Shown: positions 1 through 64,000 of the stretch, in pieces | How the letters are laid out: each line of letters starts with the position of its first letter | Position numbering within the stretch: the stretch's first letter is position 1 | Origin: Minisyncoccota bacterium | GTDB taxonomy: Bacteria > Patescibacteriota > Minisyncoccia > Phycocordibacterales > UBA918 | Direction of reading: 5' to 3' | Assembly: GCA_041389045.1 (NCBI GenBank) | Contig: JAWKSQ010000002.1 | Location: forward strand, 23,898-87,897 | DNA length: 64,000 nt | The notes under the pieces: generated by a model | Databases searched by the model: none | Seen by the model: the letters and a program-made list of their open reading frames with translations, nothing else | Told to the model about the DNA's origin: nothing | Position numbers and translations under genes: made by a program

Positions 1-389
1 CCGGCAGCCAATGCTTCAGTTAGAGTACGAGGTGTAATCTGCCACGACACTCCCCACTTGTCCTTACACCAGCCACACTCACTTTCTTCTCCCCCATTTT
101 GCACAATGGCGTTCCAATAGCGATCAGTTTCCTCCTGATCATCGGTAGCAATTTGAAATGAAAAGGCCTCACTTTGTTTGAAGACAGGACCGCCATTAAG
201 TCCCAGACACGGAACCCCGCAAACAGTGAACTCAACTGTTAAAACATCTCCTTTCTTTCCACCAGGAAAATCGCTTGGGGCATGGAAAATATTTGTTACT
301 TTGCTGTCCGGAAATGTCTCAGCATAAAACTGGGCTGCATTTTCTGCATCATTGGTAAACCAAAGACAGATGGTATTTTTTGCTATCAT
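1..389 (-). CDS. VOC/PhnB-like protein (3-demethylubiquinone-9 3-methyltransferase-domain type), C-terminus cut by window edge
   Basis: Hand translation from ATG at 389-387: MIAKNTICLWFTNDAENAAQFYAETFPDSKV...NGGEESECGWCKDKWGVSWQITP. The frame is open to position 1. It is absent from the ORF track because there is no stop inside the window. The motif CGWxKDKxGxSWQ is recalled from PhnB-type proteins. Confidence 0.65.
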   Translation of the reverse strand, partial: MIAKNTICLWFTNDAENAAQFYAETFPDSKVTNIFHAPSDFPGGKKGDVLTVEFTVCGVPCLGLNGGPVFKQSEAFSFQIATDDQEETDRYWNAIVQNGGEESECGWCKDKWGVSWQITPRTLTEALAA

Positions 390-511
390 AGTTTATTCAT
401 TTTATACCCCAGATAAATGATTGCAAACGCACAGTATGTGTCTGCGGACTTTTTACTTTAGTGAAAAAGCTTTTATCTAGCTAGTGTCCTGGACGATACC
501 AGCTTGGTCAG

Positions 512-1072
512 CTAATCATTACTAGCGAATTCATCTTCTGCTGGTCTTACCATCTCAATAACAGGTAGTGTTCCTTTATATGGTTCAATTTCTGTGTCTG
601 TTTTCTTAAAACCATATTTTTCATAGAAACCAATTGCGGAACTATTAAAACCAAAAGCTTCCAAGCGGGAATACTTATTCTTATCTGACCAAGCCAAAAA
701 TTCCTCCATCAGCTTACTACCAGTACCTGAACCTTTAGCTTCATTTAGTAAATATATTGCTTCTAGTTCATTATGACTTTCTTGTTTAGAGCCATGTAAA
801 AAACCTACTATATCTCCATTTTCATTCTTTACTACTCTATAAAGAACGTTTTCGGGATTACTTAATGCTTCCTGAATAATCTTTTTTCTAAAGTCAGTAT
901 TAGTTAACATTGAACCTTTCATTTCATCAACCATCTCATTAGTAAGCCCTGACTCGGGGACGACATATGTTTCTTTCCAGGCCTGTATATGCATGGTAGC
1001 TAAAGCCAGCTCCTCCCCTTCAGTAGGTAGCTCAATTCTGAACACAGGAGCCTTTTCTGCGTAATTTTCCAT
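512..1072 (-). CDS. GNAT family N-acetyltransferase
   Basis: 186-aa ORF with an acetyl-CoA binding-like segment (IYLLNEAKGSGTGSKLMEEF...FYEKYGFKK). Confidence 0.8.
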   Translation of the reverse strand: MENYAEKAPVFRIELPTEGEELALATMHIQAWKETYVVPESGLTNEMVDEMKGSMLTNTDFRKKIIQEALSNPENVLYRVVKNENGDIVGFLHGSKQESHNELEAIYLLNEAKGSGTGSKLMEEFLAWSDKNKYSRLEAFGFNSSAIGFYEKYGFKKTDTEIEPYKGTLPVIEMVRPAEDEFASND

Positions 1073-1171
1073 TGATTAATTATAGCAAAATTCTGCCGTC
1101 CCTGTTTTGTATATTTTTTGGTGTTGAAAATAAACTTCAAAACCATGAATGCCAGTTAAAAACGGAAACTT

Positions 1172-1501
1172 TTATTGTCTAATTTGCCTAAACCATTCTA
1201 ATAATTCTCTATCTTCTGAAGTTAAGCCAAGTTCTCCAATAAGAACACTTTTTTCTAATTCGTGTCCTTGCTTAATAAGATCGTCTGCTTTTAAAATATT
1301 TCTGTTCTTATTTTCCAAATAGTCTATAAGTTGGCCAATCAAAAAGTGCTTTTGTGAGTGTTGCTTATCAAAAATATTATTAATATGCATCTTAACTTCT
1401 CTACTAATATTATTTAAATCAAGTAGTAAACTTAAACCTACAACTTTAAGTTCATCTAAACTATTATCCATCACTTCATTACCTGGTGTTTTTTCATTCA
1501 T
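1172..1501 (-). CDS. hypothetical protein
   Basis: 109-aa ORF that is very AT-rich. No motif recognised. Confidence 0.5.
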   Translation of the reverse strand: MNEKTPGNEVMDNSLDELKVVGLSLLLDLNNISREVKMHINNIFDKQHSQKHFLIGQLIDYLENKNRNILKADDLIKQGHELEKSVLIGELGLTSEDRELLEWFRQIRQ

Positions 1502-1666
1502 AAAATAATTATAGCAAAAGTCCTGTTTGTAGTTATCAAAATCTTATCTAAATGACTTGCCCTCAGAACTTCTTGATTGAAACGACGATTTTAGCTTCTA
1601 GCAATATCTCACATTACGGATAACTGTTAGTTTCTTGATATATTCCACTTATTTGCTAGAGTAATA

Positions 1667-1927
1667 AAGGACAGGTTTCTAGGGCTCCGGATTGAGCACT
1701 TTGGCCAACCTTTCGAGGTTGATAAACGCTATGAACATTGGTTGCAACGGCAGTTGTGACAAACTAAGGGCTCTGAGCCTTGCAATGCATAGTATGTGAA
1801 CACAGTGTTTTAAGTTTGCGAGTCAGAGGTGTTGCAATACCAAAGACTTTGCTCGAAAGAGACGCTCCCCACTGCGACCTGTCCACGAATCCCGTGCCTT
1901 GCCAAGTTTTTGGCAAGGCACTTTTTT
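1667..1927 (+). ncRNA. candidate structured ncRNA of unknown class (about 260 nt)
   Basis: There is no plus-strand ORF here. A possible promoter is TTGATA(1635)-N16-TAGAGT. A closing stem pairs GGACAGGT (1670s) with ACCTGTCC (1880s). A UUCG-loop hairpin CAACCT-TTCG-AGGTTG lies near 1708-1723. A strong intrinsic terminator follows at 1894-1927. Confidence 0.3.
1894..1927 (+). terminator. rho-independent terminator
   Basis: GTGCCTTGCC-AAGTTTTT-GGCAAGGCAC followed by TTTTTT. Confidence 0.8.
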
Positions 1928-2039
1928 CTATATAAATATTGGTTGACTGTCTGGGACGATGTTCGAACTTTTTGATACAAAAACAGCCCGCCGAAACAAG
2001 TCATTAGACCGTTCTTGCGAGCTGTTGCTCAAGCTGTGC

Positions 2040-2390
2040 CTATGTCACAGCAATGGGTGGCGAGCAGTGCTTCTGCGACCACTCAAGCATCCCTAGGCAG
2101 ATGATCGTCCCGAGAATCAAGCCCAGGTTAATCAAAACCTGCCCCGTGAGACAGGCCGCTATGAAGTACACCACGATGAGGAACGTCGCCGGACCCTTGA
2201 ACATCTTCTTCGGCGGCCGACTGATTTGCGCGATCACCACGGCTATGCGGAGGAAGAGGCCTCCGAAGATAGACATGATGAACAACACAGCTACCCACTC
2301 GACTCCAAGGTTGAAGAAAGCCACTGCAAGATGCAGGATGATGATGGGGACACCGAGCCACAGGCTCAGAAGTTTCAAATAGCGCGGCAT
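2040..2390 (-). CDS. small multi-pass membrane protein, G+C-rich orphan
   Basis: 116 aa with about 4 hydrophobic helices. AAGGAGG lies 8 nt upstream of the ATG. A hand-counted line is about 57% G+C versus about 28-40% nearby. The overlapping ORFs 2053-2382, 2128-2361 and 2226-2462 are treated as shadows. Confidence 0.6.
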   Translation of the reverse strand: MPRYLKLLSLWLGVPIIILHLAVAFFNLGVEWVAVLFIMSIFGGLFLRIAVVIAQISRPPKKMFKGPATFLIVVYFIAACLTGQVLINLGLILGTIICLGMLEWSQKHCSPPIAVT

Positions 2391-2655
2391 AGTTGCGCCC
2401 TCCTTTCTATTTATATTATATCACAATCAATATTAAAAGTCAATATTTTACTTACAATCTAGGTCGATGTTCAAATTTTTACAAGTTAAAACTACTAAAA
2501 TAACCTCTTACCCTTGTGACTGATGAGTTCTAAACTTATTGACATATTGTCTAAAAATTGTATAGCAATATAGTTCTTCAAATTTGTTTCCCTTACTCAG
2601 GAGTCCGCTATGAACGCAACAGTCCCCCAGACTGTTGCTGATCTAGCTCTAAAGC

Positions 2656-2680
2656 AAAAATCCCCTATTCGGGGATTTTA
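2656..2680. terminator. bidirectional hairpin terminator (terminates tRNA-Gln on the minus strand)
   Basis: AAAAATCCCC-TATTC-GGGGATTTT, with T/A runs on both sides. Confidence 0.7.
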
Positions 2681-2690
2681 TGCTAGAAGG

Positions 2691-2760
2691 CTGCCGATCA
2701 AGACTCGAACCCCAATAGCTGGTACCAGAAACCAGAGTCCTACCATTAGACGAATCGGCA
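2691..2760 (-). tRNA. tRNA-Gln(CTG), T arm 1 nt short
   Basis: Minus strand reads TGCCGAT TC GTCT AATGGTA GGAC T CTGGT TTCTGGT ACCAG CTAT ..GGGGTTCGAGTCTTG ATCGGCA G. The acceptor, D and anticodon arms are canonical. The T arm is imperfect, which could reflect an indel error or degeneration. Confidence 0.55.
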
Positions 2761-2870
2761 ATATTGAATTTTAATTTTGAACGTATGGGTTCGGTCCCTT
2801 GGACTCAAATTCTGGATTCTGTACAGGTTGTCAGTACTTTATTTCCTTTCGTCATAAAATGCTAGACAAC

Positions 2871-2973
2871 CTTCTTCGGCAGTCTACCAGACTGTCGAAG
2901 CCCAATAACTGGTACTAGGTAAAAAGATATGGGATATCTTTTCACGGGTTCAACCATTAGACGAATCGGCAAT
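2871..2973 (-). pseudogene. degenerate tRNA-Gln-like copy (5' half plus inserted hairpin)
   Basis: A 21-nt exact repeat ACCATTAGACGAATCGGCAAT occurs at 2742-2762 and 2953-2973. The anticodon region is replaced by 38 nt containing the hairpin AAAAGATAT-CCC-ATATCTTTT. The T-arm region is diverged. Confidence 0.5.
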
Positions 2974-3134
2974 GTTTTACTCTATTTCACTCTTCAACAA
3001 CATTATGTTGTGGCAGTATATTGCCATATTCAGAGAAAGATGGGAAGTTCTTGCACACCAGATAACTAGATTGACTTCTTGTTTTCAGTCTATATATTTC
3101 TCACTGGCCGTACCCGTCAACCAACCAGGAGAAA

Positions 3135-3329
3135 GTGATGACGAAATCCAAAAACAGAATAAAGACTCAGGGGAAGAATAAGCCTTGGAATCAGATTTCC
3201 AATCCGAACAATCTGACTCCACCGGCCAATACACACAGGTCTGACTGCAACTGCGTCACCTGCCTGATTGCCAAGGGTGATCAAGAAAACCATCAACGCA
3301 AGGTCTACGGTACTCGGTTCTACCGCTGA
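3135..3329 (+). CDS. small basic hypothetical protein (64 aa, CxCxxC)
   Basis: A promoter-like TTGACT(3071)...TATATT is followed by AGGAGA 5 nt before ATG 3138 and a terminator 20 nt after the stop. The competing minus-strand ORF 3117-3353 would start inside the terminator hairpin. Confidence 0.4.
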   Translation: MMTKSKNRIKTQGKNKPWNQISNPNNLTPPANTHRSDCNCVTCLIAKGDQENHQRKVYGTRFYR

Positions 3330-3351
3330 GTTGGCAACCAGGACTTCTGGC

Positions 3352-3379
3352 AAGGCGACATCAGTCGCCTTTTCTTTTT
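3352..3379 (+). terminator. rho-independent terminator
   Basis: AAGGCGAC-ATCA-GTCGCCTT followed by TTCTTTTT. Confidence 0.75.
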
Positions 3380-3388
3380 ATAAAATAA

Positions 3389-3988
3389 CTACTTCACCCG
3401 GCTCCAGCCACAAATATTCTGGCCGGGGCTAAAATGAAGGTGGGTGATACCGGCATTGCGGATCATCAACATGCGAATGAAACTAAACGGCGCACTGAGA
3501 AACCGCATCTTCTCTTCTCGACAGAGATGGTCGATAAAAATATTAGTGAAGACAGCGTGAGACACGACCACCACTCTGGCATCAGACGGAAAAGACTCTA
3601 GGTATTCTCGAGCTCTTTTTACTCGAGCTAAAAAGTCAGCATATGACTCCCCACCGGGTAGTTCTTTTCTAAAGAACCACTCAAAGAGATAGCGGAGGGT
3701 AGTAAAACTTAAGTAACGACTGCCAATCAACCAGTCAGGACGCACTAACTCAGCAAAGTCCGCATTAGTGTCCGGGATCACAGCGTACTCGCTAGTGATG
3801 ATCCTGGTTGATTCGATTGCTCTTAGCTGGGTACTACTAATGAGATGAGTCGGTTTTAATCTAGCTATTTCCTTGGCAATTAAAGACACCTGGTGTTCCC
3901 CCACGAAATTAAGTGGCGTGTCAGGGTGCTGATGTCGTCTGGCCACATTACCGTTGGTTTGACCGTGTCTGACAAAATAAACTTCCAT
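3389..3988 (-). CDS. histidine phosphatase family protein (phosphoglycerate mutase-like)
   Basis: N-terminal RHG motif (MEVYFVRHGQTNGN) and a distal VSHAVF histidine. Confidence 0.8.
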   Translation of the reverse strand: MEVYFVRHGQTNGNVARRHQHPDTPLNFVGEHQVSLIAKEIARLKPTHLISSTQLRAIESTRIITSEYAVIPDTNADFAELVRPDWLIGSRYLSFTTLRYLFEWFFRKELPGGESYADFLARVKRAREYLESFPSDARVVVVSHAVFTNIFIDHLCREEKMRFLSAPFSFIRMLMIRNAGITHLHFSPGQNICGWSRVK

Positions 3989-3990
3989 AA

Positions 3991-5028
3991 CTACGCTTTA
4001 GTCGTTACCTCTACTACCGCAATCTCAAGTGGCAGATGTGGTAAGGGAGAGAAATTCACTTCTTGGGTAGCACTAAGGAAACGTAAAAGCATATGAGAAT
4101 TTACCGGTGAAGCTTTGGCAGTAGCAATTTCACCTAAAGCTTCCCTAGCCTTCTCAGAAAAAGCTGAAAGTATCTGTTCGGATTGACCTGGTTGATGTCG
4201 ACAAAGCATAACGGCGCGAAGATTTTCCAGAAGCAAGCGCGCAAATAATTTCATGTCGACATGAAGTTCTACGGCTGAGTTAATAGCACTAAGAGCTTTG
4301 TCGGTATCAAGGGTATGAAGGGCTTTAACTAAAGCCAGTAGCACTTCAGTTTTGGGGGCACCAATAATACTAGCTACTTCGTCAGCACTACCAATCTTGT
4401 CACCAGAGGCCAAGATGACTTTCTGGGTAATACCAAGAGCATCACGAAACGAACCGTTAGCGGCTACCGCCACCAAATCGGCGGCGTCAGGCTCGAGTGT
4501 AAAGCCTTCTTGCTTGGCCACATCCACCACCGTTTCTGCCAAAACGGCACGTGACGGGGAACGAAAACGAAAGACCTGACAGCGAGACAAAATAGTATCA
4601 AGAATTTTTTCTTCTTCAGTGGTAGCCAGAATAAAGATAACGTGCGCTGGGGGTTCTTCTAGAGTCTTGAGTAAAGCATTAAAAGCCTCCTTAGTTAGCA
4701 TGTGCACCTCATCCACTATATAGACCTTATATTTTGATTCGTAAGGGACAGTATGAACCGCCTCTTTCAGTTCACGAATATCATCAATGCCACGATTACT
4801 GGCGGCGTCGATTTCATAAAGGTCGACATTACTAGTACCAATTTCTTTAGCAAAGATTCTTGCCAAAGTAGTCTTACCAGTACCTCTACTACCAGAAAAA
4901 AGTAAGGCGTGTGGAATATCACCTTTTTTAATAGCTCCTTCGAGCACCTTTACCACTTGATCTTGGTCTCTTACTTCCGCAAACGTTAGCGGTCGATATT
5001 TTCGATATAAAGCTGCATGTTCTGTCAT
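3991..5028 (-). CDS. dnaX: DNA polymerase III subunit gamma/tau (short form)
   Basis: Walker A GSRGTGKTT, a DEVHML box, SRCQVFRF, and typical clamp-loader order. Confidence 0.9.
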   Translation of the reverse strand: MTEHAALYRKYRPLTFAEVRDQDQVVKVLEGAIKKGDIPHALLFSGSRGTGKTTLARIFAKEIGTSNVDLYEIDAASNRGIDDIRELKEAVHTVPYESKYKVYIVDEVHMLTKEAFNALLKTLEEPPAHVIFILATTEEEKILDTILSRCQVFRFRSPSRAVLAETVVDVAKQEGFTLEPDAADLVAVAANGSFRDALGITQKVILASGDKIGSADEVASIIGAPKTEVLLALVKALHTLDTDKALSAINSAVELHVDMKLFARLLLENLRAVMLCRHQPGQSEQILSAFSEKAREALGEIATAKASPVNSHMLLRFLSATQEVNFSPLPHLPLEIAVVEVTTKA

Positions 5029-5045
5029 AAGGTCAGTATACCAGA

Positions 5046-5903
5046 TTATTCAAAATGGACTGAATCACGAACAAAATCCCGCAAATTCGCTGTATCTGTC
5101 ACCAAGTCCTTACTACCAAGAATGATATAACCAATGACTTTTTCTTTTCCGTCAATTTCCTCCGAGAATAAAACGGCAGCTGTTTTGCCAGCGGCTTCTG
5201 TAAAGCCGTGTTTACCACCAAGATAATCGGCTTGCCAGACCGGACTATTGTTAGCCCAACCGACGTACTCACCCATCTTCTTAGACAGACGTGAAATATC
5301 AAAAATATGTGGCTCGTCTCTATTTAGATCAGAAACAATTTTAACCAAATCATTAGCTGTCGAAACATTACTGTCTGACAAACCCGAAGCATCGGCAAAA
5401 TGGGTGTTCTCCGCTCCCATGTCTGCCACTAGACGATTCATCAGTGTAACTACTTCACCACCAGTTCTCCGTTCGTAGACAGCCGCAGCGTCATTGGAAG
5501 ATTCTAGTAACAGTGGGAACAACAAATCATAATTGGTGTAAATATCTCCTACCTGCAATCGACCTGCTCGACCATAAGCATCTACATCCGACACACTAAC
5601 GGTGGCTTTTTCTTCTAGAGGTAGATTCCTTAACACAGCCGTTGCAGTGACAAGCTTGGTCACCGAGGCAATGGGCAAAACAGTCTCAGCCTCTTTAGAA
5701 ACCACTACCGCTCCCGAGGTAACATCAAAGATGGCGTAGGCCTTAGCAGACAGGGCCGGCAGTAACCCTTCGTAATATAAAGACACTGGTTTAGCTTCTG
5801 CTAATTCAATACTACTTTGATCGGTAGTAGAAAGAAAAACCGAAAAGACCAACAAAAATAAAACTCCGACAATGGCATGAACAGCAGATAAACGCATACC
5901 CAT
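5046..5903 (-). CDS. serine-type D-Ala-D-Ala carboxypeptidase (S11/PBP5-like)
   Basis: N-terminal TM segment, SxxK (ASVTK), SxN (SSN), and a KT(A/G)-like GKTA. Confidence 0.8.
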   Translation of the reverse strand: MGMRLSAVHAIVGVLFLLVFSVFLSTTDQSSIELAEAKPVSLYYEGLLPALSAKAYAIFDVTSGAVVVSKEAETVLPIASVTKLVTATAVLRNLPLEEKATVSVSDVDAYGRAGRLQVGDIYTNYDLLFPLLLESSNDAAAVYERRTGGEVVTLMNRLVADMGAENTHFADASGLSDSNVSTANDLVKIVSDLNRDEPHIFDISRLSKKMGEYVGWANNSPVWQADYLGGKHGFTEAAGKTAAVLFSEEIDGKEKVIGYIILGSKDLVTDTANLRDFVRDSVHFE

Positions 5904-5929
5904 TATAGTAACTCTTAATTGCAGTAGCT

Positions 5930-5971
5930 AAAACAAAAACCGTGGGGAGTACTCCCCACGGTTTTTGTTTT
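5930..5971. terminator. bidirectional hairpin terminator
   Basis: AAAACAAAAACCGTGGGGA-GTA-CTCCCCACGGTTTTTGTTTT. Confidence 0.8.
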
Positions 5972-5981
5972 GATATCTAGA

Positions 5982-6386
5982 TTACTTCTTAGCTACCTTC
6001 TTTACAGCTTTCTTAACTGCCTTTTTGGCGGCCTTTTTCTTTGGCGCAGCAGTTTTTACAATACCACCCCAATGATCTTTCATTTCCTTCTTGAAAGCTG
6101 AAAGTTCATTCTTAGAAGCACTTTTAGCTCCTTGGTAAGTTGTCACTACTGAATCGACTAACTGTTCATATTCTTCCTTAGTCATACCCTGGGCTTTTTC
6201 CAAACCTTCTAGCACTTCCGCTTTAGCCTTCAGAGCCCAACTCTTAACTAGCTTACGATTCTTAGCGGCATTCTTACTACCATACAAAAAATATCCTCCC
6301 GCCATAGCCGCTACTGCTGCCGTAATGCCGACCCCAAGACCAATTGCTTGTTTATTCGAAATCTCCACCTTCTTTTTTGCTGCCAT
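5982..6386 (-). CDS. membrane-anchored protein with lysine-rich tail
   Basis: The likely start is MAAKKK, the 24th codon of ORF 5982-6455. It has one TM segment (IGLGVGITAAVAAMAGGYFLY) and a C-terminal KKAAKKAVKKAVKKVAKK. Confidence 0.6.
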   Translation of the reverse strand: MAAKKKVEISNKQAIGLGVGITAAVAAMAGGYFLYGSKNAAKNRKLVKSWALKAKAEVLEGLEKAQGMTKEEYEQLVDSVVTTYQGAKSASKNELSAFKKEMKDHWGGIVKTAAPKKKAAKKAVKKAVKKVAKK

Positions 6387-6690
6387 ATAATTTATTTTTA
6401 CGATTAATAACTTTTTTTGATCGCTTTTGCTCGGCAAAAGGATTTGTTCCACCAAAGAAAAGACCTATGATTCGAGTAAAAATGCCTGCGCCATTTGCAA
6501 CCATTTCTCTCACATGCGCCAAATCTTCTGCCAAAACCTCACTCCCCTCTTCTAATTTAGTCAAAATAGCCCGAACTGATTTCATTGCTTTAATGAAATG
6601 ATAGAGAGCTATACAAACTAAAATCGAAAAACAAACGGTCGCAATGCTCGCAATGAAGAAAAATATATTCGCATGTAGAATCTCATTCAT
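6352..6690 (-). CDS. membrane-anchored hypothetical protein
   Basis: The likely start is MNEILHANIFFF. There is an N-terminal TM segment followed by a helical region. The 3' end overlaps the next gene by 35 nt, so a frameshift is possible. Confidence 0.5.
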   Translation of the reverse strand: MNEILHANIFFFIASIATVCFSILVCIALYHFIKAMKSVRAILTKLEEGSEVLAEDLAHVREMVANGAGIFTRIIGLFFGGTNPFAEQKRSKKVINRKNKLYGSKKEGGDFE

Positions 6691-6764
6691 CTGTATATAG
6701 TGTAACAACTATTTCATTTCATCCTAAAAACTTTGGTGGAAAACTAAATTATAAATCAAAGGTT

Positions 6765-7811
6765 CTAGCCATTAATACTACGTAGGAATTTTTCAGTTAC
6801 TGTTTCGATTTCAGCTGACGTGTTTTGCTCCATCAGCTCAGCTCGGAGTTCGTGTGCGCCAGAAAAATCTTTCACATACGCTTTATAGTGCTTTTTCATG
6901 ATGGAGAAATTCTTAAATGGTAGTAGCTCTTCAAAAAGTTTAGTGTGCTCAACCATCACTCTGAGCTTGTCCGTAAGCGGAATGGTCGCTACGTCTAACT
7001 CCGGATGAAACAACCAAGGATTACCGAAAATAGCTCGACCGAGCATAGCTCCGTCGGCGCCAGAGGCTAATACTTTCTCTTTGGCGTCTTTAAGTGACAG
7101 GACGTCACCGTTACCGAGAATACGCGTCTTAAGAATATCTTTGCCTTGCATTTCATTTCTTATCTCTACCGCTCTAGCCACCCTCTCCCACCGCGCTGGT
7201 ACTTTACTCATTTCCTTCCTAGTACGAGCATGGACCGTAATAGCCGCTGGTTCAGTCGCTAGTAAAGCTGGCAACCAAGTCTCCAGCTCATCACGATTGT
7301 AACCAAGTCTAGTTTTTACCGACACGGGAATACCGCCTATTTCTCCCATCTTGGCACCACGTTTGGCGGCCAAGATTATCTTAGTCGCTACTTCTGGATG
7401 TTTTATCATCGCTGAACCACAACCTTGCTTCTCAATTGACTTATCGGGACAACCCATATTGATATCCACCCCGTCAAAACCAAGTTCGAGACAAAGCCGA
7501 GAAGCTTGCTCCATATGTTCTTCGTTACTAGTGAAGAGTTGTGCCACTATCGGCCTTTCTTCTTCGGTATATTTTAGATCGGCCATGAGCTTCACTTTTC
7601 CTTCTGGAGTCGCCCGAACTAAACCGTCGGCTGAGACGAATTCAGTCCACATCACATCAGGACCACCAAAACTGCCATCACTCCTAATGTGAGCACTGTA
7701 CTTAGCAATCATTCGCCTAAATGGCGCGTCGGTCACATCTGCCATTGGAGCCAAGACGAAAAATGGGGCTGGAAGATTTTGCCAAAATGACATAGGGATT
7801 TGTTGTATCAC
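6765..7811 (-). CDS. dus: tRNA-dihydrouridine synthase
   Basis: Contains FVLAPMADVTDAPFRRM and NMGCPDK...GCGSAM, with a TIM-barrel Dus pattern. Confidence 0.9.
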   Translation of the reverse strand: MIQQIPMSFWQNLPAPFFVLAPMADVTDAPFRRMIAKYSAHIRSDGSFGGPDVMWTEFVSADGLVRATPEGKVKLMADLKYTEEERPIVAQLFTSNEEHMEQASRLCLELGFDGVDINMGCPDKSIEKQGCGSAMIKHPEVATKIILAAKRGAKMGEIGGIPVSVKTRLGYNRDELETWLPALLATEPAAITVHARTRKEMSKVPARWERVARAVEIRNEMQGKDILKTRILGNGDVLSLKDAKEKVLASGADGAMLGRAIFGNPWLFHPELDVATIPLTDKLRVMVEHTKLFEELLPFKNFSIMKKHYKAYVKDFSGAHELRAELMEQNTSAEIETVTEKFLRSING

Positions 7812-7831
7812 ACTTTAGGACGGGACAAAAG

Positions 7832-8737
7832 CTATTGCTGACTAGTCGAGGAAGCTACGTCAATATCTTCAACCATATCCGTACTAGTAGCTTGTTCATT
7901 TTCTACTACCTTAGGTTCAGAAATAGGTTCTTCATTAACAAAAACTTTGGTCCCAAACCGTAAATCAATATATTGAAAATTACCAGGCGCAAGGTGTTTA
8001 AACTCATCTGAATCTAAAAGTGTCTTCAGATATTTAAAAGTTTGCAGTGGTTCATCAGCCAAAGTTGCTTTCACTTCCCCGCCATCAGCTAAGGTATAAA
8101 AAACGTCACGAGCTGAATCAATTTCTACTTCACTCACATACCAATCCGAATCACTCAATAACTTTATAAAATCCCGGGTAGAAGTGTAATCAGTAGTTTC
8201 AAACGGACTGACGCCACGCTTGAGATCAGTGTCGAGTGCATAATATCTAAGCAAGCGATGACCAGACAACTTAGGAGCCGTCCCGAAAGCATACCCGTTT
8301 TCATCCAAGAATAAACAAGGTCCCTTTTCTGACTTGTCACACCACAGGGCATCGGGAAAATATTCATCAAAAGTAACCTGCATGGTCTGGTTACTCACCA
8401 TTTCGACTTGGACATTTTTTAGTCGTTCTAGTTCATACAGAGACTCAAGGATGTCTTCTTTTGGGTAAGTGAAAGAGAATCTCTTCGGTACTATACCTAA
8501 GTAAGTACCAGATAATTTATCGTTGATTTTACTATGGACAATTTCAGCACTAATGGTTTTACCACCCGAAACATTAATAGCACTAATGGTAAAGGTCTCA
8601 AGCCTAGTACCGTACCAAATACCAGTTAAAATCAAACCGACCACACAAAACAACAAAAAACCCATAATGAACTGTTTGACCAAAAGCACAGTCGCTGGGT
8701 TTACTTGTTTAAATCTTCGGTTGGGCCGGACTTTCAT
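7832..8737 (-). CDS. ftsQ: cell division protein FtsQ/DivIB-like
   Basis: N-terminal TM segment followed by a POTRA-like segment (ISAINVSGGKTISAEIV). The C-terminal tail is acidic. Confidence 0.55.
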   Translation of the reverse strand: MKVRPNRRFKQVNPATVLLVKQFIMGFLLFCVVGLILTGIWYGTRLETFTISAINVSGGKTISAEIVHSKINDKLSGTYLGIVPKRFSFTYPKEDILESLYELERLKNVQVEMVSNQTMQVTFDEYFPDALWCDKSEKGPCLFLDENGYAFGTAPKLSGHRLLRYYALDTDLKRGVSPFETTDYTSTRDFIKLLSDSDWYVSEVEIDSARDVFYTLADGGEVKATLADEPLQTFKYLKTLLDSDEFKHLAPGNFQYIDLRFGTKVFVNEEPISEPKVVENEQATSTDMVEDIDVASSTSQQ

Positions 8738-8775
8738 TTGTGAGTAATGTTACCACGCATTACCCACCAGAGAAA

Positions 8776-10041
8776 TTAACCAATCACCTCCTTACCCATA
8801 AATGGTCTAAGGGCTTCTGGTACTACAATCGTGCCGTCGGCTTGTTGGAAGTTTTCAATCAGTGATACCAAGATACGTGGCGTCGGAATAGCAGTACAGT
8901 TGAGTGAGTGAGCGTAACGCATCTTTCCTTCCGCATCGCGATAGCGAATATTGAAACGCCTAGCTTGGAAGTCGTGGAAGTATGAAGCAGAACTAATCTC
9001 ACGATAAGTCTGTTCACCTGGAACCCAAAGTTCGATGTCGTACTTCTTTACCTGTCCCTGACCAAGGTCACCACCACAATTAAGGACGGTTCGATACGGA
9101 ATACCGAGGGATTCAATAAACTCTTCCGTGTTACGGTTTATCCATTCGTGTTGCTTTACACTTTCTGCGTGTGAAGCTTCACAAAGTACTACTTGCTCCA
9201 GCTTGAAAAATTCATGCACCCGAATGAGACCCTTAGTGTCTTTACCGTGACTACCAGCTTCTCGACGGTAACAAGGAGAGAACGCCAAAAATTTAATTGG
9301 GAAATCTTTAGCGTCAAGAACTTCATCACTGAAGTAACCCATCGTAGACACTTCACTGGTACCAATCAGATAGTCATCATCTTGAGTTCGATAAACATCG
9401 TCGGCATCATTTGGTAGATGCCCAGTTCCATAAAGATTACTCTTTCGTACGATTGAAGGAACGAGGAGTGGTTCAAAACCTTTATCTAAGAAAAATTTAT
9501 TAGCGTAGTTCCAGATCGCCCAAGAGAGCCTGGCCCCATCACCGCGTAGATAGTAGCCACGAAAGCCGTGTACCTTCACCCCGCGTTCAAAGTCTGCCAA
9601 CTTATGTTTGGTCATAAGTTCGACATGGTCTTTGGCTTCAAAATCAAACTTAGTCTGGTCACCCCAGAGTTTGATTTCTAAGTTATCAGCATCACTCTTA
9701 CCGTCTGGTACCGACATATCAGGAATGTTTGGCACCTGAAGCATTATTTTTTGCCACTCTTCCATGACAGTCTTTAGACTTTCTTCTTCCCGTTGCATTT
9801 CAGTCTTTAGGGACTGCATTTCGATAATGAGCTTATCGCGCAAATTGGCGTCAGCGCCCGAGCGAGCGATTTCAGCTGACACACGGTTTTGTTCAGCTTT
9901 CTTAGTTTCAAGCGCAGTCATTTTGGCCCGTCTTTCGTCGTCCACCACCAAAAGCCTATCTATATCAACTAAAATCTTTTTCTTCTCCGCTGCTGACTTT
10001 ACAATATCGGCGTTTTCTCGAATAAATTTAATATCTAACAT
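8776..10041 (-). CDS. serS: seryl-tRNA synthetase
   Basis: MLDIKFIREN start, a coiled-coil arm, and class II motifs (FRGYYL, CYRREAGS, GGDLG). Confidence 0.95.
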   Translation of the reverse strand: MLDIKFIRENADIVKSAAEKKKILVDIDRLLVVDDERRAKMTALETKKAEQNRVSAEIARSGADANLRDKLIIEMQSLKTEMQREEESLKTVMEEWQKIMLQVPNIPDMSVPDGKSDADNLEIKLWGDQTKFDFEAKDHVELMTKHKLADFERGVKVHGFRGYYLRGDGARLSWAIWNYANKFFLDKGFEPLLVPSIVRKSNLYGTGHLPNDADDVYRTQDDDYLIGTSEVSTMGYFSDEVLDAKDFPIKFLAFSPCYRREAGSHGKDTKGLIRVHEFFKLEQVVLCEASHAESVKQHEWINRNTEEFIESLGIPYRTVLNCGGDLGQGQVKKYDIELWVPGEQTYREISSASYFHDFQARRFNIRYRDAEGKMRYAHSLNCTAIPTPRILVSLIENFQQADGTIVVPEALRPFMGKEVIG

Positions 10042-10210
10042 ACAAAACAATTATGTCACCGATTATACCCTAAATGTGCAAAAAAGTAGAAAGGTAACGA
10101 ATGTTTGACTAAGGAATATGAAAAAAATATACACTCACTTTGGGTCTAAAATAAGTAGTCAAAGTGTAATGTGTCCATTTATACGACAACATTGGGTGTA
10201 CAATAAAAAA

Positions 10211-11071
10211 ATGGATTATCCAATCACCTCCCTACCCCTTTCCGACTTTCCGCCACAGCTTCTAGAGATTCCTCAACCACCAAAGACACTCTGGTATCAA
10301 GGTAAGTTACCACCCAGAGAACTTAAGTTACTAGCTGTCGTTGGTTCACGAAAATACACCTCTTATGGACAGCAAGCCATAGAGACTTTAATTGGTGGTC
10401 TAGCAAACTATCCAATTGGGATTGTTTCTGGACTAGCAATTGGTATCGATTCCCTCGCCCACGAAGCCGCTCTAAAAAATAATCTCTACACCTTATCTGT
10501 CCCCGGTAGCGGTCTCGACCCGGCTGTCTTATATCCCGCGCGCAACAAAAGCCTGGCGGAAAGAATTTTACAACATGGTGGTGGACTGCTGTCTGAACTA
10601 AGCCCAATGACCAAGGCAACTACTTGGAGTTTTCCACAACGGAATCGGATTATGGCCGGACTTTGCCACGCTACTTTACTGATTGAAGCCGGGGCAAAGT
10701 CCGGCACCCTTATCACCGCTCGCATGGCAGTGGACTACAACCGCGAACTCTTAGCAGTGCCCGGTAGTATCTTTTCTAAAAACTCTTTTGGTACCCATCA
10801 GTTCTTAAAGCTCGGTGCCACTATGGTCACTACACCTGAAGATATTATCCTGGCTCTGGGACTTGAAGTAACTGAATCAGAGACTAAGTCTAAGCCAGAG
10901 CTATCTCCGGAGGAGACGTTGGTTATAGAGATACTCCACGAACCAACTGACCGCGACACACTCATTCGTAAACTAAATCTATCTGCTCCTGAAGCCAACA
11001 CCTTACTTATGAGCATGGAAATACAAGGTTACCTAAAATACAATCCCCCACATTACATATCCCTTATTTAA
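10211..11071 (+). CDS. dprA: DNA processing protein DprA/Smf
   Basis: Contains GLAIGIDSLAHEAAL and RNRIMAGL. The start is taken at MDYPITS, codon 32 of the ORF. Confidence 0.85.
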   Translation: MDYPITSLPLSDFPPQLLEIPQPPKTLWYQGKLPPRELKLLAVVGSRKYTSYGQQAIETLIGGLANYPIGIVSGLAIGIDSLAHEAALKNNLYTLSVPGSGLDPAVLYPARNKSLAERILQHGGGLLSELSPMTKATTWSFPQRNRIMAGLCHATLLIEAGAKSGTLITARMAVDYNRELLAVPGSIFSKNSFGTHQFLKLGATMVTTPEDIILALGLEVTESETKSKPELSPEETLVIEILHEPTDRDTLIRKLNLSAPEANTLLMSMEIQGYLKYNPPHYISLI

Positions 11072-11142
11072 GGCGGTTATTCTGAGTAAAGATTTGACAT
11101 ATATTATGAAGCCTAGTATTTGTTACTGAGTTCAATCTATAT

Positions 11143-13503
11143 ATGAGTAAATACAACCTAGTAATTGTTGAGTCCCCAGCGAAAGCAAAGACTATCGAGA
11201 AATATCTCGGTAGTGAATATCGTGTCCTGTCATCTATTGGCCACGTGCGTGACTTACCAAAGACAAACAAAGATGCGGTCGACATTGAAGCAGGTTTTGT
11301 CCCACGCTATATCGTCTCCCCTGGTAAAGAAAAAGTAATCGCTGGTCTTAAGAGTGCCGCCAAAAAAGCCAATGAAGTCTTACTGGCGTCTGACCCGGAC
11401 CGAGAGGGTGAAGCGATTGCCTGGCATATTGCTGAATTAGTTAAAGGTGATAATCCAAACCTCAAGCGAGTCGCTTTTAATGAAATTACTGAAACTGCCG
11501 TGAAAACGGCTATCGCCAAACCGCGCGACCTAGATATCAACCTTAAAGAAGCGCAGGAAGCCCGTCGTGTTCTTGACCGGCTCGTTGGTTATGACCTGTC
11601 TGGTTTAATTTGGAAAAAAGTTCGTTACGGTCTTTCAGCCGGACGAGTTCAGTCGCCTGCCTTGCGCATTATTATGGAGCGAGAGCGAGAGATTCGTGCT
11701 TTTATTCCCGATGACTACTACACCCTAACCGCCCACACCAAAGCTAACAAACTTGAAATTCCGTTTGTCTGTGTTACCGAACCAACTGAAAAGACTGAGG
11801 CGGAGCGAATCGAGAAAGTCGGTAGTGCTAGCTCATGGCAAATTACCGATCTTAAAGAAACTGAGACCAAGCGCTCGGCCCGAGCCCCCTTCACGACTTC
11901 CACTCTCCAACAAACTGCCTCGACCAGACTAGGCTTTTCACCTTCTCGTACCATGGGCGCAGCACAAAAACTTTACGAAGCAGGTTTTATTACCTACATG
12001 CGTACCGACAGCACCACCATCAGTAGTGAAGCGCAAAAACAAATCATCGCTCTCATCAGTAAAGATTATGGTAAAGAGTACCTAGCGCCAAAACAATTCA
12101 AAACCAAAAGCAAATCGGCTCAAGAAGCTCATGAAGCGGTCCGTCCCACCAACTTTGCCAAACATTCTGCTGGTACCACTGGCGACCAGAAAGCTCTCTA
12201 TGAGCTTATCTGGAAGCGAGCAGTAGCTTCGCAAATGGCTGATGCCACTATGAAGCGCGCCAAACTAATTGCCAACATTGTCGATAGCAAAGACACTATT
12301 CCTGATTTTGCCGTCACCGGATCACGAGTTATTTTCGACGGCTGGCTCAAAGTCGACAGCGCTGCTCGTGGTGAAGATACAGAGGTGCCAAAACTTAGCG
12401 TCGGCGACAAGCTAGAACTATTGAATATTGCAGTTGAAGCTAAGGAGACACAACCACCAAACCGTTACACTGAAGCTGGCCTCATTAAAGAACTGGAAAA
12501 ACGTGGTATCGGTCGTCCTTCGACCTACGCTTCAATTATGAAGACTATTATTGATAGAGGTTACGTACTCAAGGAGGGTCGAACCTTGCTCCCTACTGAC
12601 ACCGGAGATGTGGTTTCGTCCTTTTTGGAACAGCATTTTAGTGACTATATTAGTGACACCTTTACTAGTGAGATGGAAGATAAACTAGACGAAATTGCTG
12701 ACGGCAAACGAACCTACGTAAAAACCCTAACTGACTTCTACCTACCATTTCAGAAAGCTGTAGAGGCTAAAGAAAATATTGAAAAGCTAACCAATCTAGG
12801 ACCAGGACCAAAGCAGTTCCCTTGCCCAGAATGTGGCTCTGACATGATTATTAAACTTGGTCGAGCCGGAACTTTCTTATCTTGCGACCGCTTTCCAGAC
12901 TGTAATGGAGCCCGCCTCATTGACGGTAGTGAAATGAAGCCTGACGCACCTATTGGTCTCCACCCAGACACCAAAGAACCTATCTTCATCCTCAATGGTA
13001 AATTTGGTCCTTATGTACAAATTGGCGAGACTCCAGAAAAAGTTAAAGGTAAAAAGCAAGTCAAACCAAAGCGAGCCTCACTACCGGCCGGAGTAAAGGT
13101 GGAGGACGTGACCTTAGAAGATGCTGTAAAGTATCTGACTCTACCACGAGAGCTTGGACCACACCCAATAACTGGCGAACCAGTCGTGGCCAACACTGGG
13201 CAATACGGCCCTTACTTAGCTCACGCCGGAGACTTCCGTTCTCTAAAATTACCTGATGATCCTTACACCATCACGTACGAACGAGCGCTTGAGATATACA
13301 AAGAACCGAAGCAGACTCGCAAAGGTGAAAAACTGATTAAAGAACTCGGAGTTAACCCACTAACCAAAAAACTAGTTAACGTTTTTGAGTCAAAGTCTGG
13401 ACGCTATCTGAAGAAAGGTTTCAAACGTATCAGTATTCCCGACGAAGTATCGACTGACGACCTGAGTCTCGAGGTAGCGATCGAATTACTTAAACGCGGT
13501 TAG
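11143..13503 (+). CDS. topA: DNA topoisomerase I
   Basis: TOPRIM (VIVESPAKAKTI...DPDREGE), the catalytic region YITYMRTDS, and a C-terminal Zn ribbon CPECG...C..C. Confidence 0.95.
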   Translation: MSKYNLVIVESPAKAKTIEKYLGSEYRVLSSIGHVRDLPKTNKDAVDIEAGFVPRYIVSPGKEKVIAGLKSAAKKANEVLLASDPDREGEAIAWHIAELVKGDNPNLKRVAFNEITETAVKTAIAKPRDLDINLKEAQEARRVLDRLVGYDLSGLIWKKVRYGLSAGRVQSPALRIIMEREREIRAFIPDDYYTLTAHTKANKLEIPFVCVTEPTEKTEAERIEKVGSASSWQITDLKETETKRSARAPFTTSTLQQTASTRLGFSPSRTMGAAQKLYEAGFITYMRTDSTTISSEAQKQIIALISKDYGKEYLAPKQFKTKSKSAQEAHEAVRPTNFAKHSAGTTGDQKALYELIWKRAVASQMADATMKRAKLIANIVDSKDTIPDFAVTGSRVIFDGWLKVDSAARGEDTEVPKLSVGDKLELLNIAVEAKETQPPNRYTEAGLIKELEKRGIGRPSTYASIMKTIIDRGYVLKEGRTLLPTDTGDVVSSFLEQHFSDYISDTFTSEMEDKLDEIADGKRTYVKTLTDFYLPFQKAVEAKENIEKLTNLGPGPKQFPCPECGSDMIIKLGRAGTFLSCDRFPDCNGARLIDGSEMKPDAPIGLHPDTKEPIFILNGKFGPYVQIGETPEKVKGKKQVKPKRASLPAGVKVEDVTLEDAVKYLTLPRELGPHPITGEPVVANTGQYGPYLAHAGDFRSLKLPDDPYTITYERALEIYKEPKQTRKGEKLIKELGVNPLTKKLVNVFESKSGRYLKKGFKRISIPDEVSTDDLSLEVAIELLKRG

Positions 13504-13542
13504 GTGCTTGTCATTCAGCTCACTTCTGCCTACAATGATTAG

Positions 13543-14223
13543 ATGAATCTAAAAGACATCATTGTCAAACTAGACAACCCTAGTGAAGCAGACAAAGCCC
13601 TGATTACCGAAGCTTATGCTTTTGTCGAAAAAGCGCACGCGAACCACGTGCGCTATTCTGGTGAACCATACCTTAATCACCTCACTGTGGTTGGTGCCAA
13701 ACTAGCGGAAATGGGTATGGGTGCCCGCACTATCGCCGCCGGACTACTACACGACACTATCGAAGACACTGAAGCTACTTCAGAAGAGATTAAAAACCTC
13801 TTTGGTGAAGAAATACTTTTCTTAGTGGAAGGAGTGACTAAGCTTAGCTCGGTGCGTTATTACGGTACCGATAGACACAACGAGAGTCTGCGCAAACTCT
13901 TCGTCGCTACTAGCCAAGACATTCGTGTTCTCATCATCAAGCTCGTTGACCGTCTCCATAACATGCAGACGCTCGAGCATGTACCGAAAGAGAAACAACA
14001 GCGTATCGCCAGAGAAACTCTAGAAGTCTATGTACCGGTCGCCCACCGTCTAGGGATGGGTAAAATCCGTAAGGAGCTCGAGGATCTAGCCTTCCCCTAC
14101 GTCTACCCCCAAGAGTTTGAAAAAGTCACCAAACTCATGCAAACCAGAGCTGGTAAGTCCAATGACTTGCTAGAAAAGGAACGCAAAGTACTTCAAAAAG
14201 ATTGGCCGAAATCGGTCTGCTAG
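13543..14223 (+). CDS. rel: (p)ppGpp synthetase/hydrolase Rel, N-terminal HD-domain fragment (frameshift at 14195-14200)
   Basis: Carries the HD motif LLHDTIEDT. The reading frame continues in the +1 frame after the A5 run CAAAAAG. Confidence 0.85.
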   Translation: MNLKDIIVKLDNPSEADKALITEAYAFVEKAHANHVRYSGEPYLNHLTVVGAKLAEMGMGARTIAAGLLHDTIEDTEATSEEIKNLFGEEILFLVEGVTKLSSVRYYGTDRHNESLRKLFVATSQDIRVLIIKLVDRLHNMQTLEHVPKEKQQRIARETLEVYVPVAHRLGMGKIRKELEDLAFPYVYPQEFEKVTKLMQTRAGKSNDLLEKERKVLQKDWPKSVC

Positions 14224-15086
14224 ATTTCAATACTTCTTATCGAGTAAAGGGTCTCTTTAGCCTATACCACAAACTAAAGCGCAAAGAATGGGACATTAAT
14301 GCTGTCTACGACCTCTTAGCGATGCGCGTGGTCGTACCAGAAGTAGAGGACTGTTATCGCGCCCTTGGCATCATTCATAAACTATGGCGACCCTTACCCG
14401 GTAGAGTCAAAGATTACATCGCTTTTCCCAAACCAAACGGTTACCAGTCTCTCCATACCACTGTCACTACCCAAAATGGCACAATTTTGGAAATCCAGAT
14501 CCGCACTCGCAAAATGCACCACGAATCGGAATTTGGTATTGCTTCACACATTACTTATAAAGAACCGACAGTTTCTGGTGAAGAAGTAGAAAAAACTTCC
14601 AGATTTGCCAGTCTGATACCGCTCTTATTCAGACCTTTCTCAAAGAGACCAGTCGCTACTGAAGACATGAAAGGTGCAACTAAAACAGCCCATCGTGACA
14701 AAATTCCCCGTTGGATTTCTCAAATTGGGCAAACCCACGCTGGCGACAAATCTTCCACCGCTGACTTTATTGAAGATATGCGCAAGGACTTTTTCTCCAA
14801 TCGTATTTTCGTTTTTACCCCGGCTGGAGACGTGGTGGATTTACCAGTTGGCGCCACACCGATAGACTTTGCCTATGCTATTCACTCTGAAGTCGGTGAC
14901 CACACTTCTGGTGCAAAAGTAAATCGAAAACTAGTCCAACTCGACAGTGAGCTCAAAAATGGAGATATTGTTGAGATCGAAACTCGCAAGTCATCGCACC
15001 CAACCAAGAAATGGTTGGAATCAAGTAAGACTTCCTTAGCCAGACGACGCATCCGCACCGCGCTAGAAAAGGAAATGTTTTCTTAG
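14202..15086 (+). CDS. rel: Rel, synthetase plus TGS fragment
   Basis: Contains YDLLAMRVVV, GYQSLHTTV and EIQIRT, followed by a TGS region (IFVFTPAGDVVDLPVGATPIDFAY). The ORF begins at a TTG that overlaps the end of the upstream fragment. Confidence 0.85.
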   Translation: MAEIGLLDFNTSYRVKGLFSLYHKLKRKEWDINAVYDLLAMRVVVPEVEDCYRALGIIHKLWRPLPGRVKDYIAFPKPNGYQSLHTTVTTQNGTILEIQIRTRKMHHESEFGIASHITYKEPTVSGEEVEKTSRFASLIPLLFRPFSKRPVATEDMKGATKTAHRDKIPRWISQIGQTHAGDKSSTADFIEDMRKDFFSNRIFVFTPAGDVVDLPVGATPIDFAYAIHSEVGDHTSGAKVNRKLVQLDSELKNGDIVEIETRKSSHPTKKWLESSKTSLARRRIRTALEKEMFS

Positions 15087-15092
15087 TAATAA

Positions 15093-15129
15093 GCAAAAAG
15101 CCCCGCGACTACGTCGCGGGGCATTTTGC
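15093..15129. terminator. bidirectional terminator between rel and parB
   Basis: GCAAAAAGCCCCGCGAC-TAC-GTCGCGGGGCATTTTGC. Confidence 0.85.
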
Positions 15130-15138
15130 TTATCTAGA

Positions 15139-16479
15139 TTAAATCCCAAAATTACGAAGTGAGTAGAGGTCATTATCATCCTCATCAACTTTTTTCTCTG
15201 ACTCCGGCTTTTCCTCTGATTTTACTTCTTCTACAGGAGCTGGTACCTCTTCTATATTTACCTCCATCTCATTTGAGGCTGAGACATCTTCATTAGCTAA
15301 AGCCTGGGTCGGAACTTCTTCTACCACCACCTCTGATACGACTGTCTCTTCAGGAACATCGGCGCTCACAACCGGCATAGACTCAGGTAAAGACTCTGAG
15401 TTAACCGGATCTGTCTCAAGTACTCTTTCAGATACTACTGGCACATTATCTGCCTCAACAGCTACTGCTGTAGTAACTCCTTCCGTCACCAAATCCTTAT
15501 CGGTGGCGCTCATTAAAACATCAAACCTTCCCTCCTCTTTGTAAGGCTCTGACTCAAGTTCTTCCTTCGCTGACACTGACTCTGCTAGTGGAGTATTGGC
15601 TACTAAAGCCGCCAACTGAGCGTGTCTAGACGTTTCCACGGTCGGAGCCGTTTCCTCAGCTTTCATCCTAACCAACATCGCTTCCAAATCTTCCACTGAG
15701 AAGTAGTCAATAGTCAGTTTTCCACCGTAGTCAGTCTTCTGTATCTGCACTCTCGTACCAAGTGTTTCCATAAACTTCTTTTCCATTTCGATGAGCTCAG
15801 AATCAAATTCAGCCGGATCCTTTTTACGCACCTTGTCAGTCGCTATCTTGCGGACAATTCTTTCCACTTCACGCACCGATAACTTTTTGAGGAGAATCTC
15901 CCGGAAGACCACATCCTGTTCCTCAGGACGGTCATTGAGCATAAGCAGTGTTCGTGCATGACCTTCAGTCATTTCTCCTAGGCGTAGAGAATTCTGCATA
16001 TAGTCAGGCAGACCGAGAAGGCGGATGGAGTTAGAAACATACTCACGACTTCGTCCCACCTTTCGTGCTACCTGAACATGTGAAAGTCCAAATACATCTG
16101 CCAATTGCCGGAAAGCTAGGGCTCGATCAACCGCATTGAGATCTTCACGCTGCAGGTTTTCAATGATGGCTAGTTCTAGTTTTTCTTGTTCGCTATCTTC
16201 ACCTTCACGAATAATCACCGGGACCTGATTCAGTCCCGCCAATTTACTAGCCCTTAGTCTTCGTTCACCCGCAATAAGTTCATATTCAGTATAAAAAGTC
16301 CCATCTTCGCGTTGTATTTCCTTCCTAGTTACCGTCAGTGGTTGCAAAATACCGTACATTCGTACCGACTCCGACAACTCTTTTAGCTTTTGCTCGTCAA
16401 ACTCCCGCCGTGGTTGAAACGGATTAGGAACAATTTTTTCTACTTCTACCCAGTATATTGAATCACCCTGAAATGCCAT
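15139..16479 (-). CDS. parB: ParB/Spo0J partition protein with a long acidic C-terminal extension
   Basis: Contains PNPFQPRREF, LIAGERRLRA and an HTH region. The last ~170 aa are rich in E, V, S and P. The start is taken at MAFQGDS. Confidence 0.9.
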   Translation of the reverse strand: MAFQGDSIYWVEVEKIVPNPFQPRREFDEQKLKELSESVRMYGILQPLTVTRKEIQREDGTFYTEYELIAGERRLRASKLAGLNQVPVIIREGEDSEQEKLELAIIENLQREDLNAVDRALAFRQLADVFGLSHVQVARKVGRSREYVSNSIRLLGLPDYMQNSLRLGEMTEGHARTLLMLNDRPEEQDVVFREILLKKLSVREVERIVRKIATDKVRKKDPAEFDSELIEMEKKFMETLGTRVQIQKTDYGGKLTIDYFSVEDLEAMLVRMKAEETAPTVETSRHAQLAALVANTPLAESVSAKEELESEPYKEEGRFDVLMSATDKDLVTEGVTTAVAVEADNVPVVSERVLETDPVNSESLPESMPVVSADVPEETVVSEVVVEEVPTQALANEDVSASNEMEVNIEEVPAPVEEVKSEEKPESEKKVDEDDNDLYSLRNFGI

Positions 16480-16721
16480 ACAAACAAAATAAATATAATT
16501 ACCCCCGCAAGTACCCAAACTTGCTTGATTTAACTATTCTAACACATTTAGAATCGCCTCCCTGTTTATAACTTTCCAGTTTTCTGCTAGACTGTCACAC
16601 ACCGCCGCGGTGACAGTATAAAAGTAAACTGCTTTACTTTTATACGTTTCGCCAAGGCAACAGTGGACGATACGAACCTAGCGAGTCAGTTCACAAAAAA
16701 TCAAATTTTTGTTTTCAAAGT

Positions 16722-16831
16722 GCCGGAGTGGTGGAATGGTATAACGGTTCGATAGTCTCCCAGACTATCTCACCTCAAAAATCGTGTGCCGCAAGGCTTG
16801 AGGGCTAAAATAGTCTGGGAGACTATTTTAG
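16722..16831 (+). pseudogene. degenerate tRNA-Leu-like copy with paired CCC/GGG-loop hairpins
   Basis: It shares GTTTTCAAAGTGC(C/T)GGAGTGGTGGAATGGTATA and TGCCGCAAGGCTTGAGGG with tRNA-Leu(CAA). It carries ATAGTCT-CCC-AGACTAT (16752-16768) and CTAAAATAGTCT-GGG-AGACTATTTTAG (16805-16831) in place of a proper anticodon stem and T arm. Confidence 0.55.
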
Positions 16832-16932
16832 AAGGTTGCCAGCAAATTTATGACAAAAAGGAATAAATTGGTGACAACCTGAACAGAATTCGTAGAATTC
16901 AAGTCCCTTATAATATAGTTCGTTTTCAAAGT

Positions 16933-17013
16933 GCTGGAGTGGTGGAATGGTATACACGTGCGACTCAAAATCGCATGCCGCAAGGCTTGAGGGTTCAAGT
17001 CCCTCCTCCAGCA
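16933..17013 (+). tRNA. tRNA-Leu(CAA)
   Basis: GCTGGAG...TGCGA CTCAAAA TCGCA, a long variable arm, GAGGG TTCAAGT CCCTC, CTCCAGC A. No CCA is encoded. Confidence 0.9.
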
Positions 17014-17042
17014 CTTTGAACGAGAACATATCCAATAATATT

Positions 17043-17945
17043 GTGAAAGAAACAAAGCCTAAAATCGTCGCCATCGTAGGGGCAACTGCTTCCGGTAAGA
17101 CTTCCCTTTCTATCGACCTGGCGAAGGAGTTTTCTGGTGAGATTATCTCCGCTGATTCTAGGCAGGTCTATAAAGAACTAGACATTGGCACAGCTAAAGT
17201 AACTCAAGAAGAAATGTCGGGCGTACCACATCACCTTATAGATGTAGTTAATGTAGACACTGTCTTCACTGCTCATGATTTCAAAACCCTAGCCAACCAA
17301 GCTATAACTGACATTCAATCTCGAAACAAACTACCGATCATAGTTGGTGGCACCTTCTTTTACCTTGACCAACTCCGTGGTACGTCGGGTGTCGCAGACG
17401 TAGAACCAAATCCAGAACTACGAGCAGAGCTAGAACAACTATCTCTAGAAGAACTACGAACCAGAGTCGCCACTTTCGACCGTACCCTACTCGAAACTTT
17501 GGAAATTGAAAACCCGCGCCGACTCATGCGAGCTATTGAGATACTTGAAGCCCTTGGTCACATCCCAAAACCCACAGTAGTGGAAAGTCCCTATGATTGG
17601 CTGATAATTGGATTAAGTGTAGAAAAAGAAGAGTTACGATCCCGCTACCGTACACGAGCCACTTCCTGGCTTGAGGTCGGTTTTTTGGACGAAATATCGA
17701 CACTTTTAAAGAAAGGCGTTAGTGAAGCCAGGTTACAAGAAATTGGTTTTGAATATACGTTAGGTCTTAGTCTTCTCAAAGGTGAAATTACTGAAACTGA
17801 ATTTATCGACAAGTTTGAACAAAAAAACTGGCAATACGCCAAACGACAACTACTTTGGCTTAAACGCGACAGTGACATAAAATGGTTCAAACCAGAACAA
17901 AGAACTGACATATTCACTACCGTAGAATCATTTTTACACAATTGA
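17043..17945 (+). CDS. miaA: tRNA dimethylallyltransferase
   Basis: P-loop GATASGKTS, DSRQVYKELDIGTAK. The upstream part of the ORF overlaps the tRNA, so the start is taken at the in-frame GTG 17043. Confidence 0.85.
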   Translation: MKETKPKIVAIVGATASGKTSLSIDLAKEFSGEIISADSRQVYKELDIGTAKVTQEEMSGVPHHLIDVVNVDTVFTAHDFKTLANQAITDIQSRNKLPIIVGGTFFYLDQLRGTSGVADVEPNPELRAELEQLSLEELRTRVATFDRTLLETLEIENPRRLMRAIEILEALGHIPKPTVVESPYDWLIIGLSVEKEELRSRYRTRATSWLEVGFLDEISTLLKKGVSEARLQEIGFEYTLGLSLLKGEITETEFIDKFEQKNWQYAKRQLLWLKRDSDIKWFKPEQRTDIFTTVESFLHN

Positions 17946-18011
17946 TTTTATTACTCTTTTCACCTACTATGTATCCACCTTGCGTAAATCAACGCTAGGC
18001 AAAATAACGAA

Positions 18012-18081
18012 GGGCCTATAGTTCAGTGGTAGAATCCGGTTTCCAAAACCGTTGACCGGGGTTCGAATCCTCGTGGGCCCG
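18012..18081 (+). tRNA. tRNA-Trp(CCA)
   Basis: GGGCCTA TA GTTC AGTGGTA GAAT CCGGT TTCCAAA ACCGT TGAC CGGGG TTCGAAT CCTCG TGGGCCC G. It is 70 nt (position 26 missing, variable loop of 4 nt). No CCA is encoded. Confidence 0.8.
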
Positions 18082-18130
18082 CTCGAGTAAAACGAAAACA
18101 CTTTGACACTGTCAAAGTGTTTTCGTGTTA

Positions 18131-18262
18131 GAAAGCAAATAGTTTTGCTTTCGTGCTCGAGCGGGAGACGGAGACATGTCGCTTTTCGACAGTCGAGTCG
18201 GGGTCGAGAACACTTAGTAGATTTAGAGCGAAGCGAATAAATATACTTAGTGATTCGTGACC
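18131..18262 (+). repeat. tRNA-linked mosaic structured repeat, unit A
   Basis: Conserved hairpin GAAAGCAAATAGTTTTGCTTTC, then CTCGAGCGGG (18156-18165), which is the reverse complement of the tRNA-Trp end CCCGCTCGAG (18077-18086). The core is GGGGTCGAGAACACTTAGTAGATTTAGAGCGAAGCGAATAAATATACTTAGTGATTCGTGACC. Confidence 0.8.
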
Positions 18263-18425
18263 GCAAAAAAGTGGACACAATGTATCCCGTTCCTGTAAGG
18301 AAAGAATCCTCGTGACCGCAAGAAAGTGGCCACAAGGTGTACTGGTCGTGTAACGACCGAAATTCTTCGTTAGTACTTAGTAGAATTAGAGCGAAGCGAA
18401 GAATTATACTTAGTAATTTGTGACC
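18263..18425 (+). repeat. mosaic repeat, unit B (beta segment plus second core)
   Basis: GTTCCTGTAAGGAAAGAATCCTCGTGACCGC, followed by GTACTTAGTAGAATTAGAGCGAAGCGAAGAATTATACTTAGTAATTTGTGACC. Confidence 0.75.
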
Positions 18426-18452
18426 ACAAAAGAAACTACACCAGATACCGGA

Positions 18453-19310
18453 CTACCTCATATCCGCATGAACATGCTTAGCCTCAATGAGTACGTAGTG
18501 GAAGCCAGCATCCCTAGCTAACTGTGCTACTTGAGCCAGTGTTATACCATTAATAGGTTGAAAATCGATCGCGGTGCCTTTGTAATGTTGACTATTTGCA
18601 CTGTGTCCCACTCCTTCGGTATAAGCAGCGGTAACTTGGAACGGTTGCTTACCATATTTCTTCAAACCTTCTTCCTGCATTTTCTTGGCCGCAGCTGCAG
18701 CGTCGACGTTTGCCTTATCTGTCCTACCTGGTCCATTGGTACCATGCCATGAGGCAACATTAAGTCCCATAGCACTTAGACTTGTCATACCGGAAGGATC
18801 GACAGGTGCACTGGGCACACCTGGCACCGGGACTACTGGCTCAGCTTTTTCATTTTTTAAATCTTCTGGTAAAATAGTCACTGTCTGTACCATACACTTC
18901 ACCTCTGACCAGGGACCCCAACCAGAAATCTCACCTACCGGCTGACCGGTATCACCACCTCCGACTAAACCTCTCATGATCGTGTCGACGATGAGCCAAG
19001 CTGACATCATGATTAAAAGACCAATCATGGCATTAGTAAACTTTGACTTAGCGGCTTGCAAAGCAGAAGTATTACCACCGGAAGTAACCAAACCAAAGCC
19101 AGCCACCACCATCAAAACAGCAAAAATCATAAAGACGATACCAAACAACCACACTATCACTTCATTCACCAGACTAGCTAAGCTACAAGCACTACAATCT
19201 GTACCGCTACAAGTCACAAAACGACTCTGCGCCATAGTAAGTGTCGGTAACAACCAAATACCTAAAAACAATGTTAGCGGGACCACCAAATGAAACATAT
19301 TTAGTATCAT
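18453..19310 (-). CDS. fusion protein: TrbC/VirB2-like (CPR T4SS-pilin-like) membrane domain plus M15-type peptidoglycan peptidase domain
   Basis: The N-terminus has a signal/TM segment, a Cys cluster (CSGTDCSACS), two TM helices and LIVDTIM, like the neighbouring 129-aa paralog. The C-terminus has GHSANSQHYKGTAIDF...HVHADM, which fits the SxHxxGxAxD...H zinc D,D-peptidase signature as I recall it. Confidence 0.65.
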   Translation of the reverse strand: MILNMFHLVVPLTLFLGIWLLPTLTMAQSRFVTCSGTDCSACSLASLVNEVIVWLFGIVFMIFAVLMVVAGFGLVTSGGNTSALQAAKSKFTNAMIGLLIMMSAWLIVDTIMRGLVGGGDTGQPVGEISGWGPWSEVKCMVQTVTILPEDLKNEKAEPVVPVPGVPSAPVDPSGMTSLSAMGLNVASWHGTNGPGRTDKANVDAAAAAKKMQEEGLKKYGKQPFQVTAAYTEGVGHSANSQHYKGTAIDFQPINGITLAQVAQLARDAGFHYVLIEAKHVHADMR

Positions 19311-19377
19311 AAAATTTATTATTACTTATATTTAAACACAGAAATGTCAAAAGGTGACCTGACTTTAAGCACAGTTA

Positions 19378-19767
19378 TTATGAGCACATTAAAGCATTCC
19401 AAACGCCATATTCAGAACCAGGAATAATTAACTTAAGAAAAGTATCAACAATCATCCAAGAAGCCAGTAAAATCATATACCCCACAATAGCGGTAGAAAT
19501 TATTTTTCTAGCCCCAGTCTTGGCTGACACATTACCGACTGCAGTACCCATCCATAGTCCAGCCACCACAATAGTCAAAACCACAAAAACACCTGACACC
19601 AGCACAAACCAATCAAAACCATTTTTTATTAGTTGTCCAAACTCGCAAAAACCACATTCATTAACCATTTTTCCGTCTACCACCTTTGGGTCACAAGGTA
19701 CAATCCCGGCCGCCAAACTAAGGGCTGGAAAAACCAATAAGACAAAGAAAAAAATTACTTTTGCCAT
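19378..19767 (-). CDS. TrbC/VirB2-like pilin-like small membrane protein
   Basis: Signal peptide, a CxxC-containing loop (CGFCEF), two TM helices and WMIVDTFLKL. Confidence 0.65.
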   Translation of the reverse strand: MAKVIFFFVLLVFPALSLAAGIVPCDPKVVDGKMVNECGFCEFGQLIKNGFDWFVLVSGVFVVLTIVVAGLWMGTAVGNVSAKTGARKIISTAIVGYMILLASWMIVDTFLKLIIPGSEYGVWNALMCS

Positions 19768-19863
19768 GTTATCCTAATAGTATCACCTCCCTGGTTTGAA
19801 AACTGCAGAGAGTGTGGTAATTTATACCTTACTTACGGCTAGTAAGTGATGAAATGAATAATT

Positions 19864-20020
19864 GCGTCGGTACGGAAGCGGAAAGCGGGGGCAAACTGTA
19901 AGACTTGCACTTTGCGCACCGGGAAGTCTTTCTGACAGCGTTGTTTCCCACCGGAAACACAGTTTAAAGTCGCTACACGCGACAAGTCAGTAAATCTTTT
20001 CGATTCCCAGTCTTCTTTGG
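19864..20020 (+). pseudogene. degenerate tRNA-Tyr-like copy
   Basis: GCGTCGGTACGGAAGCGG...GGCAAACTGTAAGACTTGC parallels the tRNA-Tyr 5' half and its GTA loop. About 90 nt of hairpin-rich insert follows (GTTTCC-CACC-GGAAAC), then a T-loop remnant TTCGATTCCC. No acceptor 3' strand is present. Confidence 0.45.
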
Positions 20021-20057
20021 TTATTCAAAAGTTGTGAAGTGATACAATTAAATAAAT

Positions 20058-20140
20058 GCGTCGGTACTCAAGCGGTCAACGAGGGCAGACTGTAAATCTG
20101 CTGGCATCAGCCTACGAAGGTTCGAATCCCTCCCGGCGCA
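20058..20140 (+). tRNA. tRNA-Tyr(GTA)
   Basis: GCGTCGG...GCAGA CTGTAAA TCTGC, a long variable arm, GGTTCGAATCC, CCGGCGC A. No CCA is encoded. Confidence 0.9.
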
Positions 20141-20172
20141 CATTAGAAGATAAGGCACCTTTAGGTGCTTTT

Positions 20173-20334
20173 TCTAATGTGCGCCGGAGCAAGCAAATAG
20201 TTTTGCTTGCTTGAGGGATTCAAAAGCGCAGCGATGCCGAAGGCGAGCGAGCTGGGGTCGAGAGTACTTAGTAGAATTAGAGCGTAGCGAATAATTATAC
20301 TTAGTAACTCGTGACCGAATCCTTTCCTCCCGGC
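20173..20334 (+). repeat. tRNA-linked mosaic structured repeat, unit C (archetype)
   Basis: TGCGCCGG (20180-87) and GAGGGATTC (20213-21) are the reverse complement of the tRNA-Tyr 3' strands. They are split by AGCAAGCAAATAGTTTTGCTTGCT. The core ends in CTCGTGACC (20316). GAATCCTTTCCTCCCGGC (20317-34) follows. Confidence 0.85.
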
Positions 20335-20481
20335 TTAGATAGAAATATTATCTTTTAATATAGCCACATTTTATAAGAAAATGTTTGCAAACACTTGACA
20401 TTTTGAATAAATAATTGATTATATCTGCAGACAGGGAGTCGAGGATCTCAATAAAACCTCATCATTGAAAAAGGTTACGAA

Positions 20482-20982
20482 ATGAAAAAAGCTCTTGGTT
20501 TTATTCTCATCATTCCGTTTCTGATCTGGGGCGGTGTTCGGATGTGGCAAGCTGAGATCTCATTCAACGTTCAAGCGGGCGGACACATGCAGAACGCAGC
20601 AAACGCTAACTCTGTCGAATTGGCCACGAAAGAGATGGAAAATGTTGTGAAATACTTCGAAGATCGGCACTTACAACCAGGTTTCACTTCCATTTTCTAC
20701 AACACTCCAGAGGAAAATGTAGGTTTCTGGATGGCTAACATGCGAGCTTCACTTGATGAACTCAAACAAGTCAAGTCAGACGCAACAAGTCTCGAGAAGA
20801 GCAATGTACTTATGAAGCTACGGGAAACACTTACGGATAAGTCTAAGAGTGGCTCGGAGATTAGCATCCCTCAAGGAATCAGCATTTACCCGCACAACTT
20901 CATCTACATGTTGGTCGGCGTCCTTTCGACCATCCTTGCCGTTGTTGGCGTCATGCTCTTTTTGGTTGGCATGGACGAATAG
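20482..20982 (+). CDS. hypothetical membrane protein (TM segments at the N- and C-termini), G+C-rich orphan
   Basis: 166-aa ORF with its own TTGACA promoter-like box near 20393. No motif recognised. Confidence 0.6.
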   Translation: MKKALGFILIIPFLIWGGVRMWQAEISFNVQAGGHMQNAANANSVELATKEMENVVKYFEDRHLQPGFTSIFYNTPEENVGFWMANMRASLDELKQVKSDATSLEKSNVLMKLRETLTDKSKSGSEISIPQGISIYPHNFIYMLVGVLSTILAVVGVMLFLVGMDE

Positions 20983-21090
20983 ATCCAGCTTCAGTCGAAA
21001 CCGCCACACCAGGCGTAAGGAAGGACAATCGTCCCAACTTCCCCTTCGGTGCGGCGGTTCTTTCTTTTTATACTAAACCACACAAAATTG

Positions 21091-21144
21091 TCGAACCACC
21101 TCCAGTTCAGAGCACGCGTTAAGAATAACCCTAATTTGTAGGGG
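21091..21144. repeat. repeated terminator module, copy 1
   Basis: TCGAACCACCTCCAGTTCAGAGCACGCGTTAAGAATAACCCTAATTTGTAGGGG is similar to the copy at 22234-22290. Confidence 0.6.
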
Positions 21145-21167
21145 CCGGGAGAGAGTTCGACACTTTT

Positions 21168-21557
21168 CTAGAAAGTGGCAAAGATCTTTCTGTTGCCTGA
21201 ATCAATTCGAACCATACCACCATACGGCATTGGGATCTGCGGTTCTGTGTGACCAAAATCCATATTCTGAACAATAGGTATTTCTTTGTTGTAGGCACGA
21301 ACAATTTTTACAATTGTATCTTGCTGTTCCTTTCTGTACGCAACTCGTTCTTCAAGACTTCGCATGTTATCAAATTCACGTGCTTTAGCTCGTCCTACGC
21401 AAATACCCTTTACTCGCGAAAGTACACCTCGTTCCCCTAATGCACGGAAGAATCTCATAACATAATCAGAAGATGGTATCTCTTCTGAAGTTTCCATCAT
21501 AAGTACGATATCTTCAAATTGCTCTAGAGACGGGCTATCAACTCCGTGTCGCAACAT
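21168..21557 (-). CDS. LD-carboxypeptidase (S66/MccF-like), C-terminal fragment
   Basis: Contains MDFGHTEPQIPMPYGG. It continues from 21640-22203 after a 1-nt frameshift near 21643-21650. Confidence 0.75.
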   Translation of the reverse strand: MLRHGVDSPSLEQFEDIVLMMETSEEIPSSDYVMRFFRALGERGVLSRVKGICVGRAKAREFDNMRSLEERVAYRKEQQDTIVKIVRAYNKEIPIVQNMDFGHTEPQIPMPYGGMVRIDSGNRKIFATF

Positions 21558-21639
21558 CTCATCAATTGATTCTAGGCAACCACCCCAAAGAAGTCCCTCT
21601 GCACTTTTACTTCCATCCCACGACCAGCCTTCATTTGGT

Positions 21640-22203
21640 TCATACTCTCTCCTTATTCAGCTGTTCAACATCACCCCAATCTAATCCAATATCATTAAAA
21701 GACTTACTTGACATAAGTTCAAACTCTCCCTCATCAAACAAAGCGTGTCTGATGTACTCTACTGTATATGGATTCATTTCTTTCTGATGTGCAAACTGGG
21801 TGAATAGCGCGGCTCCGTAGAATGACGGTATTCCATTTAAAAACAGAAAGTTACAAAAATGTGAGTTATCACTGTATCCAAAAAATGGTTTTGTATTATC
21901 TACAAACGGTTTACTGAGAAGATTTTTGATATACGTTACTTGTATATCACCGCCAAGAGTTGATATAACTGCTTTAATTTCTGGATCAGAAAATGCAGCA
22001 ATGATATCATTAGCTTTTTCCTCAAGAGTAGCGTCGAGTATAGCTGTAGTTGGATACATTACAGGTTCAAGTTCAAATACTTCACGAAGGCGCTTAAGTC
22101 CCAAATCATGAACGTGTGGCCACACAGCTGACGCGGCAAAACTCGGTGACACAATTGCAACCTTATCCCCTTTCTTTAATTTGGGTATTTTTTTCATTTT
22201 CAT
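21640..22203 (-). CDS. LD-carboxypeptidase (S66/MccF-like), N-terminal fragment
   Basis: Contains KGDKVAIVSPS and the GYSDNSH nucleophile motif. The linking segment YEPNEGWSWDGSKSAEGLLWGGCLESIDEMLRHG is readable in another frame. Confidence 0.75.
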   Translation of the reverse strand: MKMKKIPKLKKGDKVAIVSPSFAASAVWPHVHDLGLKRLREVFELEPVMYPTTAILDATLEEKANDIIAAFSDPEIKAVISTLGGDIQVTYIKNLLSKPFVDNTKPFFGYSDNSHFCNFLFLNGIPSFYGAALFTQFAHQKEMNPYTVEYIRHALFDEGEFELMSSKSFNDIGLDWGDVEQLNKERV

Positions 22204-22233
22204 TACTACTTCAGTTTAACATAAGCAAAGTTT

Positions 22234-22290
22234 TCGAACCGCCTCCAGCTCGGCGCAAGTTTTTAAAAATAACCCTAATTTATTGGGTTA
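22234..22290. repeat. repeated terminator module, copy 2
   Basis: TCGAACCGCCTCCAGCTCGGCGCAAGTTTTTAAAAATAACCCTAATTTATTGGGTTA, including the hairpin AATAACCC-TAATTTA-TTGGGTTATT. Confidence 0.6.
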
Positions 22291-22352
22291 TTTTTATAGA
22301 GATAAATGATGACTTAACACTTATATTTTTAAACGACTTATGAATTATATTA

Positions 22353-23072
22353 CTAAAAGGAAAGGTCGATTATAGAGACTTTCGGCTTTGGTAAACTACT
22401 CCTTGAATCATGTAAACCATCTCCTACACCAACTAAGAGGTATTCATTTGTTGCACAATCAAAAGCACAGACCTTATCATATATTTTTACAAGTCTTTCA
22501 TTTAAATCTACATTTATAGTAACTAATGGAGCACATAAATGTTTGGAGCAATCAGGAAAATCACCAGTTACTCCCTCAATCTGAATTTCATCTTGATTCC
22601 ATGTTTTAATAGACAAAAAATCTAACTGACGCACATCCCACGCATTAAAGTGTTGTTCATAGACACAAAGCATTTCCTCTTTCCAACAACGCAACATTAC
22701 ATCTGTAACACTCTCTAATGAACCCGAGATTTCTACTGAAATAGGTGCCAATTCTCCCTGTACAAACAACTGTCCACTAGAAGTTGAATAGGCTTTAAAA
22801 GTGTATTCTGAAAATAACATTTCCTTACTTATAGGACTACTTCCAGTAGATAAATTTTGATTAATATTCAAACTTTCGTTAGGTACTATGTTTTGTACAA
22901 CAAACCTATCAACTATCTTCTCCGGCGCATACATATACCCAATCCAACCCCCGATAAACGGCATTGCCAGGAAAAGAAACATTGCCAAGTACTTTGATAA
23001 CGGAGTTACTTTCTTGAGATTAGTAAATTTATCTTCTTGTATAGATGTTTGTGAGGTGACATCTGGTTCCAT
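22353..23072 (-). CDS. hypothetical membrane-anchored protein
   Basis: 239 aa with one TM segment (YLAMFLFLAMPFIGGWIGYMY). AT-rich. Confidence 0.6.
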   Translation of the reverse strand: MEPDVTSQTSIQEDKFTNLKKVTPLSKYLAMFLFLAMPFIGGWIGYMYAPEKIVDRFVVQNIVPNESLNINQNLSTGSSPISKEMLFSEYTFKAYSTSSGQLFVQGELAPISVEISGSLESVTDVMLRCWKEEMLCVYEQHFNAWDVRQLDFLSIKTWNQDEIQIEGVTGDFPDCSKHLCAPLVTINVDLNERLVKIYDKVCAFDCATNEYLLVGVGDGLHDSRSSLPKPKVSIIDLSF

Positions 23073-23128
23073 ATCTAATAATCATATCACGCAGTATGTA
23101 TTATCTATCAAGTTCAATGAGCAAAACA

Positions 23129-23164
23129 AATACCACAATTAATTACGTAATTAATTCTGGTATT
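23129..23164. promoter_or_regulatory. 36-bp palindrome, copy 1 (35/36 identical to copy 2)
   Basis: AATACCACAATTAATTACGTAATTAATTCTGGTATT. It lies just upstream of the promoter region of the minus-strand gene 22353-23072. Confidence 0.6.
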
Positions 23165-23179
23165 CCATTTTTTAAGACA

Positions 23180-24313
23180 CTAACTCTGAAAATACTTTTT
23201 TCCTTTAAGTTTATCCGGCAGGAGAGATTCACCTTTCTCTGGATACATTTCATAACCTTCTCCATATCCCTCTTCTTTCATTAATTTAGTCGAAGCATTT
23301 CGTAAAGACAGCGGAATTGGCAGATTGCCGAAATTCTTTATATCTCTTTGCACCGCCCGAAGAGCATCGTAAGCACGCCGATCTTTCTTAGCTGTCGCTA
23401 GGTATACCACCCCGTGAGCTAAATTGATAGCGCATTCCGGATAGCCAATAGTTTCGGTGGTGCGAAAGACTTCGTTTGCTACCACGAGCGCCGTGGGCAG
23501 AGCCATCCCTATATCCTCACTAGCAAATATAACCATGCGTCTAGCAATAAACTTGGGATCTTCCCCACTTTCTATCATGCGAGCTAGGTAATAAAGCGCG
23601 GCGTCAGGGTCAGAGGCACGCATACTTTTTATAAAAGCACTAATGGTATTGTAGTGTTCTTCACCTTGTTTATCATAACGAAGAAAAGTACTCTGGAGCG
23701 CCTCAGACATAGTGTCAACCGTCACTTTACCGTAAAGTGATTTGGTCTCTTCGAGTAGAGTTAGCATCTGTCTAGCGTCACCATTAGCCACCCGAATTAG
23801 CCATTCCCGGGAATTTTTATCAAGCTTAATTTTAGTCGACTTTATAATCGCCTCCATATTTTCTGGAGTAAGTTCATGCAAAGTAAAAACCCGGCAACGA
23901 GAAAGTAAAGCTGAAATAACTTCAAAACTTGGATTTTCGGTCGTAGCGCCAATCAATGTCAGCGCCCCACTTTCTACAAAAGGTAGCAGGTAATCCTGCT
24001 GGGCTTTATTAAAGCGATGGATTTCATCTAAGAAAAGAACTTTGGATTCTTCCGTTTCTTCATCGATAATCTTCTTAATATCGGCCTTACCAGCACTAAC
24101 AGCCGACAGCTCGTAAAAGCGTACTCCGAGAGCCTGCGCGTAGATGCGTGCCAAGGTAGTCTTTCCTACCCCAGGTGGTCCCCAGAGAATAAAAGAAAAC
24201 AAATGTTTCTTATCAATTGCTTCCCGCAAAGGCTTACCTGGGCCCACCAAGTGTTCTTGCCCAATGAGACTATCAAGGGTAGTTGGTCTAAGTCGTGAAG
24301 CCAGTGGTTCCAT
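23180..24313 (-). CDS. rarA: replication-associated recombination protein A (AAA+)
   Basis: Contains RPTTLDSLIGQEHL, GPPGVGKTT, DEIHRFNK, and a MgsA C-terminal region. Confidence 0.9.
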   Translation of the reverse strand: MEPLASRLRPTTLDSLIGQEHLVGPGKPLREAIDKKHLFSFILWGPPGVGKTTLARIYAQALGVRFYELSAVSAGKADIKKIIDEETEESKVLFLDEIHRFNKAQQDYLLPFVESGALTLIGATTENPSFEVISALLSRCRVFTLHELTPENMEAIIKSTKIKLDKNSREWLIRVANGDARQMLTLLEETKSLYGKVTVDTMSEALQSTFLRYDKQGEEHYNTISAFIKSMRASDPDAALYYLARMIESGEDPKFIARRMVIFASEDIGMALPTALVVANEVFRTTETIGYPECAINLAHGVVYLATAKKDRRAYDALRAVQRDIKNFGNLPIPLSLRNASTKLMKEEGYGEGYEMYPEKGESLLPDKLKGKKYFQS

Positions 24314-24439
24314 TTCCCTATGCTACCTCTCTTAGCAACAGAAGAAAAGTCTGTCATTTATAGCTAATAGTTGTTAAATAACTAAAATCTTGTACGATAG
24401 ATTTCGGCAATCCCATCAACGACTACAGGAGGAGCTGAC

Positions 24440-25063
24440 ATGGCTACGACACGCGTCTTGATTTCCTGGTTCCTTTTGATCCTTGCTAGCGGTCTCATGC
24501 CGGCCCTGGCCGACACAGTCCCAAAGCCACTGAACTATGAGCTACCTGCTGATGAAGTTGAAGGGACTACGAGCTATTTGATTAATACGCTACCCAGCAC
24601 AGCACCGAAAGAGCCACTGTGCCATGCGGTCTCGACTACAGTCTTCATCGGCTCACATCATCACGGAAAGAGTAACCATGGTCGTCTCAACGAAGATAAC
24701 CATGGGTTGTCCGGAACCTGTTACTTCGATGAAGAAAGAAATCTCTACAGCATCATTGGCGGGCTCGAAAACAGTCAGTTCGGTACAACCGTATTTGCTG
24801 GCCCCGGTATACGAGTGAGGACAGCGGAATTGGCTCGAGTTTCTCTTGAAGTGGGACTTGAGCTACCACTGATCTACTACCGTGCACCAGGACTGAACAA
24901 AGAAAGATTTGGTATCCTACCCATTCTCTATCTTGGCCTGAGCTATCGCTTACCCAACAATTGGGGCTATATCGAAGTCTCGCAACGTCGACTCGGAATA
25001 CTGGGTGTAGCTAACAAGAAAGTTGACCTTTACTCAATTGCATGGACACATAAGTTCAAGTGA
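24440..25063 (+). CDS. secreted hypothetical protein, G+C-rich orphan
   Basis: Signal peptide (LILASGLMPALA). The C-terminal half has alternating beta-like strands and ends WTHKFK. The function was not recognised. Confidence 0.6.
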   Translation: MATTRVLISWFLLILASGLMPALADTVPKPLNYELPADEVEGTTSYLINTLPSTAPKEPLCHAVSTTVFIGSHHHGKSNHGRLNEDNHGLSGTCYFDEERNLYSIIGGLENSQFGTTVFAGPGIRVRTAELARVSLEVGLELPLIYYRAPGLNKERFGILPILYLGLSYRLPNNWGYIEVSQRRLGILGVANKKVDLYSIAWTHKFK

Positions 25064-25084
25064 CTGTCCACCAAAATGAATCAT

Positions 25085-25119
25085 CGCCCTAGCACACTTA
25101 GTGCTGGGGCGATTTTCTT
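25085..25119 (+). terminator. rho-independent terminator
   Basis: CGCCCTAGCAC-ACTTA-GTGCTGGGGCG followed by ATTTTCTT. Confidence 0.8.
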
Positions 25120-25254
25120 ATATTTAATTTAAAGCTGAAATTTGACTTTTATTTCTCTTACTTGTTAACTGTCACACATGCTCAGTAGATCCTGGGTGCT
25201 CTTTGAGGAAAAACCATGGTCATCAAATAACAGGACGTCATCCGTCAATACTAT

Positions 25255-25575
25255 GTGGAGGCATTGACAGATGCCACAAACGAGCAAGTGACTCTTTGTC
25301 TGGACGAAGCCGGTGAATCAACCCCTACTAACACCAAACAAACAATTCGTGTTGGTAAGAGAACTATTTACGGCGTCTACTTTGTTCCTGAAGAGATTTT
25401 GAGGAAACTTCTCAAATCAGAACATAGGAACAATATCAATGTTTATGCACAAGGAAGTGACGGCGAAATACTTCCCTTTACGGATACTTCAAAAATCCTA
25501 AAGACCGCTTCTTTATGTGGCGCCATTAAGTCAAAAAGCAACGCCGTAAAGGCATTGCGACGAAAAAGAGGCTGA
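25255..25575 (+). CDS. hypothetical protein (weak)
   Basis: 106-aa ORF from a GTG with no clear RBS. A terminator lies at 25610-25642. Confidence 0.35.
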   Translation: MEALTDATNEQVTLCLDEAGESTPTNTKQTIRVGKRTIYGVYFVPEEILRKLLKSEHRNNINVYAQGSDGEILPFTDTSKILKTASLCGAIKSKSNAVKALRRKRG

Positions 25576-25609
25576 TTAGCAAAACCACAACTTGACCGGC
25601 AACCAAAGC

Positions 25610-25642
25610 AACTCCAGCCTTCCAGCTGGAGTTTCTTCTTTC
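25610..25642 (+). terminator. rho-independent terminator
   Basis: AACTCCAGC-CTTCC-AGCTGGAGTT followed by TCTTCTTTC. Confidence 0.75.
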
Positions 25643-25651
25643 GAAATCATA

Positions 25652-25687
25652 AATACCACAATTAATTACGTAATTAATTGTGGTATT
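25652..25687. promoter_or_regulatory. 36-bp perfect palindrome, copy 2 (candidate operator/activator site)
   Basis: AATACCACAATTAATTAC|GTAATTAATTGTGGTATT. It ends 2 nt before the TTGACA at 25690. Confidence 0.6.
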
Positions 25688-25689
25688 GA

Positions 25690-25718
25690 TTGACATTTCA
25701 TTTCAGAAAGCGCTAAAT
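25690..25718 (+). promoter_or_regulatory. sigma70-like promoter
   Basis: TTGACA-N17-CTAAAT. Confidence 0.5.
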
Positions 25719-25777
25719 ACTATTATGTCTCAGCACAATGGGTGTCTGAGTTGTTCTTAACCAAGTGGAGAAAAACC

Positions 25778-26236
25778 ATGCAACCTCTTGACCCTGAAAT
25801 TTTGGAAAAAATCGCCAATATGACTGGCTGTCCAATCTGGAAAATCCAGATTGACTTGGGTAAAGCACCCACAGTGACTTGCCCCGCCGTCAATCAAAGA
25901 GAAGCTATGCTTTCTTACCACCGGGCAGTGAGTGGCAGTGAAAAAGCCTATGTCGCCCTGAAAAAATGGGACGAGTTTTCCATACAAGCCATCGAATCGG
26001 CCCAAACGGTACTCGCGGTCTACGTCGCTATCAACTTCTCATCCCAATCAACTGAATTGCGAATGGCTGCTGACAAAAAAATTGACGCGATCTTGAGAGA
26101 ATTAATCAAGTCTGCTGAAACGGTGGAAGAACTGATGGAAATTTACCCATCTTGCCCACCAGATAGCCAAGTTCATAGCTCGCTGGCTCAGAAGCTATAC
26201 AACATGATGATGATGTCAGTACCAACACGCAAATGA
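25778..26236 (+). CDS. hypothetical protein, G+C-rich orphan
   Basis: GGAG lies 8 nt upstream of ATG 25778 (MQPLDPEIL...). A terminator follows at 26251-26283. Confidence 0.55.
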   Translation: MQPLDPEILEKIANMTGCPIWKIQIDLGKAPTVTCPAVNQREAMLSYHRAVSGSEKAYVALKKWDEFSIQAIESAQTVLAVYVAINFSSQSTELRMAADKKIDAILRELIKSAETVEELMEIYPSCPPDSQVHSSLAQKLYNMMMMSVPTRK

Positions 26237-26250
26237 ACATGTTCCATCTC

Positions 26251-26283
26251 GTGTCCCAGCCAAGGCTGGGACACTTTCATTTG
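26251..26283 (+). terminator. rho-independent terminator
   Basis: GTGTCCCAGCC-AA-GGCTGGGACAC followed by TTTCATTT. Confidence 0.7.
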
Positions 26284-26469
26284 ACTTCACCTGAACTGAC
26301 GTGCTACATTTTCACGTATGACCACCCGAAGTTTTGTTTACTTTTTCTTCTTTAGTACGCGAGAGCGGGCGGTCTAATTCTGTTTTAGAGATTCGAATTA
26401 CATCCGCCTCCTGGCGGCTTTTTTAATCTCTTTGTTCTTTTTGTTCTTTACAACAACACCGGAGGTCAC

Positions 26470-26940
26470 ATGCTGATGAAAGCAACGAGTTTGATTCTGG
26501 AGAATGTCACCATACCCGCCATTTCCATTGCGAACATGGTCAAAGACCATCAAGCTTTTTTTCAAGATGGTCAACTTATGTTCTTGGGTGACGGTTACCA
26601 TAAGGAACTGGGAGTGGCCGGTAGGTATGTAGTCACCCAAGCCAATAACCTTCTGGCGGAAAGTCTGAAAGGAAACTGGCGTCTTTGTACAGCCCGTGAA
26701 ATAGTTTGGTTGTATATCACATCACAACTGGAAGAGCTGGATACTCTGTATAGTGGAGCCAAAATCCCCACTGACAGCCATGTATATTGGTCAAATCATA
26801 GGTCAAATAGCTTCCGAGCGGTGTTAGTTTTCCTGCGGGACGGACTTATCGATTTCGAAACTTATGACCCAGACTCCTTAGACGACAGGCATAATGCTCT
26901 CTGGATTCAGAGACTGCCCGAGAAAAATGTTCGCGCCTAG
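26470..26940 (+). CDS. hypothetical protein, G+C-rich orphan
   Basis: A GGAGG RBS lies 5 nt before the ATG. 156 aa. A terminator follows at 26952-26986. Confidence 0.6.
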   Translation: MLMKATSLILENVTIPAISIANMVKDHQAFFQDGQLMFLGDGYHKELGVAGRYVVTQANNLLAESLKGNWRLCTAREIVWLYITSQLEELDTLYSGAKIPTDSHVYWSNHRSNSFRAVLVFLRDGLIDFETYDPDSLDDRHNALWIQRLPEKNVRA

Positions 26941-26951
26941 CGCAGAAGCGA

Positions 26952-26986
26952 TCGGCCGTCACACTTGTGTGACGGCCGACTTTTTT
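26952..26986 (+). terminator. rho-independent terminator
   Basis: TCGGCCGTCACAC-TTG-TGTGACGGCCGA followed by CTTTTTT. Confidence 0.85.
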
Positions 26987-27043
26987 GTACTTATCCAAAA
27001 ACTTTTTATATTAAGTTAATGAGTAGCGTATAATGAAATAATC

Positions 27044-27976
27044 ATGAATAAGATCATGCCGTCCCTTGCTGTATCTTTGACGCTGTTTGCTTTTGCTTTT
27101 TTACTCTATTCCATTTCTCTATGGGACACCGCTTGGGCTAGTCCACAACTTACTTACACTTTTCTTATTTTAGGTAGTACCCATTTAGTTTTTAGGGTGT
27201 TGGTCTATTCCCTACTACTCAGACACATTCAATCTGGTCGAGTCAGATATAGTTTAAGCAAAACCCTAACCCTACTGCACTTATTTATTGCTTCACTATT
27301 TATTCTGCGTATCTGGCTCCCTGACTCGACAACTTTATTGGCTGCCTACGGATTTGTCGCTGCCGCGGTCGCTTTTTCAATTCAAGATTTATTCAAAAAC
27401 TTTATTGGTGGAGCGGTTATTTTAGTACGTAGTTTATATAAGGTTGGTGATCGTATCCAGATCGGTGAAACTTACGGTGATATTATCGACATTGGTGTAC
27501 TCTATACCACTCTACTAGAAATCCGTGCCTGGGTCGCCGGCGACCAATCAACTGGTCGCATCATCCGAGTCCCTAACGGAAAAGTCATTACCAGTGACGT
27601 TATCAACTATACGGCTGACCATTCATTTATCTGGGACGAATTACATATACCTGTCACTCACGAAAGTGACTGGCGTAGAGCCGAACAGATCCTTACCGAT
27701 ATCATAAATGAGCTCACTAACGAATTGAACGCTTCCGCCATGGAAGAAATCCGCCATTTGCAATCCAAGTATTTCCTGACTAATGAAAATGTCGATCCGC
27801 ATGTTTACATGGTTATTACCGACAACTGGATTAGTCTCTACGCTCGCTATATCGTGAGTGCTCGTGAGCGCAGAAACGTACAAGACAAAATTATGCGCCA
27901 GATCAAAGACCGCTTCGATAACGAACCTGGAATTATTATTGCTTCCGAAACAACTACTATCACGGTTTCAAAATAA
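27044..27976 (+). CDS. mscS: mechanosensitive ion channel (MscS family)
   Basis: TM helices followed by FSIQDLFKNFIGGAVILVRSLYKVGDRIQIGETYGDIIDIG. Confidence 0.85.
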   Translation: MNKIMPSLAVSLTLFAFAFLLYSISLWDTAWASPQLTYTFLILGSTHLVFRVLVYSLLLRHIQSGRVRYSLSKTLTLLHLFIASLFILRIWLPDSTTLLAAYGFVAAAVAFSIQDLFKNFIGGAVILVRSLYKVGDRIQIGETYGDIIDIGVLYTTLLEIRAWVAGDQSTGRIIRVPNGKVITSDVINYTADHSFIWDELHIPVTHESDWRRAEQILTDIINELTNELNASAMEEIRHLQSKYFLTNENVDPHVYMVITDNWISLYARYIVSARERRNVQDKIMRQIKDRFDNEPGIIIASETTTITVSK

Positions 27977-27978
27977 TT

Positions 27979-29358
27979 ATGTCAAAAGATATCTCACCAT
28001 TTTTTCGTAAACTATTTAATCTTCGTGAAGGAGCCGAAGATAAAGCCACTATTATCGAAAACGTAAAAGACGATGCGGATTTTAGTAGTGCCCGTTTTTG
28101 GACACTGGTCTGTGCCATTGTTGTAGCTTCAGTTGGGCTGAACATCAACTCTGTCCCGGTTGTTATTGGTGCCATGCTTATTTCCCCGCTAACGGGACCA
28201 ATCGTTAGCCTCGGCCTAGCTCTTTCTATTAACGATTGGGGACTAATGCGCAGATCATTACGTAACCTACTCACCTTAATTACTATCAGTATAGTAATCT
28301 CCACCCTCTACTTCGCCCTGTCACCCATTGATAACGCGCAGTCAGAACTACTAGCCCGTATAAAACCAACTATTTTTGACGTCCTTATTGCTATCTTTGG
28401 TGGTGTAGCTGGCTTTATTGGTATCAGTCGCGCCAGACACAGCAACATCATTCCTGGTGTAGCTATTGCCACCGCTATCATGCCACCACTTTGTACAGTT
28501 GGTTATGGTATTGGTACTCTGCAACCACAATTCATTTTTGGTGCTTTTTATCTTTTCTTAATTAACTGTATCTTTATTTGTCTATCTGCTTTAGTGGTCG
28601 CTTCATACATGAAACTACCCAAGCGTGACTACCCTGAACCCGAAAAGAAGTTACGCGTGAAAAGAATTATCACCTTAATTATATTAGTGATTGTTAGTCC
28701 AGCGATTTACTTGGCCTTTACTTTCGTCGACCAGAATAATTTTTACTTAAACGCCGAAAACTTTCTACAAACCACTTTTACCAATAACGGTCACGTCATT
28801 ATCTACCAAAATCTCAAGTATGAGTCGAACCAAAACACTATCGAAGTAGCATTTTTGTCTGACCATTTTTCCGACAGTGAAATTGCTGACTTTGAAGCCA
28901 GATTACCAAATTTTAATCTCAAGAAAACCAAACTTATTATTCGCCAAAACGGTTATTCTTTGACTGAAGAAGATTGGCAAGAGGCTCTAAGTAACATCAG
29001 AAGTACCACAGAAGCTACTAAAGTCTTTGACGCCAAACTAGCCTCAGAACTAGAGAAGAAACGTAACCCTAACCAACTACTCACAGAACTACAGGCTTTA
29101 AATCCAAACATTGCTAGCGTCTCAATCGGTACACTTGAAACTAGCGAATCTAACCCAGGTGATAACAAAAAAACTACTAACATCATCTTCGTCTACACCG
29201 GAGAAAAAAGTAAAGTCCTAGGAAAAGATGAAGCTGGACGGATTAGTGACTGGCTAAGAGTGAGGCTAGAAGATCCGTCTCTTATCGTACACTTCAACCC
29301 CTTAACCCAAAGAGAAATGCTGGGCGGGTCAGGAGAAATACTTAAGGTGCGAGAATAA
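27979..29358 (+). CDS. DUF389-type integral membrane protein
   Basis: Contains GAMLISPLTGPI and repeated hydrophobic blocks. The C-terminal domain is soluble. Confidence 0.65.
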   Translation: MSKDISPFFRKLFNLREGAEDKATIIENVKDDADFSSARFWTLVCAIVVASVGLNINSVPVVIGAMLISPLTGPIVSLGLALSINDWGLMRRSLRNLLTLITISIVISTLYFALSPIDNAQSELLARIKPTIFDVLIAIFGGVAGFIGISRARHSNIIPGVAIATAIMPPLCTVGYGIGTLQPQFIFGAFYLFLINCIFICLSALVVASYMKLPKRDYPEPEKKLRVKRIITLIILVIVSPAIYLAFTFVDQNNFYLNAENFLQTTFTNNGHVIIYQNLKYESNQNTIEVAFLSDHFSDSEIADFEARLPNFNLKKTKLIIRQNGYSLTEEDWQEALSNIRSTTEATKVFDAKLASELEKKRNPNQLLTELQALNPNIASVSIGTLETSESNPGDNKKTTNIIFVYTGEKSKVLGKDEAGRISDWLRVRLEDPSLIVHFNPLTQREMLGGSGEILKVRE

Positions 29359-29397
29359 CAAAAGCCGGACGACTCGTAGAGTCGTCCGGCTTTTGTT
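29357..29397. terminator. bidirectional terminator
   Basis: AACAAAAGCCGGACGACTC-GTA-GAGTCGTCCGGCTTTTGTT. Confidence 0.85.
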
Positions 29398-29408
29398 ATT
29401 TAGTGATC

Positions 29409-32099
29409 TTATGCAGCTACCGCCACTTTCTCTTTCCTAACTCCCTTGGCTTTACCTTTATTTTGCTTTTTCACGTCAAAGACTAATTCGCCTTTCTTGA
29501 GTGAAACTGACACCGAGCCTTTTTGTAACATACCTTCTCCAACCATCATGTTAGCGACCGGTGTAAGTATCTTACTTTGAATCAGTCGCTTGAGTGGTCT
29601 AGCGCCAAACTTCGGATCATAGCCTTCACGAGCCAGATAAGCATGAACCTCATCCGAAACAGTGAGCGCAATATCCTTCTTTTCTAAGCGCTTGCGTACA
29701 TCCTCTAACTGAATTTGTACGATACTACTAATCGTTTCTGGAGAAAGAATATCGAAGATGATAATTTCATCGAGGCGATTGATAAATTCTGGGCGGAAAA
29801 ATAACTTAAGACTTTCCATCACTTTATCCTTTGCCTGCACATACTGTGCCACCACACCCTTATCTGCCGTAAAACCAAAGTTGGACATACGGTCGATGTG
29901 TTCAGCACCGATGTTGGAAGTAAGGATAATAACTGTGTTACGGAAATTTACCTTGCGACCCTTGGCGTCAGTCAGATGCCCAGAGTCTAGGACTTGGAGA
30001 AGGATATTAAAGACTTCTGGATGAGCCTTTTCGATTTCATCGAGCAAGATGACTGAGTATGGGCGATGACGAACTCGTTCAGTAATTGAACCACCTTCTT
30101 CATGTCCAACATATCCTGGTGGCGAACCGATTATTTTTGAAACGGAATGCTTCTCCATAAACTCAGACATATCAATTCGCAAAAGCGCGTCCGGATCATT
30201 GAACATAAACTCCGCTAAGGCCTTTGAGAGCTCAGTCTTACCTACACCAGTTGGCCCCAGAAACAGGAACGACCCTATTGGTCGATTAGGATCGGCAATC
30301 CCAGCTCTAGAACGCTTAATGGCGTCAGAAATAAGTTTAATGGCGTGATTTTGACCAATGACTTTTTCTTGTAGCTTTTCTTCCATACGAGCCAACTTCA
30401 TTGCCTCAGCTTCCAGCATGCGCGACACGGGAATACCAGTCCAACGAGAAACTACGCTAGCAATATCTTCTTCTGTCACCTCTTCTTTAAGTAGTCTCCT
30501 ACTGCGCTGAAGTTTCTTTAGTCGCTTCATTTTGTCGTCCAAATTCTTTTGTGTGGCCGGAATGAGGTCGTAGCGAATCTCTGCGGCTCTAGTCAAATCC
30601 GCCATCGCCTCAGCCGTTTCGGCTTCGACTCTAAGTTCTTCAAGCTCTTTCTTTAACTTACTGATTTCCCCCAGAGCCGATTTTTCGTTTATCCATTTTG
30701 TTTCAATGGCCGAAGTGGTTTCCTTCAGTTCACCAATCTCTGCCTCAATCTCTTTAATACGATCACGAATCTTTTTCTTATTGTCTGAGACCTCTACTTC
30801 TTTACGTAGAGCTTCTCGTTCAATTTCTAGCCGGCGTACTTTACGATCTGACATGACTAACTCTTCTGGTTTATTCTCTAGCGAAATCCGTAGAGCCGAC
30901 GCTGCCTCGTCGATTAAGTCCACCGCCTTGTCAGGCAAGAAACGATCAGAAATATAGCGAGAAGATAAATTCACTGCTGACACAATCGCATCATCGGTGA
31001 TACGCACCCCGTGAAATAGCTCGTACTTTTCTGATAGTCCGCGCAAAATAGCTACCGTATCTTCTGGGGACGGCTCATTTACAAACACTGGTTGGAAACG
31101 CCTAGTTAGAGCTGGGTCACGTTCAATATGCTTTTGGTATTCTTTGAGGGTCGTAGCGCCAATCACCCGAATTTCTCCACGCGCTAGAGCTGGTTTCAGC
31201 ATATTTGAAGCGTCCATTGAGCCTTCTGCTTGTCCAGCCCCGACAATGGTGTGTAGTTCATCGATAAACAAAATAATGTTCCCAGCTGAGCTTTCAACCT
31301 CTTTCATGACTGCCTTTAGTCTCTCTTCAAATTCACCACGGAACTTAGTACCAGCTACTAACAGCCCTAAATCAAGTGACAGGATTTCTTTTTCCTTCAC
31401 TGACTCGGGAACTTGACCAAGCACAATTTGCTGGGCCAAGCCTTCGGCAATCGCTGTCTTTCCCACCCCTGCTTCACCGATTAGGACTGGATTGTTCTTG
31501 GTCCGACGAGACAATATCTGGATGACTCTTTGAATCTCCACATCTCGTCCAATCACTGGATCTAGTTTATTGTCCTGAGCTAACTTAGTGAGGTTTCTAG
31601 TGTACTTAGTGAGTGCACGATACTTCTTAGGTGACTGAGCGTCAGTAATATTGTGTTCACGAATCTCCTTAATAGTTGACTCGACTTTTTCTTTATTAAC
31701 TGTCATGCGCTTAATGACATCAGCAGCTGGTCCAGGATGTTCCAAGACCGCCACAAACAAGTGTTCCACCCCCACATAGGCGTCACCCATTTGTTCAGCA
31801 AAACGTCCAGAGTACTCAAGAGCCTTAGCTAGTTCTGGTGTGAGGTAAAGCTGGTACGAAGGCGAAATGGTTGTTTGCATCTCCTCCACCTCAAGCGCTT
31901 CTAGTAGTAAGTCTGTAAAGGCGATGACATCAATATCCAATCTATCCAAAATAGATATAACAGTACTCTCATCTTGCATCGACAAAGCAGTCAACAGGTG
32001 TACTGGATTGACATGATTTTGACCACGTTCTATTGCTAGTTCATGGGCTTTTCGGATCGCTTCCTTGGCTTTCGATGTAAAATTTTGAAAATTAGGCAT
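29409..32099 (-). CDS. clpB: ATP-dependent chaperone ClpB
   Basis: Clp N-domain, two AAA modules (GEAGVGKTA and GPTGVGKTE), and a long coiled-coil middle domain. Confidence 0.95.
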
Positions 32100-32210
32100 A
32101 GGTAAAATCAATTATACGTGAACGAGACCACTCAGTCATAAACAGCATGTGGTAAAGATTAATTCAGGCAGTAATGTCCGTCTCGCATTTGCTATATTGC
32201 AACGAAAAAC

Positions 32211-32756
32211 TTATCGAGTCAATGTTTTCATTTTCTGACAGAAGTCAGTCAGCACAACCACGACTTTTTGAAGATCTTTTTTACTGGTTTTTTCACTAAG
32301 AGATAAGCGGATAGTTGCAGTAGCTCGTTGCTTATCCTTGGTCATGACTGCTACTACATGACTCAGTCCCCCTCCCGCTCCGGCACAAGCACTCTTGGTA
32401 CTAGCGGAGATGTCGTGTGAATCCAAAAAGACTACCGCGTATTCAGTGTCAAAGCCAGGCAGAGAAATATTTATATTATTTGCTAGTCGCTCTGTCCCTA
32501 CTGGACCATTAAGGACCGCTCCTGGCACCTGACTTAAAATATTTGCCATGGCTTCATCTCTCACTTTCTGCACCTTCAGAGCTCGCTTCTCGTAGGAAGC
32601 TTGGGCTAAAGATAAAGCCACAGCCGTACCAACTATTCCAGGCACATTCTCGGTCCCTGGTCTAAGTCCCCCTTCCTGTCCACCACCATAAGTAATCGGT
32701 GCAAAATCACTCAGTCTGCGAGAAGCTAATATCCCTATCCTTTTGGACCATGACAC
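32211..32756 (-). CDS. cysteine desulfurase (NifS/IscS-like), C-terminal fragment
   Basis: Contains GGGQEGGLRPGTENV and STKSACAG. It is joined to the middle fragment by a 1-nt indel near 32736-32746 (HGPKG|IGILA). Confidence 0.8.
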   Translation of the reverse strand: MSWSKRIGILASRRLSDFAPITYGGGQEGGLRPGTENVPGIVGTAVALSLAQASYEKRALKVQKVRDEAMANILSQVPGAVLNGPVGTERLANNINISLPGFDTEYAVVFLDSHDISASTKSACAGAGGGLSHVVAVMTKDKQRATATIRLSLSEKTSKKDLQKVVVVLTDFCQKMKTLTR

Positions 32757-33046
32757 TTACCAGCATCTAGCGCCATACTGTCGACACCGAGTTTGGCAAA
32801 AGCACAAGGAAGCCAGAGCGGAGCCTGCGCAGCATCTAGGTGAACTGAAATAGTTACTGAGTTTTTCTGGGCAAAATTTCTAATTACCCTCGTGAGTCGC
32901 GAGACGGGTTGCACTGTACCAACTTCACTATTGGCATAAGCCAATACCACCAGCACAGTTCGTGATGACAAGACTTTTTCCAAAGCTGGTATCGTAATAA
33001 GACCCACCTCATCCACCGCGACAAACTTTATTTTTACACCGAGCAT
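32735..33046 (-). CDS. cysteine desulfurase, middle fragment
   Basis: Contains LAYANSEVGTVQP and DAAQA...ALDAGKCHGPKG, which is the PLP-lysine region. Confidence 0.8.
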   Translation of the reverse strand: MLGVKIKFVAVDEVGLITIPALEKVLSSRTVLVVLAYANSEVGTVQPVSRLTRVIRNFAQKNSVTISVHLDAAQAPLWLPCAFAKLGVDSMALDAGKCHGPKG

Positions 33047-33414
33047 TTTAGCTTTGGCAAAAGTGACAAAATAGAAGGATGTTCAATTTCCGTTGTCACA
33101 ATCTCCATCTCTGTATACTTTTTCCCTGACGCTTTTAATTTTTCTATATAACCAAGTATGGCCAAATTGTTACTTTCAGTTCCACTACCGGTAAAAATCA
33201 CTCCGCTACTTTTAATCCCTAGTACAGTCGCCACTTCTTGCCTTGCCTCTTCCACCGCCAGGCGAGCTACCTGACCTTCTTTATGTATCGCACTTGGATT
33301 ACCAAAATTACTGGTGAAGTAAGGTTTCATCTTTGACAAAACCTTCGGATCAACTGGTGTAGCGGCAGCATTATCGAGGTAAATTCGCTTTTTTGGCTCG
33401 AGTTTTTTAGACAT
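33034..33414 (-). CDS. cysteine desulfurase, N-terminal fragment
   Basis: Contains IYLDNAAATPVDPKV, FGNPSAIH and TGSGTESNN. A frameshift lies at the T4/A4 run 33046-33049. Confidence 0.8.
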   Translation of the reverse strand: MSKKLEPKKRIYLDNAAATPVDPKVLSKMKPYFTSNFGNPSAIHKEGQVARLAVEEARQEVATVLGIKSSGVIFTGSGTESNNLAILGYIEKLKASGKKYTEMEIVTTEIEHPSILSLLPKLKCSV

Positions 33415-33519
33415 GACAAAAATCATGACATAGCGTGTCAAATATGTAAATCTCTGCTATACTCGCAGTACTTTTAATTATCAGCGCGCCTGAGTAGGCG
33501 TTTTTACGTATTACTACTT

Positions 33520-35019
33520 ATGAAAAAAGCAAAACCCGTCAAATCAAACATCATCAAGCGTCCACCGGTCGTCGTGGTTATGGGTCATATTGACCATGGC
33601 AAATCCTCTCTCCTGGACTATATACGCAAAAGTAATAGTGTCGCTGGCGAAGCTGGTGGCATTACTCAACACCTCTCTGCCTATGTCGCTAGCCATACTA
33701 CTAAGGAAGGTCAGAAAGAAACTATCACTTTCCTAGACACCCCTGGTCATGCCGCCTTCCAAAAGATGCGCCTACGTGGCGCTGACGTCGCTGACGTGGC
33801 TATTTTAGTAGTTTCAGCCGAAGACGGCGTGAAGCCACAGACTCTGGAGGCTTTAGAGTCTATCAAGCAAGCAAATATTCCGATGATTGTGGCTATCAAC
33901 AAAATCGACAAACCCGCTGCTGATATTCCTCGTACCCAATCTAGTCTCATCGAAAACGAAATCTACATTGAAGGGATGGGCGGAGACATTCCGTGGGCAC
34001 CAATCTCAGCCAAAACTGGCGAGGGTATAGACGACTTACTAGACTTAGTTGTCCTAACGGCCGACCTAGCGGAACTTAAAGGTGACGAATCAGCTCCAGC
34101 GGTTGGGCAGATTATTGAAGGTAAACTCGACGCCAAGCGTGGTAATACCGCCACCCTACTGATTACTGACGGGACTCTGCGAAGTGGCATGTTTATTGTT
34201 TCTGGCACAGCTTTTGCTCCCGTCCGGATTATGGAGGATTTCCTTGGCAAACCACTCAAGGAAGCTAGCCTATCTACTCCAGTAGGAATTGTTGGTTTTA
34301 ATGAAATCCCTAAAGTGGGCGCCAAGTTCCATACTGTCACTAGCAAGAAAGAGGCTGAGTCAGCGGTCGCTGAAGCCTCTCTAGCTATCGTGGCACCAGA
34401 ACGAGTCAAGTCTACCTTGCCAACTATCCCAATTCTGATTAAAGCGGACGTACTTGGTACTATCGAAGCAATTGAACATGAACTACAGAAGTTCACTTCT
34501 GAGCGAATTGCGGTTCGCGTGATTGGTAAAGGGGTTGGTGACATCACTTCCAATGATATTCAGAATGTTAGTGCGACCAAAGACTCGATTGTGGTTGGTT
34601 TTAATGTGAAAGTGGAAAGACAAGCCGCTGAATTAGCCGAAAGACTAGGTGTTGAGATTGATACTTTTTCGATTATCTACGAACTATCTGACTGGCTAAA
34701 TACCGCTCTCAAGAATCGCACCCCGAAAATTGAAGAGATGGTTAAAACCGGTAAGGTTAAAATCATCCGACACTTTAGTACCCAAAAGTACACCCACGTA
34801 CTTGGTGGACGAGTAGAAGAAGGTCACATCATGATGAATCAACGAGTTAAAATCTTCCGTCGTGATATTGAGATTGGTAAAGGCGTGATCAAGAACCTGC
34901 AACAACAAAAATCTGACGTCCAAAAAATTGACGAGGGTGAATTTGGTATGCAACTAGAAACCAAAACGGAAATCGCTCCTGGTGATTACTTAGAACCATA
35001 CGACTTAACTATTACCTAG
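33520..35019 (+). CDS. infB: translation initiation factor IF-2 (short form)
   Basis: Contains PPVVVVMGHIDHGKSSLLD, DTPGH and NKID, followed by the IF-2 C-terminal domains. Confidence 0.95.
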   Translation: MKKAKPVKSNIIKRPPVVVVMGHIDHGKSSLLDYIRKSNSVAGEAGGITQHLSAYVASHTTKEGQKETITFLDTPGHAAFQKMRLRGADVADVAILVVSAEDGVKPQTLEALESIKQANIPMIVAINKIDKPAADIPRTQSSLIENEIYIEGMGGDIPWAPISAKTGEGIDDLLDLVVLTADLAELKGDESAPAVGQIIEGKLDAKRGNTATLLITDGTLRSGMFIVSGTAFAPVRIMEDFLGKPLKEASLSTPVGIVGFNEIPKVGAKFHTVTSKKEAESAVAEASLAIVAPERVKSTLPTIPILIKADVLGTIEAIEHELQKFTSERIAVRVIGKGVGDITSNDIQNVSATKDSIVVGFNVKVERQAAELAERLGVEIDTFSIIYELSDWLNTALKNRTPKIEEMVKTGKVKIIRHFSTQKYTHVLGGRVEEGHIMMNQRVKIFRRDIEIGKGVIKNLQQQKSDVQKIDEGEFGMQLETKTEIAPGDYLEPYDLTIT

Positions 35020-35025
35020 TCACTT

Positions 35026-35361
35026 ATGTCAGACAGACACATTAGAGTTGAATCCTTACTGCGCGAACTAATTGCTGCTTTTGTACAGCAGGAAGCCAAC
35101 GCTGACCCCATGATCACTATTACCAGGACTGCCTCTGCCCCTGACTATCGTCGCGTCACGGTCTTTTTCACTACCATTCCTGATGGTCGTGAAATTGACG
35201 CCTTAAACTTTCTTAAGCGCACCGGTAGTGAACTGCGAGGTTATATCAAGAAAAAAAGTAATCTAAAGATTATTCCCTTTTTAGAATTTAGTGTGGACTA
35301 TGGTGAAAAACACCGTCAACACATTGATGAAATAGCTAAAGAGATTGACGATACAAAATAG
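35026..35361 (+). CDS. rbfA: ribosome-binding factor A
   Basis: 111 aa located immediately after infB, with an RbfA-like pattern (RVESLLRELIA...ITITRTASAPDYRRVTVFF). Confidence 0.8.
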   Translation: MSDRHIRVESLLRELIAAFVQQEANADPMITITRTASAPDYRRVTVFFTTIPDGREIDALNFLKRTGSELRGYIKKKSNLKIIPFLEFSVDYGEKHRQHIDEIAKEIDDTK

Positions 35362-35425
35362 TTTGTACTAAGTGGGTTTTGTTTTAAGGGTCTAAAGATG
35401 GTAAAGTAGTGCGTACAGAAATTAA

Positions 35426-35497
35426 GTCCTGGTGGCGAAGTGGTTAACGCTCGCGGTTTGCAAAACCGCCACACGTGGGTTCGACTCACTCAGGACT
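35426..35497 (+). tRNA. tRNA-Cys(GCA), T arm non-canonical
   Basis: GTCCTGG...GCGGT TTGCAAA ACCGC...GTGGGTTCGACTCAC TCAGGAC T. The T loop appears 2 nt short. Confidence 0.6.
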
Positions 35498-35526
35498 CAC
35501 GAAATAGAAGCCTTGGCTTTTATTTC

Positions 35527-35699
35527 GTGAGTCCTGGAGCAATGCGCCTGCGCGCATTGCGGGTGGGAGTCGAACAGCGGAGTCATGTTGGGGCTTTTCA
35601 TTAAGCCTCAACAGACGAGCTGCGTCCAGCGTACTTATGAGCGTAAGCGAATTAGTAAAAGCGGGACGACTCCAAGTGACCGACTCCCATTAGGGACAG
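35527..35699 (+). repeat. tRNA-linked mosaic structured repeat, unit D (divergent core)
   Basis: GTGAGTCCTG (35527-36) is the reverse complement of the tRNA-Cys end CAGGACTCAC. The hairpin GCAATGCGC-CTG-CGCGCATTGC follows, then GGGAGTCGAAC. The core is GCGGAGTCATGTT[GGGGCTT..AAGCCTC]...GTACTTATGAGCGTAAGCGAATTAGTAAAAGCGGGACGACTCCAAGTGACC. Confidence 0.7.
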
Positions 35700-35721
35700 G
35701 GTTAGCTTATAGCCTACCCAT

Positions 35722-35804
35722 GCCCAGATGGTGTAATTGGTAGCCACGCAAGACTTAAAATTTTGTGTCACAAGGCCGTGCGGGTTCAATTCCCGCTCTG
35801 GGCA
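35722..35804 (+). tRNA. tRNA-Leu(TAA)
   Basis: GCCCAGA...CAAGA CTTAAAA TTTTG, a long variable arm, GCGGG TTCAATT CCCGC, TCTGGGC A. Confidence 0.9.
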
Positions 35805-35847
35805 CCTATAGAAGTAAACAACCACCGGACTTAGGTCCGGTGGCTTT

Positions 35848-36450
35848 GGTTCATCCTAGTCGGATGAACCATCTGCCGGCTTAAGCCGGCTGATCTGTAG
35901 TTGCTAGGAGATTAGTTTGTTAAATAGTGATGGTTGATCAACTTGATTATGATGATCTTGATGCTTCACGTACCGACGGATAATCATTTCATCTAGACCG
36001 ATCGTAGAGACGAAATAACCTCTGGCCCAGAGTGATTCTTTTTCATAGAGACCATGAGCACGTTTTATTTTCTTCTTCATCCAAGCTGAGCTTTTACCTT
36101 TAATTATTTGCATCAGGTACGAGACTGAATCCCTCGGAGAAGCACTCAGTATTAAGTGGATATGATCATCTTGGATGTTTAGTTCGATTATTTCCCAGTG
36201 TCTGTATTTAGTGATTGATTCAAAAGTACGTCTCAATTCATCTTTAACCTTTTGTGGTCCTAGTACCTTGCCTCGGTATTTTGGAGTCCAGACGAGATGG
36301 TATTTCATCTCGTAGTAACAATGTGCTAGTGTTTTAATGGTAGGTTTGCGCATACGTATTTAGTTATTACTAAAGCCAGTTGGGCGTCACCGGCTTTAGT
36401 ATATCTGTTGCCTTCAACGTACTCTCTGGCTGAAGCCGGAGGTTTTTAGA
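35848..36450 (-). mobile_element. IS200-type insertion sequence (approximate ends)
   Basis: A single Y1 transposase gene is flanked by subterminal hairpins of related sequence: GCCGGCTTAAGCCGGC (35875-35890) and GGCTGAAGCCGG (36431-36442). Further hairpins are GGTTCATCC..GGATGAACC and TACTAAAGCC..GGCTTTAGTA. The exact ends were not determined. Confidence 0.6.
35904..36353 (-). CDS. tnpA: IS200/IS605 family Y1 (HUH) transposase TnpA
   Basis: Contains YHLVWTPKYRGKVL, HUH (DHIHLIL) and the catalytic-Tyr region WARGYFVSTIG. Confidence 0.95.
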   Translation of the reverse strand: MRKPTIKTLAHCYYEMKYHLVWTPKYRGKVLGPQKVKDELRRTFESITKYRHWEIIELNIQDDHIHLILSASPRDSVSYLMQIIKGKSSAWMKKKIKRAHGLYEKESLWARGYFVSTIGLDEMIIRRYVKHQDHHNQVDQPSLFNKLIS

Positions 36451-36489
36451 TAATAAAACAACCAGCTAAAAGCTGGTTGTTTTATTTCA

Positions 36490-36619
36490 GGTGCCCAGAG
36501 CGGGAATTGAAAGGCGGAGCGATGTGAGCTTGCGAACCAGCGAGCCGGGGTCGAGAACACTTAGTTGATTTGGAGTCGAAGACGAACAAATCTACTTAGT
36601 GATTCGTGACCAATTCCCG
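36490..36619 (+). repeat. tRNA-linked mosaic structured repeat, unit E
   Basis: GGTGCCCAGAGCGGGAATTGAA (36490-36511) is the perfect 22-nt reverse complement of the tRNA-Leu(TAA) end (35785-35806). The core is GCGGAGCGATGTGAGCTTGCGAACCAGCGAGCCGGGGTCGAGAACACTTAGTTGATTTGGAGTCGAAGACGAACAAATCTACTTAGTGATTCGTGACC, followed by AATTCCCG. Confidence 0.85.
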
Positions 36620-36630
36620 TGTATTGCTAG

Positions 36631-36724
36631 CGGGAATTGAAGAGGTTAGTCAGATACCTTAGGAACACTTGGACTAAAGTATCGACAACCTGTACTGAAC
36701 TCGTAGAGTTCAATTCCCTACCAC
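36631..36724 (+). repeat. degenerate second unit E2
   Basis: CGGGAATTGAA ... GAACACTTGGACTAAAGTATCGACAACCTGTACTGAACTCGTAGAG ... TTCAATTCCCTACCAC. The E+E2 block is bracketed by the 19-nt exact direct repeat AGCTGGTTGTTTTATTTCA (36471-36489 and 36730-36748). Confidence 0.6.
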
Positions 36725-36878
36725 TGCATAGCTGGTTGTTTTATTTCATATACATAGAATGAGGGGATAAAACTCTATTGGGCTTTTTTATAAAGAACCC
36801 ATAAATCCTTGACACACCCCTAACATTCCCATAGTCTAAGTTTTGGCCTAGTTTTTTGTAACCAACTGGAGACATGTC

Positions 36879-37286
36879 ATGACACAATTAACATACTTTG
36901 TTGTAGAAGGTATATATGGCAGGTGCAAATCATTGACAATAGACCAGGTAAACAAGGAAATTTCCTTATGCAGACCTGGCCAATTGCTACTTTCCAACAA
37001 AGTGAAAGACCCAAACAATCTTGTCCGTAAAATGAAAGATGAGGAGAGGATTCTTTTACCATTCGACAATTCCATCCTGCGGGTGATCTCAAAAAATGAT
37101 TACGAGGGAATGGAAGACTGGGAATTATTTTACGGTACGTACTCAAAACAACAAAGGTTTAGGGTCCCAAATCCGAAATGGGAGCATGTAAGGGTTATCT
37201 CAGACGGTGCTTGTGACACCATAATCCTTTCGCAGAAGGAAGTCTTTCCAGGCTCTTTTACCCCAATAGCGACGACAGTTTCATGA
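36879..37286 (+). CDS. hypothetical protein
   Basis: 135 aa with GGAGA 8 nt upstream of the ATG. No motif recognised. Confidence 0.55.
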   Translation: MTQLTYFVVEGIYGRCKSLTIDQVNKEISLCRPGQLLLSNKVKDPNNLVRKMKDEERILLPFDNSILRVISKNDYEGMEDWELFYGTYSKQQRFRVPNPKWEHVRVISDGACDTIILSQKEVFPGSFTPIATTVS

Positions 37287-37395
37287 GAACTATACTCATC
37301 ACCGATAGCTCACCTCCTTGGTGGGCTGTCATTAATTTAGACATATCGAATCTGGCCTTGTTTTAACAAAATATTTATTGTACACTTCTTCGCAC

Positions 37396-37468
37396 GCGCC
37401 TTTAGCTCAGTTGGTAGAGCAGCTCCCTCTTGGAGACGGTCCAAGGTTCGAGCCTTGAAGGCGCACCA
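37396..37468 (+). tRNA. tRNA-like gene (Lys-CTT-like) with encoded CCA and non-canonical anticodon and T loops
   Basis: GCGCCTT TA GCTC AGTTGGTA GAGC A GCTCC CTCTT GGAGA CGGTC CAAGG TTCGAG CCTTG AAGGCGC A CCA. It has a 5-nt anticodon loop and a 6-nt T loop. Function is doubtful, or indel errors are present. Confidence 0.4.
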
Positions 37469-37960
37469 AGGTGAATACAAAAACACTGGTTTTTTAAACC
37501 AGTGTTTTTGTATTCAGGAAGCAAACTGCTTTGCTTTCGTACCTTGGTGCGAGTCGGAGACATATTTCTTTTCTTGCCTAGAAAAGAAATAGTCGAGACC
37601 GGGGTGAGAAAGTGTCTAAACACTTTCGCAAGACCTTTTGAGAAATTTATTTCCAAAAGGTGTATCGCTTCTGTAAGAAGAAAGTTCTTATGAGCGTAGC
37701 GAATTAGAAACTTGACCCCGCAAAAAACTGCCACCCGGCAGTTTTTTAATATGTGCGCCTTCAAGGTGTAGCTTTTCGTTAAGAAAAGCGTTACACGGCT
37801 CGAAAAGCTTTTGCGATAGATTCGACTGAAAGGAGAATATATCCAAAAGGTGTACAGTTCCTGTAAGGAAAGAGCCATTGTTTTTATGTATTGTGTAGAA
37901 ATAATTATATTAAGTAACTCGTGACCACAAAGCGTTACACGGCTCGACATAAAGAAACCC
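37469..37960 (+). repeat. composite mosaic repeat region F
   Basis: A 17-bp perfect hairpin is followed by GAAGCAAACTGCTTTGCTTTC. CCTTGGTGCG (37542-51) and GTGCGCCTTCAAGG (37753-66) are both reverse complements of the tRNA-like 3' end. The short core variant is GGGGTGAGAAAGTGTCTAAACACTTTCGCAAGACC. Beta segments AAAAGGTGTA...CTGTAAG(G/A)AA(A/G)A occur twice. The terminal sequence is TAAGTAACTCGTGACC. Confidence 0.7.
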
Positions 37961-38017
37961 TTTCTGACTCATAAACGAGAATGGTCCAGAAATAAATTTT
38001 CTGGACCAACCGATTTG

Positions 38018-38099
38018 TGCGCGGGAGAGGACTTGAACCTCCACAGATTGCTCTATTAGTTCCTAAGACTAACGCGTCTACCAATTTCGCCACCCGCGC
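38018..38099 (-). tRNA. tRNA-Leu(TAG)
   Basis: Minus strand reads GCGCGGG TG GCGA AATTGGTAG ACGC G TTAGT CTTAGGA ACTAA, a long variable arm, GGAGG TTCAAGT CCTCT, CCCGCGC A. Confidence 0.9.
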
Positions 38100-38153
38100 A
38101 GGTGGATGTGCGCAAGAGTATAGCATATTATTATAAGTTTGCGAGAGTTTACC

Positions 38154-39191
38154 TTAACTCGTTGCTCGCAACCTTGCTTTCTTAAATTGCCTTGGTCTAA
38201 GGAATTTATTGTAATATCTAGCAAACTTTTTCTTAAAGCCAGCTGGAGCTTTGTCGGTGAGCTGACACCAAGTAGAACAATAACCACCCCGCTTCTCTAT
38301 ACAGTCATCACAACCAAGAAAAAGCACGTGGGCAGATCTGATTTTTGCAGTGATAGTGCGTGTCACTTTTAGCTTCATGACATAAATGGCAGTGAGAAAT
38401 AATTTCTTCCCAATTGTCTCACCCAACCTTTCATCAAACACAAAATTCTTGCCTTTAAATTTGTTAGGCAAGCCTTCACGTTCTACTTGGTGCTTATAGT
38501 CAATCACTCCACCCTTAAGGTGCTTCACATTAGTATAGCCTTGATGTTTAAGCCAGGCACTTGCCTTCTCACAACGAATACCACCAGTACAGTAAAGGGC
38601 GATCTTTTTATTCTTATGGACAGTTAGCATCTTGGGTACCATTTGTAGTTCTTCCCGGAAAGTGTCAACGTCAGGTGTGATTGCTCCTTCAAAGTGTCCG
38701 ATCTCACTTTCGTAGGCATTTCGCATATCTATCACCACGGCCTCAGGATCTTCTAGATAAGCATTCATTTCCGAGGCCGTCAGATACTCGCCAGTATTAC
38801 TAGGATCAAAACTACTATCATCGAGTCCATCAGCCACAATTTTCTTTCTGACTTTAATCGTTAGTTTATAGAATGATGGTGCGTCCCCTTCCTCTACAGC
38901 AATCTTGTATGGTACTCCTTTTAACTCCGGTAGACTTTGCACAAAGTTATCAAACTTATCCCAGTTTTCTTTCGGAACATTCATCTGAGCATTAATTCCT
39001 TCATGAGCGACGTAGATACGCCCAAGACAATCCATCTCAGTCCAAGCCATATATAACTTTTCTCTAAAAGCATCCGGATCGGCAATCTTTACGTAGCGAT
39101 AAAAAGACAAGGTGGTACGTGGGCGAGTATCAGCCAAAGTGGCTTGTTTTTTCTCCGCCCGCGAACGCATGTCTTTTGTAATAGTTGGCAT
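38154..39191 (-). CDS. trhO: rhodanese-domain tRNA uridine(34) hydroxylase TrhO (UPF0176/YceA family)
   Basis: Contains LSFYRYVKIADP, CTGGIRCEKASAWLK and a C-terminal Cys cluster. The start is taken at MPTITKD. Confidence 0.8.
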   Translation of the reverse strand: MPTITKDMRSRAEKKQATLADTRPRTTLSFYRYVKIADPDAFREKLYMAWTEMDCLGRIYVAHEGINAQMNVPKENWDKFDNFVQSLPELKGVPYKIAVEEGDAPSFYKLTIKVRKKIVADGLDDSSFDPSNTGEYLTASEMNAYLEDPEAVVIDMRNAYESEIGHFEGAITPDVDTFREELQMVPKMLTVHKNKKIALYCTGGIRCEKASAWLKHQGYTNVKHLKGGVIDYKHQVEREGLPNKFKGKNFVFDERLGETIGKKLFLTAIYVMKLKVTRTITAKIRSAHVLFLGCDDCIEKRGGYCSTWCQLTDKAPAGFKKKFARYYNKFLRPRQFKKARLRATS

Positions 39192-39458
39192 AAATAAATA
39201 GAAGTTAGGTGAGACAAAAATGGTACCAGAGTAGGTGTCAGTAAGCAAATGATGGAACTAAATTAATGGTGCAAAGTGATACTCCCAATAAATGACAGAG
39301 GAGTGCCCTTTGTATTTTAATCTTATGAAGACAGGGCGAAAGCTTCGCTTTCGCCCTGTCTATCTACCAATTAACCCTACAAACTCCTCCCTACACCCAA
39401 AATACCTATCTAAACTCAAAATAACCTTATTTATAAACCTAGAATGTATGCTTAAAGC

Positions 39459-39487
39459 TTGACTTTTACATCAAACTATGATATACT
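39459..39487 (+). promoter_or_regulatory. strong sigma70-like promoter followed by a ~160-nt structured leader
   Basis: TTGACT-N17-TATACT. The leader contains the stem TGAGCAAAAGG...CCTTTGCTCA, which encloses GTTTAA..TTAAAC, and the hairpin GCGGT-TAAA-ACCGC just before the RBS. Confidence 0.6.
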
Positions 39488-39675
39488 AAAGGTTGGGTGA
39501 GCAAAAGGCAGTTTAAACGCAAAAACGATTAAACTTCCCTTTGCTCATAGAACTTTGACAATCAAATAGCGCGGAAGAGGAACAAGAAAACCTCAACCGT
39601 AAAAATTCAATTCAACGCGGTTAAAACCGCAGAAGGAGAAAGAAATGGACTTTCCGAAACTACTCAGAAGCATGG

Positions 39676-40566
39676 TTGCCTGGCTTCCGGATGTCGTCGT
39701 ACTACGCTGGAATGTTGAGGCGTGCTACCGGAGGACCTGGTGGCGAAGGGACATCAGCCACCCCCACCTCCCCCTCAGCTGCTCCGACACCGAAAATCAA
39801 GGGTTTTTCAGGACCTTGGGGCACAGGTGACGAAAAAAGGATGGTCGTCAACTTGGGCAAGTTTGAAAAACGGCAGCCTGGTGGAGCCCTGATGATTTCA
39901 GATTTCGAGGGATGGCACTTCCATACTCGAGAACTCAAACTCGGAGGGAAGGTGTACGTATGGGCCATTCAGAACATGTTCAGAAGCAGGATTTCAGATC
40001 TTGGTTCTTCCGAAGGAACCAAGATCGGTAGCAAGGAAACAGTCTTTACTGTTCCCTCTCCCTCTTCTGACCCTTCTACAACCACACCCCAACAGGGTCA
40101 AAAAGTAGCGAAGCCACCGCCAGTCCGGGATATCTTCAAGCAGACAATCACCGAGGAAATCTACGCTAACGGCACCAACAATTCAGTTGACCTGCTGGCG
40201 ATGATGTACAAGATCATCACAGACACAATGGCTGCTACAGGTGGAGACAAGACTAAAGGCTTCGAAGCCTGCTTGACCTACCTGAAGAACCAGGGAATAC
40301 CGACAGTTGATCGCGAGTTGGCCAGGAAGATTGACAGGGTTGTATCGGCGACCGGTGATAATCTATCGGCCGTCATACCTAAGGTCATATCCATTATCCG
40401 CGCAAGCGGTACCATGACTGAGGCAGGCCTTACAGCCTTCGTACCTTGGTTTGAAAGTCAAGTCAACGCCCGCGGGCAAGATCTCGCTATGCGCCGTGCG
40501 CAACCACCAACCAAGTCGCAAAGCGCTTTTGCTATCTGGCATAAAGCGATGAAGCGAATTTTTTGA
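39676..40566 (+). CDS. hypothetical protein, G+C-rich orphan (5' end uncertain)
   Basis: 296-aa ORF from TTG 39676. A good RBS (AAGGAGAAAGAA) serves ATG 39645 in the -1 frame, so a frameshifted N-terminus (MDFPKLLRSMV|LPGFR) is possible. The N-terminal third is rich in P, S and T. Confidence 0.55.
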   Translation: MPGFRMSSYYAGMLRRATGGPGGEGTSATPTSPSAAPTPKIKGFSGPWGTGDEKRMVVNLGKFEKRQPGGALMISDFEGWHFHTRELKLGGKVYVWAIQNMFRSRISDLGSSEGTKIGSKETVFTVPSPSSDPSTTTPQQGQKVAKPPPVRDIFKQTITEEIYANGTNNSVDLLAMMYKIITDTMAATGGDKTKGFEACLTYLKNQGIPTVDRELARKIDRVVSATGDNLSAVIPKVISIIRASGTMTEAGLTAFVPWFESQVNARGQDLAMRRAQPPTKSQSAFAIWHKAMKRIF

Positions 40567-40584
40567 ACACAGGAGTAACCAAAA

Positions 40585-41565
40585 ATGATCAATCAAGCAC
40601 GTCAGATCACGGCCACAGCAGTCAGAGCGGTCACACAAGAGTATGACTCGGACTGGCCACGAAAGGCGCACAGTACCTTGATGGCAATCATTGCCACTCT
40701 TTTCATCACTCTCGTAGCGATGTGGGTATTGAACATCACTGGAGCCAAGGGGGTCAACGGGTTTTTCTTCTGGGGAGGAGTTTTCTTCCTTGTCGGGAAA
40801 TCACTCCTGCCGTCCGTCATCGGTACAGTAGGATTCCTCGGGTTCTTCTTTGCATGGCTCAATGACAGCGACAAAAGCCGAGGCATACTCAAAGGACTTT
40901 CGGTTTGGGCACAGATAGTGGAAGGCATGATTTTTGTGTGGATGTCTGCCGCATTTGTGCTGTGGACATTCTCATACGAAGATGCACCACTTGGAAACTT
41001 CTGGCTACATTTGGCTGGAGCTTCGCTTTTGACCCTTGTTGCCAGAAAAATGGGCTTTGGTGGCAAGACAGGAACATTTATCTTGGGTTGCTACATCGTA
41101 GCTGTCCTAGGCATGAACCTGTGGAACGACCATATTCCAGCCAACTTGAAGGGTGACAGCGACTCAGAGTCGACGAAACCCCTTACTGCAAAGGAGCAGA
41201 AGGACCGGCTGGCTCGAGAGATCCAAGAAGCCGAGCTGGCTCGGGTACGGGCTGTAGCGAGCGAGGCAACTCGTCAGGCGACAGAAAGAGCACGGGCCGA
41301 ATCTGTGACTGACGCTAAAGCAGGAACCTGCCTGCGCCGGTACACAGAGCAAAAAAACTGCGTGACAGTCGTATTCGGTCACAACACCAAATACGACCGT
41401 GAGGGGATTGCTGGACACTGTATTGTCTCCGACCCAGTCAGTGCGCTCACTCGCACTGACCTAGGAGGCGGACAATATCGGTACGTCGGCAAAGCCGGGT
41501 TAACAGCCCAGTTCTTTGACCTACCGGTCGGTCAATCGATCGGAACCTTCAAGTGCGGGGGCTAA
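40585..41565 (+). CDS. hypothetical polytopic membrane protein with C-terminal soluble domain, G+C-rich orphan
   Basis: AGGAG RBS, about 5-6 TM helices, a charged coiled segment (KEQKDRLAREIQEAELARVRA), and a Cys-containing C-terminus. Confidence 0.65.
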   Translation: MINQARQITATAVRAVTQEYDSDWPRKAHSTLMAIIATLFITLVAMWVLNITGAKGVNGFFFWGGVFFLVGKSLLPSVIGTVGFLGFFFAWLNDSDKSRGILKGLSVWAQIVEGMIFVWMSAAFVLWTFSYEDAPLGNFWLHLAGASLLTLVARKMGFGGKTGTFILGCYIVAVLGMNLWNDHIPANLKGDSDSESTKPLTAKEQKDRLAREIQEAELARVRAVASEATRQATERARAESVTDAKAGTCLRRYTEQKNCVTVVFGHNTKYDREGIAGHCIVSDPVSALTRTDLGGGQYRYVGKAGLTAQFFDLPVGQSIGTFKCGG

Positions 41566-41587
41566 AGTAACCCCCCTTTGAACAACA

Positions 41588-41624
41588 GTGGCCCGGGCGC
41601 TTTATGCGACCGGGTCACTTTTTT
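41588..41624 (+). terminator. rho-independent terminator
   Basis: GTGGCCCGG-loop-CCGGGTCAC followed by TTTTTT. Confidence 0.8.
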
Positions 41625-41649
41625 ATTCAAATAACTGATTATTAAGAGT

Positions 41650-42096
41650 TTAAGGTGTGCCTGGATTAGGACCTCCTACAGGTGGAGTACCACCGGGATT
41701 AGGACCTCCTACAGGTGGAGTGCCACCGGGATTAGGACCTCCTACAGGTGGAGTGCCACCGGGATTAGGTAATCTGAATACTTCGTTACAGCCGGACGCC
41801 GATGGATTTTGAGCGCAGTCTAGCTCTTGATTAAGACCAAAAGTTCCCGCTGCGATACTTAAAATAGCAAAAGCTGAGGCCATTACGACCAAACCAATAA
41901 TACCAAAGGTGATATGTTTCTTCCCTTCTGCGCGAGCAGATTCATTATCAGCATTCATGATGTAGAGCGCACAACCATAAATAAAAACTAAAAAAGCAAT
42001 ACCCGAGAGCAGTGAGATGGTAGGAAAAAGAATCGCCGTGTTTAGTCTATCAACTAGTTTTCCAGCCTCAATCGTAGCGGATTCTTGTGGTGACAT
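41650..42096 (-). CDS. TrbC/VirB2-like pilin-like membrane protein with C-terminal PGGTPPVGGPN repeats
   Basis: Two TM helices flank NADNESARAEGKK. The tail has three 30-bp tandem repeats (41668-41765) encoding NPGGTPPVGG. Confidence 0.65.
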   Translation of the reverse strand: MSPQESATIEAGKLVDRLNTAILFPTISLLSGIAFLVFIYGCALYIMNADNESARAEGKKHITFGIIGLVVMASAFAILSIAAGTFGLNQELDCAQNPSASGCNEVFRLPNPGGTPPVGGPNPGGTPPVGGPNPGGTPPVGGPNPGTP

Positions 42097-42191
42097 ATTG
42101 CTACTATATTAGCATGACCACCCGAGTCCGACACCTCTAATACACAAAAGACCCCGAAGGGTCTTTTGTGTATTAGAGGTGTAAACTAAAA

Positions 42192-42584
42192 CTAAGGTGT
42201 AATCTTAACTTGCGGTAAAGTACCTTCAATTGAAGGGTCCTTTAATCCAGTTGTGTTTACAAGGAAGTTTACTACTCCCCAGAAAACAATGATAATGACG
42301 AACGCTAGAGTAGCGTAGATCATCAAACTCTTTCCCTTTTCCTTGGCCTCATCGTTAGATCCACCGACAATGAAGAATTGGAACATTCCCCAAACGAATA
42401 CTAGGAAACCAATACCAATAATAAATGGGATGAGAACACTATTAGTAAAAATAAGGATGTTCTTTAGCAAGTCTCCAAAAGGACCACCAGAACCATTATC
42501 TGCTAGACCACCCTGCGCAAACACCATCGCTACTGGCAGAGCATATAGGGCTGTAGAACCAATAAGAAATTTTAAACGTCGCAT
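42192..42584 (-). CDS. TrbC/VirB2-like pilin-like membrane protein
   Basis: Signal peptide and two TM helices flanking GGSNDEAKEKGK. Confidence 0.6.
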   Translation of the reverse strand: MRRLKFLIGSTALYALPVAMVFAQGGLADNGSGGPFGDLLKNILIFTNSVLIPFIIGIGFLVFVWGMFQFFIVGGSNDEAKEKGKSLMIYATLAFVIIIVFWGVVNFLVNTTGLKDPSIEGTLPQVKITP

Positions 42585-42688
42585 ACGACAAATCAATTAA
42601 TATTATTAATAACTTAACTACCAACTATAATTATACACCAAAATCATGGATTTCGAGTATTTTCAATCACAACTGTGCATAAAGAAAA

Positions 42689-42943
42689 TTAGCCAAAGAT
42701 GGAGTTTTTTATCAAAGCTACAATCCCCCAAATCACCACTACCACCACCATGACAATAACACCAGTTATAGCGTACTGCCTTCCCTCCTCCTGCTTTTTT
42801 TCATCATCTGCATGAACCACCCAGGCGTCAAAAATCTTAAAAGCTAACACGACAAAAACCACACCGATGATGACAGGCACGAGCAAGTTGATCAAATTAA
42901 GTAGGCTGTTAACTAATTCAGTATAAGTAGTGGGGGTAGACAT
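42689..42943 (-). CDS. TrbC/VirB2-like pilin-like small membrane protein
   Basis: 84 aa with two TM helices flanking HADDEKKQEEGRQ. Confidence 0.6.
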   Translation of the reverse strand: MSTPTTYTELVNSLLNLINLLVPVIIGVVFVVLAFKIFDAWVVHADDEKKQEEGRQYAITGVIVMVVVVVIWGIVALIKNSIFG

Positions 42944-42948
42944 AGAAA

Positions 42949-43344
42949 TTAAAAATTAGTCACTAAGTTTTTCACAATCGTAGCAATGGCTACCGCCCCA
43001 AGAATGATCACACCACCAATCACGGCGTAAGTCAGGGCCGTAGTAGCTTGCTTGACTTGTTCGGCGTTGCCACGAGCAGTGACATAAAGGAACCCAGAAT
43101 AAATAATGAAGAAAACAATAATCGGTACTGCCAGTACCATAACAATGGCTAAAATAGCTTCCAGTAGACCTTCAATACTATCGATCTTTAATGGGTTTTT
43201 AATCGGAATTGACGTACTTCTGTCATTAGGCACAGTCTGTGCCAGTGCAGACATAGTAAATAAATTTTCCACCAAAAAACAGCCCCCTAAGTAAAGATAA
43301 AGTCGACTTGATACCAACCAGTTAAAAATTTGTCGTTTTTTCAT
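42949..43344 (-). CDS. TrbC/VirB2-like pilin-like membrane protein
   Basis: Signal peptide and two TM helices flanking ARGNAEQVKQATT. Confidence 0.6.
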   Translation of the reverse strand: MKKRQIFNWLVSSRLYLYLGGCFLVENLFTMSALAQTVPNDRSTSIPIKNPLKIDSIEGLLEAILAIVMVLAVPIIVFFIIYSGFLYVTARGNAEQVKQATTALTYAVIGGVIILGAVAIATIVKNLVTNF

Positions 43345-43359
43345 AGATAATAATTAAAA

Positions 43360-44664
43360 TTAATAGGCCAACTCGAAGCGTTTAATGGCATCAAATGAAG
43401 CGGTCGACAACTCACTGCGATTGGCACTAACGTCGTCGAGCAACTTCACAATAATATCATCTACCTTTTCCATCGCGGGATTAAGCCAGCCACGAGCGCT
43501 TGGGGCGGACGTATAAGCGACTTGTCCATAAACGTCACGACTACCTGCTAGTAGTGACGCGCGGTACACTGGGGCTAAGTTGTAGGAATCAGCGATCTTT
43601 TTGGTGTTTATCTGACTACCAAGCTCCTGCATGACGGCATAAGCACCCACTTTATTGGAAGCAGAGCGAGGTGGTACTAGAGTATAGAATTTACCATAAG
43701 TACGTTTAACAGTGGCGCCAGCACCTTGCGGTACTTCGGCAATATCAAAGTTGAGATTTGGGTTCTTAGCTTCGATATCTCTAGCTTCACTAGCAAAACC
43801 AAAATACATCGCCAACTCTTCTCGCAAAAACATGTCCTTGTCGTTAGCTAACGACCGATTCCAAGAATAAAGAGTATTAGAAACGGAACTAAAGTTGGTA
43901 AAGAAAGTCATAGCCGTAGTGAAAGGCTTACCTTGAGGAGAACCAAGCATTTCGTTCAGTCTAACTTTATAAAAAGAGGATTCTTCCGTCACTAAAGTAC
44001 TACCGCCCTGAAGCAATAGCATAGAAATTACTGGAAATGCGTTGGTAATATTGCGATAAGTTCCCATCGCTAAAGCCGAGGTTTTGATACTACGATTGGC
44101 GTCTCTCACAGTCAGGGCCGGCGCCACTTCCCCCACCACCGCTTCCCAAGTAGATGGTGCTACTAGAAGGTTTTTGTTAGCAAACATGTCACGATTCCAG
44201 TAGAGGACCAGAGGATCAACCGCTATTGGAAAACCATAGATACCGTCATTACGGGCAAAGATTTCTGCACCATCAATATAAGCTGAGCGAAAATCTCTAA
44301 TCGGTGCTGACTCATAAGGAAAAGCCTCAAGTTTGGAGCGATTTTTTACTAACAACTCATGGGGTATAAGCACCAAGTCAGGGCCCTTACCATCGGCCAA
44401 GGCGTTTACAAAGACCTGGTCGAAGTCCGACTGCGAAATATAACGGTAAGTTACTCGATCATAGGCTTTGTTGGTAACAGCTATTTCAGTAATCAAAGCG
44501 TCAATGGACTCGGCTGGTAGAGTACCCCAAATAGACACTGCGCCGTTTAAAGCCACTTCTCCATCACCTTCTTTTGGCTCCACTCCACTAAGAATAATCA
44601 AAGCCAAAACTATCAAAACAGAGAAGATAACCACTAAAGTTAATTCAAAGGGTCTTAATTTCAT
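43360..44664 (-). CDS. membrane-anchored extracellular solute-binding protein (ABC type, family 1-like)
   Basis: N-terminal TM anchor. Contains GKGPDLVLIPHE and PIAVDPLVLYWNRDMF, a pattern typical of periplasmic binding proteins. Confidence 0.6.
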   Translation of the reverse strand: MKLRPFELTLVVIFSVLIVLALIILSGVEPKEGDGEVALNGAVSIWGTLPAESIDALITEIAVTNKAYDRVTYRYISQSDFDQVFVNALADGKGPDLVLIPHELLVKNRSKLEAFPYESAPIRDFRSAYIDGAEIFARNDGIYGFPIAVDPLVLYWNRDMFANKNLLVAPSTWEAVVGEVAPALTVRDANRSIKTSALAMGTYRNITNAFPVISMLLLQGGSTLVTEESSFYKVRLNEMLGSPQGKPFTTAMTFFTNFSSVSNTLYSWNRSLANDKDMFLREELAMYFGFASEARDIEAKNPNLNFDIAEVPQGAGATVKRTYGKFYTLVPPRSASNKVGAYAVMQELGSQINTKKIADSYNLAPVYRASLLAGSRDVYGQVAYTSAPSARGWLNPAMEKVDDIIVKLLDDVSANRSELSTASFDAIKRFELAY

Positions 44665-45209
44665 ATTTTACGCACGGCAAAACCGTAATGATGATCTCCG
44701 GTCGGATACTCACGTTCGAGATTAAAGCGATTAGCTTCACAGAGTGCCACCGCCTCATCTCTAGTAACAACATCTTTTGGCTGTGGACCCAGACCACCAA
44801 AAGACTCAGACCAATCAATTACATGTAGTACACCACCAGGACGCAAGACTCGGTTGATCTCCGCCAAAGCGACGGACTTTTGTTCAAATTGAAAGAGGGT
44901 GTTTATCAAAAGTCCAGCATCGAGAGTATTGTCAGCCAACTTAATACCTTTCATTTCTTCTAAGTCACACCAAAGTGGTACGACATTCAATAAACCATTT
45001 AGTCTGGCAAAGTCACCAAGTTTATCAACCAACTGCTTTTGGATTTCACAAGCATAAACCTTACCGGTCTGACCAACTGCCTCAGATAAAATCTTGAGAT
45101 AAAAACCACTACCAGCACCAAAGTCTGCCACCTTGTCACCTTCATTTAACAGAAAGTGCGTAGACACCACTTCCGGTACCACAAATTTTCCTGGCATTGC
45201 GAAATTCAT
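44661..45209 (-). CDS. class I SAM-dependent methyltransferase
   Basis: Contains VADFGAGSGFY and LRPGGVLHVIDW. Its TGA stop overlaps the ATG of the next gene. The start is set downstream of the gyrA terminator hairpin (45222-45250). Confidence 0.75.
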   Translation of the reverse strand: MNFAMPGKFVVPEVVSTHFLLNEGDKVADFGAGSGFYLKILSEAVGQTGKVYACEIQKQLVDKLGDFARLNGLLNVVPLWCDLEEMKGIKLADNTLDAGLLINTLFQFEQKSVALAEINRVLRPGGVLHVIDWSESFGGLGPQPKDVVTRDEAVALCEANRFNLEREYPTGDHHYGFAVRKI

Positions 45210-45276
45210 ACTAGTTATTATACACAATAAGCGCTCGCGCGCTTATTGTGACTGTGCAGACTTTATAAGGATAACT

Positions 45277-47739
45277 CTAGACGAACACTACACTAGCGAT
45301 AGCATCCCCTTCACGCATTTTCATGACCCGTACCCCTTGAGTCTGACGTCCAAGAGTTGGCACATCTTTAAGTGGAAGTTTAATCACCTGTCCTTTCTTA
45401 CTCATGATGACTAACTCCCTTCAGTACGCTCATCCTCCTTGAGGACAATACCGCAAACAATCGTACCAGTCTTACTAGTCACCTTAGCTGTCTTAATACC
45501 TGAACCGCCACGCTTTTGGACTTTATATTCTTTGGTTGGAGTGGTTTTACCGTAACCGTGCTGTGTCACTATCAAGATTTCATTATTCTTATCACCTTTA
45601 GTAATAACGTCAGCCGAAACCACCACATCATTCTTACCTAGACGTACCGCCGCTACTCCGCCGGCTGTACGACCCATTTGTCTAACATCGCTTTCTTTAA
45701 AGCGAATCGCTTGACCATTTAGCGTCACCAGTGACACCTCATCGCCTTTGCCAACAAAACGAGCCGAAATGAGTGAATCCTCTGGCTTAAGCGTGATAGC
45801 AATAAGCCCACTGCGCCTAACATCCTTAAAGGCTTCAGCGTCACATTTCTTAGCTACACCATTTTTGGTAATCATCATCAGGCTCCAGTCGCCGGCGTTA
45901 GCGTCTTTTCGTACTGCCAACACTGAAGTAATACTTTCCTCACTAGTGAGTGACAAAAAGTTCATGATTGATTTACCTTTGGTGGCACGACGGCCCTCAG
46001 GGATTTCAAACATCTTGCTCTGGTAGACCTTGCCCCGATTAGTGAAGAAGAGTAAGTCACTATGAGTAGATGTCGTTAGTAGAGTGGTGACTACGTCTTC
46101 TTCTTTGGTATTGAGGTCAATAACGCCAACCCCACCGCGTTTTTGTGTACGGTATTCACTTGGATTAGTTCGTTTGACGTATCCACCTTGAGTCAACACT
46201 AAAACACTCTCTTCATCTGGTACCAGGTCTTCCTGTGAAAGTTGCTTTACGCCACCCTTGACTATCTTGGTGCGACGATCGTCACCATACTTCTCAGCTA
46301 CTTCTAGCAGGTCGTCCTTAACGATCTTCATCATCTTCGCTTTACTCTTGAGAATGGCTTCTAGTTCACCAATGAGTTTCTTTAGTTCAGCCAGTTCGTC
46401 CTCAATCTTCTTGCGCTCTAGTCCAGCCAACTTCTGCAGACGCATATCCAAAATCGCCTGCGCTTGTAAAGCTGAGAATTTAAATTCTTTCATCAAAGAT
46501 GCGTGTGCGGTCGGCACGTCTTTCGCGGCCCGAATAAGCTTGATTATCTTATCGATATGATCGAGCGCCTTCTTGAGACCAAGCAAAATATGCTCACGGT
46601 CTTTAGCTTTACCGAGATCATACTCCGTGCGACGACGGATCACTTCCGCTCGGTGCTTAACGTATTCTTGCAGGATTACCTTAAGCGAAAGAGTTTGTGG
46701 TACACCATCTACCAAAGCCACCATGTTGTAGTGGAAAGTATCTTCAAGTGGTGTGTGCTTGTACAATTTATTTAAAACTGTCTGTGGTTGTGCACCAGCC
46801 TTCAGCTCGATAACAATCCGAATATCAGAAGTCGACTCGTCGCGCATGTCGCGGATACCCTCAATCTTCTTGTCACGAACTAAGTCAGCGATTTTTACTT
46901 GTAGCTCAGCCTTATTAACCCGATATGGAATCGAAGTAATAATAATGGCAAAGGCCCCTTTCTTATCTTCAACAATCTCGGCTTCCCCGCGCACTACTAC
47001 ACCACCTTTACCATTAGCATAGGCATGAGCAATGTCTTTTTGATTGAAAGCAATGGCACCAGTTGGAAAATCTGGACCCTTAACGAATTTTAGTAGATCA
47101 TCGGTTGAAGCATCAGGATTATCGACCAAGTGAGCTGTCGTTCAATTTCACCGCAAGTTGTGTGGAGGAATATTGGTGGCCATTCCTACCGCAATACCAA
47201 GTGAACCCATCATTAGTAAGTTGGGTACTGCTGAAGGAAGAACTACTGGTTCTTTTTGGTACCATCGAAGTTTGGTCGCCAGTCGACGTGTCTTTCTCTA
47301 AATCACGAAGCATTTCTTCGGCCAACTTCCGACATTTTTGCTTCAGTGTATCGATAAGCGCTGAGTCACCGTCAATCGAACAAAGTTTCCTTGCCCAAGT
47401 ACCAGCGGATAACGAGTTGAGAAGTCTTGCGCCAACTTAACCATCGCTTCGTAGACCGAAAGTCACCGTGCGGGTGCAAGCTACCAAGCACGTCTCCCAC
47501 TACCGTCGCTGACTTTTTTGAACTTAGCAGTTGAAGTTGATCATTTAACCTCATCGAATAGAAATACGACGATGTACTGGCTTCAAACCATCACGCACGT
47601 CAGGTAGCGCGCGAGCAGTAATAACCGACATAGCGTAATTTAGATACGCTGTCTCCATTTCATTGGTTATATCCTGAGCCACAACCCCACGATGTGGTGG
47701 CATTTCTGGTGTATCAGCAACAATTGTCTTTTTCGGCAT
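45277..47739 (-). pseudogene. gyrA: DNA gyrase subunit A, full span, interrupted by about 9 or more single-nt indels
   Basis: GyrA sequence is readable across frames: MPKKT...[99 protein letters not shown], then the intact 572-aa ORF. The last blade (VIMSKKGQVIKLPLKDVPTLGRQTQGVRVMKM) follows a GGG-run frameshift at 45417-19. Confidence 0.85.
45411..47129 (-). CDS. gyrA: DNA gyrase subunit A, largest intact ORF (C-terminal two-thirds)
   Basis: 572-aa ORF covering the tower/coiled-coil region and beta-pinwheel blades. Confidence 0.9.
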   Translation of the reverse strand: MVDNPDASTDDLLKFVKGPDFPTGAIAFNQKDIAHAYANGKGGVVVRGEAEIVEDKKGAFAIIITSIPYRVNKAELQVKIADLVRDKKIEGIRDMRDESTSDIRIVIELKAGAQPQTVLNKLYKHTPLEDTFHYNMVALVDGVPQTLSLKVILQEYVKHRAEVIRRRTEYDLGKAKDREHILLGLKKALDHIDKIIKLIRAAKDVPTAHASLMKEFKFSALQAQAILDMRLQKLAGLERKKIEDELAELKKLIGELEAILKSKAKMMKIVKDDLLEVAEKYGDDRRTKIVKGGVKQLSQEDLVPDEESVLVLTQGGYVKRTNPSEYRTQKRGGVGVIDLNTKEEDVVTTLLTTSTHSDLLFFTNRGKVYQSKMFEIPEGRRATKGKSIMNFLSLTSEESITSVLAVRKDANAGDWSLMMITKNGVAKKCDAEAFKDVRRSGLIAITLKPEDSLISARFVGKGDEVSLVTLNGQAIRFKESDVRQMGRTAGGVAAVRLGKNDVVVSADVITKGDKNNEILIVTQHGYGKTTPTKEYKVQKRGGSGIKTAKVTSKTGTIVCGIVLKEDERTEGS

Positions 47740-47829
47740 AGATTACGTTTTGCGCTGACTGTTAAATAATGGCGATTATAGCATAAAATATCCACAAATA
47801 ACACCTGGCTTGGCTGACATTATTCTGTA

Positions 47830-48280
47830 TCAGCTGTTTCTTCGACTACCTGGCGACTGGAGGTAGTAGCAATTTGTACTTCGATTTCTTCCGAAGGAGT
47901 TACCCTTTGTGTCTTCTCCCCTTCCACTGACTGTTGTAGTACTACTTGATTTACCCGCTTGGTCACTGATAGTTTCTTCAGTAAGGATGAAGTTGCGACT
48001 ATCTGGTAAAGTTTCGCTGGTAGTAGTGGCGGGAATTTCTTCTTTTATCGCTTCGGTAGCTGCCGCCCATTGTTCTTTGGTTTGCTTGATCAAATTAGAA
48101 AACGGTAGACTTTTTTCAGTTTCTGGGGCCGAAGATATCAAACCACCTTCTGGTGTTAAAAAACTAGTGTACAGCCAAACTACACCGATGCAGGCGGTAA
48201 AAAACCAGCCAAGGCCAAAGCGTACTGATTACGAACAGCTTGGACTGTCTTCTGACGTGACGGATAAAGGTAATAAGCAT
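47830..48280 (-). CDS. hypothetical membrane-anchored Ser/Thr-rich protein (frameshift near 48215)
   Basis: ATG at 48280 (MLITFIRHVRRQSK). The TM segment RFGLGWFFTACIGVVWLY is in the frame of ORF 47830-48141. Confidence 0.45.
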
Positions 48281-48383
48281 ATCAATTACATTGTACTACA
48301 GCGTCACTCTTAGGACCTAAAGCTTAAACCGTGAGCACCCTTACCTCTCCTTTCCATTTCCGACACATCTTTCTTCTTTAAAG

Positions 48384-48942
48384 TCAGTTTGTCATCGCTT
48401 TTTGGTCGTCGGAGCCGGTTTCTTTGAGGAAGGCCTTGAGCGCATTAGCGTCATAGTGCATTGGAATAATTAGCTTGGCCTCTAGCTTAACCGCCAACTT
48501 CGAAGCTTGTGGTACATCGAGCACATCTCCGCCACCAACTGGCACAAACAAAATTCGACATCACCAAATTCGCCTAAGATTTTTGGATCAATCTCAGCAC
48601 TACTAAGTGCGCAAGAAAGATCATATTAATGTCTTCCATACGCACCTGGTAAATAGTGTTATATCGCTCTACCTTGTCGTAGATAGTTTTGACGCCATAA
48701 CCCCGGGCCGTAACATTGCCGAACTCATATTCGCCTGGACCCCACACTTCAAACGGAGCCTTGCTACCATGAGTCACTTGTTCAACACCATTAAAATTTT
48801 CATGATTAAGTGAAATAAAGACAATGTCAGCCCCAAACTTAGCTGAGTCTAATTTTGATTTCTTTGCAATCGGATCAAATGCGATAGTGGTATCGCCAAA
48901 AGTAACTTTAAAAAACTGCCCGCCGTGATGTGTGATTACCAT
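48384..48942 (-). pseudogene. MBL-fold metal-dependent hydrolase (UPF0173-like) with 2 frameshifts
   Basis: MVITHHGGQFFKVTFGDTTIAFDP... matches the family. The C-terminal sequence ALSSAEIDPKILGEFGDVE / ILFVPVGGGDVLDVPQASKLAVKLEAKLIIPMHYD is readable only after frame changes near 48612 and 48556. Confidence 0.65.
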
Positions 48943-49060
48943 AATGCGAGTAGTATACGATATTCTTTAAAGAACAGGAAACCTTGACAAGAGTTTACAA
49001 AGTCATAATTCTAATGTACTTTGCTTGAGGATTTCATTCAACAACTTGAAGGAGTACGAA

Positions 49061-50005
49061 ATGACAAAACTCAGGGTTTATGCACCAAAAGAATCTTTGG
49101 ACCACAAAGGGTTTCCCTATTTTTCGGAAAGACCGGCTCGTTTCGAGGAATTACTGCAACTGTTTAAAGATTTGGAAATAGAGATTTCTACTTCCTCTAG
49201 CAGACAGGTCCGAGAAAATGTAGAACTGGCGCACTCCCGACCCTACGTAGACTTCGTTCAAAAAGTAAGTCAAATGGATCTCGTGCGGGCGACTTTTACA
49301 AACTGGACCAACAAATTTGTCCAATGTTATACGCGCATCTCCCCAGGCTCATACAACGCAGCCCTGAGTGCTACCGGTGCAGTCTGTCAGGCCGTAGATG
49401 ATGTTTTGACAGACAAAGCCAAACGTGGTTTTTGTGCCGTACGTCCTCCGGGTCACCATGCCGGACCTGTCCGAGGTGAAGGTTTCTGTATCTTCAACAA
49501 TGTGGCTATAGGAGCCCTATACGCACTTAAGCAGGGTCTCAAGCGGGTAGCAATCATCGACTTTGACAGACACCATGGCAACGGGACTGAGGATATAGTC
49601 TTATTTGAAGGTAAAGAAAAAGTGTTTTTTGTGTCTTCATTCCAGGAGGGGTGCAAGTACGCTTCACTAGGTCCTTTGGATGAAGTTTTCAGCCTTAGAG
49701 TACCCATACCGCAAAAAAGTGACTTTGCAGTAGTGCGTGAACTTTACCTGCAAAAAGTTGTTCCAGCTCTTGAACAGTTCAAGCCAGAACTACTACTCCT
49801 TTCCGCCGGATTTGATATGCATGTCGCTGACCCACTTACTAATCTTCGACTTGAAGCAAGTGATTACGGGGCACTGACGGACATTCTTGTCTCTATAGCT
49901 GACAAACACTGCAACGGGCGGATTGTGTCAGTACTAGAAGGAGGATATGAACTGGCCGCCTTAAGGGAATGTGTAAAGGAGCACTTGCAAGCACTGGCCC
50001 AATAA
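49061..50005 (+). CDS. histone deacetylase-family (acetoin utilization / acetylpolyamine amidohydrolase-like) protein
   Basis: Contains RPPGHHAG, GFCIFNNVAI, DFDRHHGNGTEDI and EGGY. A GAAGGAG RBS precedes ATG 49061. Confidence 0.85.
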   Translation: MTKLRVYAPKESLDHKGFPYFSERPARFEELLQLFKDLEIEISTSSSRQVRENVELAHSRPYVDFVQKVSQMDLVRATFTNWTNKFVQCYTRISPGSYNAALSATGAVCQAVDDVLTDKAKRGFCAVRPPGHHAGPVRGEGFCIFNNVAIGALYALKQGLKRVAIIDFDRHHGNGTEDIVLFEGKEKVFFVSSFQEGCKYASLGPLDEVFSLRVPIPQKSDFAVVRELYLQKVVPALEQFKPELLLLSAGFDMHVADPLTNLRLEASDYGALTDILVSIADKHCNGRIVSVLEGGYELAALRECVKEHLQALAQ

Positions 50006-50006
50006 T

Positions 50007-50060
50007 CAGCCCCAGTAACGAGAACACTCCAGTGTTCTCGTTACTGGGGCTGTTTTCTTC
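50007..50060 (+). terminator. rho-independent terminator (22-bp stem)
   Basis: CAGCCCCAGTAACGAGAACACT-CC-AGTGTTCTCGTTACTGGGGCTG followed by TTTTCTTC. Confidence 0.85.
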
Positions 50061-50232
50061 TTTACTCCATGTACTATAAAACTCTGGACAGTCACCATAT
50101 ATGTGCTATATTTTCCTCACCTTCAAAGGTATTTATTAGTTCCTAGCGACACACGTTAACCCTGTACTGAAGCACACGGCCACGAGACACGGCAGTACAG
50201 ACGCGCGTCGTCGGAATAACCAGACAAATTAT

Positions 50233-51357
50233 ATGTCAGAAAGCACTGTCGTTGCTGAAAGCAACACAAATGACACCGGAAACGGCGTCATGTCGTCATT
50301 TATTAATAACACTCCAGCGGCTCCGAAAGAGGGTCAGTTGATTGAGGGTACTGTCTCAGCTGTTGGCCGAGCACGCGTTTTTGTAGACCTACCACCTTTT
50401 GGTACAGGTCTTATTTATGGTCGTGAGTATATGAATGCTCGCGATATTTTGCGAAAAGTCTCTGTCGGCGACACTATCGCAGCTAAGGTAGTAATGCCAG
50501 AAAACGAAGATGGCTACATTGAACTTTCACTCAAGGAAGCTCGCCAAGCTCTAATTTGGGCTGACGCTGAAGAAGCGGTCAAGCGTGGTACTGTACTTAG
50601 TCTACAAGTTAAGGAAGCTAACAAGGGTGGACTTATCATCGAATGGCAAGGTATCCGAGGCTTCCTACCAGCTTCCCAACTTTCAGCTGACAACTACCCT
50701 CGAGTAGCTGATGGTGACAAGGATAAGATCCTGGTTGCTCTCAATGAACTCATTGGCAAAAACCTTAGTGTTGTGATGATCACCGCTGATCAAAAAGAAC
50801 ACAAGCTAATCTTCTCTGAAAAGGGTCTCCAGGAAAAGGAAGAGAAAGAAGAGAAAGTTGGTAAGTACGAAGTAGGTGATGTACTGACTGGAGAAGTGAC
50901 TGGTGCCGTGGACTTTGGTATTTTCGTGAAGGTTGAACAAGGTCTTGAAGGTCTAGTACACATTTCTGAACTAGACTGGGGCCTAGTAGAAGACACTCGG
51001 TCTCTATATAAGGTTGGTGATAAGGTAAAAGTTAAAGTTATCGAAGTGAAGGATGACCAAATCTCACTCTCTATCAAGCAACTAAAGGAAAACCCATGGG
51101 TAGAAGCTAGTCGCAAGTTTAAGAAGGACCAAATCGTCGAAGCGGTAGTCATCAAGTACAACCGTCACGGTGCCCTAGCCTCTATCGAGGAAGGTGTAGC
51201 TGGTTTGGTTCATATCTCAGAATTTGAGAAGGAAGAACAACTAAAGACCACTCTATCACTTGGTAATGTCTACAAGTTCAAGATCACTCTCTTTGAACCA
51301 AACGAACAAAAGATGACACTCTCATACAAAGCTGCTAACGAGGAAGCAACTGCGTAA
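50233..51357 (+). CDS. rpsA: 30S ribosomal protein S1 (four S1 domains)
   Basis: Repeated S1 OB-fold motifs (G.V..V....vFVDL, GFLPASQL, GLVHISEL, GLVHISEF). Confidence 0.85.
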   Translation: MSESTVVAESNTNDTGNGVMSSFINNTPAAPKEGQLIEGTVSAVGRARVFVDLPPFGTGLIYGREYMNARDILRKVSVGDTIAAKVVMPENEDGYIELSLKEARQALIWADAEEAVKRGTVLSLQVKEANKGGLIIEWQGIRGFLPASQLSADNYPRVADGDKDKILVALNELIGKNLSVVMITADQKEHKLIFSEKGLQEKEEKEEKVGKYEVGDVLTGEVTGAVDFGIFVKVEQGLEGLVHISELDWGLVEDTRSLYKVGDKVKVKVIEVKDDQISLSIKQLKENPWVEASRKFKKDQIVEAVVIKYNRHGALASIEEGVAGLVHISEFEKEEQLKTTLSLGNVYKFKITLFEPNEQKMTLSYKAANEEATA

Positions 51358-51375
51358 GTAAAGGTAACGATAAAC

Positions 51376-51412
51376 AATAAAGGCCCGAGCTTTGCTCGGG
51401 CCTTTATTGTTT
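51376..51412. terminator. bidirectional terminator between rpsA and pth
   Basis: AATAAAGGCCCGAGC-TTT-GCTCGGGCCTTTATT. Confidence 0.85.
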
Positions 51413-51432
51413 CCTGCCAAAACCTACCTAAA

Positions 51433-52017
51433 CTAATTAAACTTATTCATCGCCATAGGTAAACCGTGTTTCACCCAAACCTCTAAGGCTGAGGATACTT
51501 GTAGACCTATCTCCCCGACCACCTTTTCTTCTTTAGAGGTAAATTTACCAAGAACAAACTTAGGTAACTTCTCTCCCTGAGGACGCTTAATCTTTCCAGT
51601 AAAAAAACTAGTTGGGGAAATACCAATCCGCATCCGAGCAAAATCTTTAGTGCCTAAATGCTCGACAATTGAACGAATACCATTATGACCACCGTGCCCA
51701 CGTCCAGAGGAAAGCTTTATTTCACCAAGTGGTAAATCCACCTCATCTTGAAGCACTATTAGCTCTGCGGACGGATTTTGCAGACCCAGCTTCTTTGTTA
51801 CCACCCCAGAATGATTCATATAGGTGTCTGGATAAAGAATCATGACAGACTCACCAGCGATTTCCCCACTACTAATACGGGCTTGGTATTTAGCATTAAA
51901 AACCAGCTCTGAAAAACCTAATTTAGCAATTAAGATGTCTGCACACAGCCAACCAACGTTGTGTCTGGTTTTGGCGTATTCGGGACCAGGGTTACCAAGC
52001 GCTACGACGTACTTCAT
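51433..52017 (-). CDS. pth: peptidyl-tRNA hydrolase
   Basis: Contains LGNPGPEYAKTRHNVGW and GHGGHNGIRS. Confidence 0.95.
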   Translation of the reverse strand: MKYVVALGNPGPEYAKTRHNVGWLCADILIAKLGFSELVFNAKYQARISSGEIAGESVMILYPDTYMNHSGVVTKKLGLQNPSAELIVLQDEVDLPLGEIKLSSGRGHGGHNGIRSIVEHLGTKDFARMRIGISPTSFFTGKIKRPQGEKLPKFVLGKFTSKEEKVVGEIGLQVSSALEVWVKHGLPMAMNKFN

Positions 52018-52228
52018 GTGTTATGTATTGTACATGAGAAATATAAATTATGTTGTAGTTAGTGAAATTTTTTCAAATTGAAAAAAATTTCACCTAACTA
52101 GACCATTTAACGTCTCCGAATAAACATTTTTTGAAAAATTTGTTTTTCATTTTTATTCACGTATAATACTCACAACGTAGTGTTATGAACATGTTCTCTA
52201 GAAAACAAAATCTGCAGAAGAAGACCCT

Positions 52229-52843
52229 TTGGTATTACCGGAGATTAGTGAAGCAGAAACCCCTACTCCAGAGCCGGTTCAAAAAGAAAACACTTTAGTT
52301 GAAATTTTCCGTTTTTCAATTATCGCTCTACTAATAGTCATCCCAATCCGGACATTTATTGCCCAACCATTCATCGTGTCTGGCGCTTCGATGGCCGAAA
52401 CTTTTCATACTGGTGAGTATTTAATCGTTGACCAGGTTAGTTATCATCTAAACGACCCTAAACGTGGCGACGTAATCATATTTCGATACCCTAAGGACCC
52501 TTCTAAGTTCTTTATCAAGCGTATTATCGGCTTACCAGGAGACACTATCCAAATCGAAGACACCACCGTCACTATTACTAACGAAGCTCACCCAGAAGGG
52601 TTCGTTCTAAATGAACCTTACGTTCATTCCATGCGCTCCAATAGCTATTTAGAGGAAACTTTAGGCGACCGCGAGTACTTCGTGATGGGCGATAACCGTG
52701 ACGAAAGTTCCGACTCTAGAATGTGGGGAGTCTTGCAAGAAGAACGCATTATCGGTCGCGCTTTCCTGCGACTCTTTCCACCCAGCGTAGCCGAGATTTT
52801 GCCTGGAGCAGTCGACATTGACGTTATCAGCGAAGTTAAATAA
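52229..52843 (+). CDS. lepB: signal peptidase I
   Basis: Contains SGASMAETF (the Ser box), GDVIIFRYP, IKRIIGLPGD and GDNRDESSDSR. The true start may be ATG 52185, with a 1-nt indel near 52220-52225. Confidence 0.9.
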   Translation: MVLPEISEAETPTPEPVQKENTLVEIFRFSIIALLIVIPIRTFIAQPFIVSGASMAETFHTGEYLIVDQVSYHLNDPKRGDVIIFRYPKDPSKFFIKRIIGLPGDTIQIEDTTVTITNEAHPEGFVLNEPYVHSMRSNSYLEETLGDREYFVMGDNRDESSDSRMWGVLQEERIIGRAFLRLFPPSVAEILPGAVDIDVISEVK

Positions 52844-52859
52844 CCACACGGTAAAAGCT

Positions 52860-54035
52860 ATGAAATACTCAACCACCGATTTTCTAAAAGTAGCCACCAA
52901 CACCGCTGAGCATTTTGGTTTCCGAACTGCTGATAAACTAAAAAAAGACCCCGCTTGTCGCAATTGCGAAGTGGGACTATCTCATTCCATTGGTCTTGAA
53001 GACACCAAACTCGATCTACATGGTGGTATCTGGCCGAATTCCGTCGCTACCTTCTGTGACCAAAATCTTCACGCCCTAAACGCTCCTGTCCTCCTCTATT
53101 CTCTAGAACCTATCGAAGGTACTGGCGACACTGCTTTAACGCTCAATATTTTTAATGTCCAAAAAAGCATCGCCGAAGCGATTCTCATCCAAGCTTGTCG
53201 TTCATTACTAACCGAACTCGGTCACGAGGATCATTTGGTTCGCATCAACTCTCTTGGCGACAGCGAATCTAGTGTCCGTTATGCCAGAGAACTGACAACC
53301 TTCTTACGTAAGCGCCTAGAAGTCATGCCGTCTTCCTCTCGCGAACTCATGAAGCAACATCCCTTACTAGCGTTAATGGACCTAGTTGCGCAAGAACACG
53401 AACTGGCACACAAAAGCCCTAATCCACTGGAATTTTTAAGTGACCAAAGCCGTAAGCACTTCCGTGAAATCGTAGAGTACCTAGACATGAGTGAAGCACC
53501 ATACGAAATTGACCCAAAGATGATTGGTCATCATGAATATTATTCTGACGCCCTTTTCTCTATCGAGAACCTCACTCCAACCGAAGATGAAGCAAATAGC
53601 ATCATGGCGCGCGGTGGCCGATTTGATGAATTTTTCTACCGCAAAACTAAAAGCAAGACTCCAGCCGTCGGTGCTGTTGTCACCCTGAAAAATAACAAAC
53701 CAGTGGCTCGCATGCCTAAATCAAAATACTCACCTTCTTCTGTTTATGTCGTGCAGTTAGGTTTTGGACCAAAGATGCGTAGCCTCATGATCATAGACGA
53801 GCTCAGAAGAGCTGGAATCGCTGTAGAACATGACTTAGCGAGTGATTCGCTCTCTGCGCAATTACGTGAAGCTGAAGCTCGTGGCGCCCGCTATACAGTC
53901 ATTATTGGCCAAAAGGAATTTGTTGAACAGAGTGTCATCCTGCGTGACATGAAAGAGCGTAACCAAGAACAAATTAGTATCGACAATATGGTCAAAAAGC
54001 TAAAACGCCAACAAACTTCATCTTTGCGAGTTTAA
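52860..54035 (+). CDS. histidyl-tRNA synthetase paralog with divergent catalytic N-terminus (HisZ-like?)
   Basis: The HisRS-like core INSLGD, GGRFDEF (for GGRYD) and a C-terminal anticodon-binding-like domain are recognisable. I could not find the motif-2 RYERPQ-type sequence. Confidence 0.6.
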   Translation: MKYSTTDFLKVATNTAEHFGFRTADKLKKDPACRNCEVGLSHSIGLEDTKLDLHGGIWPNSVATFCDQNLHALNAPVLLYSLEPIEGTGDTALTLNIFNVQKSIAEAILIQACRSLLTELGHEDHLVRINSLGDSESSVRYARELTTFLRKRLEVMPSSSRELMKQHPLLALMDLVAQEHELAHKSPNPLEFLSDQSRKHFREIVEYLDMSEAPYEIDPKMIGHHEYYSDALFSIENLTPTEDEANSIMARGGRFDEFFYRKTKSKTPAVGAVVTLKNNKPVARMPKSKYSPSSVYVVQLGFGPKMRSLMIIDELRRAGIAVEHDLASDSLSAQLREAEARGARYTVIIGQKEFVEQSVILRDMKERNQEQISIDNMVKKLKRQQTSSLRV

Positions 54036-54077
54036 GCTTGCACACTTCCGCCCTTAATGCTATGCTCTTGGCCACAT

Positions 54078-54323
54078 ATGGCAATAAACGTTCAAGTCGA
54101 AAAGAACACTAACGAAAGTAGCGCAAACGTTATTAGACGCTTTACTAAGCGTGTTCAGGGCGCTGGTATCATCCAGAAAGTTCGCGGAAGTCGTTACTAC
54201 AGTCGCACCAAGAGTGGTAACGTGAAGCGGGCTGCAAAGCTAAAAAAGTTAGTTAAGAAAGTTACTTACGAGAAACTTCTCAAACTCGGAAAGATCAAAG
54301 AACAAAAATCCTTCCGTCGCTAA
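54078..54323 (+). CDS. rpsU: 30S ribosomal protein S21
   Basis: Contains MAINVQVEKN...IRRFTKRVQGAGIIQKVRGSRYYSRTKS..KRAAKLKK. Confidence 0.75.
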   Translation: MAINVQVEKNTNESSANVIRRFTKRVQGAGIIQKVRGSRYYSRTKSGNVKRAAKLKKLVKKVTYEKLLKLGKIKEQKSFRR

Positions 54324-54388
54324 CAAGCAACAAAACTTCTCTACTTCGAGGAGTTTTGTTTTTTATAGCCGTGTGTCATACTGAGAAA

Positions 54389-54775
54389 ATGCACGAACCG
54401 GCTTTTATCTTGTCTAGTACTATTAAATCGTATCCGAAGTTTCCCTATGAGGAAATGAAAGACGCCGTACTAGGTAAAAAATACCAACTTTCACTCAACT
54501 TCATCGGTACTAAACGTGCCCAAACTCTCAACCAAGCCTACCGCCAAAAAACCTACATACCTGATGTGCTCTCTTTTCCTTTATCAGACTCTCAGGGTGA
54601 AATTTATCTTTGTCCACAAATAACTTTTAAGGAAGCTCACAAATATCATCTCTCCAAAGACGGCTTTATCGCTTTTCTGTTTATCCACGGTTTATTACAT
54701 TTGAAAGGACACGACCATGGCGCTACAATGGAGTCACTAGAAAGACGTTTCGTTAAACGTTTTAATATTACGTAG
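54389..54775 (+). CDS. ybeY: rRNA maturation RNase YbeY
   Basis: Zinc motif HGLLHLKGHDH. Confidence 0.9.
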   Translation: MHEPAFILSSTIKSYPKFPYEEMKDAVLGKKYQLSLNFIGTKRAQTLNQAYRQKTYIPDVLSFPLSDSQGEIYLCPQITFKEAHKYHLSKDGFIAFLFIHGLLHLKGHDHGATMESLERRFVKRFNIT

Positions 54776-54783
54776 TAGCAATT

Positions 54784-55953
54784 ATGGCAGATCACATTAT
54801 TACAGGTATAGATGTCGGCACCTATCAAGTGAAGGTGGCTATTGCGCGAGTCCAAAGACGCAAGGGTGAACGAGTCATTCCTGAAATAATCGGTACTGGT
54901 TATGCTGAAAGTCGTGGTCTTAAAAGTGGTTTCATCATGCAGGAAGCTGACGTAGCGAGAAGTATTAAAAGCGCTATCGCTCAAGCGGAAAAAAGTGCTG
55001 GTGTTTTGGTCAAAAAGGCTCATATCGCTATTGGTAGTATTGGCTTAGAAGAGACCTATTCCCGAGGGGAAATTATCCCAACTAGAGCTGACTCCGAAAT
55101 TACTATCGCCGACTTGGAGAAAGTAATGCAGGACAGTGAAGACCGTATCATTGACCACATTCCCAATCGAAAAATCCTTCATAGTATTCCTCTACGCTAC
55201 ACCGTCGACGGTACCGAAGTTCTCGGTCGACCACAAGGCATGCGAGGTACTAAACTTGAAGTTGACTCCCTCTTCATCACTACCTACGAACAACATGTCA
55301 ACGATTTGATTGCTACGATTGAAAGTATCGGCGTGTATGTCGAAGATGTTATCGCTTCCCCACTAGCAGCTAGTTTCGTCATGTTAAGTAAGGTACAAAA
55401 GAGCTGGTTGTATCCTAGCCAACGTCGGTGCCGAAAAACCACCTCCATCGTCGTCTTCGAAGACTCAACTCCTATTTCACTACGCATCTATCCTGTTGGC
55501 TCCAATGACATCACAAACGACATTGCCCTTGGTCTAAAGGTCCCTTCGAGGAAGCGGAAAAATCAAGCGTGGTGGTATGACCAGTGCCACCTTCTCCAAG
55601 AAGCGTTTGGACGAAATCATCAACAATCGCCTAACTGCTATTTTTACTCTGATTGATACCCAACTAAAGAAGATTAAGCGTGACGGACTATTACCGGCCG
55701 GTATCATTCTTACTGGTGGTGGATCGAACATTCACTCTATAACTGAAATTGCCAAAACTACTCTTTTCCTTACCAGCTAGAACCGCCACTCTCGAAATCG
55801 GCAAAAATTACCAAAGTAAAAGACGCCTCTTGGGCGGTCGCCTACGGCCTCTGTATGTGGGGAGCCAGTGATACTGAAGAGTCATCTACCATCGGTGCCG
55901 TCAAGCAAACTAAGCACGGAATCTTGTCTTGGCTTAACCAGTTTTTGCCTTAA
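54784..55953 (+). pseudogene. ftsA: cell division protein FtsA, interrupted by about 4 or more indels
   Basis: The N-terminus is intact to about 55390. After that KVQK|ELGCILANVGAE|TTSIVVFED, MTSATFSKKRLDEIINNRL...GIILTGGGSNI and KVKDASWAVAYGLCMWG are readable in different frames. The first compensating pair lies at the A-runs 55393 and 55433. Confidence 0.85.
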
Positions 55954-56086
55954 TTCTTATATAGTGTCAAGCACACAAAGACGCATGTGTCAATATCGTG
56001 ACATATGTATAAGTTACCTGTATGATTACAGAGCTTATTAATTACGGTACTCAGGGGTGGGTACGAAGGTTGTTTAATACGAATTT

Positions 56087-56524
56087 ATGGAACAAATAAA
56101 ATCAGACGTTGAATCCTTTGCACGTATTCGTGTAGTTGGTGTTGGTGGTTCTGGAAAGAACGCCGTTAACCACATGGTATCCCGTAAAGTTAAGGGAGTG
56201 GAGTTTATTGCTATCAATAGTGACTCACAAGACCTACATCACTCATTTGCTAAAAAGAAAATTCACATTGGTAAGAATCTAACTCGTGGTCTTGGTGCCG
56301 GTGGTAATCCTGACATGGGTCGTCGTGCTGCTGAAGAGACGCGTGAAGAAATTGCTAACGCGATCAAGGGCTCTGACAGATCTTCATCACTGGTGGTATG
56401 GGTGGTGGCACTGGTACCGGATCAGCTCCGGTTGTCGCCAAGATTGCTCGAGGAAAGTGGAGCACTGACTGCTGGTGTCGTGACTAAGCCTTTCCTATTT
56501 GAAGGACAGAACGTATGCGACTAG
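56087..56524 (+). CDS. ftsZ: FtsZ, N-terminal fragment (contains an internal compensated frameshift pair)
   Basis: [10 protein letters not shown] is present. The tubulin signature [23 protein letters not shown] is readable only in the alternative frame between about 56375 and 56452. Confidence 0.85.
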
Positions 56525-57330
56525 CTCTCCAAGGTATCGAAGAGCTAAAAAAAGAAGTGGACGCCCTCATCACCATCCCTAACGACCGACTCCTAGCTAT
56601 CGTGGATCGCGAAACTACTGTTCGCAACGCCTTTGAACAATGTGACAATGTCCTCAAGCAAGCGGTTGAGGGTATTTCCGACCTCATCACTATGCCTGGT
56701 ATTATCAACGTCGACTTCGCTGACATTCGTAGCGTGATGGAAAATGCCGGCTCTGCTCTCATGGGTGTCGGTATTTCGTCTGGCGAAAAGCGGGCTGAAG
56801 AAGCTGCTCAAGCGGCTATCAATTCCCCACTCCTTGAAGTATCCATCACTGGAGCCAAGGGTGTCCTCTTCGCTATCGCTGGCGGAGACGACCTAGCGAT
56901 GCTCGAAATCCAAGACGCTGCCCGAGTTATTACTGAGTCTATCGATCCTCACGCTAAGGTGATCTTCGGAGCCATCAAGGACGACAAACTTAAGAAAAAT
57001 GAAATCAAGGTAACTGTCATCGCTACTGGCTTCCCAGAGGAACACGCTAATCCGCAAAACTCTATCTCGAGAAGAGCTCCTGCAGCTATCACTCGTCCAG
57101 AACCAGAAGATGAGGTAGTGGCGCCAGAGTCTAAGGGTAGAATCTTCAATTCCCTTTCCATGCCAAAGAAGACTGAACAGGAACCAACTCCAGAACCAGT
57201 TGTAAACAACTCTGTACGCCATAACGACATGCCTAAGCGTGATCCAAAGCCAGTTGATCCGATTGATGAAGATGATGATGGAGACTGGGGTGCGGTTCCA
57301 GCATTTTTGCGTAGGTCAAAGCTTAAATAA
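56515..57330 (+). CDS. ftsZ: FtsZ, C-terminal fragment
   Basis: [28 protein letters not shown]... with a C-terminal DWGAVPAFLRR peptide. It joins the upstream fragment at the A-run near 56508. Confidence 0.9.
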   Translation: MRLALQGIEELKKEVDALITIPNDRLLAIVDRETTVRNAFEQCDNVLKQAVEGISDLITMPGIINVDFADIRSVMENAGSALMGVGISSGEKRAEEAAQAAINSPLLEVSITGAKGVLFAIAGGDDLAMLEIQDAARVITESIDPHAKVIFGAIKDDKLKKNEIKVTVIATGFPEEHANPQNSISRRAPAAITRPEPEDEVVAPESKGRIFNSLSMPKKTEQEPTPEPVVNNSVRHNDMPKRDPKPVDPIDEDDDGDWGAVPAFLRRSKLK

Positions 57331-57340
57331 GCTTTGACTA

Positions 57341-57492
57341 GCAAAAATGCGAACCGCAAAGCGGAGCGATGTGAGTCGCCTCTTCCCAGGACGACGAACC
57401 AGCGAGCTGGGGTCGAGAACACTTAGTAGATTTCGCACGTAGTGCAGAAATATACTTAGTGATTCGTGACCGGTTCCTACTTTTGCGTTTGC
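57341..57492 (+). repeat. mosaic structured repeat, unit H1 (no tRNA nearby)
   Basis: The outer arms GCAAAAATGCGAACCG and CGGTTCCTACTTTTGCGTTTGC are complementary. The core is GCGGAGCGATGTGA[GTCG..CGAC]GAACCAGCGAGCTGGGGTCGAGAACACTTAGTAGATTTCGCACGTAGTGCAGAAATATACTTAGTGATTCGTGACC. Confidence 0.85.
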
Positions 57493-57518
57493 ATAATTAA
57501 AATAATTTAGCTTCCAAA

Positions 57519-57651
57519 AAAGCGGTGCCGACGGGCGTAGCGATGTGAACCGCCCCATCTTAGGGCGGTGAACCAGCGAGCCGAGTCGACAAGTACTTAG
57601 TTTTTTATGAACGTAGAGATATAAAAAGCTTAGTAACTTGTGACCGGTTCC
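57519..57651 (+). repeat. mosaic structured repeat, unit H2
   Basis: GCGTAGCGATGTGA[ACCGCCC-CATCTTA-GGGCGGT]GAACCAGCGAGCCGAGTCGACAAGTACTTAGTTTTTTATGAACGTAGAGATATAAAAAGCTTAGTAACTTGTGACCGGTTCC. Confidence 0.8.
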
Positions 57652-57682
57652 AGCCTGCTAAATAAATCTATTTAAATTCCAG

Positions 57683-57726
57683 CCAAAACAAACCCCAACA
57701 CCTCAGTGTTGGGGTTTGTTTTGTGG
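57683..57726 (+). terminator. terminator after the ftsZ-repeat block
   Basis: CCAAAACAAACCCCAACAC-CTC-AGTGTTGGGGTTTGTTTTGTGG. Confidence 0.75.
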
Positions 57727-57785
57727 GAATTACCGCCATAAGGTACAATAACAGCTCTAAGAAAATAATATTGAATTTGTAAGAT

Positions 57786-58709
57786 ATGTTTGAACTCGCA
57801 ATTATAGGTGGCGGACCAGCTGGAGTAGCAGCCGGGGTATATGCATCACGAAAGAAATTGGAAACTTTATTTATTACTAAGGAATGGGGTGGCCAGAGTA
57901 CAGTTTCAACTGAAATCCAAAACTGGATTGGTACCCCAGCTATCAGCGGAACCAAACTAGCAGACGATCTAAAACTTCATCTTACTACTTATGCTAGTGA
58001 CGTAGTTACTATTAAAGAAAATGTTACGGTAACAAAGATTGAAAAAGTTGGCGATATTTTTTCTATCACTTTAAGTTCTGGTGAGACCCACAAAGCCAAA
58101 GCCATCCTAATTGCTAGTGGCTCAAAGCGCCGACAACTACCAGCCATTAATGCTGATATTTTTGAACATAAAGGCCTCACCTACTGTGCCAGTTGTGACG
58201 GACCCATTTTTAGTGGACAATCGGTAGCAGTCATTGGTGGAGGTAACGCCGCTCTCGAAACTGCCGCCCAGCTACTAGCCTACGCCAAAGACGTCACCAT
58301 CATACAACGCAGTGGCTCATACAAAGCTGACCCAGTCACAGTCGACAAAGTCTTTTCTCACCCCAACATGAAAGGAATCCTTAACGCCGAGGTTAAAGAA
58401 ATTAAAGGTGACAAGTTTGTGTCTGGCTTAGTGTACTTAGACAAAACTACTGGCGAAGAAAAGACTCTTGATGTCACTGGTATTTTCGTCGAAATCGGTA
58501 TGCTTCCAAACACCGATTACTTGGCAAGTGTGGTACCACTTGATGAATATGGACGAGTAGTCATCAACCCTTGGACTCAGAAGACAGAAACCCCTGGTAT
58601 CTGGGCAGCTGGCGACTGTACCAATGTTCTCTATCATCAAAACAACATCGCGGCTGGTGATGCCGTTAGAGCACTAGAAGATATCTACGTTACCTTGCGA
58701 GCCAGATAG
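57786..58709 (+). CDS. trxB: thioredoxin-disulfide reductase
   Basis: Contains IIGGGPAGVAAGVYA, the redox motif CASCDG and GGGNAALE. Confidence 0.9.
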   Translation: MFELAIIGGGPAGVAAGVYASRKKLETLFITKEWGGQSTVSTEIQNWIGTPAISGTKLADDLKLHLTTYASDVVTIKENVTVTKIEKVGDIFSITLSSGETHKAKAILIASGSKRRQLPAINADIFEHKGLTYCASCDGPIFSGQSVAVIGGGNAALETAAQLLAYAKDVTIIQRSGSYKADPVTVDKVFSHPNMKGILNAEVKEIKGDKFVSGLVYLDKTTGEEKTLDVTGIFVEIGMLPNTDYLASVVPLDEYGRVVINPWTQKTETPGIWAAGDCTNVLYHQNNIAAGDAVRALEDIYVTLRAR

Positions 58710-58724
58710 TTTCTTACCTAAACC

Positions 58725-58761
58725 AAAAGCAAAAAGCGCCGAGAAGGCGCTTTTTGCTTTT
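58725..58761 (+). terminator. rho-independent terminator
   Basis: AAAAGCAAAAAGCGCC-GAGAA-GGCGCTTTTTGCTTTT. Confidence 0.85.
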
Positions 58762-59316
58762 GTACAACGTAGAGTTTGGTCTGCACGCTTTGCTCATAGC
58801 CTGAGCGTTGTATGGAGATACTTCACCACCGTGCAAACCTATAACTAGCATCTCATACTCATAACTAGTGTCAACGAAAGTCTAAAATCCTTATTTTTCA
58901 ACCTTCTGTGTATAAACCTGTGTAAAAGTACTGGAAAAGTATGTATAAAACCCTGGTCATAACTTATGTAAAAGTCTGTCGATAGTCACTTGACGTCCTT
59001 TAGTAGAAAAGTCACCAAATTTAGCTTAGTTGCATAACTTTAGCCATAAAAACTTACTACACAATTATAGTATAACAAGCACTTAGTAGACCTAGAATTT
59101 CCTGACATTTCTGGTACTATGTGGCGGACTAAATAGCAGATTTAAAAATTGCTACTTTAGTAAAAAGTAAGTACAGGAAAGGAGTGGTTTTTGGCATGAG
59201 GATGGCACGGAGCCGAGAATATCTCCCAGACCAAGTTGGAGGCAGACGAGTATAAGTTGGAAGTGGTTTTTGGCAAGAGTATTGCACTCAACCAAAAATG
59301 TCTCCCAGACATTTTT

Positions 59317-59388
59317 GGCCCTATCGTATAACGGCTAGTACACTTGGTTCTCATCCAAGAAATCGGAGTTCGATTCTCCGTAGGCACG
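59317..59388 (+). tRNA. tRNA-Glu(CTC) with a defective acceptor 3' strand
   Basis: GGCCCTA TC GTAT AACGGCTA GTAC A CTTGG TTCTCAT CCAAG AAAT CGGAG TTCGATT CTCCG TAGGCAC. The last 7 nt give 2 mismatches with GGCCCTA. The displaced copies read TAGGGTCAC, which would pair fully. Confidence 0.6.
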
Positions 59389-59426
59389 CGTACAAAAACG
59401 AGCATCTCGAAAGAGGTGCCGTTTTT
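59385..59426 (+). repeat. 42-bp direct repeat, left copy (tRNA-Glu end plus terminator)
   Basis: CACGCGTACAAAAACGAGCATCTCGAAAGAGGTGCCGTTTTT is identical to 61011-61052. Confidence 0.9.
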
Positions 59427-59430
59427 GTTG

Positions 59431-59568
59431 CGTGAGACTACGAGTAAACCTGCCAGTGGCAGGCTTACGTGAGAATCGAAGCTGTTGCCTGCTAGATTAA
59501 AAGCGGAGCGAATTAATCTAGCGACAACGGGTACTGAAACTGTAAGTTTCGATTCTCCGTAGGGTCAC
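59431..59568 (+). repeat. tRNA-linked mosaic repeat, unit G (short core variant)
   Basis: GCGTGAGACTACG is followed by the hairpin GTAAACCTGCC-AGT-GGCAGGCTTAC. GAGAATCGAA (59471-80) is the reverse complement of the T loop/stem. The core is CTAGATTAAAAGCGGAGCGAATTAATCTAG. A perfect tRNA-Glu 3' end GTTTCGATTCTCCGTAGGGTCAC follows at 59546-68. Confidence 0.7.
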
Positions 59569-59572
59569 ATAG

Positions 59573-59601
59573 TTGACATTTATTATTATTTATGTTATCA
59601 T
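59573..59601 (+). promoter_or_regulatory. sigma70-like promoter
   Basis: TTGACA-N17-TATCAT. Confidence 0.65.
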
Positions 59602-59648
59602 ATTGCCTGGTAGCAAATTTCACAACCCAACAAACGAAAGGGGGGCTA

Positions 59649-59954
59649 ATGGCCACACATAAATACATCTACTGGCGTCCCGATATGCAACCCAACGAGA
59701 AAGGTGAGACGTATGCCAACGTCCATCTCCTCGTTGGATACAACCAGGCATCCATCACCGATTTTCGGAAGATGGCTGACGAACTTCGCGAGACGTTCCC
59801 ACAGGCGACCGATGACGACATCTGCGGAGGAAAGGTTTTCAAATCCTCCTACGTCAATGGACACACCATCATCACCTGGGGCGCGCACATCCCGAAGGGC
59901 GAATACCCTGGCTGGCACCAGAAGGACGACGGTCGCATGGAGTATTGTTGTTAA
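59649..59954 (+). CDS. hypothetical protein (101 aa), G+C-rich orphan
   Basis: A G-rich RBS (AAAGGGGGG) precedes ATG 59649, and a terminator follows directly. No motif recognised. Confidence 0.6.
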   Translation: MATHKYIYWRPDMQPNEKGETYANVHLLVGYNQASITDFRKMADELRETFPQATDDDICGGKVFKSSYVNGHTIITWGAHIPKGEYPGWHQKDDGRMEYCC

Positions 59955-59957
59955 CCA

Positions 59958-60010
59958 ACCCACTACTTCGAAGCAGAAACTCACTGCTTCGGTGGTGGGT
60001 TTTCTGTTTT
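59958..60010 (+). terminator. rho-independent terminator
   Basis: ACCCACTACTTCGAAGCAG-loop-CTGCTTCGGTGGTGGGT followed by TTTCTGTTTT. Confidence 0.8.
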
Positions 60011-60237
60011 ATACTGATTCTAATACCCTTAGGGAGTTACTTTATAAACTTAATTTGTTTAATTTCAACATATTTCAGCGTTAACTAGATCCTTTCCGAG
60101 CAAATGCCAAGCAGATAGCTCGCTGATTAATTGGTTCCAATTTTATCCCACTTGGGTTACAACGACATAAAAATAATAAAATTAGAAAACCCGCGATATA
60201 CCTTGCGGGTTTTCGCGGGCTACTGCTACTGGGAAGC

Positions 60238-60837
60238 TTAAGCGATCAGGAACTTAGGAGGATTCCAGTCTCGTTCTTCCGTTTCCGGTCGCATGGTTCC
60301 ACATGCCGAGTACCTGATCCCACGAAACGTCGGGACCGGATACGCCGAGATGTAGTAGTACTGGCGAAACCACAGTTCAATGTCAGCCAGATGCCACATT
60401 CCCGAGAGACCGCGTGCAACGACCTTCGCAATGATGAGTTGCGGGGCGTTATCAAGCGAGTCTCCTGCAAGCATGAGCATGCCTCGAAAGAACACGGTCT
60501 TGACTTCGAAGTCGTCACGATTCCTCGCCAAGTATGCAAGGGATCCGAGGTTATAAACCTCATCACGTTGTTTTTTGGAGAGTGAGTCCCAGTGACGTCT
60601 TGCAATGTCTTCCAGAAGATCGGCCTGAAGCATGTGGCCGTCAGCATCGAACTCAAGACCCGGCCGATGCTTCTTGTTCGGGACGATGATCTCACGATGA
60701 CGGAGAACAGCCTGTTCACCGAAACGCAACTTCAAAGCCTCACGGAAAACCTCCTCCGCATAGGTGAGGCCAGCACTGAGTTGCAGTGCATCCAAAAACT
60801 GACACCCCTCAACAGGGCGAGATTGCAAACCTGACAT
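60238..60837 (-). CDS. hypothetical protein (199 aa), G+C-rich orphan
   Basis: This is the longest ORF here; the overlapping ORFs are treated as shadows. A terminator hairpin AAAACCCGC..GCGGGTTTT lies at 60188-60216. No motif recognised. Confidence 0.6.
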   Translation of the reverse strand: MSGLQSRPVEGCQFLDALQLSAGLTYAEEVFREALKLRFGEQAVLRHREIIVPNKKHRPGLEFDADGHMLQADLLEDIARRHWDSLSKKQRDEVYNLGSLAYLARNRDDFEVKTVFFRGMLMLAGDSLDNAPQLIIAKVVARGLSGMWHLADIELWFRQYYYISAYPVPTFRGIRYSACGTMRPETEERDWNPPKFLIA

Positions 60838-61010
60838 GAACTTCTCCTCTATGGAGTCTTTCAGGGCGACATGCCACGAAAGGTAACCACTTTGATTACT
60901 AGATTATTATAACACAGTTTTAACTAATTTGCAATACATACTACGCTGAATTTTAGTCTAAATTGCTTTATTTCTTTAAGAACCTGGTTCCAATTCGTAC
61001 TACTTAGGGT

Positions 61011-61052
61011 CACGCGTACAAAAACGAGCATCTCGAAAGAGGTGCCGTTTTT
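61011..61052 (+). repeat. 42-bp direct repeat, right copy
   Basis: Identical to 59385-59426. It is preceded by TTAGGGT, a remnant of the tRNA-Glu acceptor 3' strand. Confidence 0.9.
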
Positions 61053-61058
61053 AATTAC

Positions 61059-61102
61059 ACAGGTCTTTCCTGTGTATTTTACAGGTCTTTCCTGTGTATT
61101 TT
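61059..61102. repeat. 22-bp tandem repeat x2 plus degenerate tail
   Basis: ACAGGTCTTTCCTGTGTATTTT occurs twice, followed by ATTTTAGTGTATTTTAGTATTTTGG. Each unit holds the hairpin ACAGG-TCTTTC-CTGT. Confidence 0.8.
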
Positions 61103-61129
61103 ATTTTAGTGTATTTTAGTATTTTGGTA

Positions 61130-61166
61130 AAAAAAGCCCACGCGGATTGTGGTCCGCATGGGCTTT
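61130..61166. terminator. bidirectional terminator (serves the minus-strand gene 61185-62246)
   Basis: AAAAAAGCCCACGCGGA-TTGTGG-TCCGCATGGGCTTTT. Confidence 0.8.
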
Positions 61167-61184
61167 TGAAAGTGGTCAGTCTAT

Positions 61185-62246
61185 TCAGTTGTGGGAGCGC
61201 GTGATGATTACCACGTTTACGAGACAGCCGACGCGACGCCAGATTACCAAGGCATCTTTTGGGTCTGGTAGAGCTACCGTTTCCGGATACAAAACTGCTG
61301 CCATAGCACCATCGTCATCATCGAAAGCAAGATATCGGTCCAGGAATGCACTGAGGTAGAAATCTTCGGTAACTCCCATGTCGAGTCGACTCGATTCAAC
61401 AAAACAAATGTTCCAATCCACATATGCAAACCGACGCATTGTTTTGTTGAAACTTTCATCGAAACGAAGCACCCATAAGTTACCCTCATCACCCCCTTCA
61501 AAGATATCTTCGTCGCACTCATCATTAAGATAGTTCTTGATTTGCATTCTGGTTTTTGACCATACAGCAGACTCCAAACCATCTCGAACGGAAACAAATT
61601 TAGCGACAGAATCCGAATCCATACGCCTCCAACGACTATCCAAAAGCCCAGTTTCGGAAAGTGCGCTTTTAGCACACAAAAACGCTTCTCCCCAGAAGTT
61701 TTTGGGAAACTCTTCATCCACACTTGGACTTGGAACACGTGGTGGCGGCTTGGTTGTTTCCTTCTTCAAGAACGCGTCAAGCCAATTCCGTACCGGGTCT
61801 GCTAATGGGCCAGAAATTCCAACCTCTTTCGAGTACAGGAGTGCTTGGAGTTCTTGTGGAACTTGCCTGCGATCCTGTGTCCACAGAAGACACAGAAGCG
61901 CATAAGCACGATCACCGTCTTCTTCGGCACCCCGCATCCGAGTGATTTGTTCCAACATTGTTGCAAGCGTGTGCACTTGGTCGGTAGTAGACGAAGCCTT
62001 GAGGAAGTACTCGAAGATACGCTCAATGATGTCCGCAATCGTACAGCACACACTGCGAGCTACCGAGGGCGGCACAAGGTCGGAAATCTCATGGTCTGCT
62101 AATGTCCTGATGAATGACACAAGCTTCTCAACTTGAACAATTGTTTGGTCTTGCGAAGCTTCCTTCACATCAAGAAGTTTGCTGCGAAACACAGCAAACA
62201 TCCTCAGTGATGATGACACAACCGTTTCCATCTTCATTCCTTTCAA
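61185..62246 (-). CDS. hypothetical protein (353 aa), G+C-rich orphan
   Basis: A long ORF with many shadow ORFs. Acidic patches are present (DECDEDIFEGGDEG, FDDDDG). No motif recognised. Confidence 0.65.
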   Translation of the reverse strand: MKGMKMETVVSSSLRMFAVFRSKLLDVKEASQDQTIVQVEKLVSFIRTLADHEISDLVPPSVARSVCCTIADIIERIFEYFLKASSTTDQVHTLATMLEQITRMRGAEEDGDRAYALLCLLWTQDRRQVPQELQALLYSKEVGISGPLADPVRNWLDAFLKKETTKPPPRVPSPSVDEEFPKNFWGEAFLCAKSALSETGLLDSRWRRMDSDSVAKFVSVRDGLESAVWSKTRMQIKNYLNDECDEDIFEGGDEGNLWVLRFDESFNKTMRRFAYVDWNICFVESSRLDMGVTEDFYLSAFLDRYLAFDDDDGAMAAVLYPETVALPDPKDALVIWRRVGCLVNVVIITRSHN

Positions 62247-62416
62247 AGATCAAGTATCTATTTCTTTGTAGTAAAACTTCACTACAAAGACGTAATCAAT
62301 TTACCAAGTAAAAAACTCAGGAAAAAGACATGAACTTATTGTATAGTATAATTGCTATTTTGTCAATATTGTGTCAAAATAACTGTATTTTCTTAGACAA
62401 ATCTTTCCTGGGAAAT

Positions 62417-62457
62417 GGAGTCAGAAAATGGAAAGCGGAGTCAGAAAATGGGGTCAG
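62417..62457. repeat. 15-bp direct repeats in a divergent promoter region
   Basis: GGAGTCAGAAAATGG at 62417-31 and 62437-51, plus a partial GGTCAG. Confidence 0.7.
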
Positions 62458-62564
62458 CCACCATTTTTCGAGATAAATGAAAATGGGTGTCTATTGGTAT
62501 TAACAACCCATTATCCCTCATCATCTTCACCAAAACCTAGTCAAACAGTATACTGACAGATAAC

Positions 62565-63401
62565 ATGTCGACACGACCACCAACAAAGTCACATCCGATA
62601 ACTTCTCTTATCCTGAAATTGACCGGGAAAGACAAAATCCCCCCTTCCCACGAGCGAGACTGGGCGCCCGATCAACAAATACTGCCGTACGCAAAATTCC
62701 ACCCGGACCAAGATACGATAGATATTTTTAATATCCGCAACTGTTCCTATCAAACAGTCACAAACTACACCGTCGCGCACTATGATAAAACCTATAAACT
62801 ATCTGAATTAACCTCACTGGACTTTGTCCTCGAACCATTCGGACACATCGGTGCCGCCCACTTACTAGTTACTTTTGGCTTTAAAAATGATACGTACTTA
62901 GCCATCTCCATCGAAATTCGCAAACGCCGAAATACTAAATTTTCACACTATAAAGTATTCACCGAACCACATGAACTGATGTATGTGATTGCTGATGAAA
63001 GTGATGTCATAAAACTCCGTACCAACTACCGTAAAGATACGGTCTACTTATACCCGGTCGAGACCACTGTCGAACATATGCAAAAACTATTTATCCATCT
63101 CCTCACTCGGGCCAATGCTATTAAGGAAGCACCGGAGTTCTATAATCCTATTACCAACAATTGCACCACCCATCTCGTAGATTATGTGCACGACGTGACC
63201 GACAAAAATGTTTATACTGACTACCGCCTATTTTTTACTCGTTTTTCTGATACTTTAGCCAAAGAACTAGGACTCATAGCTAGTGACATGACCATTAAAG
63301 AAGCTAGGAAACGTTATCGAATTACCGAAATCGCTCAACAGTCTGACGACAGCAAAAACTTTTCTAAGCAAATACGCCCTCACTTGTATACAGCTGAGTA
63401 A
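62565..63401 (+). CDS. DUF4105 (Lnb N-terminal-like) domain protein
   Basis: The pattern W.P....P.A......I.I.NIRN..Y, AH...TFGF, EIRKRR..KFS, LRTNYRKDTVYLYP and NNCTTH is recalled from the DUF4105 family. Confidence 0.65.
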   Translation: MSTRPPTKSHPITSLILKLTGKDKIPPSHERDWAPDQQILPYAKFHPDQDTIDIFNIRNCSYQTVTNYTVAHYDKTYKLSELTSLDFVLEPFGHIGAAHLLVTFGFKNDTYLAISIEIRKRRNTKFSHYKVFTEPHELMYVIADESDVIKLRTNYRKDTVYLYPVETTVEHMQKLFIHLLTRANAIKEAPEFYNPITNNCTTHLVDYVHDVTDKNVYTDYRLFFTRFSDTLAKELGLIASDMTIKEARKRYRITEIAQQSDDSKNFSKQIRPHLYTAE

Positions 63402-63416
63402 ATTTATTTGACCTGC

Positions 63417-64000
63417 TTACCTTCTAGCCCCCAAACTCTTTAAGAATCTCCTTTTCGTTTTCTGCGTCAAGAGATTTTTTAAACCGAGCACCCTTAGTAC
63501 CCTGGCTTCACATTCTGGCCAAGTTTGGTGAATTTGAATCACGCCGTCCACCTTACTAATATAAGAATAGGCCTTCTGCGCTTGCCTGGCGCGAGCGTCA
63601 CTCCGGTCTTTGGCTTTACTTTCATCATAAGAGGTATCATTAATAGCAAAACCGTACTTGGCTAGCGGTCCTTGATATAAATCAAACTTTCCTTTCTCAG
63701 CAAAATCTGAAGCAATCGCATCGGCTCGTTCATTACCAACGATACCCACATGACCAGGGACCTTATGCCAGTCGATTTCTATCTGACCTAAAAGTGGAAG
63801 TAATTTCTGCTACAGGTCTTTATTTAACACATCGGTCTTAGCTTTAGTCTGCCAACCATTTTTCGCCCAACCAAATACCCAACCAGTAGCACCCTCAACA
63901 ACATACTTAGAGTCAGTATAAATAGCTACTGATTGACTCTGACCAACCATAGCCCGGAGCGCCTCTACCACTGCCTTAAGCTCCATTTCGTTGTTGGTAG
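63417..64000 (-). pseudogene. rnhA: RNase HI with C-terminal dsRNA/hybrid-binding (Cauli_VI-like) domain; internal TAG and one frameshift; 5' end outside window
   Basis: Contains NNEMELKAV...IYTDSKYV, NKDL*QKLL (TAG at 63810-12 where W is expected), HKVPGHVGIVGNERADAIA, and KAYSYISKVDGVIQIHQTWPECEARV. After a frameshift near 63500, GTKGARFKKSLDAENEKEILKEFGG* ends at 63424. Confidence 0.75.

Follow-up and report, generated by a model that had tools for sequence, protein, structure and literature searches.

The window, that is, the whole 64,000-nt stretch of the Minisyncoccota bacterium contig JAWKSQ010000002.1 that was analyzed, carries a tRNA-Leu(TAA) gene on the plus strand at positions 35722-35806 (ARAGORN; Rfam tRNA, 56.4 bits), followed by a succession of hairpins, repeats and a transposase gene. 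The last ~22 nt of the tRNA (35785-35806, hereafter X) are copied downstream in inverted orientation: 35785-35807 and 36489-36511 form a perfect 23-nt inverted repeat with 681 nt separating its arms, and the distal arm (X', plus strand) is the exact reverse complement of the tRNA 3' end, including the non-tRNA base that follows the tRNA. An earlier reading of this DNA, made from the sequence only, had recognized this complement, but as 22 nt long (36490-36511) and 684 nt away; every feature that it described does exist in the sequence, at or close to where it had placed it. In 300 shuffles of the region 35300-37100, the longest inverted repeat did not exceed 20 nt (mean 11.4), and the longest direct repeat did not exceed 14 nt, as against an observed exact direct repeat of 19 nt, AGCTGGTTGTTTTATTTCA, with copies on the plus strand at 36471-36489 and 36730-36748.

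Between the arms of the inverted repeat lies tnpA (35904-36353, minus strand), an intact gene for a 149-residue Y1 (HUH) transposase (Pfam Y1_Tnp, E=6.9e-33), as the sequence-only reading had proposed. Its translation contains the HUH motif (DDHIHLIL, with HIH in the place of HUH) and a tyrosine within RGYFVST; the protein scores 123.7 bits against the NCBIfam transpos_IS200 equivalog (cutoff 55), and its best matches in the PDB are 2ec2, 2f4f, 2a6m (E=2e-18) and 2xm3 (E=5e-14). Related proteins, with 37-93% amino acid identity to the window TnpA (93% for that of L001), are encoded at 36 loci in Patescibacteria metagenome-assembled genomes (MAGs). No record identical to the window TnpA, RbfA or ORF135 was found; the genome of origin was matched through IF-2 alone (P0001, 100% identity).

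Alignment of the window copy with 16 related copies from Patescibacteria MAGs (17 in total) delimits the element to which this gene belongs. In the 16 other copies, nucleotide homology ceases abruptly at ...GGTGGTTGTTTACT| and begins at |N3-5 AAAAACC..., which defines a complete IS200-group insertion sequence (IS) of 640 bp on the minus strand (35813-36452) with tnpA as its only gene; the right-end terminus is position 35813 and the left-end terminus lies at ~36451-36452, with an ambiguity of one nucleotide (TTAT|T or TTATT|). The earlier proposal of an IS200-type element inserted between tRNA-Leu(TAA) and the module that carries the anti-3' end is thereby borne out, its estimate of ~600 bp being corrected to 640 bp. 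Both ends carry subterminal imperfect palindromes and terminal inverted repeats are absent, the arrangement by which the IS200 group is recognized. The right-end hairpin, GCCACCGGACC TAA GTCCGGTGGT (35820-35845, minus strand; also read as CCACCGGAC..GTCCGGTGG), is terminator-like on both strands and near-invariant, with 98.2% pairing and one compensatory pair among 14 copies, and is followed by the conserved terminus TTGTTTACT (35813-35821). The left-end hairpin, CCTCCGGC TTCA GCCAGAGG (36423-36442, minus strand), is likewise conserved in 14 copies (94.9% paired, compensatory changes in three of seven pairs), and the DNA folds of the end hairpins give z=-4.2 and -9.0. Two internal hairpins, TGGTTCATCC/GGATGAACCA and the palindrome ATCTGCCGGCTT/AAGCCGGCTGAT, occupy the segment from the tnpA stop codon to the right-end hairpin (35847-35894, minus strand). 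Of the two sequences previously named as subterminal hairpins, GGCTGAAGCCGG (36429-36440) is indeed the left end, whereas GCCGGCTTAAGCCGGC (35875-35890) turns out to be the second internal hairpin, downstream of the stop codon. A further 13-bp hairpin in the 5' leader of tnpA, TACTAAAGCC..GGCTTTAGTA (36368-36401, minus strand), keeps its position in other copies and resembles the leader stem-loop of Salmonella IS200 (PMC4513863), by analogy with which it may function. The window copy departs from the family by a C.A mismatch in the left-end hairpin and a 1-nt deletion at this end, and may, given these changes, be immobile now.

The site that the element occupies is equally well defined. The tetranucleotide TTAT (36453-36456, on the minus strand, which is the IS top strand) abuts the left end on its 5' side, and TTAY is found at this position in 16 of the 17 aligned copies, including the window (the exception is L007). 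All 17 have a hairpin with a T-run directly upstream of the left end (-11 to -26.5 kcal/mol for the 13 copies that were refolded); this terminator hairpin differs in every copy and is therefore host DNA, outside the element. A bias for sites beside terminator hairpins has been published, and is strongest for IS200/IS605 elements (PMC13548323). The flanks on the two sides of the IS are unrelated (TTAT| ... |TCTATA in the window), so the target is not duplicated. An 18-nt imperfect repeat (35807-35824 versus 36447-36464, 78%) was considered as a possible target duplication and rejected, since its two copies are, respectively, the conserved terminus of the right end and the arm of the host hairpin together with the T-run that the IS targets.

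In the window, the host hairpin (hp) is a terminator-like inverted repeat, AATAAAACAACCAGCT AAA AGCTGGTTGTTTTATT (36452-36486, no strand assigned), which is colinear with positions 9300-9345 of L039. Excising the IS in silico reduces the distance between the arms of the tRNA inverted repeat from 681 to 41 nt (681 - 640) and regains a continuous hairpin: the reconstructed empty site, in which hp lies 6 nt past tRNA-Leu(TAA) and leads straight into the module that opens with X', folds into an 88-nt near-perfect hairpin (-48.5 kcal/mol, z=-16). The succession of tRNA-Leu(TAA), hairpin and module is found without the IS in relatives (L039, L160/L161, L166, L040 and L077), the uninterrupted layout being orthologous in L039, L160/L161 and L166; another relative, L038 (IF-2 92%), stops right past rbfA and contributes no tRNA locus to the comparison. 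The uninterrupted locus that had been suggested as a check thus exists, and the reconstruction matches it.

We consider it likely, on this evidence and that discussed below, that an ordinary IS200-group IS landed at the foot of a hairpin, that it has no link with the neighboring modules, and that the 19-nt repeat is what remains of a duplicated junction unit. The IS, a member of the IS200/IS605 family, would have transposed by the single-strand 'peel-and-paste' route; a circular single-stranded intermediate is expected from family membership (PMC5027513). Integration would have taken place 3' of TTAT, at the 3' foot of the terminator-like hairpin, splitting the near-perfect palindrome of 88 nt that is made up of the tRNA 3' end, the hairpin and the anti-3' end, and displacing the hairpin and the module by 640 bp. 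The right-end hairpin of the IS, which is now beside the tRNA, could act as a substitute terminator. The lineage sits beside hairpin-plus-T-run sites, in which tRNA/module arrays are rich, and this habit would explain the presence of the IS here. By itself, the IS is of little consequence: it extends the IS200 group by one Patescibacteria lineage with precisely defined limits, and it offers a clean example of the family's habit of settling just past host terminator hairpins. It also serves as a natural marker, indicating that tRNA, hairpin and module belong together and that a break in the long palindrome is tolerated.

The module context outweighs the IS in importance. Module E (36512-36620, plus strand), delimited by alignment and a covariance model (R1), contains a variable hairpin, a conserved core (36545-36611) and a sense copy of part of the tRNA T-arm, AATTCCCG (36612-36619); it matches R1 with 74.7 bits (E=3.8e-17) on the plus strand and 20.5 bits on the minus strand. 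It is followed by a module of a second type, E2 (36621-36729, plus strand), built of direct and inverted repeats: a second X', AGCGGGAATTGAA (36629-36641), then CGACAACCTGTACTGAA, a small hairpin GAACTC-GTA-GAGTTC (36697-36711) and a sense copy, TTCAATTCCC (36709-36718). Modules of the E2 type also follow tRNA-Glu and are found upstream of both tRNA-Leu(CAA) and tRNA-Gln. On the other side of tRNA-Leu(TAA), and outside the IS, module D (35499-35705, plus strand) belongs to tRNA-Cys (35426-35498) and comprises a hairpin, an inverted copy of the tRNA end, a diverged core with a weak R1 match (35619-35668) and a sense copy; it has orthologues in L039 and L162.

Beyond the window, matches to the core motif were obtained in at least 120 metagenome stretches and, among the matches listed, the motif lies 86-336 nt past a tRNA in 46 of 80 loci, with at least 16 isotypes represented. 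Compensatory changes affect 10 of the 23 pairs of the core. A near-invariant G.U pair (36 of 37 sequences), together with the asymmetry of the covariance model scores (75-90 versus 20-29 bits by strand), indicates that the modules are strand-specific; in the variable hairpin, counts of G.U and A.C pairs (17 versus 23) revealed no such bias between strands. Across the whole window, tRNAs alone reached the gathering score of Rfam 15, which gave no meaningful match at E<=1 over 16650-20400 or 35400-38150. The core was not found in the viral contigs scanned, and literature searches yielded no paper describing such modules. Patescibacteria group I tRNA introns (PMC13011429) were considered and rejected: such introns are located in the anticodon loop, and no intron was reported here by Rfam. 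The modules are structured elements that covary, are specific to one strand and stand downstream of tRNAs representing at least 16 isotypes. More tentatively, and as a possibility that we would not yet call probable, they may constitute an undescribed structured family (RNA in the tRNA sense, or single-stranded DNA) whose core is clamped by inverted and direct copies of the host tRNA end (~19-22 nt), which tracks the sequence of that tRNA over evolutionary time, and which multiplies duplicatively, leaving as its footprint a repeat of 'tRNA 3' end + hairpin', of which the 19-mer would be one instance. If so, whether as functional RNAs that mimic tRNA ends or as a new tRNA-anchored mobile element, the modules would genuinely enlarge what is known about the biology of bacteria with reduced genomes.

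Copy 1 of the 19-nt direct repeat (36471-36489) is the 3' arm of hp followed by TCA, in agreement with the earlier description of the repeat as the 3' half of the local hairpin, and copy 2 (36730-36748) is an orphan 3' half. Preceded by the degenerate sense copy TTCAATTCCC, copy 2 can be read as a degenerate, internally deleted version of 'tRNA 3' end + hairpin', and the repeat is most likely a remnant of such a second unit. Direct repeats of the tRNA 3' end, with or without the hairpin, bracket modules elsewhere, extending over 42 nt at tRNA-Glu in the window, at least 66 nt in L064/L100, at least 39 nt in L165, ~50 nt in L014 and 17 nt in L162.

The sequence-only reading had taken the 19-mer for a target or att duplication left by insertion of the repeat block. 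That the E+E2 block, or its last unit, arrived by the process that spreads the modules and generated a true duplication of this kind is an alternative to which we give a minor but real chance: the two copies are identical and sit precisely at the borders of the block, and long perfect repeats of 'tRNA 3' end + hairpin', with locus-specific hairpins, flank modules at independent loci, as expected of duplicative insertion. However, E/E2-like orthologous blocks stand at tRNA-Leu(TAA) in L039 and L160 without the 19-nt repeat; the repeat is therefore probably lineage-specific and younger than the block, and not a simple footprint of E and E2 arriving together. Moreover, the degenerate T-arm copy that precedes the distal 19-mer is more readily explained by a longer duplication that has since decayed than by a clean one of 19 bp, and unequal recombination between units of the array would produce an identical pattern. 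A clean empty site devoid of E/E2 was not found among the relatives examined. Against the remnant reading, no relative shows an intact second copy of hp at this locus (L039 has a different complete terminator, L160 none). The open reading frames (ORFs) of the 1.6-kb segment bracketed by the 42-nt tRNA-Glu repeats contain no integrase or other Pfam domain. The repeat itself is real and has counterparts around other modules, and its reading as an insertion or att signature is supported in part.

A role for the transposase in moving the modules, in the manner of REP/RAYT systems or PATEs, had also been raised. In such an explanation the Y1 enzyme would be domesticated or act in trans, and its position between D and E would reflect this relationship. 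Enzymes of this type recognize single-stranded DNA hairpins, in which the modules are rich; a second copy of the same IS family (L014) also lies within a tRNA-module array, and two IS-bearing genomes (L165 and L166) carry modules as well. Nevertheless, this explanation is very improbable. TnpA scores 39.4 bits against NCBIfam REP_Tyr_transpos (cutoff 80), as opposed to its 123.7 bits for IS200, which places it outside the RAYT clade, and RAYT structures, including that from E. coli, are not among its PDB matches at E<=1. The gene sits inside a complete IS, present in 36 genomes, where it is flanked by the conserved ends of the element itself and not by the inverted REP or BIME copies that accompany RAYT genes. 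In searches with blastn-short, the left and right ends of the IS matched nothing in 80 module loci (408 kb) and only the IS itself in the window; as the modules lack these ends, they are not PATE- or MITE-type derivatives of it. No tnpA was detected in the same 408 kb and, reciprocally, the module core model matches only 1 of the 36 IS loci, with a weak score of 25.8 bits (L003). The orientation of modules D and E is direct rather than inverted and each matches its own tRNA, the TTAY-type site is not present at module boundaries, and the end hairpins share no sequence with the repeat core, a difference that the sequence-only reading had itself pointed out. We thus found no link between transposase and modules, and mobilization of the latter by TnpA is not supported. 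Least probable of all is a functional second 19-mer, acting as an alternative partner (36729-36745) for the 5' arm of hp (36452-36468) in a terminator/antiterminator-like switch that encloses E and E2, for although the two segments are fully complementary over all 17 nt, at a distance of 260 nt, the pairing is conserved in no relative examined and the tRNA is now separated from the region by the IS.

Among known systems, IS200 of Salmonella and E. coli and IS1541 of Yersinia are close to the window IS. They are likewise ~0.6-0.7 kb long, with a single Y1 tnpA, subterminal hairpins, no terminal inverted repeats and no target duplication, and in them, too, the tnpA leader forms a stem-loop and a hairpin of the terminator type immediately precedes the left end (PMC4513863). 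Salmonella IS200 bears a bidirectional terminator at its left end (PMC4513863), whereas here the upstream hairpin is host DNA that varies with each copy, and the host belongs to the Patescibacteria. The enterobacterial sRNA STnc370, considered over the IS left end and the host hairpin, was rejected (41.5 bits, below the Rfam gathering score of 54). With IS608 and ISDra2, the mechanistic prototypes of the IS200/IS605 family, the element has in common the Y1 HUH fold, a short and fixed spacing between cleavage sites and subterminal hairpins (the chemistry being presumed by analogy) and a brief conserved sequence on the 5' side of the insertion point, TTAC for IS608 and TTAY in the window lineage; it differs from them in lacking tnpB and in a target that is consistently beside a hairpin and T-run. 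Group IIC introns also prefer hairpin-plus-T-run sites, inserting after intrinsic terminators. The REP-targeting ISPpu9 is reported to favor extragenic sites that are palindromic or consist of a hairpin plus T-run (PMC8450116). The enzymes and chemistry of both nonetheless differ from those of the window IS.

REP/BIME elements with their RAYT (TnpA-REP) enzymes also pair a Y1 enzyme with nearby repeated, hairpin-forming extragenic elements (PMC3333891). REPs, however, measure 20-40 nt, whereas the modules are composites of 130-250 nt tied to tRNA 3' ends; in addition, the window TnpA fails the RAYT model, no inverted repeat pair surrounds its gene, and the hairpins have no sequence in common. 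The displaced tRNA 3'-end repeats made by integrases are similar in that an exact ~19-nt tRNA end, from the T-loop to the discriminator base, marks the far side of the insert. In contrast to integrase products, the module insert is only ~130-250 nt long, with no integrase domain in the few ORFs scanned beside modules; at its start the tRNA end is repeated in inverted orientation, a conserved hairpin that covaries lies within it, and its repeat often continues into a locus-specific hairpin.

The tRNA-Leu(TAA) gene of the window (35722-35806; window G+C 43.6%) is followed by an open reading frame for a 149-residue Y1 transposase (35904-36353, minus strand; Pfam Y1_Tnp, E=6.9e-33). The 3' end of the tRNA (35785-35807) forms a perfect 23-nt inverted repeat with 36489-36511, the arms being separated by 681 nt, and an exact 19-nt direct repeat occupies 36471-89 and 36730-48, its first copy being the 3' arm of a hairpin at 36452-36486 (the longest inverted and direct repeats in shuffled sequences were 20 and 14 nt, respectively). 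Together with the neighbouring tRNA-Cys (35426-35498), every feature listed by the sequence-only reading was recovered. Downstream, at 37396-37468, a gene labelled 'tRNA-???' by ARAGORN is a tRNA-Lys(CTT) with encoded CCA and an anticodon loop short by 2 nt (CTCTTGGAG, versus CTCTTAAGGAG in L037); it is a pseudogene unless the assembly is wrong at this point.

In a search that took one genome per species, transposases related to this one were encoded at 36 loci, mostly from Patescibacteria MAGs, with 37-93% amino acid identity (at least 68% in 32 of them). Nucleotide homology to the window extends from about 36447-36466 down to 35812/35813, where it stops abruptly. On the tnpA strand, every copy in the flank alignments begins with N3-5 followed by AAAAACCTCCGGCTTCAGCCGGAG and terminates in CCAAAGCCACCGGACCTAAGTCCGGTGGTTGTTTACT, and these sharp common ends define an insertion sequence (IS) of 640 bp at 35813-36452. 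Its left-end hairpin shows compensatory changes in three of seven pairs (94.9% of cells paired), while the right-end hairpin is nearly invariant among copies; folded as ssDNA, both ends are much more stable than shuffled sequences. Of the IS hairpins proposed from the sequence alone, GCCGGCTTAAGCCGGC turned out to be an extra internal hairpin (minus strand), the right-end hairpin lying instead at 35820-35845. TnpA scores 123.7 bits against the IS200 equivalog model and 39.4 bits against the model for REP-associated transposases (cutoff 80), and its relatives of solved structure are the IS200-type, IS608 and ISDra2 transposases; it is an IS200 equivalog and not a REP-associated transposase. The window copy retains an intact tnpA, but its left end is slightly damaged, with 1 nt missing and a C.A mismatch within the hairpin.

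When 35813-36452 was removed in silico, 41 nt separated the tRNA end from its complement, and the 88 nt so restored folded into a hairpin that is close to perfect (-48.5 kcal/mol, z=-16). The reconstructed site is colinear with that of L039 (..GAGATAAAACACC..GGTGTTTTATTTTGG), a relative whose IF-2 is 84% identical. Uninterrupted tRNA-Leu(TAA)-hairpin-module arrangements, with no IS between tRNA and module, occur in L039, L160/L161 (IF-2 83%), L166, L040 and L077. With the ends defined, the empty site restored and uninterrupted relatives at hand, the proposed insertion of an IS200-type element between tRNA-Leu(TAA) and its module is supported. The element adds a new member to the IS200 group; it occupies a typical site, and its insertion was an ordinary event.

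The modules themselves (D, 35499-35705, after tRNA-Cys; E, 36512-36620, and E2, 36621-36729, after tRNA-Leu) follow a common plan. The tRNA ends in X, a stretch of ~19-22 nt that runs from the T-loop to the first base beyond the discriminator. Next come a locus-specific terminator-like hairpin and X', which reproduces X exactly in reverse complement and is at times interrupted at the acceptor/T boundary by a small conserved hairpin; a conserved core (36545-36611 in E) and a second X in sense complete the plan. X' pairs with the genomic base after the tRNA and not with CCA, and its complementarity to X is perfect even at positions of wobble pairing in the real acceptor stem. These properties mark X' as an inverted copy of X at the DNA level, and neither as a copy of the tRNA 5' half nor as a primer-binding site for the mature tRNA. 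Orthologous modules track their own tRNA: the T-loop TTCAATT (window, L166) is accompanied by X'/X of GAATTGAA / CAATTCC, and TTCGATT (L039, L160) by GAATCGAA / CGATTCC. Further core types occupy the same X'/X frame, for example in E2, the tRNA-Glu module, the Falkowbacteria modules of L014 and the pseudo-tRNA copies upstream of tRNA-Leu(CAA) and tRNA-Gln. These degenerate copies (16722-16925, plus strand, and ~2765-2960, minus strand) lie directly upstream of the tRNA that each resembles and carry a hairpin instead of the anticodon arm and a ~90-nt insert that separates the 5' strand of the T-stem exactly from the T-loop; in the Leu copy, the two replacement hairpins have complementary loops (CCC/GGG).

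The core pattern matched at least 120 metagenome stretches and none of the viral contigs scanned. Among the matches listed, 46 of 80 loci have same-strand tRNA ends of at least 16 isotypes 86-336 nt upstream. In the core hairpin, 93% of cells are paired, 10 of 23 pairs show compensatory changes and 36 of 37 sequences share a G.U pair, and the covariance model of the core (R1) gives 75-90 bits on the tRNA strand versus 20-29 on the opposite one, a pattern that points to a structured, strand-specific element. The modules have no match in Rfam, and no paper describing them was found in the literature searched. At 57340-57650, the ftsZ terminator is followed by two tandem cores (R1, 82.8 and 54.1 bits) that have no tRNA in their vicinity and whose clamps (GAACCG/CGGTTC) are not copied from any neighbouring tRNA. 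Arrays of the form X-hairpin-X'-coreA-X-hairpin-X'-coreB-X in L055 (2382-2760) and L064/L100 combine two unrelated core types with common tRNA-Gly-derived clamps; the clamps are constant, and the cores between them behave like interchangeable cassettes. In the relatives L162 (5779-6273), L164 (5524-6018) and L165 (6032-6517), whose tRNA-Leu(TAA) is of the other sequence type (GCCGGGGTGGCGAAATCGG...), a free-standing ORF of ~160-165 amino acids that weakly matches HNH_3 adjoins or overlaps this tRNA gene, which hints at endonuclease-driven allele replacement.

The 19-nt direct repeat around E and E2 had been read as a possible insertion signature. IS200/IS605 elements insert without target duplication, and the repeat does not flank the IS, which is therefore not its maker. 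Ahead of its second copy stands TTCAATTCCC (36709-18), which duplicates the T-loop and T-stem of the tRNA, so that 36709-36748 reads as a tRNA 3' end plus hairpin with the middle deleted. Direct repeats of this very unit flank other modules, at tRNA-Glu in the window (42 nt, perfect), in L064/L100 (at least 66 nt), L014 (~50 nt), L162 (17 nt) and L165 (at least 39 nt), and the 19-nt X alone does so at several loci (e.g., L048, L053, L056). There are thus grounds for suspecting an insertion-type signature. However, the 19-nt repeat is missing from the orthologous E/E2 blocks in L039 and L160 and is therefore younger than the block. We read it as what probably remains of a junction unit that was duplicated within the array; such units may arise by duplicative insertion or when units of an array recombine unequally. 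The repeat is real and forms part of the biology of the modules, which is the interesting part of the region. At tRNA-Glu, the 42-nt repeat (tRNA end plus terminator hairpin; 59385-59426 and 61011-61052) brackets 1.6 kb containing one module and ORFs without Pfam match, within which TAGGGTCAC is present at either end of a stretch of ~1.44 kb; this resembles the outcome of a second insertion into the displaced tRNA end.

The more speculative suggestion, a REP/RAYT- or PATE-like mobilisation of the modules by the transposase, was not borne out. The left-end and right-end sequences of the IS are found neither in the modules nor in the rest of the window, there is no tnpA in 408 kb around 80 modules, and the core model found a single weak match in the 36 IS loci (264 kb; L003, 25.8 bits) versus six strong ones in the window alone. 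D and E lie in direct orientation, each matching its own tRNA, unlike REPs around a RAYT gene. Taken together, these comparisons do not support a link between IS and repeats. Seven related loci have modules at the corresponding tRNA cluster, whether or not the IS is present elsewhere in the genome, and L165 and L166 represent IS-bearing genomes that also have modules. A second IS copy (L014) likewise sits directly after the hairpin of a module array, as expected of a hairpin-seeking IS in hairpin-rich arrays.

In all 17 aligned copies, the window included, a strong hairpin and a T-run precede the IS left end, followed by TTAT or TTAC in 16. This hairpin differs in each copy and is thus host DNA; the IS sits directly 3' of terminator-like host hairpins. 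The 78% similarity between 35807-24 and 36447-64 was rejected as a target duplication, since the conserved right end (hairpin plus TTGTTTACT) itself resembles the sites targeted by the IS. Read in the direction of the tRNA, the right-end hairpin with CTTTGGTT behind it (35822-35843, plus strand) has a terminator-like score 16 nt past tRNA-Leu, and may substitute for the displaced native hairpin. The target context agrees with a survey in which terminator-like sequences lie directly upstream of IS elements, most strongly in IS200/IS605 (PMC13548323), and it recalls Salmonella IS200, which has a terminator at its left end (PMC4513863).

Follow-up and report, generated by a model that had tools for sequence, protein, structure and literature searches.

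A tRNA-Lys gene with shortened loops and the tRNA-matched repeat units that follow it in a CPR genome

Introduction

Among the nine tRNA genes of the window (the whole 64-kb stretch of DNA analysed here), only one tRNA-like gene is followed by CCA. The loops of this gene are too short for a canonical tRNA, and behind it lies a mosaic of about 490 nt that contains hairpins and segments complementary to the tRNA 3' end. The locus raises two questions, i.e., whether the gene encodes a functional RNA of unusual shape, a decayed tRNA or an ordinary tRNA disguised by sequence errors, and what the mosaic behind it is. The reading that we favour, with a probability of about 0.6, is that the gene is an ordinary, syntenic tRNA-Lys(CTT) of Candidatus Paceibacterota (CPR/Patescibacteria), that its lesions are consensus errors and that its flank is composed of nested repeat units.

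Identity of the tRNA-like gene

ARAGORN, a check proposed in a first-pass annotation of the sequence, reports a "tRNA-???" with a 2-nt anticodon at 37396-37468(+). Against the Rfam tRNA model (RF00005) the gene scores 53 bits (gathering score, 29), i.e., the cloverleaf is recognised, and the alignment displays the two short loops that had been described. The anticodon loop is CTCTT (5 nt) instead of a 7-nt loop with U33, a 3-nt anticodon and a purine at position 37, and the T loop is TTCGAG (6 nt) instead of a 7-nt loop on a 5-bp stem.

The gene is found in a conserved cluster, rbfA - tRNA-Cys - tRNA-Leu(TAA) - tRNA-Lys(CTT) - tRNA-Leu(TAG) - trhO (TrhO protein accession, MEZ4195288.1). The four tRNA genes adjoin trhO in five relatives (L001, L003, L004, L007 and L008; TrhO identity 62-76%), and rbfA-infB is located beside the cluster in L001, L003 and L004. 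A scan of the genome collection with TrhO returned mostly Bacteroidota; the useful ones among the matches listed were L006-L009 and L015. A canonical 74-nt tRNA-Lys(CTT) gene occupies the locus in all five relatives, and by its position in the cluster the window gene is, on sequence evidence, their orthologue. When it is compared with bacterial tRNA-Lys(CTT) genes that lack an encoded CCA (RF00005), its stems, CTT anticodon, promoter context and synteny match those of the five relatives, while the two shortened loops and the CCA after the discriminator set the gene apart as assembled.

All orthologues have the anticodon loop CTCTTAA, from which the window copy has lost AA. Its T arm is that of all relatives, GAGCCCTTG, minus one C. 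Because L008 carries TTCGAGCCCTAG, i.e., TTCGAGC followed by CCTAG, where the window has GAGCCTTG, the latter is read as a contraction of CCC to CC. Acceptor-stem pair 6:67 has changed compensatorily from C-G to T-A, and likewise in L008.

The first-pass annotation had stated that this gene is the only one in the window to encode CCA. It is indeed the only one of the nine that is followed by CCA, but, judged from the sequence, these bases belong to the trailer and would pair with the downstream segment anti-1 (Table 1) in a stem. In the relatives, the bases after the discriminator are CTAGAG, CAGAAG, CAATTA, CATCAA and CAATGG, i.e., the CCA is unconserved; the trailers vary, yet each is complementary to its own anti-1. 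It is very improbable that the gene encodes a functional, non-canonical CCA-ending RNA of the repeat system (a primer, tag or decoy). Such an RNA would fit the unique CCA, its coverage by anti-1 and the tRNA-level score in spite of the odd loops, but all five orthologues are canonical and without CCA, ordinary tRNAs of 17 types have anti segments, including trailer bases that are absent from the mature RNA, and the 5-nt-loop variant was not found again in any locus examined. The earlier suggestion of a tRNA-like element belonging to the repeats is not supported, as the repeats contain copies of the gene, which is their target and not one of their components.

Origin of the small indels

Small indels are also found in nearby conserved genes, i.e., trhO, a class-V aminotransferase, ftsZ, relA/spoT, an LD-carboxypeptidase and tRNA-Cys. 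The ftsZ, relA/spoT and S66 peptidase genes are each split in the window. The aminotransferase is spread over three frames, with one G of a GGG run lost inside the GPKG motif, and trhO has a -1 followed by a +1 change (CC to CCC), where the invariant cluster ISHCHLC...HYHCKNQIC is intact in the other frame. In tRNA-Cys there are a +1, a -2 and one substitution, yet the canonical CTCCCACCC can still be read from the anti segment of this gene. Since indels of the same type occur in neighbouring conserved genes, and since the trhO codons are intact in the shifted frame, consensus (indel) errors of the assembly are the most likely origin of the loop deletions in tRNA-Lys. There are no homopolymers of at least 8 nt in the window, unlike in the relatives. 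Exact look-ups of infB, TrhO, rbfA and a 135-aa ORF yielded no record of an independent assembly of the same genome. Miscalls at methylation motifs (CTTAAG spans the missing AA, and GANTC is close to the T-loop change) were considered and dropped because both motifs occur at about the expected frequency (18 vs ~20 for CTTAAG and 233 vs ~240 for GANTC; expectations estimated by hand from base composition).

Two observations count against an artefact. Five indel events fall within the ~150 nt of tRNA-Cys and tRNA-Lys vs about 4 in 4.1 kb of neighbouring coding sequence, a density in the tRNA genes that is far above a uniform error rate, and loss of a whole AA dinucleotide is atypical of homopolymer error. 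These data would be explained if the lesions were real, i.e., if tRNA-Lys(CTT) were a very young pseudogene, with AAG read by another tRNA-Lys elsewhere, and tRNA-Cys were damaged as well. Other decayed, partial tRNA copies do lie beside intact genes, upstream of tRNA-Leu(CAA), tRNA-Tyr and tRNA-Gln, and the compensatory change at 6:67 (shared with L008) implies that the gene was under selection until recently, which fits a young lesion. We nevertheless regard real decay as unlikely. The frameshifts nearby affect genes that are implausibly all dead, such as ftsZ, the conserved trhO codons persist in the shifted frame, loss of a sole tRNA-Cys(GCA) would be lethal, and in promoter-proximal sequence as well as in synteny the gene agrees with the functional orthologue. 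Of the explanations offered at the outset, a decayed tRNA-Lys and an indel artefact were to the point, given the canonical syntenic orthologues, the two small deletions and the indels in nearby genes. This metagenome-assembled genome (MAG) has so many small indels that its odd loops, frameshifts and "pseudogenes" should be given no biological meaning, and the tRNA-like gene itself matters only as a warning.

The mosaic behind tRNA-Lys

Complete flank units have the order X - t - rc(X) - core - X. Here, X begins halfway along the T loop, or in some subtypes only a few bases before the tRNA 3' end, and continues across that end into the trailer; t is a terminator-like hairpin apex, probably the intrinsic terminator of the tRNA, and rc(X) is the "anti-3'-end" segment, which is mostly split by a conserved hairpin, hp2. 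Several structured modules can serve as the core; one of them, the alpha core, is a three-way junction. Read in these terms, the 490-nt mosaic appears to consist of two to three nested, partly eroded units (Table 1). The segment 37440-37960 has a predicted folding energy of -202 kcal/mol (z = -13.3 vs shuffles).

Table 1. Features of the tRNA-Lys(CTT) locus and other alpha cores in the window
Feature	Position	Strand	Basis or remark
tRNA-Lys(CTT) orthologue	37396-37465	+	ARAGORN, Rfam, synteny, canonical orthologues, alignment
Trailer CCAAGG ("CCA" is its first three bases)	37466-37471	+	exact complement of anti-1
t1, long A/T-flanked hairpin, terminator-like apex of the X:anti-X helix	37473-37515	+	predicted fold, ~20 bp
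hp2, AG-GAAGCAAA-CUGC-UUUGCUUU-CGU, CUGC loop	37516-37541	+	conserved hairpin
anti-1 CCTTGGTGCG	37542-37551	+	exact complement of CGCACCAAGG (37462-71), i.e., last 4 tRNA nt and trailer
Degenerate alpha core	37543-37638	+	covariance model R1
Degenerate core, P4 (GTC with GAC)	37553-55 with 37597-99	+	coordinates
Degenerate core, Pa	37560-93	+	
Degenerate core, C block GGGGTGAGAA	37601-10	+	
Degenerate core, Pb	37611-24	+	
Degenerate core, D block TTCGCAAGACC	37625-35	+	
Beta fragment 1, CCAAAAGGTGTAT then hairpin CTTC-TGTAA-GAAG	37648-37684	+	repeat family D17
Alpha-core 3' half fragment, Pb loop TATGAGCGTAGCGAATTAG and D-like ACTTGACC	37685-37717	+	
t2, second terminator-like hairpin AAAAAACTGCC-ACCC-GGCAGTTTTTT	37722-37747	+	predicted fold
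anti-2 GTGCGCCTTCAAGG	37753-37766	+	exact complement of 37453-66
hp2', hairpin inserted between anti-2 and anti-3	37767-37795	+	predicted fold
anti-3 GGCTCGA	37797-37803; second copy 37941-47	+	complements T loop TCGAGCC 37448-54
Beta-1 core AAGCTTTTGCGATAGA...CCAAAAGGTGTAC, hairpin TTCC-TGTAA-GGAA, decayed direct copy of tRNA T arm AAGAGCCATTG	37805-37881	+	
Alpha-core 3'-end fragment, Pb 3' arm and D block ACTCGTGACC	37898-37926	+	repeat family D3
Direct repeat of 37788-37803 (hp2' 3' arm and anti-3)	37932-37947	+	
Alpha core behind tRNA-Trp	18154-18271	+	covariance model
Alpha core behind tRNA-Tyr	20212-20325	+	covariance model
Alpha core behind tRNA-Cys	35563-35676	+	covariance model
Alpha core behind tRNA-Leu(TAA)	36500-36620	+	covariance model
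Alpha cores behind ftsZ, without tRNA	57347-57480; 57521-57654	+	covariance model

The sequence features that the first-pass annotation had listed for this region are all present. The two terminator-like hairpins it described are both part of the predicted fold, while a simple terminator scan flagged neither. Its two segments complementary to the tRNA 3' end are exact complements, and their significance was understated, because such segments occur family-wide behind many tRNA genes. For anti-1, 0.12 matches per window are expected by chance (at least two in 2 of 100 shuffles), and covarying equivalents are found in L001, L003 and L004. For anti-2, the complement of CCTTGAAGGCGCAC (3' strands of T and acceptor stems, and discriminator), the chance expectation is 0.01 per window (0 of 100 shuffles), and L001 harbors the homologous segment ACATGTGCGCCTCAA. 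A third such segment, anti-3, goes beyond those noted earlier. The length of the T loop (6 or 7 nt), when judged from the tiling of X by anti-2 and anti-3, is ambiguous.

The remaining parts belong to repeats found elsewhere. Hairpin hp2 recurs in many metagenome copies and at 18130-18155 and 20188-20212 (family D4). What had been called a shortened core variant matches model R1 weakly yet significantly (16.6 bits, E ~0.01), and the fragment at 37685-37717 was read against the copies at 20270-20316, 35640-35690 and in L181. The two beta segments (37648-84 and 37838-74) and their copy near tRNA-Trp at 18273-18309 constitute repeat families D17, D7 and D10, the beta-1 module recurs in L001 behind tRNA-Leu(TAA) and in L172, and the terminal TAAGTAACTCGTGACC (37911-26) belongs to family D3. 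A minus-strand ORF across the locus (37402-37950, 182 aa) was rejected as a gene; it has no Pfam match, runs antisense to the tRNA and the hairpins, and is not collinear in the relatives.

A family of tRNA-flank units

A covariance search of the whole window with filters off identified seven alpha cores, all on the + strand. In the aligned copies, 93.8% of the cells are paired vs 72.8% in shuffles, 750 cells are compensatory vs 181, none of 500 shuffles attains the observed value, and slid controls yield 27-49%. The retention of a G.U pair in P5 (135 of 145 copies) establishes that the folding strand is the tRNA-sense strand. The units are strictly co-oriented with their tRNA genes. The exact pattern GGGTCGAGAA-N8-38-ATTCGTGACC is found in at least 120 metagenome contigs, and for about 80 of 126 pattern matches a same-strand tRNA ends ~60-290 nt upstream, mostly 70-130 nt; for the core family there are 154 matches in 100 sources. 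A scan of viral contigs gave one match, which looks like chance in coding sequence.

Units occur behind at least 17 tRNA types, and in every case they match the tRNA that they follow. Downstream of the core, the direct repeat has a median match of 16 nt to its own tRNA and of 5 nt to other tRNAs, and it reaches at least 12 nt for the own tRNA in 40 of 63 cases compared with 0 of 315 for others; the corresponding medians of the inverted segment are 11 and 6. The flank copies of the local tRNA 3' region differ by tRNA type and run to 41 nt, and the direct repeat of L088 is 38 nt. Copies behind apparent tmRNA genes were recognised by eye. At the Lys locus the copy number is 0 in L008, 1 in L001 and L003, and 2 in L004, a variation that suggests gain and loss but supplies no exact allele pairs. 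The "empty" L008 tRNA genes already have terminator hairpins that include the last 4-5 tRNA nt, and some of the anti pairing may therefore be inherent in the terminator itself. The type of Pb hairpin follows the genome, not the locus, and cores are barely more alike within contigs (identity 0.515) than between them (0.475); a 39-nt stretch is 95% identical between 36533 and 57395.

An origin of the mosaic from collapsed or chimeric repeats in the assembly, or from chance complementarity, has a negligible probability. The assembly is demonstrably error-prone and its tRNA-Leu(TAG) is inverted relative to L001, L003, L004 and L008, but this explanation is refuted by the independent loci, i.e., by the same architecture in the relatives' independent short-read assemblies and in the metagenome contigs, and it conflicts with the chance expectation for anti-2 and the z score of the fold. 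A search of Rfam (E up to 5) returned no match in 18083-18450 or 57330-57700 and none of relevance in 37300-38150, and literature searches on the motif, on CPR tRNA repeats and on MITEs retrieved nothing relevant. The family is widespread and apparently undescribed.

Discussion

Integrative elements target the 3' ends of tRNA and tmRNA genes, leave direct att repeats and are also known in degraded or miniature forms (e.g., CIMEs). The flank units resemble them in that the insert is bounded by a direct repeat of the tRNA 3' end, that the tRNA remains intact with a replacement terminator, that apparent tmRNA genes are among the targets and that copies accrete in tandem at one site. They differ in being only ~130-250 nt long, in lacking an integrase, in carrying an inverted copy of the target and in having a core with a conserved fold, one family of which serves at least 17 tRNA targets. 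A second group for comparison is formed by REP/BIME and PATE, which are structured, MITE-like intergenic repeats. Like these, the units are short, non-coding, modular, hairpin-rich and multi-copy within and across genomes, are located at gene 3' ends and fold in a strand-specific manner. Unlike these, their terminal repeats are copied from the local target rather than being intrinsic to the element, i.e., the intrinsic terminal inverted repeats and short target-site duplication of a MITE are lacking; the association with tRNA 3' ends is near-exclusive, hairpins are kept up by compensatory change and no linked RAYT or TnpA was identified.

One possibility, to which we give somewhat less than even odds, is that the units are miniature site-specific insertion elements. 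In such a scheme, a circular or hairpin-folded intermediate [t - rc(X) - core - X] would recombine with the chromosomal X and yield exactly X - t - rc(X) - core - X. Insertion would leave the tRNA gene intact and provide it with a terminator, and a putative trans-acting enzyme would recognise the folded tRNA-sense strand. Folded single-strand recombination sites are found in the attP(+) hairpin of CTX phage, which is used by XerCD, and in integron attC. By analogy, a hairpin X-t-rc(X) would mimic a double-stranded target, and the asymmetric branch at hp2 could mark the strand as do the extrahelical bases of attC. The resemblance is one of layout only; the target here is a tRNA gene rather than dif or attI, and no recombinase was identified.

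No integrase is found within or next to the units, and no link from them to a recombinase or transposase was identified. The IS200-type tnpA at 35904-36353, whose insertion has separated tRNA-Leu(TAA) from the terminator and anti segment that it formerly adjoined, was rejected as the mobilising enzyme; its end hairpins (of the GCCGGCTTAAGCCGGC type) are unrelated to the cores. Two further points count against insertion. Compensatory changes as abundant as these point more to a functional structure of long standing than to a MITE that has spread recently, and insertion offers no account of why X and rc(X) match 17 different tRNAs.

The main competitor, which is possible though less probable than insertion, is that the units are non-mobile, cis-acting RNA structures of CPR tRNA and tmRNA transcription units. 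They would combine a terminator with a module for 3' processing, stability or regulation, which might be a new ribozyme or protein-binding RNA, and rc(X) would switch between two pairing partners, the 3' half of the tRNA and the downstream copy of X. Such a role is consistent with the strong compensatory covariation, with a tRNA-sense strand on which a G.U pair and purine internal loops are conserved, with the strict co-orientation and position immediately behind the tRNA, and with copies that diverge as much within as between genomes. It also fits the copies behind apparent tmRNA genes, as tmRNA depends on the same enzymes for the processing of its ends. On the other hand, a strong terminator-like hairpin with a U run separates the tRNA from the core, so that transcription would reach the core only by reading through this hairpin. 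In many cases the direct repeats continue ~20 nt into the trailer and look more like the footprint of an insertion than like something that function demands; an orthologous locus may hold 0 to 2 copies, copies are found behind ftsZ without a tRNA, and no Rfam ribozyme or RNA family was matched.

A precedent for such structures is provided by theta (minimal HDV-like) ribozymes, which adjoin phage tRNAs and process their 3' ends; the cleavage site abuts the tRNA and the fold is the HDV double pseudoknot (Kienbeck et al. 2024, PMC10879173). The alpha core is likewise an abundant, small structured motif systematically found downstream of tRNA genes, and this shared placement makes a role in tRNA 3'-end biology plausible. 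In contrast to theta ribozymes, it is a three-way junction that lies 70-130 nt downstream, behind a terminator hairpin and flanked by copies of the target, and it has no Rfam match to HDV, hammerhead, twister, pistol or hatchet ribozymes. Assignments to hammerhead, HDV, twister or K-turn were tried and rejected, because the junction strands and registers do not fit; for example, the strands GAAA / G(G) / none are incompatible with a hammerhead core.

It is tentatively suggested that the family represents a new class of CPR element, in which a folded core (of at least three families) is combined with a long, locus-specific complement of the 3' half of the adjacent tRNA or tmRNA. Such a class would be either a miniature mobile element that bears a guide and, on insertion, duplicates its target in both orientations, or a new structured, possibly catalytic, RNA that acts on tRNA 3' ends. 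If so, the nested anti-1, anti-2 and anti-3 behind tRNA-Lys would be working parts and not debris.

The wider interest of the locus lies in this flank rather than in the gene. The elements are absent from Rfam and from the literature searched, and compensatory evolution upholds their fold. In many environmental genomes they follow tRNA genes of most types as well as apparent tmRNA genes, and in very small CPR genomes, where non-coding DNA is scarce, they make up a considerable part of it. If they are mobile, they would exemplify homing to tRNA genes by an element that bears both orientations of its target; if they act as RNAs, they would point to an unrecognised step in how tRNA 3' ends are formed, or in termination, within a major uncultured lineage.

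Identity of the gene at 37396

ARAGORN finds nine tRNA genes in the window, and at 37396 it calls a tRNA with a two-base anticodon, the type of which is left unassigned. The Rfam tRNA model scores this gene at 53 bits, far over threshold, and in the Rfam alignment the anticodon loop of 5 nt (CTCTT) and the T loop of 6 nt, both noted in the first-pass annotation, are seen. The CCA that follows the gene is unique among the tRNA genes of the window. The gene is surrounded by infB (short, 499 aa), rbfA, an IS200-type tnpA and trhO. At 100% identity, TrhO matches an NCBI protein from a Candidatus Paceibacterota MAG, encoded on a 237-kb contig. The syntenic regions of five relatives were compared, with TrhO ~76% identical in L001, L003 and L004 and 62-64% identical in L007 and L008. 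In all five, a cluster of tRNA-Cys, tRNA-Leu(TAA), tRNA-Lys(CTT) and tRNA-Leu(TAG) adjoins trhO and the Lys tRNA has a canonical length of 74 nt. The shared cluster and the canonical gene identify the 37396 gene as the orthologue of tRNA-Lys(CTT), i.e., not a separate tRNA-like entity. Aligned with its relatives, it lacks AA from CTCTTAA and reads GAGCCTTG where L008 has GAGCCCTAG, a CCC to CC contraction. Because the bases after the discriminator vary in every relative (CTAGAG, CAGAAG, CAATTA, CATCAA and CAATGG), the CCA is unconserved trailer.

The infB product is without the long N-terminal region typical of bacterial IF-2; the same length is kept in the relatives, consistent with the reduction of CPR genomes. 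The tRNA-Leu(TAG) gene runs opposite to the remaining tRNA genes of the cluster, its promoter and terminator being inverted along with it; the four are co-oriented in L001, L003, L004 and L008, and in L007 tRNA-Cys opposes the other three. An open reading frame for an HNH_3-type endonuclease is inserted in this cluster in L004 (7371-7865) and L007 (~5340-5810), adjoining a tRNA-Leu(TAA) gene.

Origin of the lesions

Small indels are numerous in conserved genes of the window (see table), and those frameshifts that can be read at the base level fall mostly at short homopolymers. One break in the aminotransferase gene is the loss of a G from a GGG run in the conserved GPKG motif. In trhO, a one-base deletion is followed 85 nt on by a CC to CCC change, so that the annotated protein is frameshifted over 28 codons; read in the other frame, these give EEIISHCHLCHEAKSDTHYHCKNQIC, a Cys/His cluster that hardly varies in the family. 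This pattern is a signature of sequencing error, not of evolutionary decay, and the indel error rate of the assembly is appreciable. The tRNA-Cys gene has gained a C, lost two bases in CTCCCAC and undergone a C to T change, which together break the T stem, and the canonical CTCCCACCC of the relatives can still be read from its downstream anti segment, GGGTGGGAGTCGAAC. Homopolymers of at least 8 nt, present in the relatives, are absent from the window.

From these comparisons of sequence, the lesions in the Lys gene are probably consensus errors (roughly three chances in four), such that the gene would be an ordinary tRNA-Lys(CTT) seen through a noisy consensus, fresh damage being less likely. 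An indel density in tRNA-Cys and tRNA-Lys far above that of the flanking coding sequence speaks against such errors, as does a clean AA loss, which is atypical of a homopolymer slip, but we consider a very young pseudogene with genuine lesions improbable. Reads or a second assembly of the same genome were looked for and none were found.

Features of the window discussed in the text
Feature	Position	Strand	Remarks
tRNA-Gln, partial 5' copy locus	2948-2987
relA/spoT	13543-15086	+	split between adjacent overlapping ORFs
tRNA-Leu(CAA), partial 5' copy locus	16708-16932
tRNA-Tyr, partial 5' copy locus	19852-20057
LD-carboxypeptidase	21168-22215	-	split between adjacent overlapping ORFs
Palindrome copies	23128-23164, 25651-25687		97% identical
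Class-V aminotransferase	32211-33441	-	two frameshifts, three reading frames
infB	33520-35019	+	499 aa
tRNA-Cys(GCA)	35426-35498	+	damaged vs five relatives; 2 kb upstream of Lys gene
IS200/IS605-type element	35810-36455		tnpA 35904-36353 (-), Y1_Tnp, E = 7e-33
Older Leu(TAA) anti segment	~36487-36510		CAGGTGCCCAGAGCGGGAATTGAA, perfect, 24 nt
Core type ending in CGACAACCTGTAC	36640-36720		related to beta-1; also L003, L129
tRNA-??? (Lys gene)	37396-37468	+	ARAGORN; two-base anticodon
Long hairpins	37473-37515, 37722-37747
First anti segment	37542-51		CCTTGGTGCG
Shortened alpha core	37543-37638		16.6 bits, E ~0.01
Second anti segment	37753-66		GTGCGCCTTCAAGG
Third anti segment	37797-803, 37941-47		GGCTCGA
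beta-1 core	37805-37870		also L001, L172
tRNA-Leu(TAG)	38017-38099	-	within 37960-38153
trhO	38154-39248	-	compensating frameshift pair
Pro/Gly-rich ORF	41650-42096	-	three tandem 33-nt repeats
ftsZ	56078-57330	+	split between adjacent overlapping ORFs
Tandem alpha cores	57347-57654	+	behind ftsZ, no tRNA near
Insert at tRNA-Glu(CTC)	59385-61052		1.6 kb
beta-like module	59440-59570		with copy of tRNA-Glu T arm

The mosaic behind the Lys gene

The constituents of the ~490-nt mosaic described in the first-pass annotation are all present: two long hairpins, two anti-3'-end segments (chance expectation 0.12 and 0.01 matches per window for the first and second, respectively), two beta segments of repeat family D17, a terminal TAAGTAACTCGTGACC of family D3 and a shortened core variant, which is matched by a covariance model (see below) as the weakest of the seven cores of the window. 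A third anti segment is complementary to the T loop. The predicted single-strand fold of 37440-37960 has an energy of -202 kcal/mol (z = -13.3), and in it the tRNA 3' part is paired with the three anti segments, first to third, in a nested arrangement. The order of the mosaic is thus an eroded alpha unit closed by the first anti segment, alpha and beta fragments, a beta-1 unit with the second and third anti segments, and more fragments. The mosaic is real, a member of a widespread, structurally constrained and target-matched family found at tRNA 3' flanks.

Spread and layout of the family

Repeat finding revealed related modules behind the tRNA-Trp, Tyr, Cys, Leu(TAA) and Lys genes of the window, and reading these side by side with the loci of the relatives suggested a common plan. 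A scan of public collections with the most conserved part, GGGTCGAGAA-N8-38-ATTCGTGACC, found the pattern in at least 120 metagenome contigs; one match in a viral contig looks like a chance match and was rejected. Surrounding conserved blocks are common to ~110 of the 126 matches listed, and in ~80 of these 126 a same-strand tRNA ends ~60-290 nt upstream, mostly 70-130 nt.

In worked examples, the canonical unit starts with the 3' part of the tRNA from mid T loop (X), followed by a terminator hairpin (t), the right arm of which is complementary to the trailer. Next come a segment complementary to the acceptor 3' strand, the conserved CUGC-loop hairpin hp2 and a segment complementary to the T-stem 3' strand and to half of the T loop. 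The core follows and, finally, an exact direct repeat of X, which may reach 20 nt into the trailer (in the metagenome locus L088 the repeat is 38 nt long). The inverted complement is referred to as rc(X). Among 63 non-redundant units, the longest exact match of the post-core repeat has a median of 16 nt to the unit's own tRNA and 5 nt to other tRNA types, and matches of at least 12 nt are found in 40/63 and 0/315 comparisons, respectively; for the inverted segment the medians are 11 and 6 nt. Seventeen tRNA types carry a unit. In the metagenome loci L115 and L126, units are located behind apparent tmRNA (ssrA) genes, a visual assignment based on a tag-like stretch and a 3' end resembling that of a tRNA; both copies in the unit, direct and inverted, correspond to the 3' end of the gene in question.

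Structure of the core

An RNAalifold consensus of 35 aligned copies of the alpha core is a three-way junction, in which rc(X) pairs with X (P3) and a GAAA junction strand is accompanied by a 3-bp helix, P4 (GNC with GN'C, the middle pair varying freely between GC, AU, CG and UA), a purine internal loop (GGA facing GA), a hairpin Pa with a bulged A, and the helix GGUCGAGAA/UUCGUGACC, where a G.U pair lies beside an A.G mismatch, capped by a variable hairpin, Pb. A covariance model derived from these 35 copies recovered 154 copies at E <=1e-5 from 100 sources. In the alignment of the recovered copies, 93.8% of cells are paired against 72.8% in shuffles, and 750 are compensatory against 181, numbers that lean towards the structure because the alignment is fitted to the model, although MAFFT-based counts nonetheless agree. 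The observed values were reached by 0/500 shuffles, and sliding the partners reduces pairing to 27-49%. The G.U pair is retained in 135/145 copies, which shows that it is the tRNA-sense strand that folds. The core regions have no match in Rfam, even at permissive E-values, and the covariance model gave nothing convincing on Bacteroidota control loci.

All seven cores in the window are on the forward strand, behind the Trp, Tyr, Cys, Leu(TAA) and Lys genes and, in two cases, behind ftsZ, where the closing stem, GAACCG/CGGTTC, is not derived from a tRNA. At least two further core types have an identical layout, one being beta-1, AAGCTTTTGAGATAGA...CCAAAAGGTGTAC together with a hairpin that has GUA in its loop.

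Other repeats and inserts

By its insertion, the IS200/IS605-type element has separated tRNA-Leu(TAA) from an older terminator, behind which lies an anti segment; the end hairpins of the element (GCCGGCTTAAGCCGGC type) are unrelated to the cores. Diverged partial 5' copies are found ~195-211 nt upstream of the intact tRNA-Leu(CAA), Tyr and Gln genes. In the Leu(CAA) copy a hairpin is inserted in the anticodon-stem region, its reverse complement being a terminator-like hairpin at the expected T-arm site, and a beta-2-type module (GGTGACAACCTGAAC, the hairpin GAATTC-GTA-GAATTC, then AAGTCCCT) precedes the intact gene. At tRNA-Glu(CTC), an exact 42-nt direct repeat of the tRNA end and its terminator brackets an insert whose two ORFs lack a Pfam match; the insert resembles a small island integrated at a tRNA 3' end. 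A 37-nt near-perfect palindrome, AAATACCACAATTAATTACGTAATTAATT(C/G)TGGTATT, occurs in two copies 2.5 kb apart, flanking 2-3 genes, and one ORF, without family assignment, encodes a Pro/Gly-rich peptide from its tandem repeats.

A possible insertion element or cis-acting RNA

Integrative elements at tRNA and tmRNA genes keep the tRNA whole, supply a terminator and are bounded by direct repeats. A circle or hairpin-folded single strand composed of t - rc(X) - core - X might recombine with chromosomal X, which would yield exactly the order X - t - rc(X) - core - X; the tRNA would remain intact and gain a terminator, with the insert between direct repeats, and the target would be mimicked in double-stranded form by the X:rc(X) stem once folded. 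Folded sites that likewise mimic a double-stranded target are the CTX phage attP hairpin and integron attC; the flank units resemble these sites and the integrative elements in layout only. We tentatively give this insertion-element reading slightly less than an even chance. It is consistent with a copy number of 0, 1 or 2 at the Lys locus among relatives, the copies behind ftsZ, a Pb type that follows the genome and not the locus, and repeats that reach into the trailer. However, no enzyme is tied to the units, there is no obvious route for re-matching X and rc(X) to 17 targets, core similarity is hardly higher within a contig (0.515) than between contigs (0.475), and in L008 the 'empty' tRNA genes are already provided with terminator hairpins, of which the final 4-5 nt of the tRNA form part.

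The abundant compensatory evolution is also more typical of a long-lived functional structure, as would be expected of the main rival, a cis-acting RNA of the tRNA/tmRNA transcription unit with a role in termination, 3' processing or regulation, which we regard as somewhat less likely. In that case the flank RNA would possibly be a new ribozyme. Small structured RNAs behind tRNAs have a precedent in the theta ribozymes of gut phages (PMC10879173), but these abut the tRNA, have an HDV fold and lack flanking target copies, and the flank units differ on all three points. The tRNA 3'-flank family is apparently undescribed so far and is worth study for its own sake.

Follow-up and report, generated by a model that had tools for sequence, protein, structure and literature searches.

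The window, that is, the whole 64,000-nt stretch of Minisyncoccota bacterium DNA analysed here, contains an ftsZ open reading frame that ends at position 57330 and whose product carries an FtsZ_C domain. Between the ftsZ stop and a hairpin followed by a T run, the first intrinsic-terminator-like structure 3′ of the gene and located ahead of trxB, lie two tandem structured units, H1 and H2 (Table 1), as the initial annotation had described. The units share the conserved blocks GCG(G/T)AGCGATGTGA (57361-57374 in H1 and 57535-57548 in H2; four matches against 0.35 expected), GAACCAGCGAGC (57396-57407 and 57570-57581) and (C/T)GTGACCGGTTCC (57465-57477 and 57639-57651), and every block that had been named was recovered at its position. 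Likewise, the two internal hairpins have unlike sequences in H1 and H2 and keep their pairing in both. The units had been reported to lack a tRNA; indeed, the nearest one is at 59317, and neither ARAGORN nor Rfam finds any at 57341-57661. Since H1 and H2 sit between the ftsZ stop and the first terminator, their co-transcription as part of the ftsZ 3′ UTR is plausible from the sequence.

Table 1. Coordinates of the features discussed in the text (positions in the window; CM, covariance model).
Feature	Position	Strand	Remarks
Member behind tRNA-Trp	18154-18273	+	CM 118 bits; sequence
Partial second copy behind tRNA-Trp	18367-18423	+	CM 47 bits
Member behind tRNA-Tyr	20212-20328	+	CM 108 bits; sequence
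Divergent core variant behind tRNA-Cys	35563-35678	+	layout unchanged; CM 37 bits; sequence
IS200-like Y1 transposase gene (Y1_Tnp)	35904-36353	-	between tRNA-Leu(taa) and the antisense arm
Member of tRNA-Leu(taa) (35722-35806)	36500-36622	+	CM 114 bits
Divergent core variant behind tRNA 37396-37468	37540-37665	+	CM 23 bits, E = 0.0014; sequence
S1, resident target end, forward copy 1	57292-57330	+	last 13 ftsZ codons (AVPAFLRRSKLK + TAA)
Stop-codon hairpin GTCAAAGCTT-AAAT-AAGCTTTGAC	57315-57338	+	centre of inverted duplication; sequence and MFE fold
H1	57341-57496	+	tandem unit 1 after ftsZ
AS1, H1 5′ arm, GCAAAAATGCGAACCGC	57341-57357	+	inverted copy of ftsZ 57292-57312 minus 2 nt
H1 core	57358-57470	+	CM match 57347-57482, 107 bits (- strand, 23 bits); structure and covariation; 3′ end GTGAC
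S2, H1 3′ arm, CGGTTCCTACTTTTGCGTTTGCATAATTAAAATAA	57471-57505	+	decayed forward ftsZ-end copy, reads PVPTFAFA-stop; unit 1/unit 2 alignment
H2	57514-57661	+	tandem unit 2 after ftsZ
AS2, H2 5′ arm, CAAAAAAGCGGTGCCGAC	57514-57532	+	decayed inverted ftsZ-end copy; colinear with AS1 in the alignment
H2 core	57533-57644	+	CM match 57521-57656, 83 bits (- strand, 13 bits); three-way junction of H1; ends GTGAC
S3, H2 3′ arm, CGGTTCCAGCCTGCTAAATAAAT	57645-57667	+	oldest, most decayed forward ftsZ-end copy, reads VPAC-stop
Intrinsic-terminator-like hairpin + T run	57685-57723	+	first such hairpin 3′ of ftsZ, ahead of trxB
trxB	57786-58709		domain matches

Both units fold far better than their shuffled counterparts (z = -4.9 for H1 and -6.3 for H2), and joint folding yields a common structure. 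The core is a three-way junction of about 115 nt. In H1 it consists of a junction AAA, helix P2, a G.A/A.G loop, the variable hairpin P3 (57372-57399), a junction GGG, P4 (GGUCG:UGACC, with a conserved G.U pair), P4b (ACUUAGU:ACUUAGU) and P5, which is closed by a C-GUA-G loop; the H2 core differs from it in P3 (57546-57573) and P5. The pairing scheme was then examined across copies. A curated seed alignment and a covariance model were used, because aligning all copies globally with MAFFT left too many gaps for RNAalifold. In a MAFFT alignment not fitted to the model, 90% of the cells are paired, compared with 31-38% when the partners are slid, and double changes occur in 24 of 38 pairs. Among 150 copies aligned with the model, the corresponding values are 91% and 31-40%, with compensatory changes in 36 of the 38 pairs, while the G.U pair is retained in 139 of 149 copies. 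Tandem G.A motifs accompany this pair in the core. The fold is strand-specific and forms from the sense strand of the target gene but not from the other: the model scores of H1 and H2 drop on the opposite strand (Table 1), and G.T/T.G combinations exceed A.C/C.A ones (162 vs 98), a moderate strand asymmetry that is biased by the fitting to the model. The core is also rich in C-GNA-G loops, which are unusually stable in DNA.

Comparison with known RNAs gave no assignment. At gathering threshold, Rfam 15 returned nothing but 9 tRNAs for the whole window, and a search of 57200-57800 at E<=10 produced chance matches only, far under the thresholds; ARAGORN found no tRNA or tmRNA inside H1, H2 or the other copies of the window. 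Hammerhead, hairpin, twister, pistol and hatchet ribozymes and group II domain 5 were considered and set aside, showing no convincing likeness by eye and no Rfam match. A K-turn in the P2/P3 G.A loop was rejected as well, the bulge being of 1 nt and not of 3.

The arms that flank the cores are copies of the ftsZ end. The array reads S1-AS1-core1-S2-AS2-core2-S3, and in the alignment units 1 and 2 are colinear, with ftsZ-end copy, pseudo-stop, antisense arm and core all matching in order. AS1 mirrors the final ftsZ codons (VPAFLRR); the translated ftsZ end, WGAVPAFLRRSKLK followed by the stop, is invariant across relatives. The stop codon itself (57328-57330) occupies the tip of a hairpin, an arrangement also present at the loci L006, L160, L162 and L179. 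The ftsZ origin of the H1 5′ arm and of both 3′ arms had been overlooked in the initial annotation. The complementarity that it had reported between the H1 outer arms holds, and corresponds to a 16-bp helix with 2 mismatches. Its reading of this outer stem as variable but maintained is not supported, the arms being target-derived: they are inverted and forward copies of the last ftsZ codons, much as the arms of tRNA-linked copies repeat the 3′ end of the tRNA. AS1 is predicted to form a duplex of -27.2 kcal/mol with the ftsZ coding end vs -15.3 kcal/mol with the H1 3′ arm, and the MFE fold of the whole region pairs AS1 (57341-57357) with the ftsZ end; thus, the H1 outer stem is at least partly a by-product of target-end duplication. 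Across the family, the upstream gene end is a better partner of the 5′ arm than the 3′ arm is in 63 of 82 copies, as expected if the 3′ arm is a displaced old end no longer under selection. The core had also been called autonomous: that it is a genuine module, conserved in structure, bearing compensatory changes and present here without a tRNA, is supported, but its autonomy is not.

Other members of the family are scattered in the window, all on one strand (Table 1). In the member behind tRNA-Tyr, the arms repeat the T arm and the acceptor 3′ strand of the tRNA, once in antisense and once in sense. In total, at least 8 units take up more than 1 kb of DNA. A Pfam survey of 60 ORFs of the window revealed no integrase, reverse transcriptase, TnpB, IscB or IS110 domain, integrase being absent from all window ORFs of at least 110 aa, and a single Y1_Tnp domain, that of the IS200-like transposase gene. 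TnpB/IscB omega-RNAs and the IS110 bridge RNA were dismissed as candidates, as the window has no TnpB, IscB or DEDD recombinase domain and the neighbours at the ftsZ loci are ftsZ and trxB.

Beyond the window, the family occurs at more than 118 genome loci, essentially all in Patescibacteria MAGs; it appears specific to Patescibacteria (Paceibacteria), and is widespread and previously undescribed. Our search of the literature found no matching element, the nearest subjects being group I introns in Patescibacteria tRNAs and TIGR-Tas. The targets comprise tRNAs with at least 37 anticodons, tmRNA and ftsZ, and the members follow one layout, namely gene end, hairpin/terminator, antisense copy, core ending in GTGAC and second gene-end copy. 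A tRNA on the same strand lies less than 300 nt upstream of 96 of 161 copies; the nearest tRNA lies upstream on the same strand in 107 copies, and upstream on the opposite strand in none. Of 135 copies, 85 have an exact upstream match of at least 9 nt to the complemented 5′ arm (8 in the control) and 60 have one to the 3′ arm (12 in the control). With tRNA and tmRNA targets the forward copy spans the stretch between T loop and discriminator base, and in tRNA-linked units it stops exactly at the tRNA 3′ end (discriminator base + C). In many copies P1 measures only 4-6 bp and derives from the tRNA end and trailer, and the junction contexts vary (GGTT|C, GGTG|C, GGGT|C). A terminator-like hairpin with T run precedes the core in 65 of 82 tRNA-linked cases and follows it in 22 of 82. 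Reading the short tRNA trailers by eye revealed no promoter-like site; the promoter scan covered 56900-57900.

Copies within a genome are as diverged as those of different genomes (60-87% identity), so there is no sign of recent bursts, and nearest-neighbour clustering of 150 copies shows no clear pattern, either by tRNA type (8/110) or by genome (7/110). Units are about 150-250 nt long (~180 nt) and have no ORF; they neither encode a recombinase, reverse transcriptase or nuclease nor have one linked to them, and neither an excised nor a circular form was found. No copy turned up when viral contigs were scanned for the pattern or when phages and plasmids were searched with blastn, and therefore no extrachromosomal or phage-borne master copy was found.

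The ftsZ loci of relatives differ in copy number and bear a history of replaced gene ends. The 72 loci carry 0, 1, 2, 3 or 4 copies, and two loci whose FtsZ proteins are 97% identical differ in being empty (L151) or filled (L156). At 10 loci an intact displaced copy of VPAFLRRSKLK-stop persists 105-273 nt downstream; in 7 of these 10, the copy is separated from the resident end by 8-12 substitutions, none of them non-synonymous. Furthermore, comparison by eye shows that at L006 and L179 the displaced end and the arm that follows it are homologous to the resident end plus arm of other genomes, and several unrelated core types occupy one and the same slot behind ftsZ. The copies at these loci share locus-specific P3 features across genomes whose FtsZ identity is 67-86%, and the antisense arms track the local synonymous ftsZ codons just as they track the local tRNA trailers elsewhere. 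Pairing is conserved in related genomes, and the units are not the randomly decayed duplicates that the initial annotation had considered as the contrary outcome.

Because its copies carry both a forward and an inverted gene end, the module looks like a tiny gene-end-replacing insertion element. The interpretation that we favour, at about even confidence, takes H1 and H2 as consecutive units of a protein-less module, mobile or selfish, by which the 3′ end of the target is replaced. One unit consists of the final ~20-40 nt of a highly conserved gene as a forward copy, a hairpin/terminator followed by the inverted copy, and the core ending in GTGAC, after which the next forward gene-end copy begins. 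Entry would take place by recombination within the 3′ end of the target, the incoming unit giving the gene a working replacement end and shoving the old end downstream, where it would decay; repeated entry would build tandem arrays, and recombination between forward copies could delete a unit again. The core, folded as a transcript (the 3′ UTR at ftsZ) or as single-stranded DNA, would be the selected part, presumably promoting propagation or retention of the unit. A terminator ahead of most tRNA-linked cores fits a unit-borne terminator for the repaired tRNA and is a poor fit to co-transcribed RNA. Several observations count against a mobile module. The locus-specific P3 features resemble long vertical residence under purifying selection, as expected of a host function; simple integration accounts neither for the origin of the inverted copy nor for its codon tracking, which could reflect selection for RNA pairing; and there is no unit-encoded or linked enzyme, no circle, no phage or plasmid copy and no sign of recent bursts. 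Moreover, ordinary homologous recombination among relatives could produce the filled/empty and replacement patterns with no dedicated mobility.

In the main alternative, the unit would be a cis-acting RNA switch transcribed together with its gene, as the ftsZ 3′ UTR or by read-through from the tRNA, a reading that we regard as possible though not likely. The antisense arm would pair either with the 3′ end of its own gene, in a long hairpin that spans the stop codon or the tRNA acceptor and T strands, or with the downstream forward copy (P1), while the core, as a sensor or protein-binding domain, would choose between the two and thereby control 3′-end processing, stability or translation termination for ftsZ and tRNAs. 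The strong covariation, the conserved G.U and the tandem G.A motifs are typical of functional RNAs and agree with such a role, as do the strand-specific fold, the terminator-free path from the ftsZ stop to H1 and H2 with a strong terminator 3′ of H2, and two mutually exclusive pairings that each exceed shuffled controls. The co-variation of the arms with local codons and trailers and the locus-specific conservation at ftsZ point the same way. However, most tRNA-linked cores lie behind a terminator-like hairpin, few have a terminator after them, and no promoter-like site was seen by eye in the short tRNA trailers. In addition, displaced ftsZ ends keep a 12-codon peptide and stop with synonymous changes only, which pairing does not need, the unit is wholly absent from close relatives, and one slot accommodates unrelated core types. 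That the units are stand-alone small RNA genes which exploit tRNA maturation seems improbable to us. Their arms would mimic the acceptor/T-arm top half of the adjacent tRNA, an acceptor-antisense segment, a small hairpin and a T-antisense segment being paired with the forward copy, and RNase P together with RNase Z/CCA-adding enzyme could release a stable RNA with a tRNA-like end. The exact end of the forward copy at the discriminator base (+C), a conserved hairpin that breaks the 5′ strand near the acceptor/T-stem boundary as in a tRNA, and the presence of tmRNA among the targets are in keeping with this; nevertheless, tRNA-like arms are missing from the ftsZ-type copies (H1, H2 and orthologues), whose core is conserved just as well, P1 is very short in many copies, ARAGORN and Rfam detect no tRNA-like element, and no promoter was identified, the tRNA trailers having been read by eye and the promoter scan having covered 56900-57900.

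Another explanation, which we judge quite improbable, is a non-autonomous IS200/IS605 (Y1/HUH) element or REP/BIME-like repeat, whose hairpins a Y1 transposase would recognise as single-stranded DNA and mobilise in trans. A gene of this kind does interrupt one unit of the window, the structure is strand-specific with many C-GNA-G loops, and the window copies all share one strand; yet tblastn detected a Y1 homologue, and a weak one, near only 1 other of 118 genome loci. Long direct copies of the target are not made by IS200/IS605 elements, the units have neither left-end/right-end hairpin pairs nor a shared short target tetranucleotide, and orientation is set by the target gene, as the strand of the upstream tRNAs illustrates. 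Finally, S2 and S3 are truly decaying copies of the ftsZ end, as would be predicted if the units were a chance or decaying tandem duplicate of the ftsZ 3′ region that lacked any conserved structure. This last reading is highly improbable: it is refuted by the compensatory changes in the core, which is conserved in more than 150 copies from many genomes and folds far above shuffles.

Among known systems, the closest counterparts of a gene-end-replacing insertion module are the tyrosine-integrase elements and islands at tRNA and tmRNA 3′ ends. They share its targets (tRNA, tmRNA, conserved protein-gene 3′ end), supply a replacement 3′ end, leave the displaced end as a downstream direct repeat whose identity stops at the gene end, and form tandem arrays at one site. 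Direct repeats of the target 3′ end flank the module at tRNA, tmRNA and ftsZ, and both filled and empty sites exist in relatives (L151/L156; 0-4 copies). In contrast to those elements, the units encode no tyrosine or serine recombinase, having no ORF and none being found in window ORFs of at least 110 aa. They are also far smaller, contain in addition the inverted target end and a conserved folded core, and have a variable crossover (T loop, tRNA end plus trailer, ftsZ codons) and no single att sequence. Integron attC sites and the CTX-phi attP(+) site used by XerCD resemble the module in their strand-specific folds and in conserving structure over sequence. In CTX-phi, two inverted sites ~90 nt apart pair into a stem that mimics the target in the chromosome, and integration through such a hairpin predicts the order seen in the module: target copy, rest of the element, inverted copy, loop (core) and target copy. 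Conserved R/L boxes or dif-like Xer sites are nonetheless missing, the stem sequence depends on the target, no single-stranded or circular form was observed, and the module may act as DNA or as RNA.

The antisense segment of the module recalls the internal guide of group I introns, which pairs upstream (P1) and downstream of the core (P10), and it does pair with both flanks, the upstream gene end and the downstream copy. Group I introns are common in tRNA genes of Patescibacteria, at tRNA position 35/36 (PMC13011429). However, the ~115-nt core has only P2-P5 and no catalytic core (P3-P9, G-binding site), RF00028 gave no match in 57200-57800 even at E<=10, and the module sits after a complete gene end, where splicing is not needed and the downstream exon-like copy has decayed. 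REP/BIME and IS200/IS605 derivatives are likewise multi-copy, strand-specific, hairpin-rich repeats behind genes; the module is far larger, with a three-way junction and target-derived arms unlike at each locus, and has no Y1/RAYT association across loci (1 Y1_Tnp in the window and a weak homologue at 1 of 118 loci). Three traits of IS200/IS605 elements, the absence of target duplication, a fixed tetra- or pentanucleotide and similar subterminal hairpins at both ends, are not those of the module. The exclusive pairings around a conserved domain and the 3′ UTR position at ftsZ are reminiscent of 3′-UTR or trailer regulatory RNAs and riboswitch-like elements, but most tRNA-linked copies lie behind terminators and the forward copy, with its coding kept, is far longer than pairing needs. 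An unlikely further possibility is a protein-less homing module, in which the folded RNA or single-stranded DNA would use the inverted gene end as a guide and would be inserted, or copied, beside the gene while repairing its end, either without an element-encoded enzyme or with a host or trans-acting partner.

Although Patescibacteria genomes are tiny, these units occupy more than 1 kb of the window alone, and members of the family are found behind most kinds of tRNA, behind tmRNA and behind ftsZ in many lineages. Many fragments of tRNA ends that appear as orphans in these genomes, together with long intergenic regions, are explained by the family, which also yields a defined covariance model, clear filled and empty alleles and a testable two-state structure. 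We infer mobility as the cause; if so, the module would represent a new route by which gene-free DNA colonises the most conserved sites of a genome and leaves the host gene intact. The target-mirroring arm suggests a reprogrammable targeting principle: should the arm direct insertion, the unit would be a natural guide-directed insertion system of ~180 nt, programmable for tRNA, tmRNA and ftsZ ends. If the units are instead RNA switches, one sensor would couple cell division, through ftsZ, with tRNA supply in organisms where protein regulators are few.

The spacer between ftsZ and trxB holds two colinear repeats, H1 and H2, tandem copies of a folded core module that probably lie in the 3′ UTR of ftsZ. 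All the conserved blocks reported for them in the initial annotation were found, and both repeats fold far better than shuffled sequences (z = -4.9 and -6.3, respectively). The locus has the order S1-AS1-core1-S2-AS2-core2-S3-terminator, where S1 is the real ftsZ end, S2 and S3 are forward copies of it, and AS1 and AS2 are inverted copies forming the 5′ arms of H1 and H2. AS1 (GCAAAAATGCGAACCGC) is the reverse complement, with 2 nt absent, of the ftsZ segment GCGGTTCCAGCATTTTTGC (codons AVPAFL); between the ftsZ end and AS1 is a hairpin with the ftsZ stop codon at its tip. The 3′ arm of H1 runs on as CGGTTCCTACTTTTGCGTTTGCATAATTAAAATAA, in which those 39 nt of ftsZ recur, forward and decayed, as far as a pseudo-stop codon, and the 3′ arm of H2 (CGGTTCCAGCCTGCTAA) is an ftsZ-end copy that has decayed further. 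The two units can be aligned end to end, through ftsZ-end copy, pseudo-stop, antisense arm and core. When the whole region is folded, the 5′ arm of H1 is paired to the ftsZ codons and not to the 3′ arm of H1 (duplex energies of -27.2 vs -15.3 kcal/mol). Folding and covariation thus bear out the earlier description of a real, structured and conserved module; its outer stem, which had been considered variable and independent, consists instead of inverted and forward copies of the C-terminal codons of ftsZ. Since the outer arms copy these codons, the tRNA-less H1/H2 pair is the clearest evidence for the construction of the family. The ftsZ gene itself has at least 2-3 frameshifts within about 200 nt, and other genes of the window, including a gyrA that begins at profile position 167, seem split or truncated; these are either assembly indel errors or widespread pseudogenisation.

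Coordinates of the repeats, core copies and neighbouring features in the window
Feature	Position	Strand	Remarks
ftsZ	56087-57330		reading frame ends at 57330; conserved motifs change frame around 56380-56530
Source of H1 5′ arm	57292-57312		in ftsZ
Stop-codon hairpin	57315-57338
H1	57341-57496
AS1	57341-57357
H2	57514-57661
trxB start	57786
Core copy	18154-18273	+	nhmmer/covariance model
Core copy, partial	18367-18423	+	nhmmer/covariance model
Core copy	20212-20328	+	nhmmer/covariance model
Core copy (C36)	36500-36622	+	nhmmer/covariance model
Divergent core variant	35563-35678	+	nhmmer/covariance model
Divergent core variant	37540-37665	+	nhmmer/covariance model
Other module type	36631-36722, 18268-18345, 16830-16905, 37640-37700, 37838-37875
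19-nt direct repeat	36470-36488, 36730-36748
Y1 transposase gene	35904-36353	-
Y1 insertion	35810-36488
5′-half tRNA-like or tRNA-Glu upstream repeats	16708-16752 vs 16919-16963; 19852-19901 vs 20046-20095; 2737-2776 vs 2948-2987; 59170-59231 vs 59249-59310
tRNA abnormal in ARAGORN only	37396-37468
42-nt direct repeat	59385-59426, 61011-61052
ORFs within 42-nt repeat pair	59592-59954, 60238-60837
33-nt tandem repeats	41660-41769
T4SS-pilin-domain ORF	41650-42096	-	contains the 33-nt repeats
DprA gene	10118-11071
Seemingly split or truncated genes	13543-15086, 21168-22203, 32211-33441, 45411-47129		HD/RelA-SpoT, LD-carboxypeptidase, class-V aminotransferase, gyrA

The consensus fold of the core, derived from a MAFFT alignment of 28 copies fitted to no structure, is a three-way junction. 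P1 is made by the outer arms; P2, of 3 bp (NNC:GNN), is stacked via a bulged G and a G.A/A.G step on P3, a variable hairpin; P4 (GGUCG:UGACC) runs into P4b, where two ACUUAGU strands pair on either side of a U.U mismatch; the next helix, P5, contains a tandem G.A step and is capped by a C-GNA-G loop, and the junction strands are AAA and GGG. In this unfitted alignment standard pairs fill 90% of the cells, vs 31-38% with partners slid by 1-3 columns, and 24 of the 38 pairs have changes on both sides. Among 150 copies aligned with a covariance model, 91% of cells are paired and 36 of 38 pairs change on both sides; one G.U pair stays G.U in 139/149 sequences, and outside it G.T/T.G mismatches exceed A.C/C.A (162 vs 98). 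These pairing and covariation figures, the kept G.U pair and the mismatch bias show that the structure is real and belongs to the sense strand of the neighbouring gene; it could form in RNA or in single-stranded DNA. The covariation also refutes the notion that the units are meaningless decayed duplicates, to which we attach almost no credence.

Searching the window with an nhmmer profile and then the covariance model yielded further copies, all on the + strand. H1 and H2 score 107 and 83 bits with the latter, and the same loci on the - strand 12-27 bits. Rfam 15 gave no family for the window copies, searched with gathering thresholds over the whole window and with E<=10 over 57200-57800. More than 118 stretches of a species-representative genome collection match a pattern made for the 3′ half of the core; virtually every match listed comes from a Patescibacteria MAG (Kaiser-, Yonath-, Nomura-, Campbellbacteria, Paceibacterota and others), and the one labelled Patiriisocius is probably a binning error. 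Zero copies were found in the viral contigs, phage records and plasmids searched. At least one other module type of arm-core-arm layout (...GACAACCTGTACTGAAC-TCGTAGA-GTTC, plus hairpins with CTGTAAG loops) is present in the window, in many cases as a tandem neighbour of the H1/H2-type core. The window also has five T4SS_pilin ORFs, in one of which a 33-nt unit is tandemly repeated three and a third times (95% identity), giving a Pro/Gly-rich repeat.

In other genomes, 96 of 161 copies among the matches listed have a same-strand tRNA less than 300 nt upstream, and the tRNA-linked loci read have one constant order. Behind the tRNA comes a hairpin, in most cases a terminator. Two antisense segments are next, the first copied from the acceptor 3′ strand of the tRNA and the second from the 3′ strand of its T arm; the first often has a small conserved hairpin, of CUGC-type loop, after it. 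Then come the core, with GTGAC at its end, and a forward tRNA copy, often exact, that starts at C56 in the T loop and stops at the discriminator base. At least 37 different anticodons are served, and the tRNA-less copies lie downstream of tmRNA genes (L094, L077, L093 and L049) or ftsZ. Within the 400 nt upstream, an exact match of 9 nt or more to the complement of the 5′ arm is present for 85 of 135 copies (8 in the reversed-sequence control), and one to the 3′ arm for 60 (control, 12). The upstream gene end is the stronger partner of the 5′ arm in 63/82 copies, both partners being better than shuffled controls. At tRNA-Leu(taa), the unit C36 and the following module are bracketed by a direct repeat of 19 nt (AGCTGGTTGTTTTATTTCA) that corresponds to the 3′ half of a terminator, which suggests that these were duplicated or inserted as a block together with the terminator half. 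Elsewhere in the window, 5′-half tRNA-like sequences (Leu-caa, Tyr, Gln) or the tRNA-Glu upstream region are repeated 80-210 nt before the real gene, some with long insertions and then a T-arm-like end behind them; these repeats may be disrupted or pseudo-tRNAs. ARAGORN also reports a tRNA whose anticodon loop is abnormal ('tRNA-???', anticodon 'ct') and which is a normal tRNA in Rfam (53 bits).

Among the matches listed, ftsZ and trxB surround the element at 9 loci, with FtsZ 67-86% identical to that of the window; a more distant genome (FtsZ 54%) is without it. The FtsZ tail WGAVPAFLRRSKLK* is invariant across genomes and its codons vary, the antisense arm fitting the local ftsZ codons in each genome. 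Within 80 further metagenome ftsZ loci (FtsZ 70-88%), the 72 with enough flank carry this core type in no copy (27 loci), one (35), two (7), three (1) or four (2). Some zero-scored loci hold other core types in identical layout, several such types occupying this slot (L119, L160, L162, L179, L197), and others have nothing but a terminator ahead of the following gene and are truly empty; FtsZ is 97% identical between L151 (empty) and L156 (filled). One otherwise empty metagenome site, L182, keeps GTCTTGACGAGCAAGAAAT 3′ of the stop codon, which is similar to the stop hairpin and the beginning of an antisense arm and may be the remnant of a lost unit.

At 10 distinct loci, the last 12 ftsZ codons, stop included, recur as an intact second copy 105-273 nt past the real stop. 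In 7 of these, it differs from the resident end by 8-12 nt, and all the 6-10 changed codons are synonymous. Decay in place would not have left every change synonymous; the codons argue that the displaced ends are ends of ftsZ that were functional until recently, of a codon lineage other than the end now used. In L006 and L179, the displaced end and the arm after it are homologous to the resident end and arm of other genomes; in these lineages, therefore, an older unit had a new one, bringing an ftsZ end of its own, added upstream of it.

The data fit an insertion module that enters highly conserved genes by recombination in their 3′ end, where it would bring a replacement gene end and push the old one aside. 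Repeated insertions would produce arrays such as H1-H2, and recombination between forward copies would produce empty sites. A terminator-like hairpin precedes 65/82 tRNA-linked cores and follows only 22, so that a DNA-level or selfish element, which would bring a terminator for the repaired tRNA, is easier to envisage than a co-transcribed RNA. This placement is harder to square with a cis-acting two-state RNA, whose arm would pair with the gene end or the downstream copy and whose core would be a sensor. Such an RNA is quite plausible at ftsZ, where no terminator separates gene and units, and selection for RNA pairing could explain why the antisense arms co-vary with the synonymous codons and tRNA trailers of their locus; as an explanation of the family we regard it as a serious but less likely rival. 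The family does not qualify as a member of Rfam families, tRNA-like genes, group I introns, IS200/IS605 or REP elements or omega/bridge RNAs. We consider both a mimic of the tRNA top half, released by RNase P/Z, and an IS200/REP-like single-stranded DNA element very improbable. The sole Y1 transposase of the window (IS200-like) lies inside the tRNA-Leu(taa) unit, and its protein is near just 1 other of the 118 genome loci among the matches listed. The gene, with hairpins at both ends, separates tRNA-Leu(taa) from the antisense arm of the unit, in an insertion that has AAACAACCA at both borders and splits the tRNA terminator.

Other findings count against mobility of the insertion module. The units have no linked enzyme: a Pfam survey of 60 ORFs of the window showed no integrase, RT, TnpB or IS110-type gene. 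Copies inside one genome are as diverged as copies across genomes. Furthermore, copies at the ftsZ locus have common locus-specific P3 features, which look like long residence under purifying selection. The window encodes DprA, the DNA-processing protein of natural transformation, which is relevant to the idea that the unit spreads by uptake and recombination of related DNA.

The end replacement proposed for the unit follows the same logic as tRNA/tmRNA-targeting integrative islands, and the family shows their att-like duplication and filled/empty polymorphism. Unlike these islands, the unit is about 180 nt long and gene-less, has an inverted target copy and a conserved folded core, and comes with no integrase. 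About 1.6 kb at tRNA-Glu(ctc), flanked by a perfect 42-nt direct repeat of the tRNA 3′ end and terminator and containing ORFs with no Pfam match, has the appearance of an ordinary small element integrated at a tRNA gene. CTX-phi integrates as a hairpin-folded single strand whose stem mimics the target; integration of this kind would yield exactly the order observed here, an analogy rather than a test. The literature search turned up only the group I introns recently described at position 35/36 of Patescibacteria tRNAs (PMC13011429), which are a different thing; papers beyond the searched literature could exist. We infer the mechanism, and rate the family as a new category.
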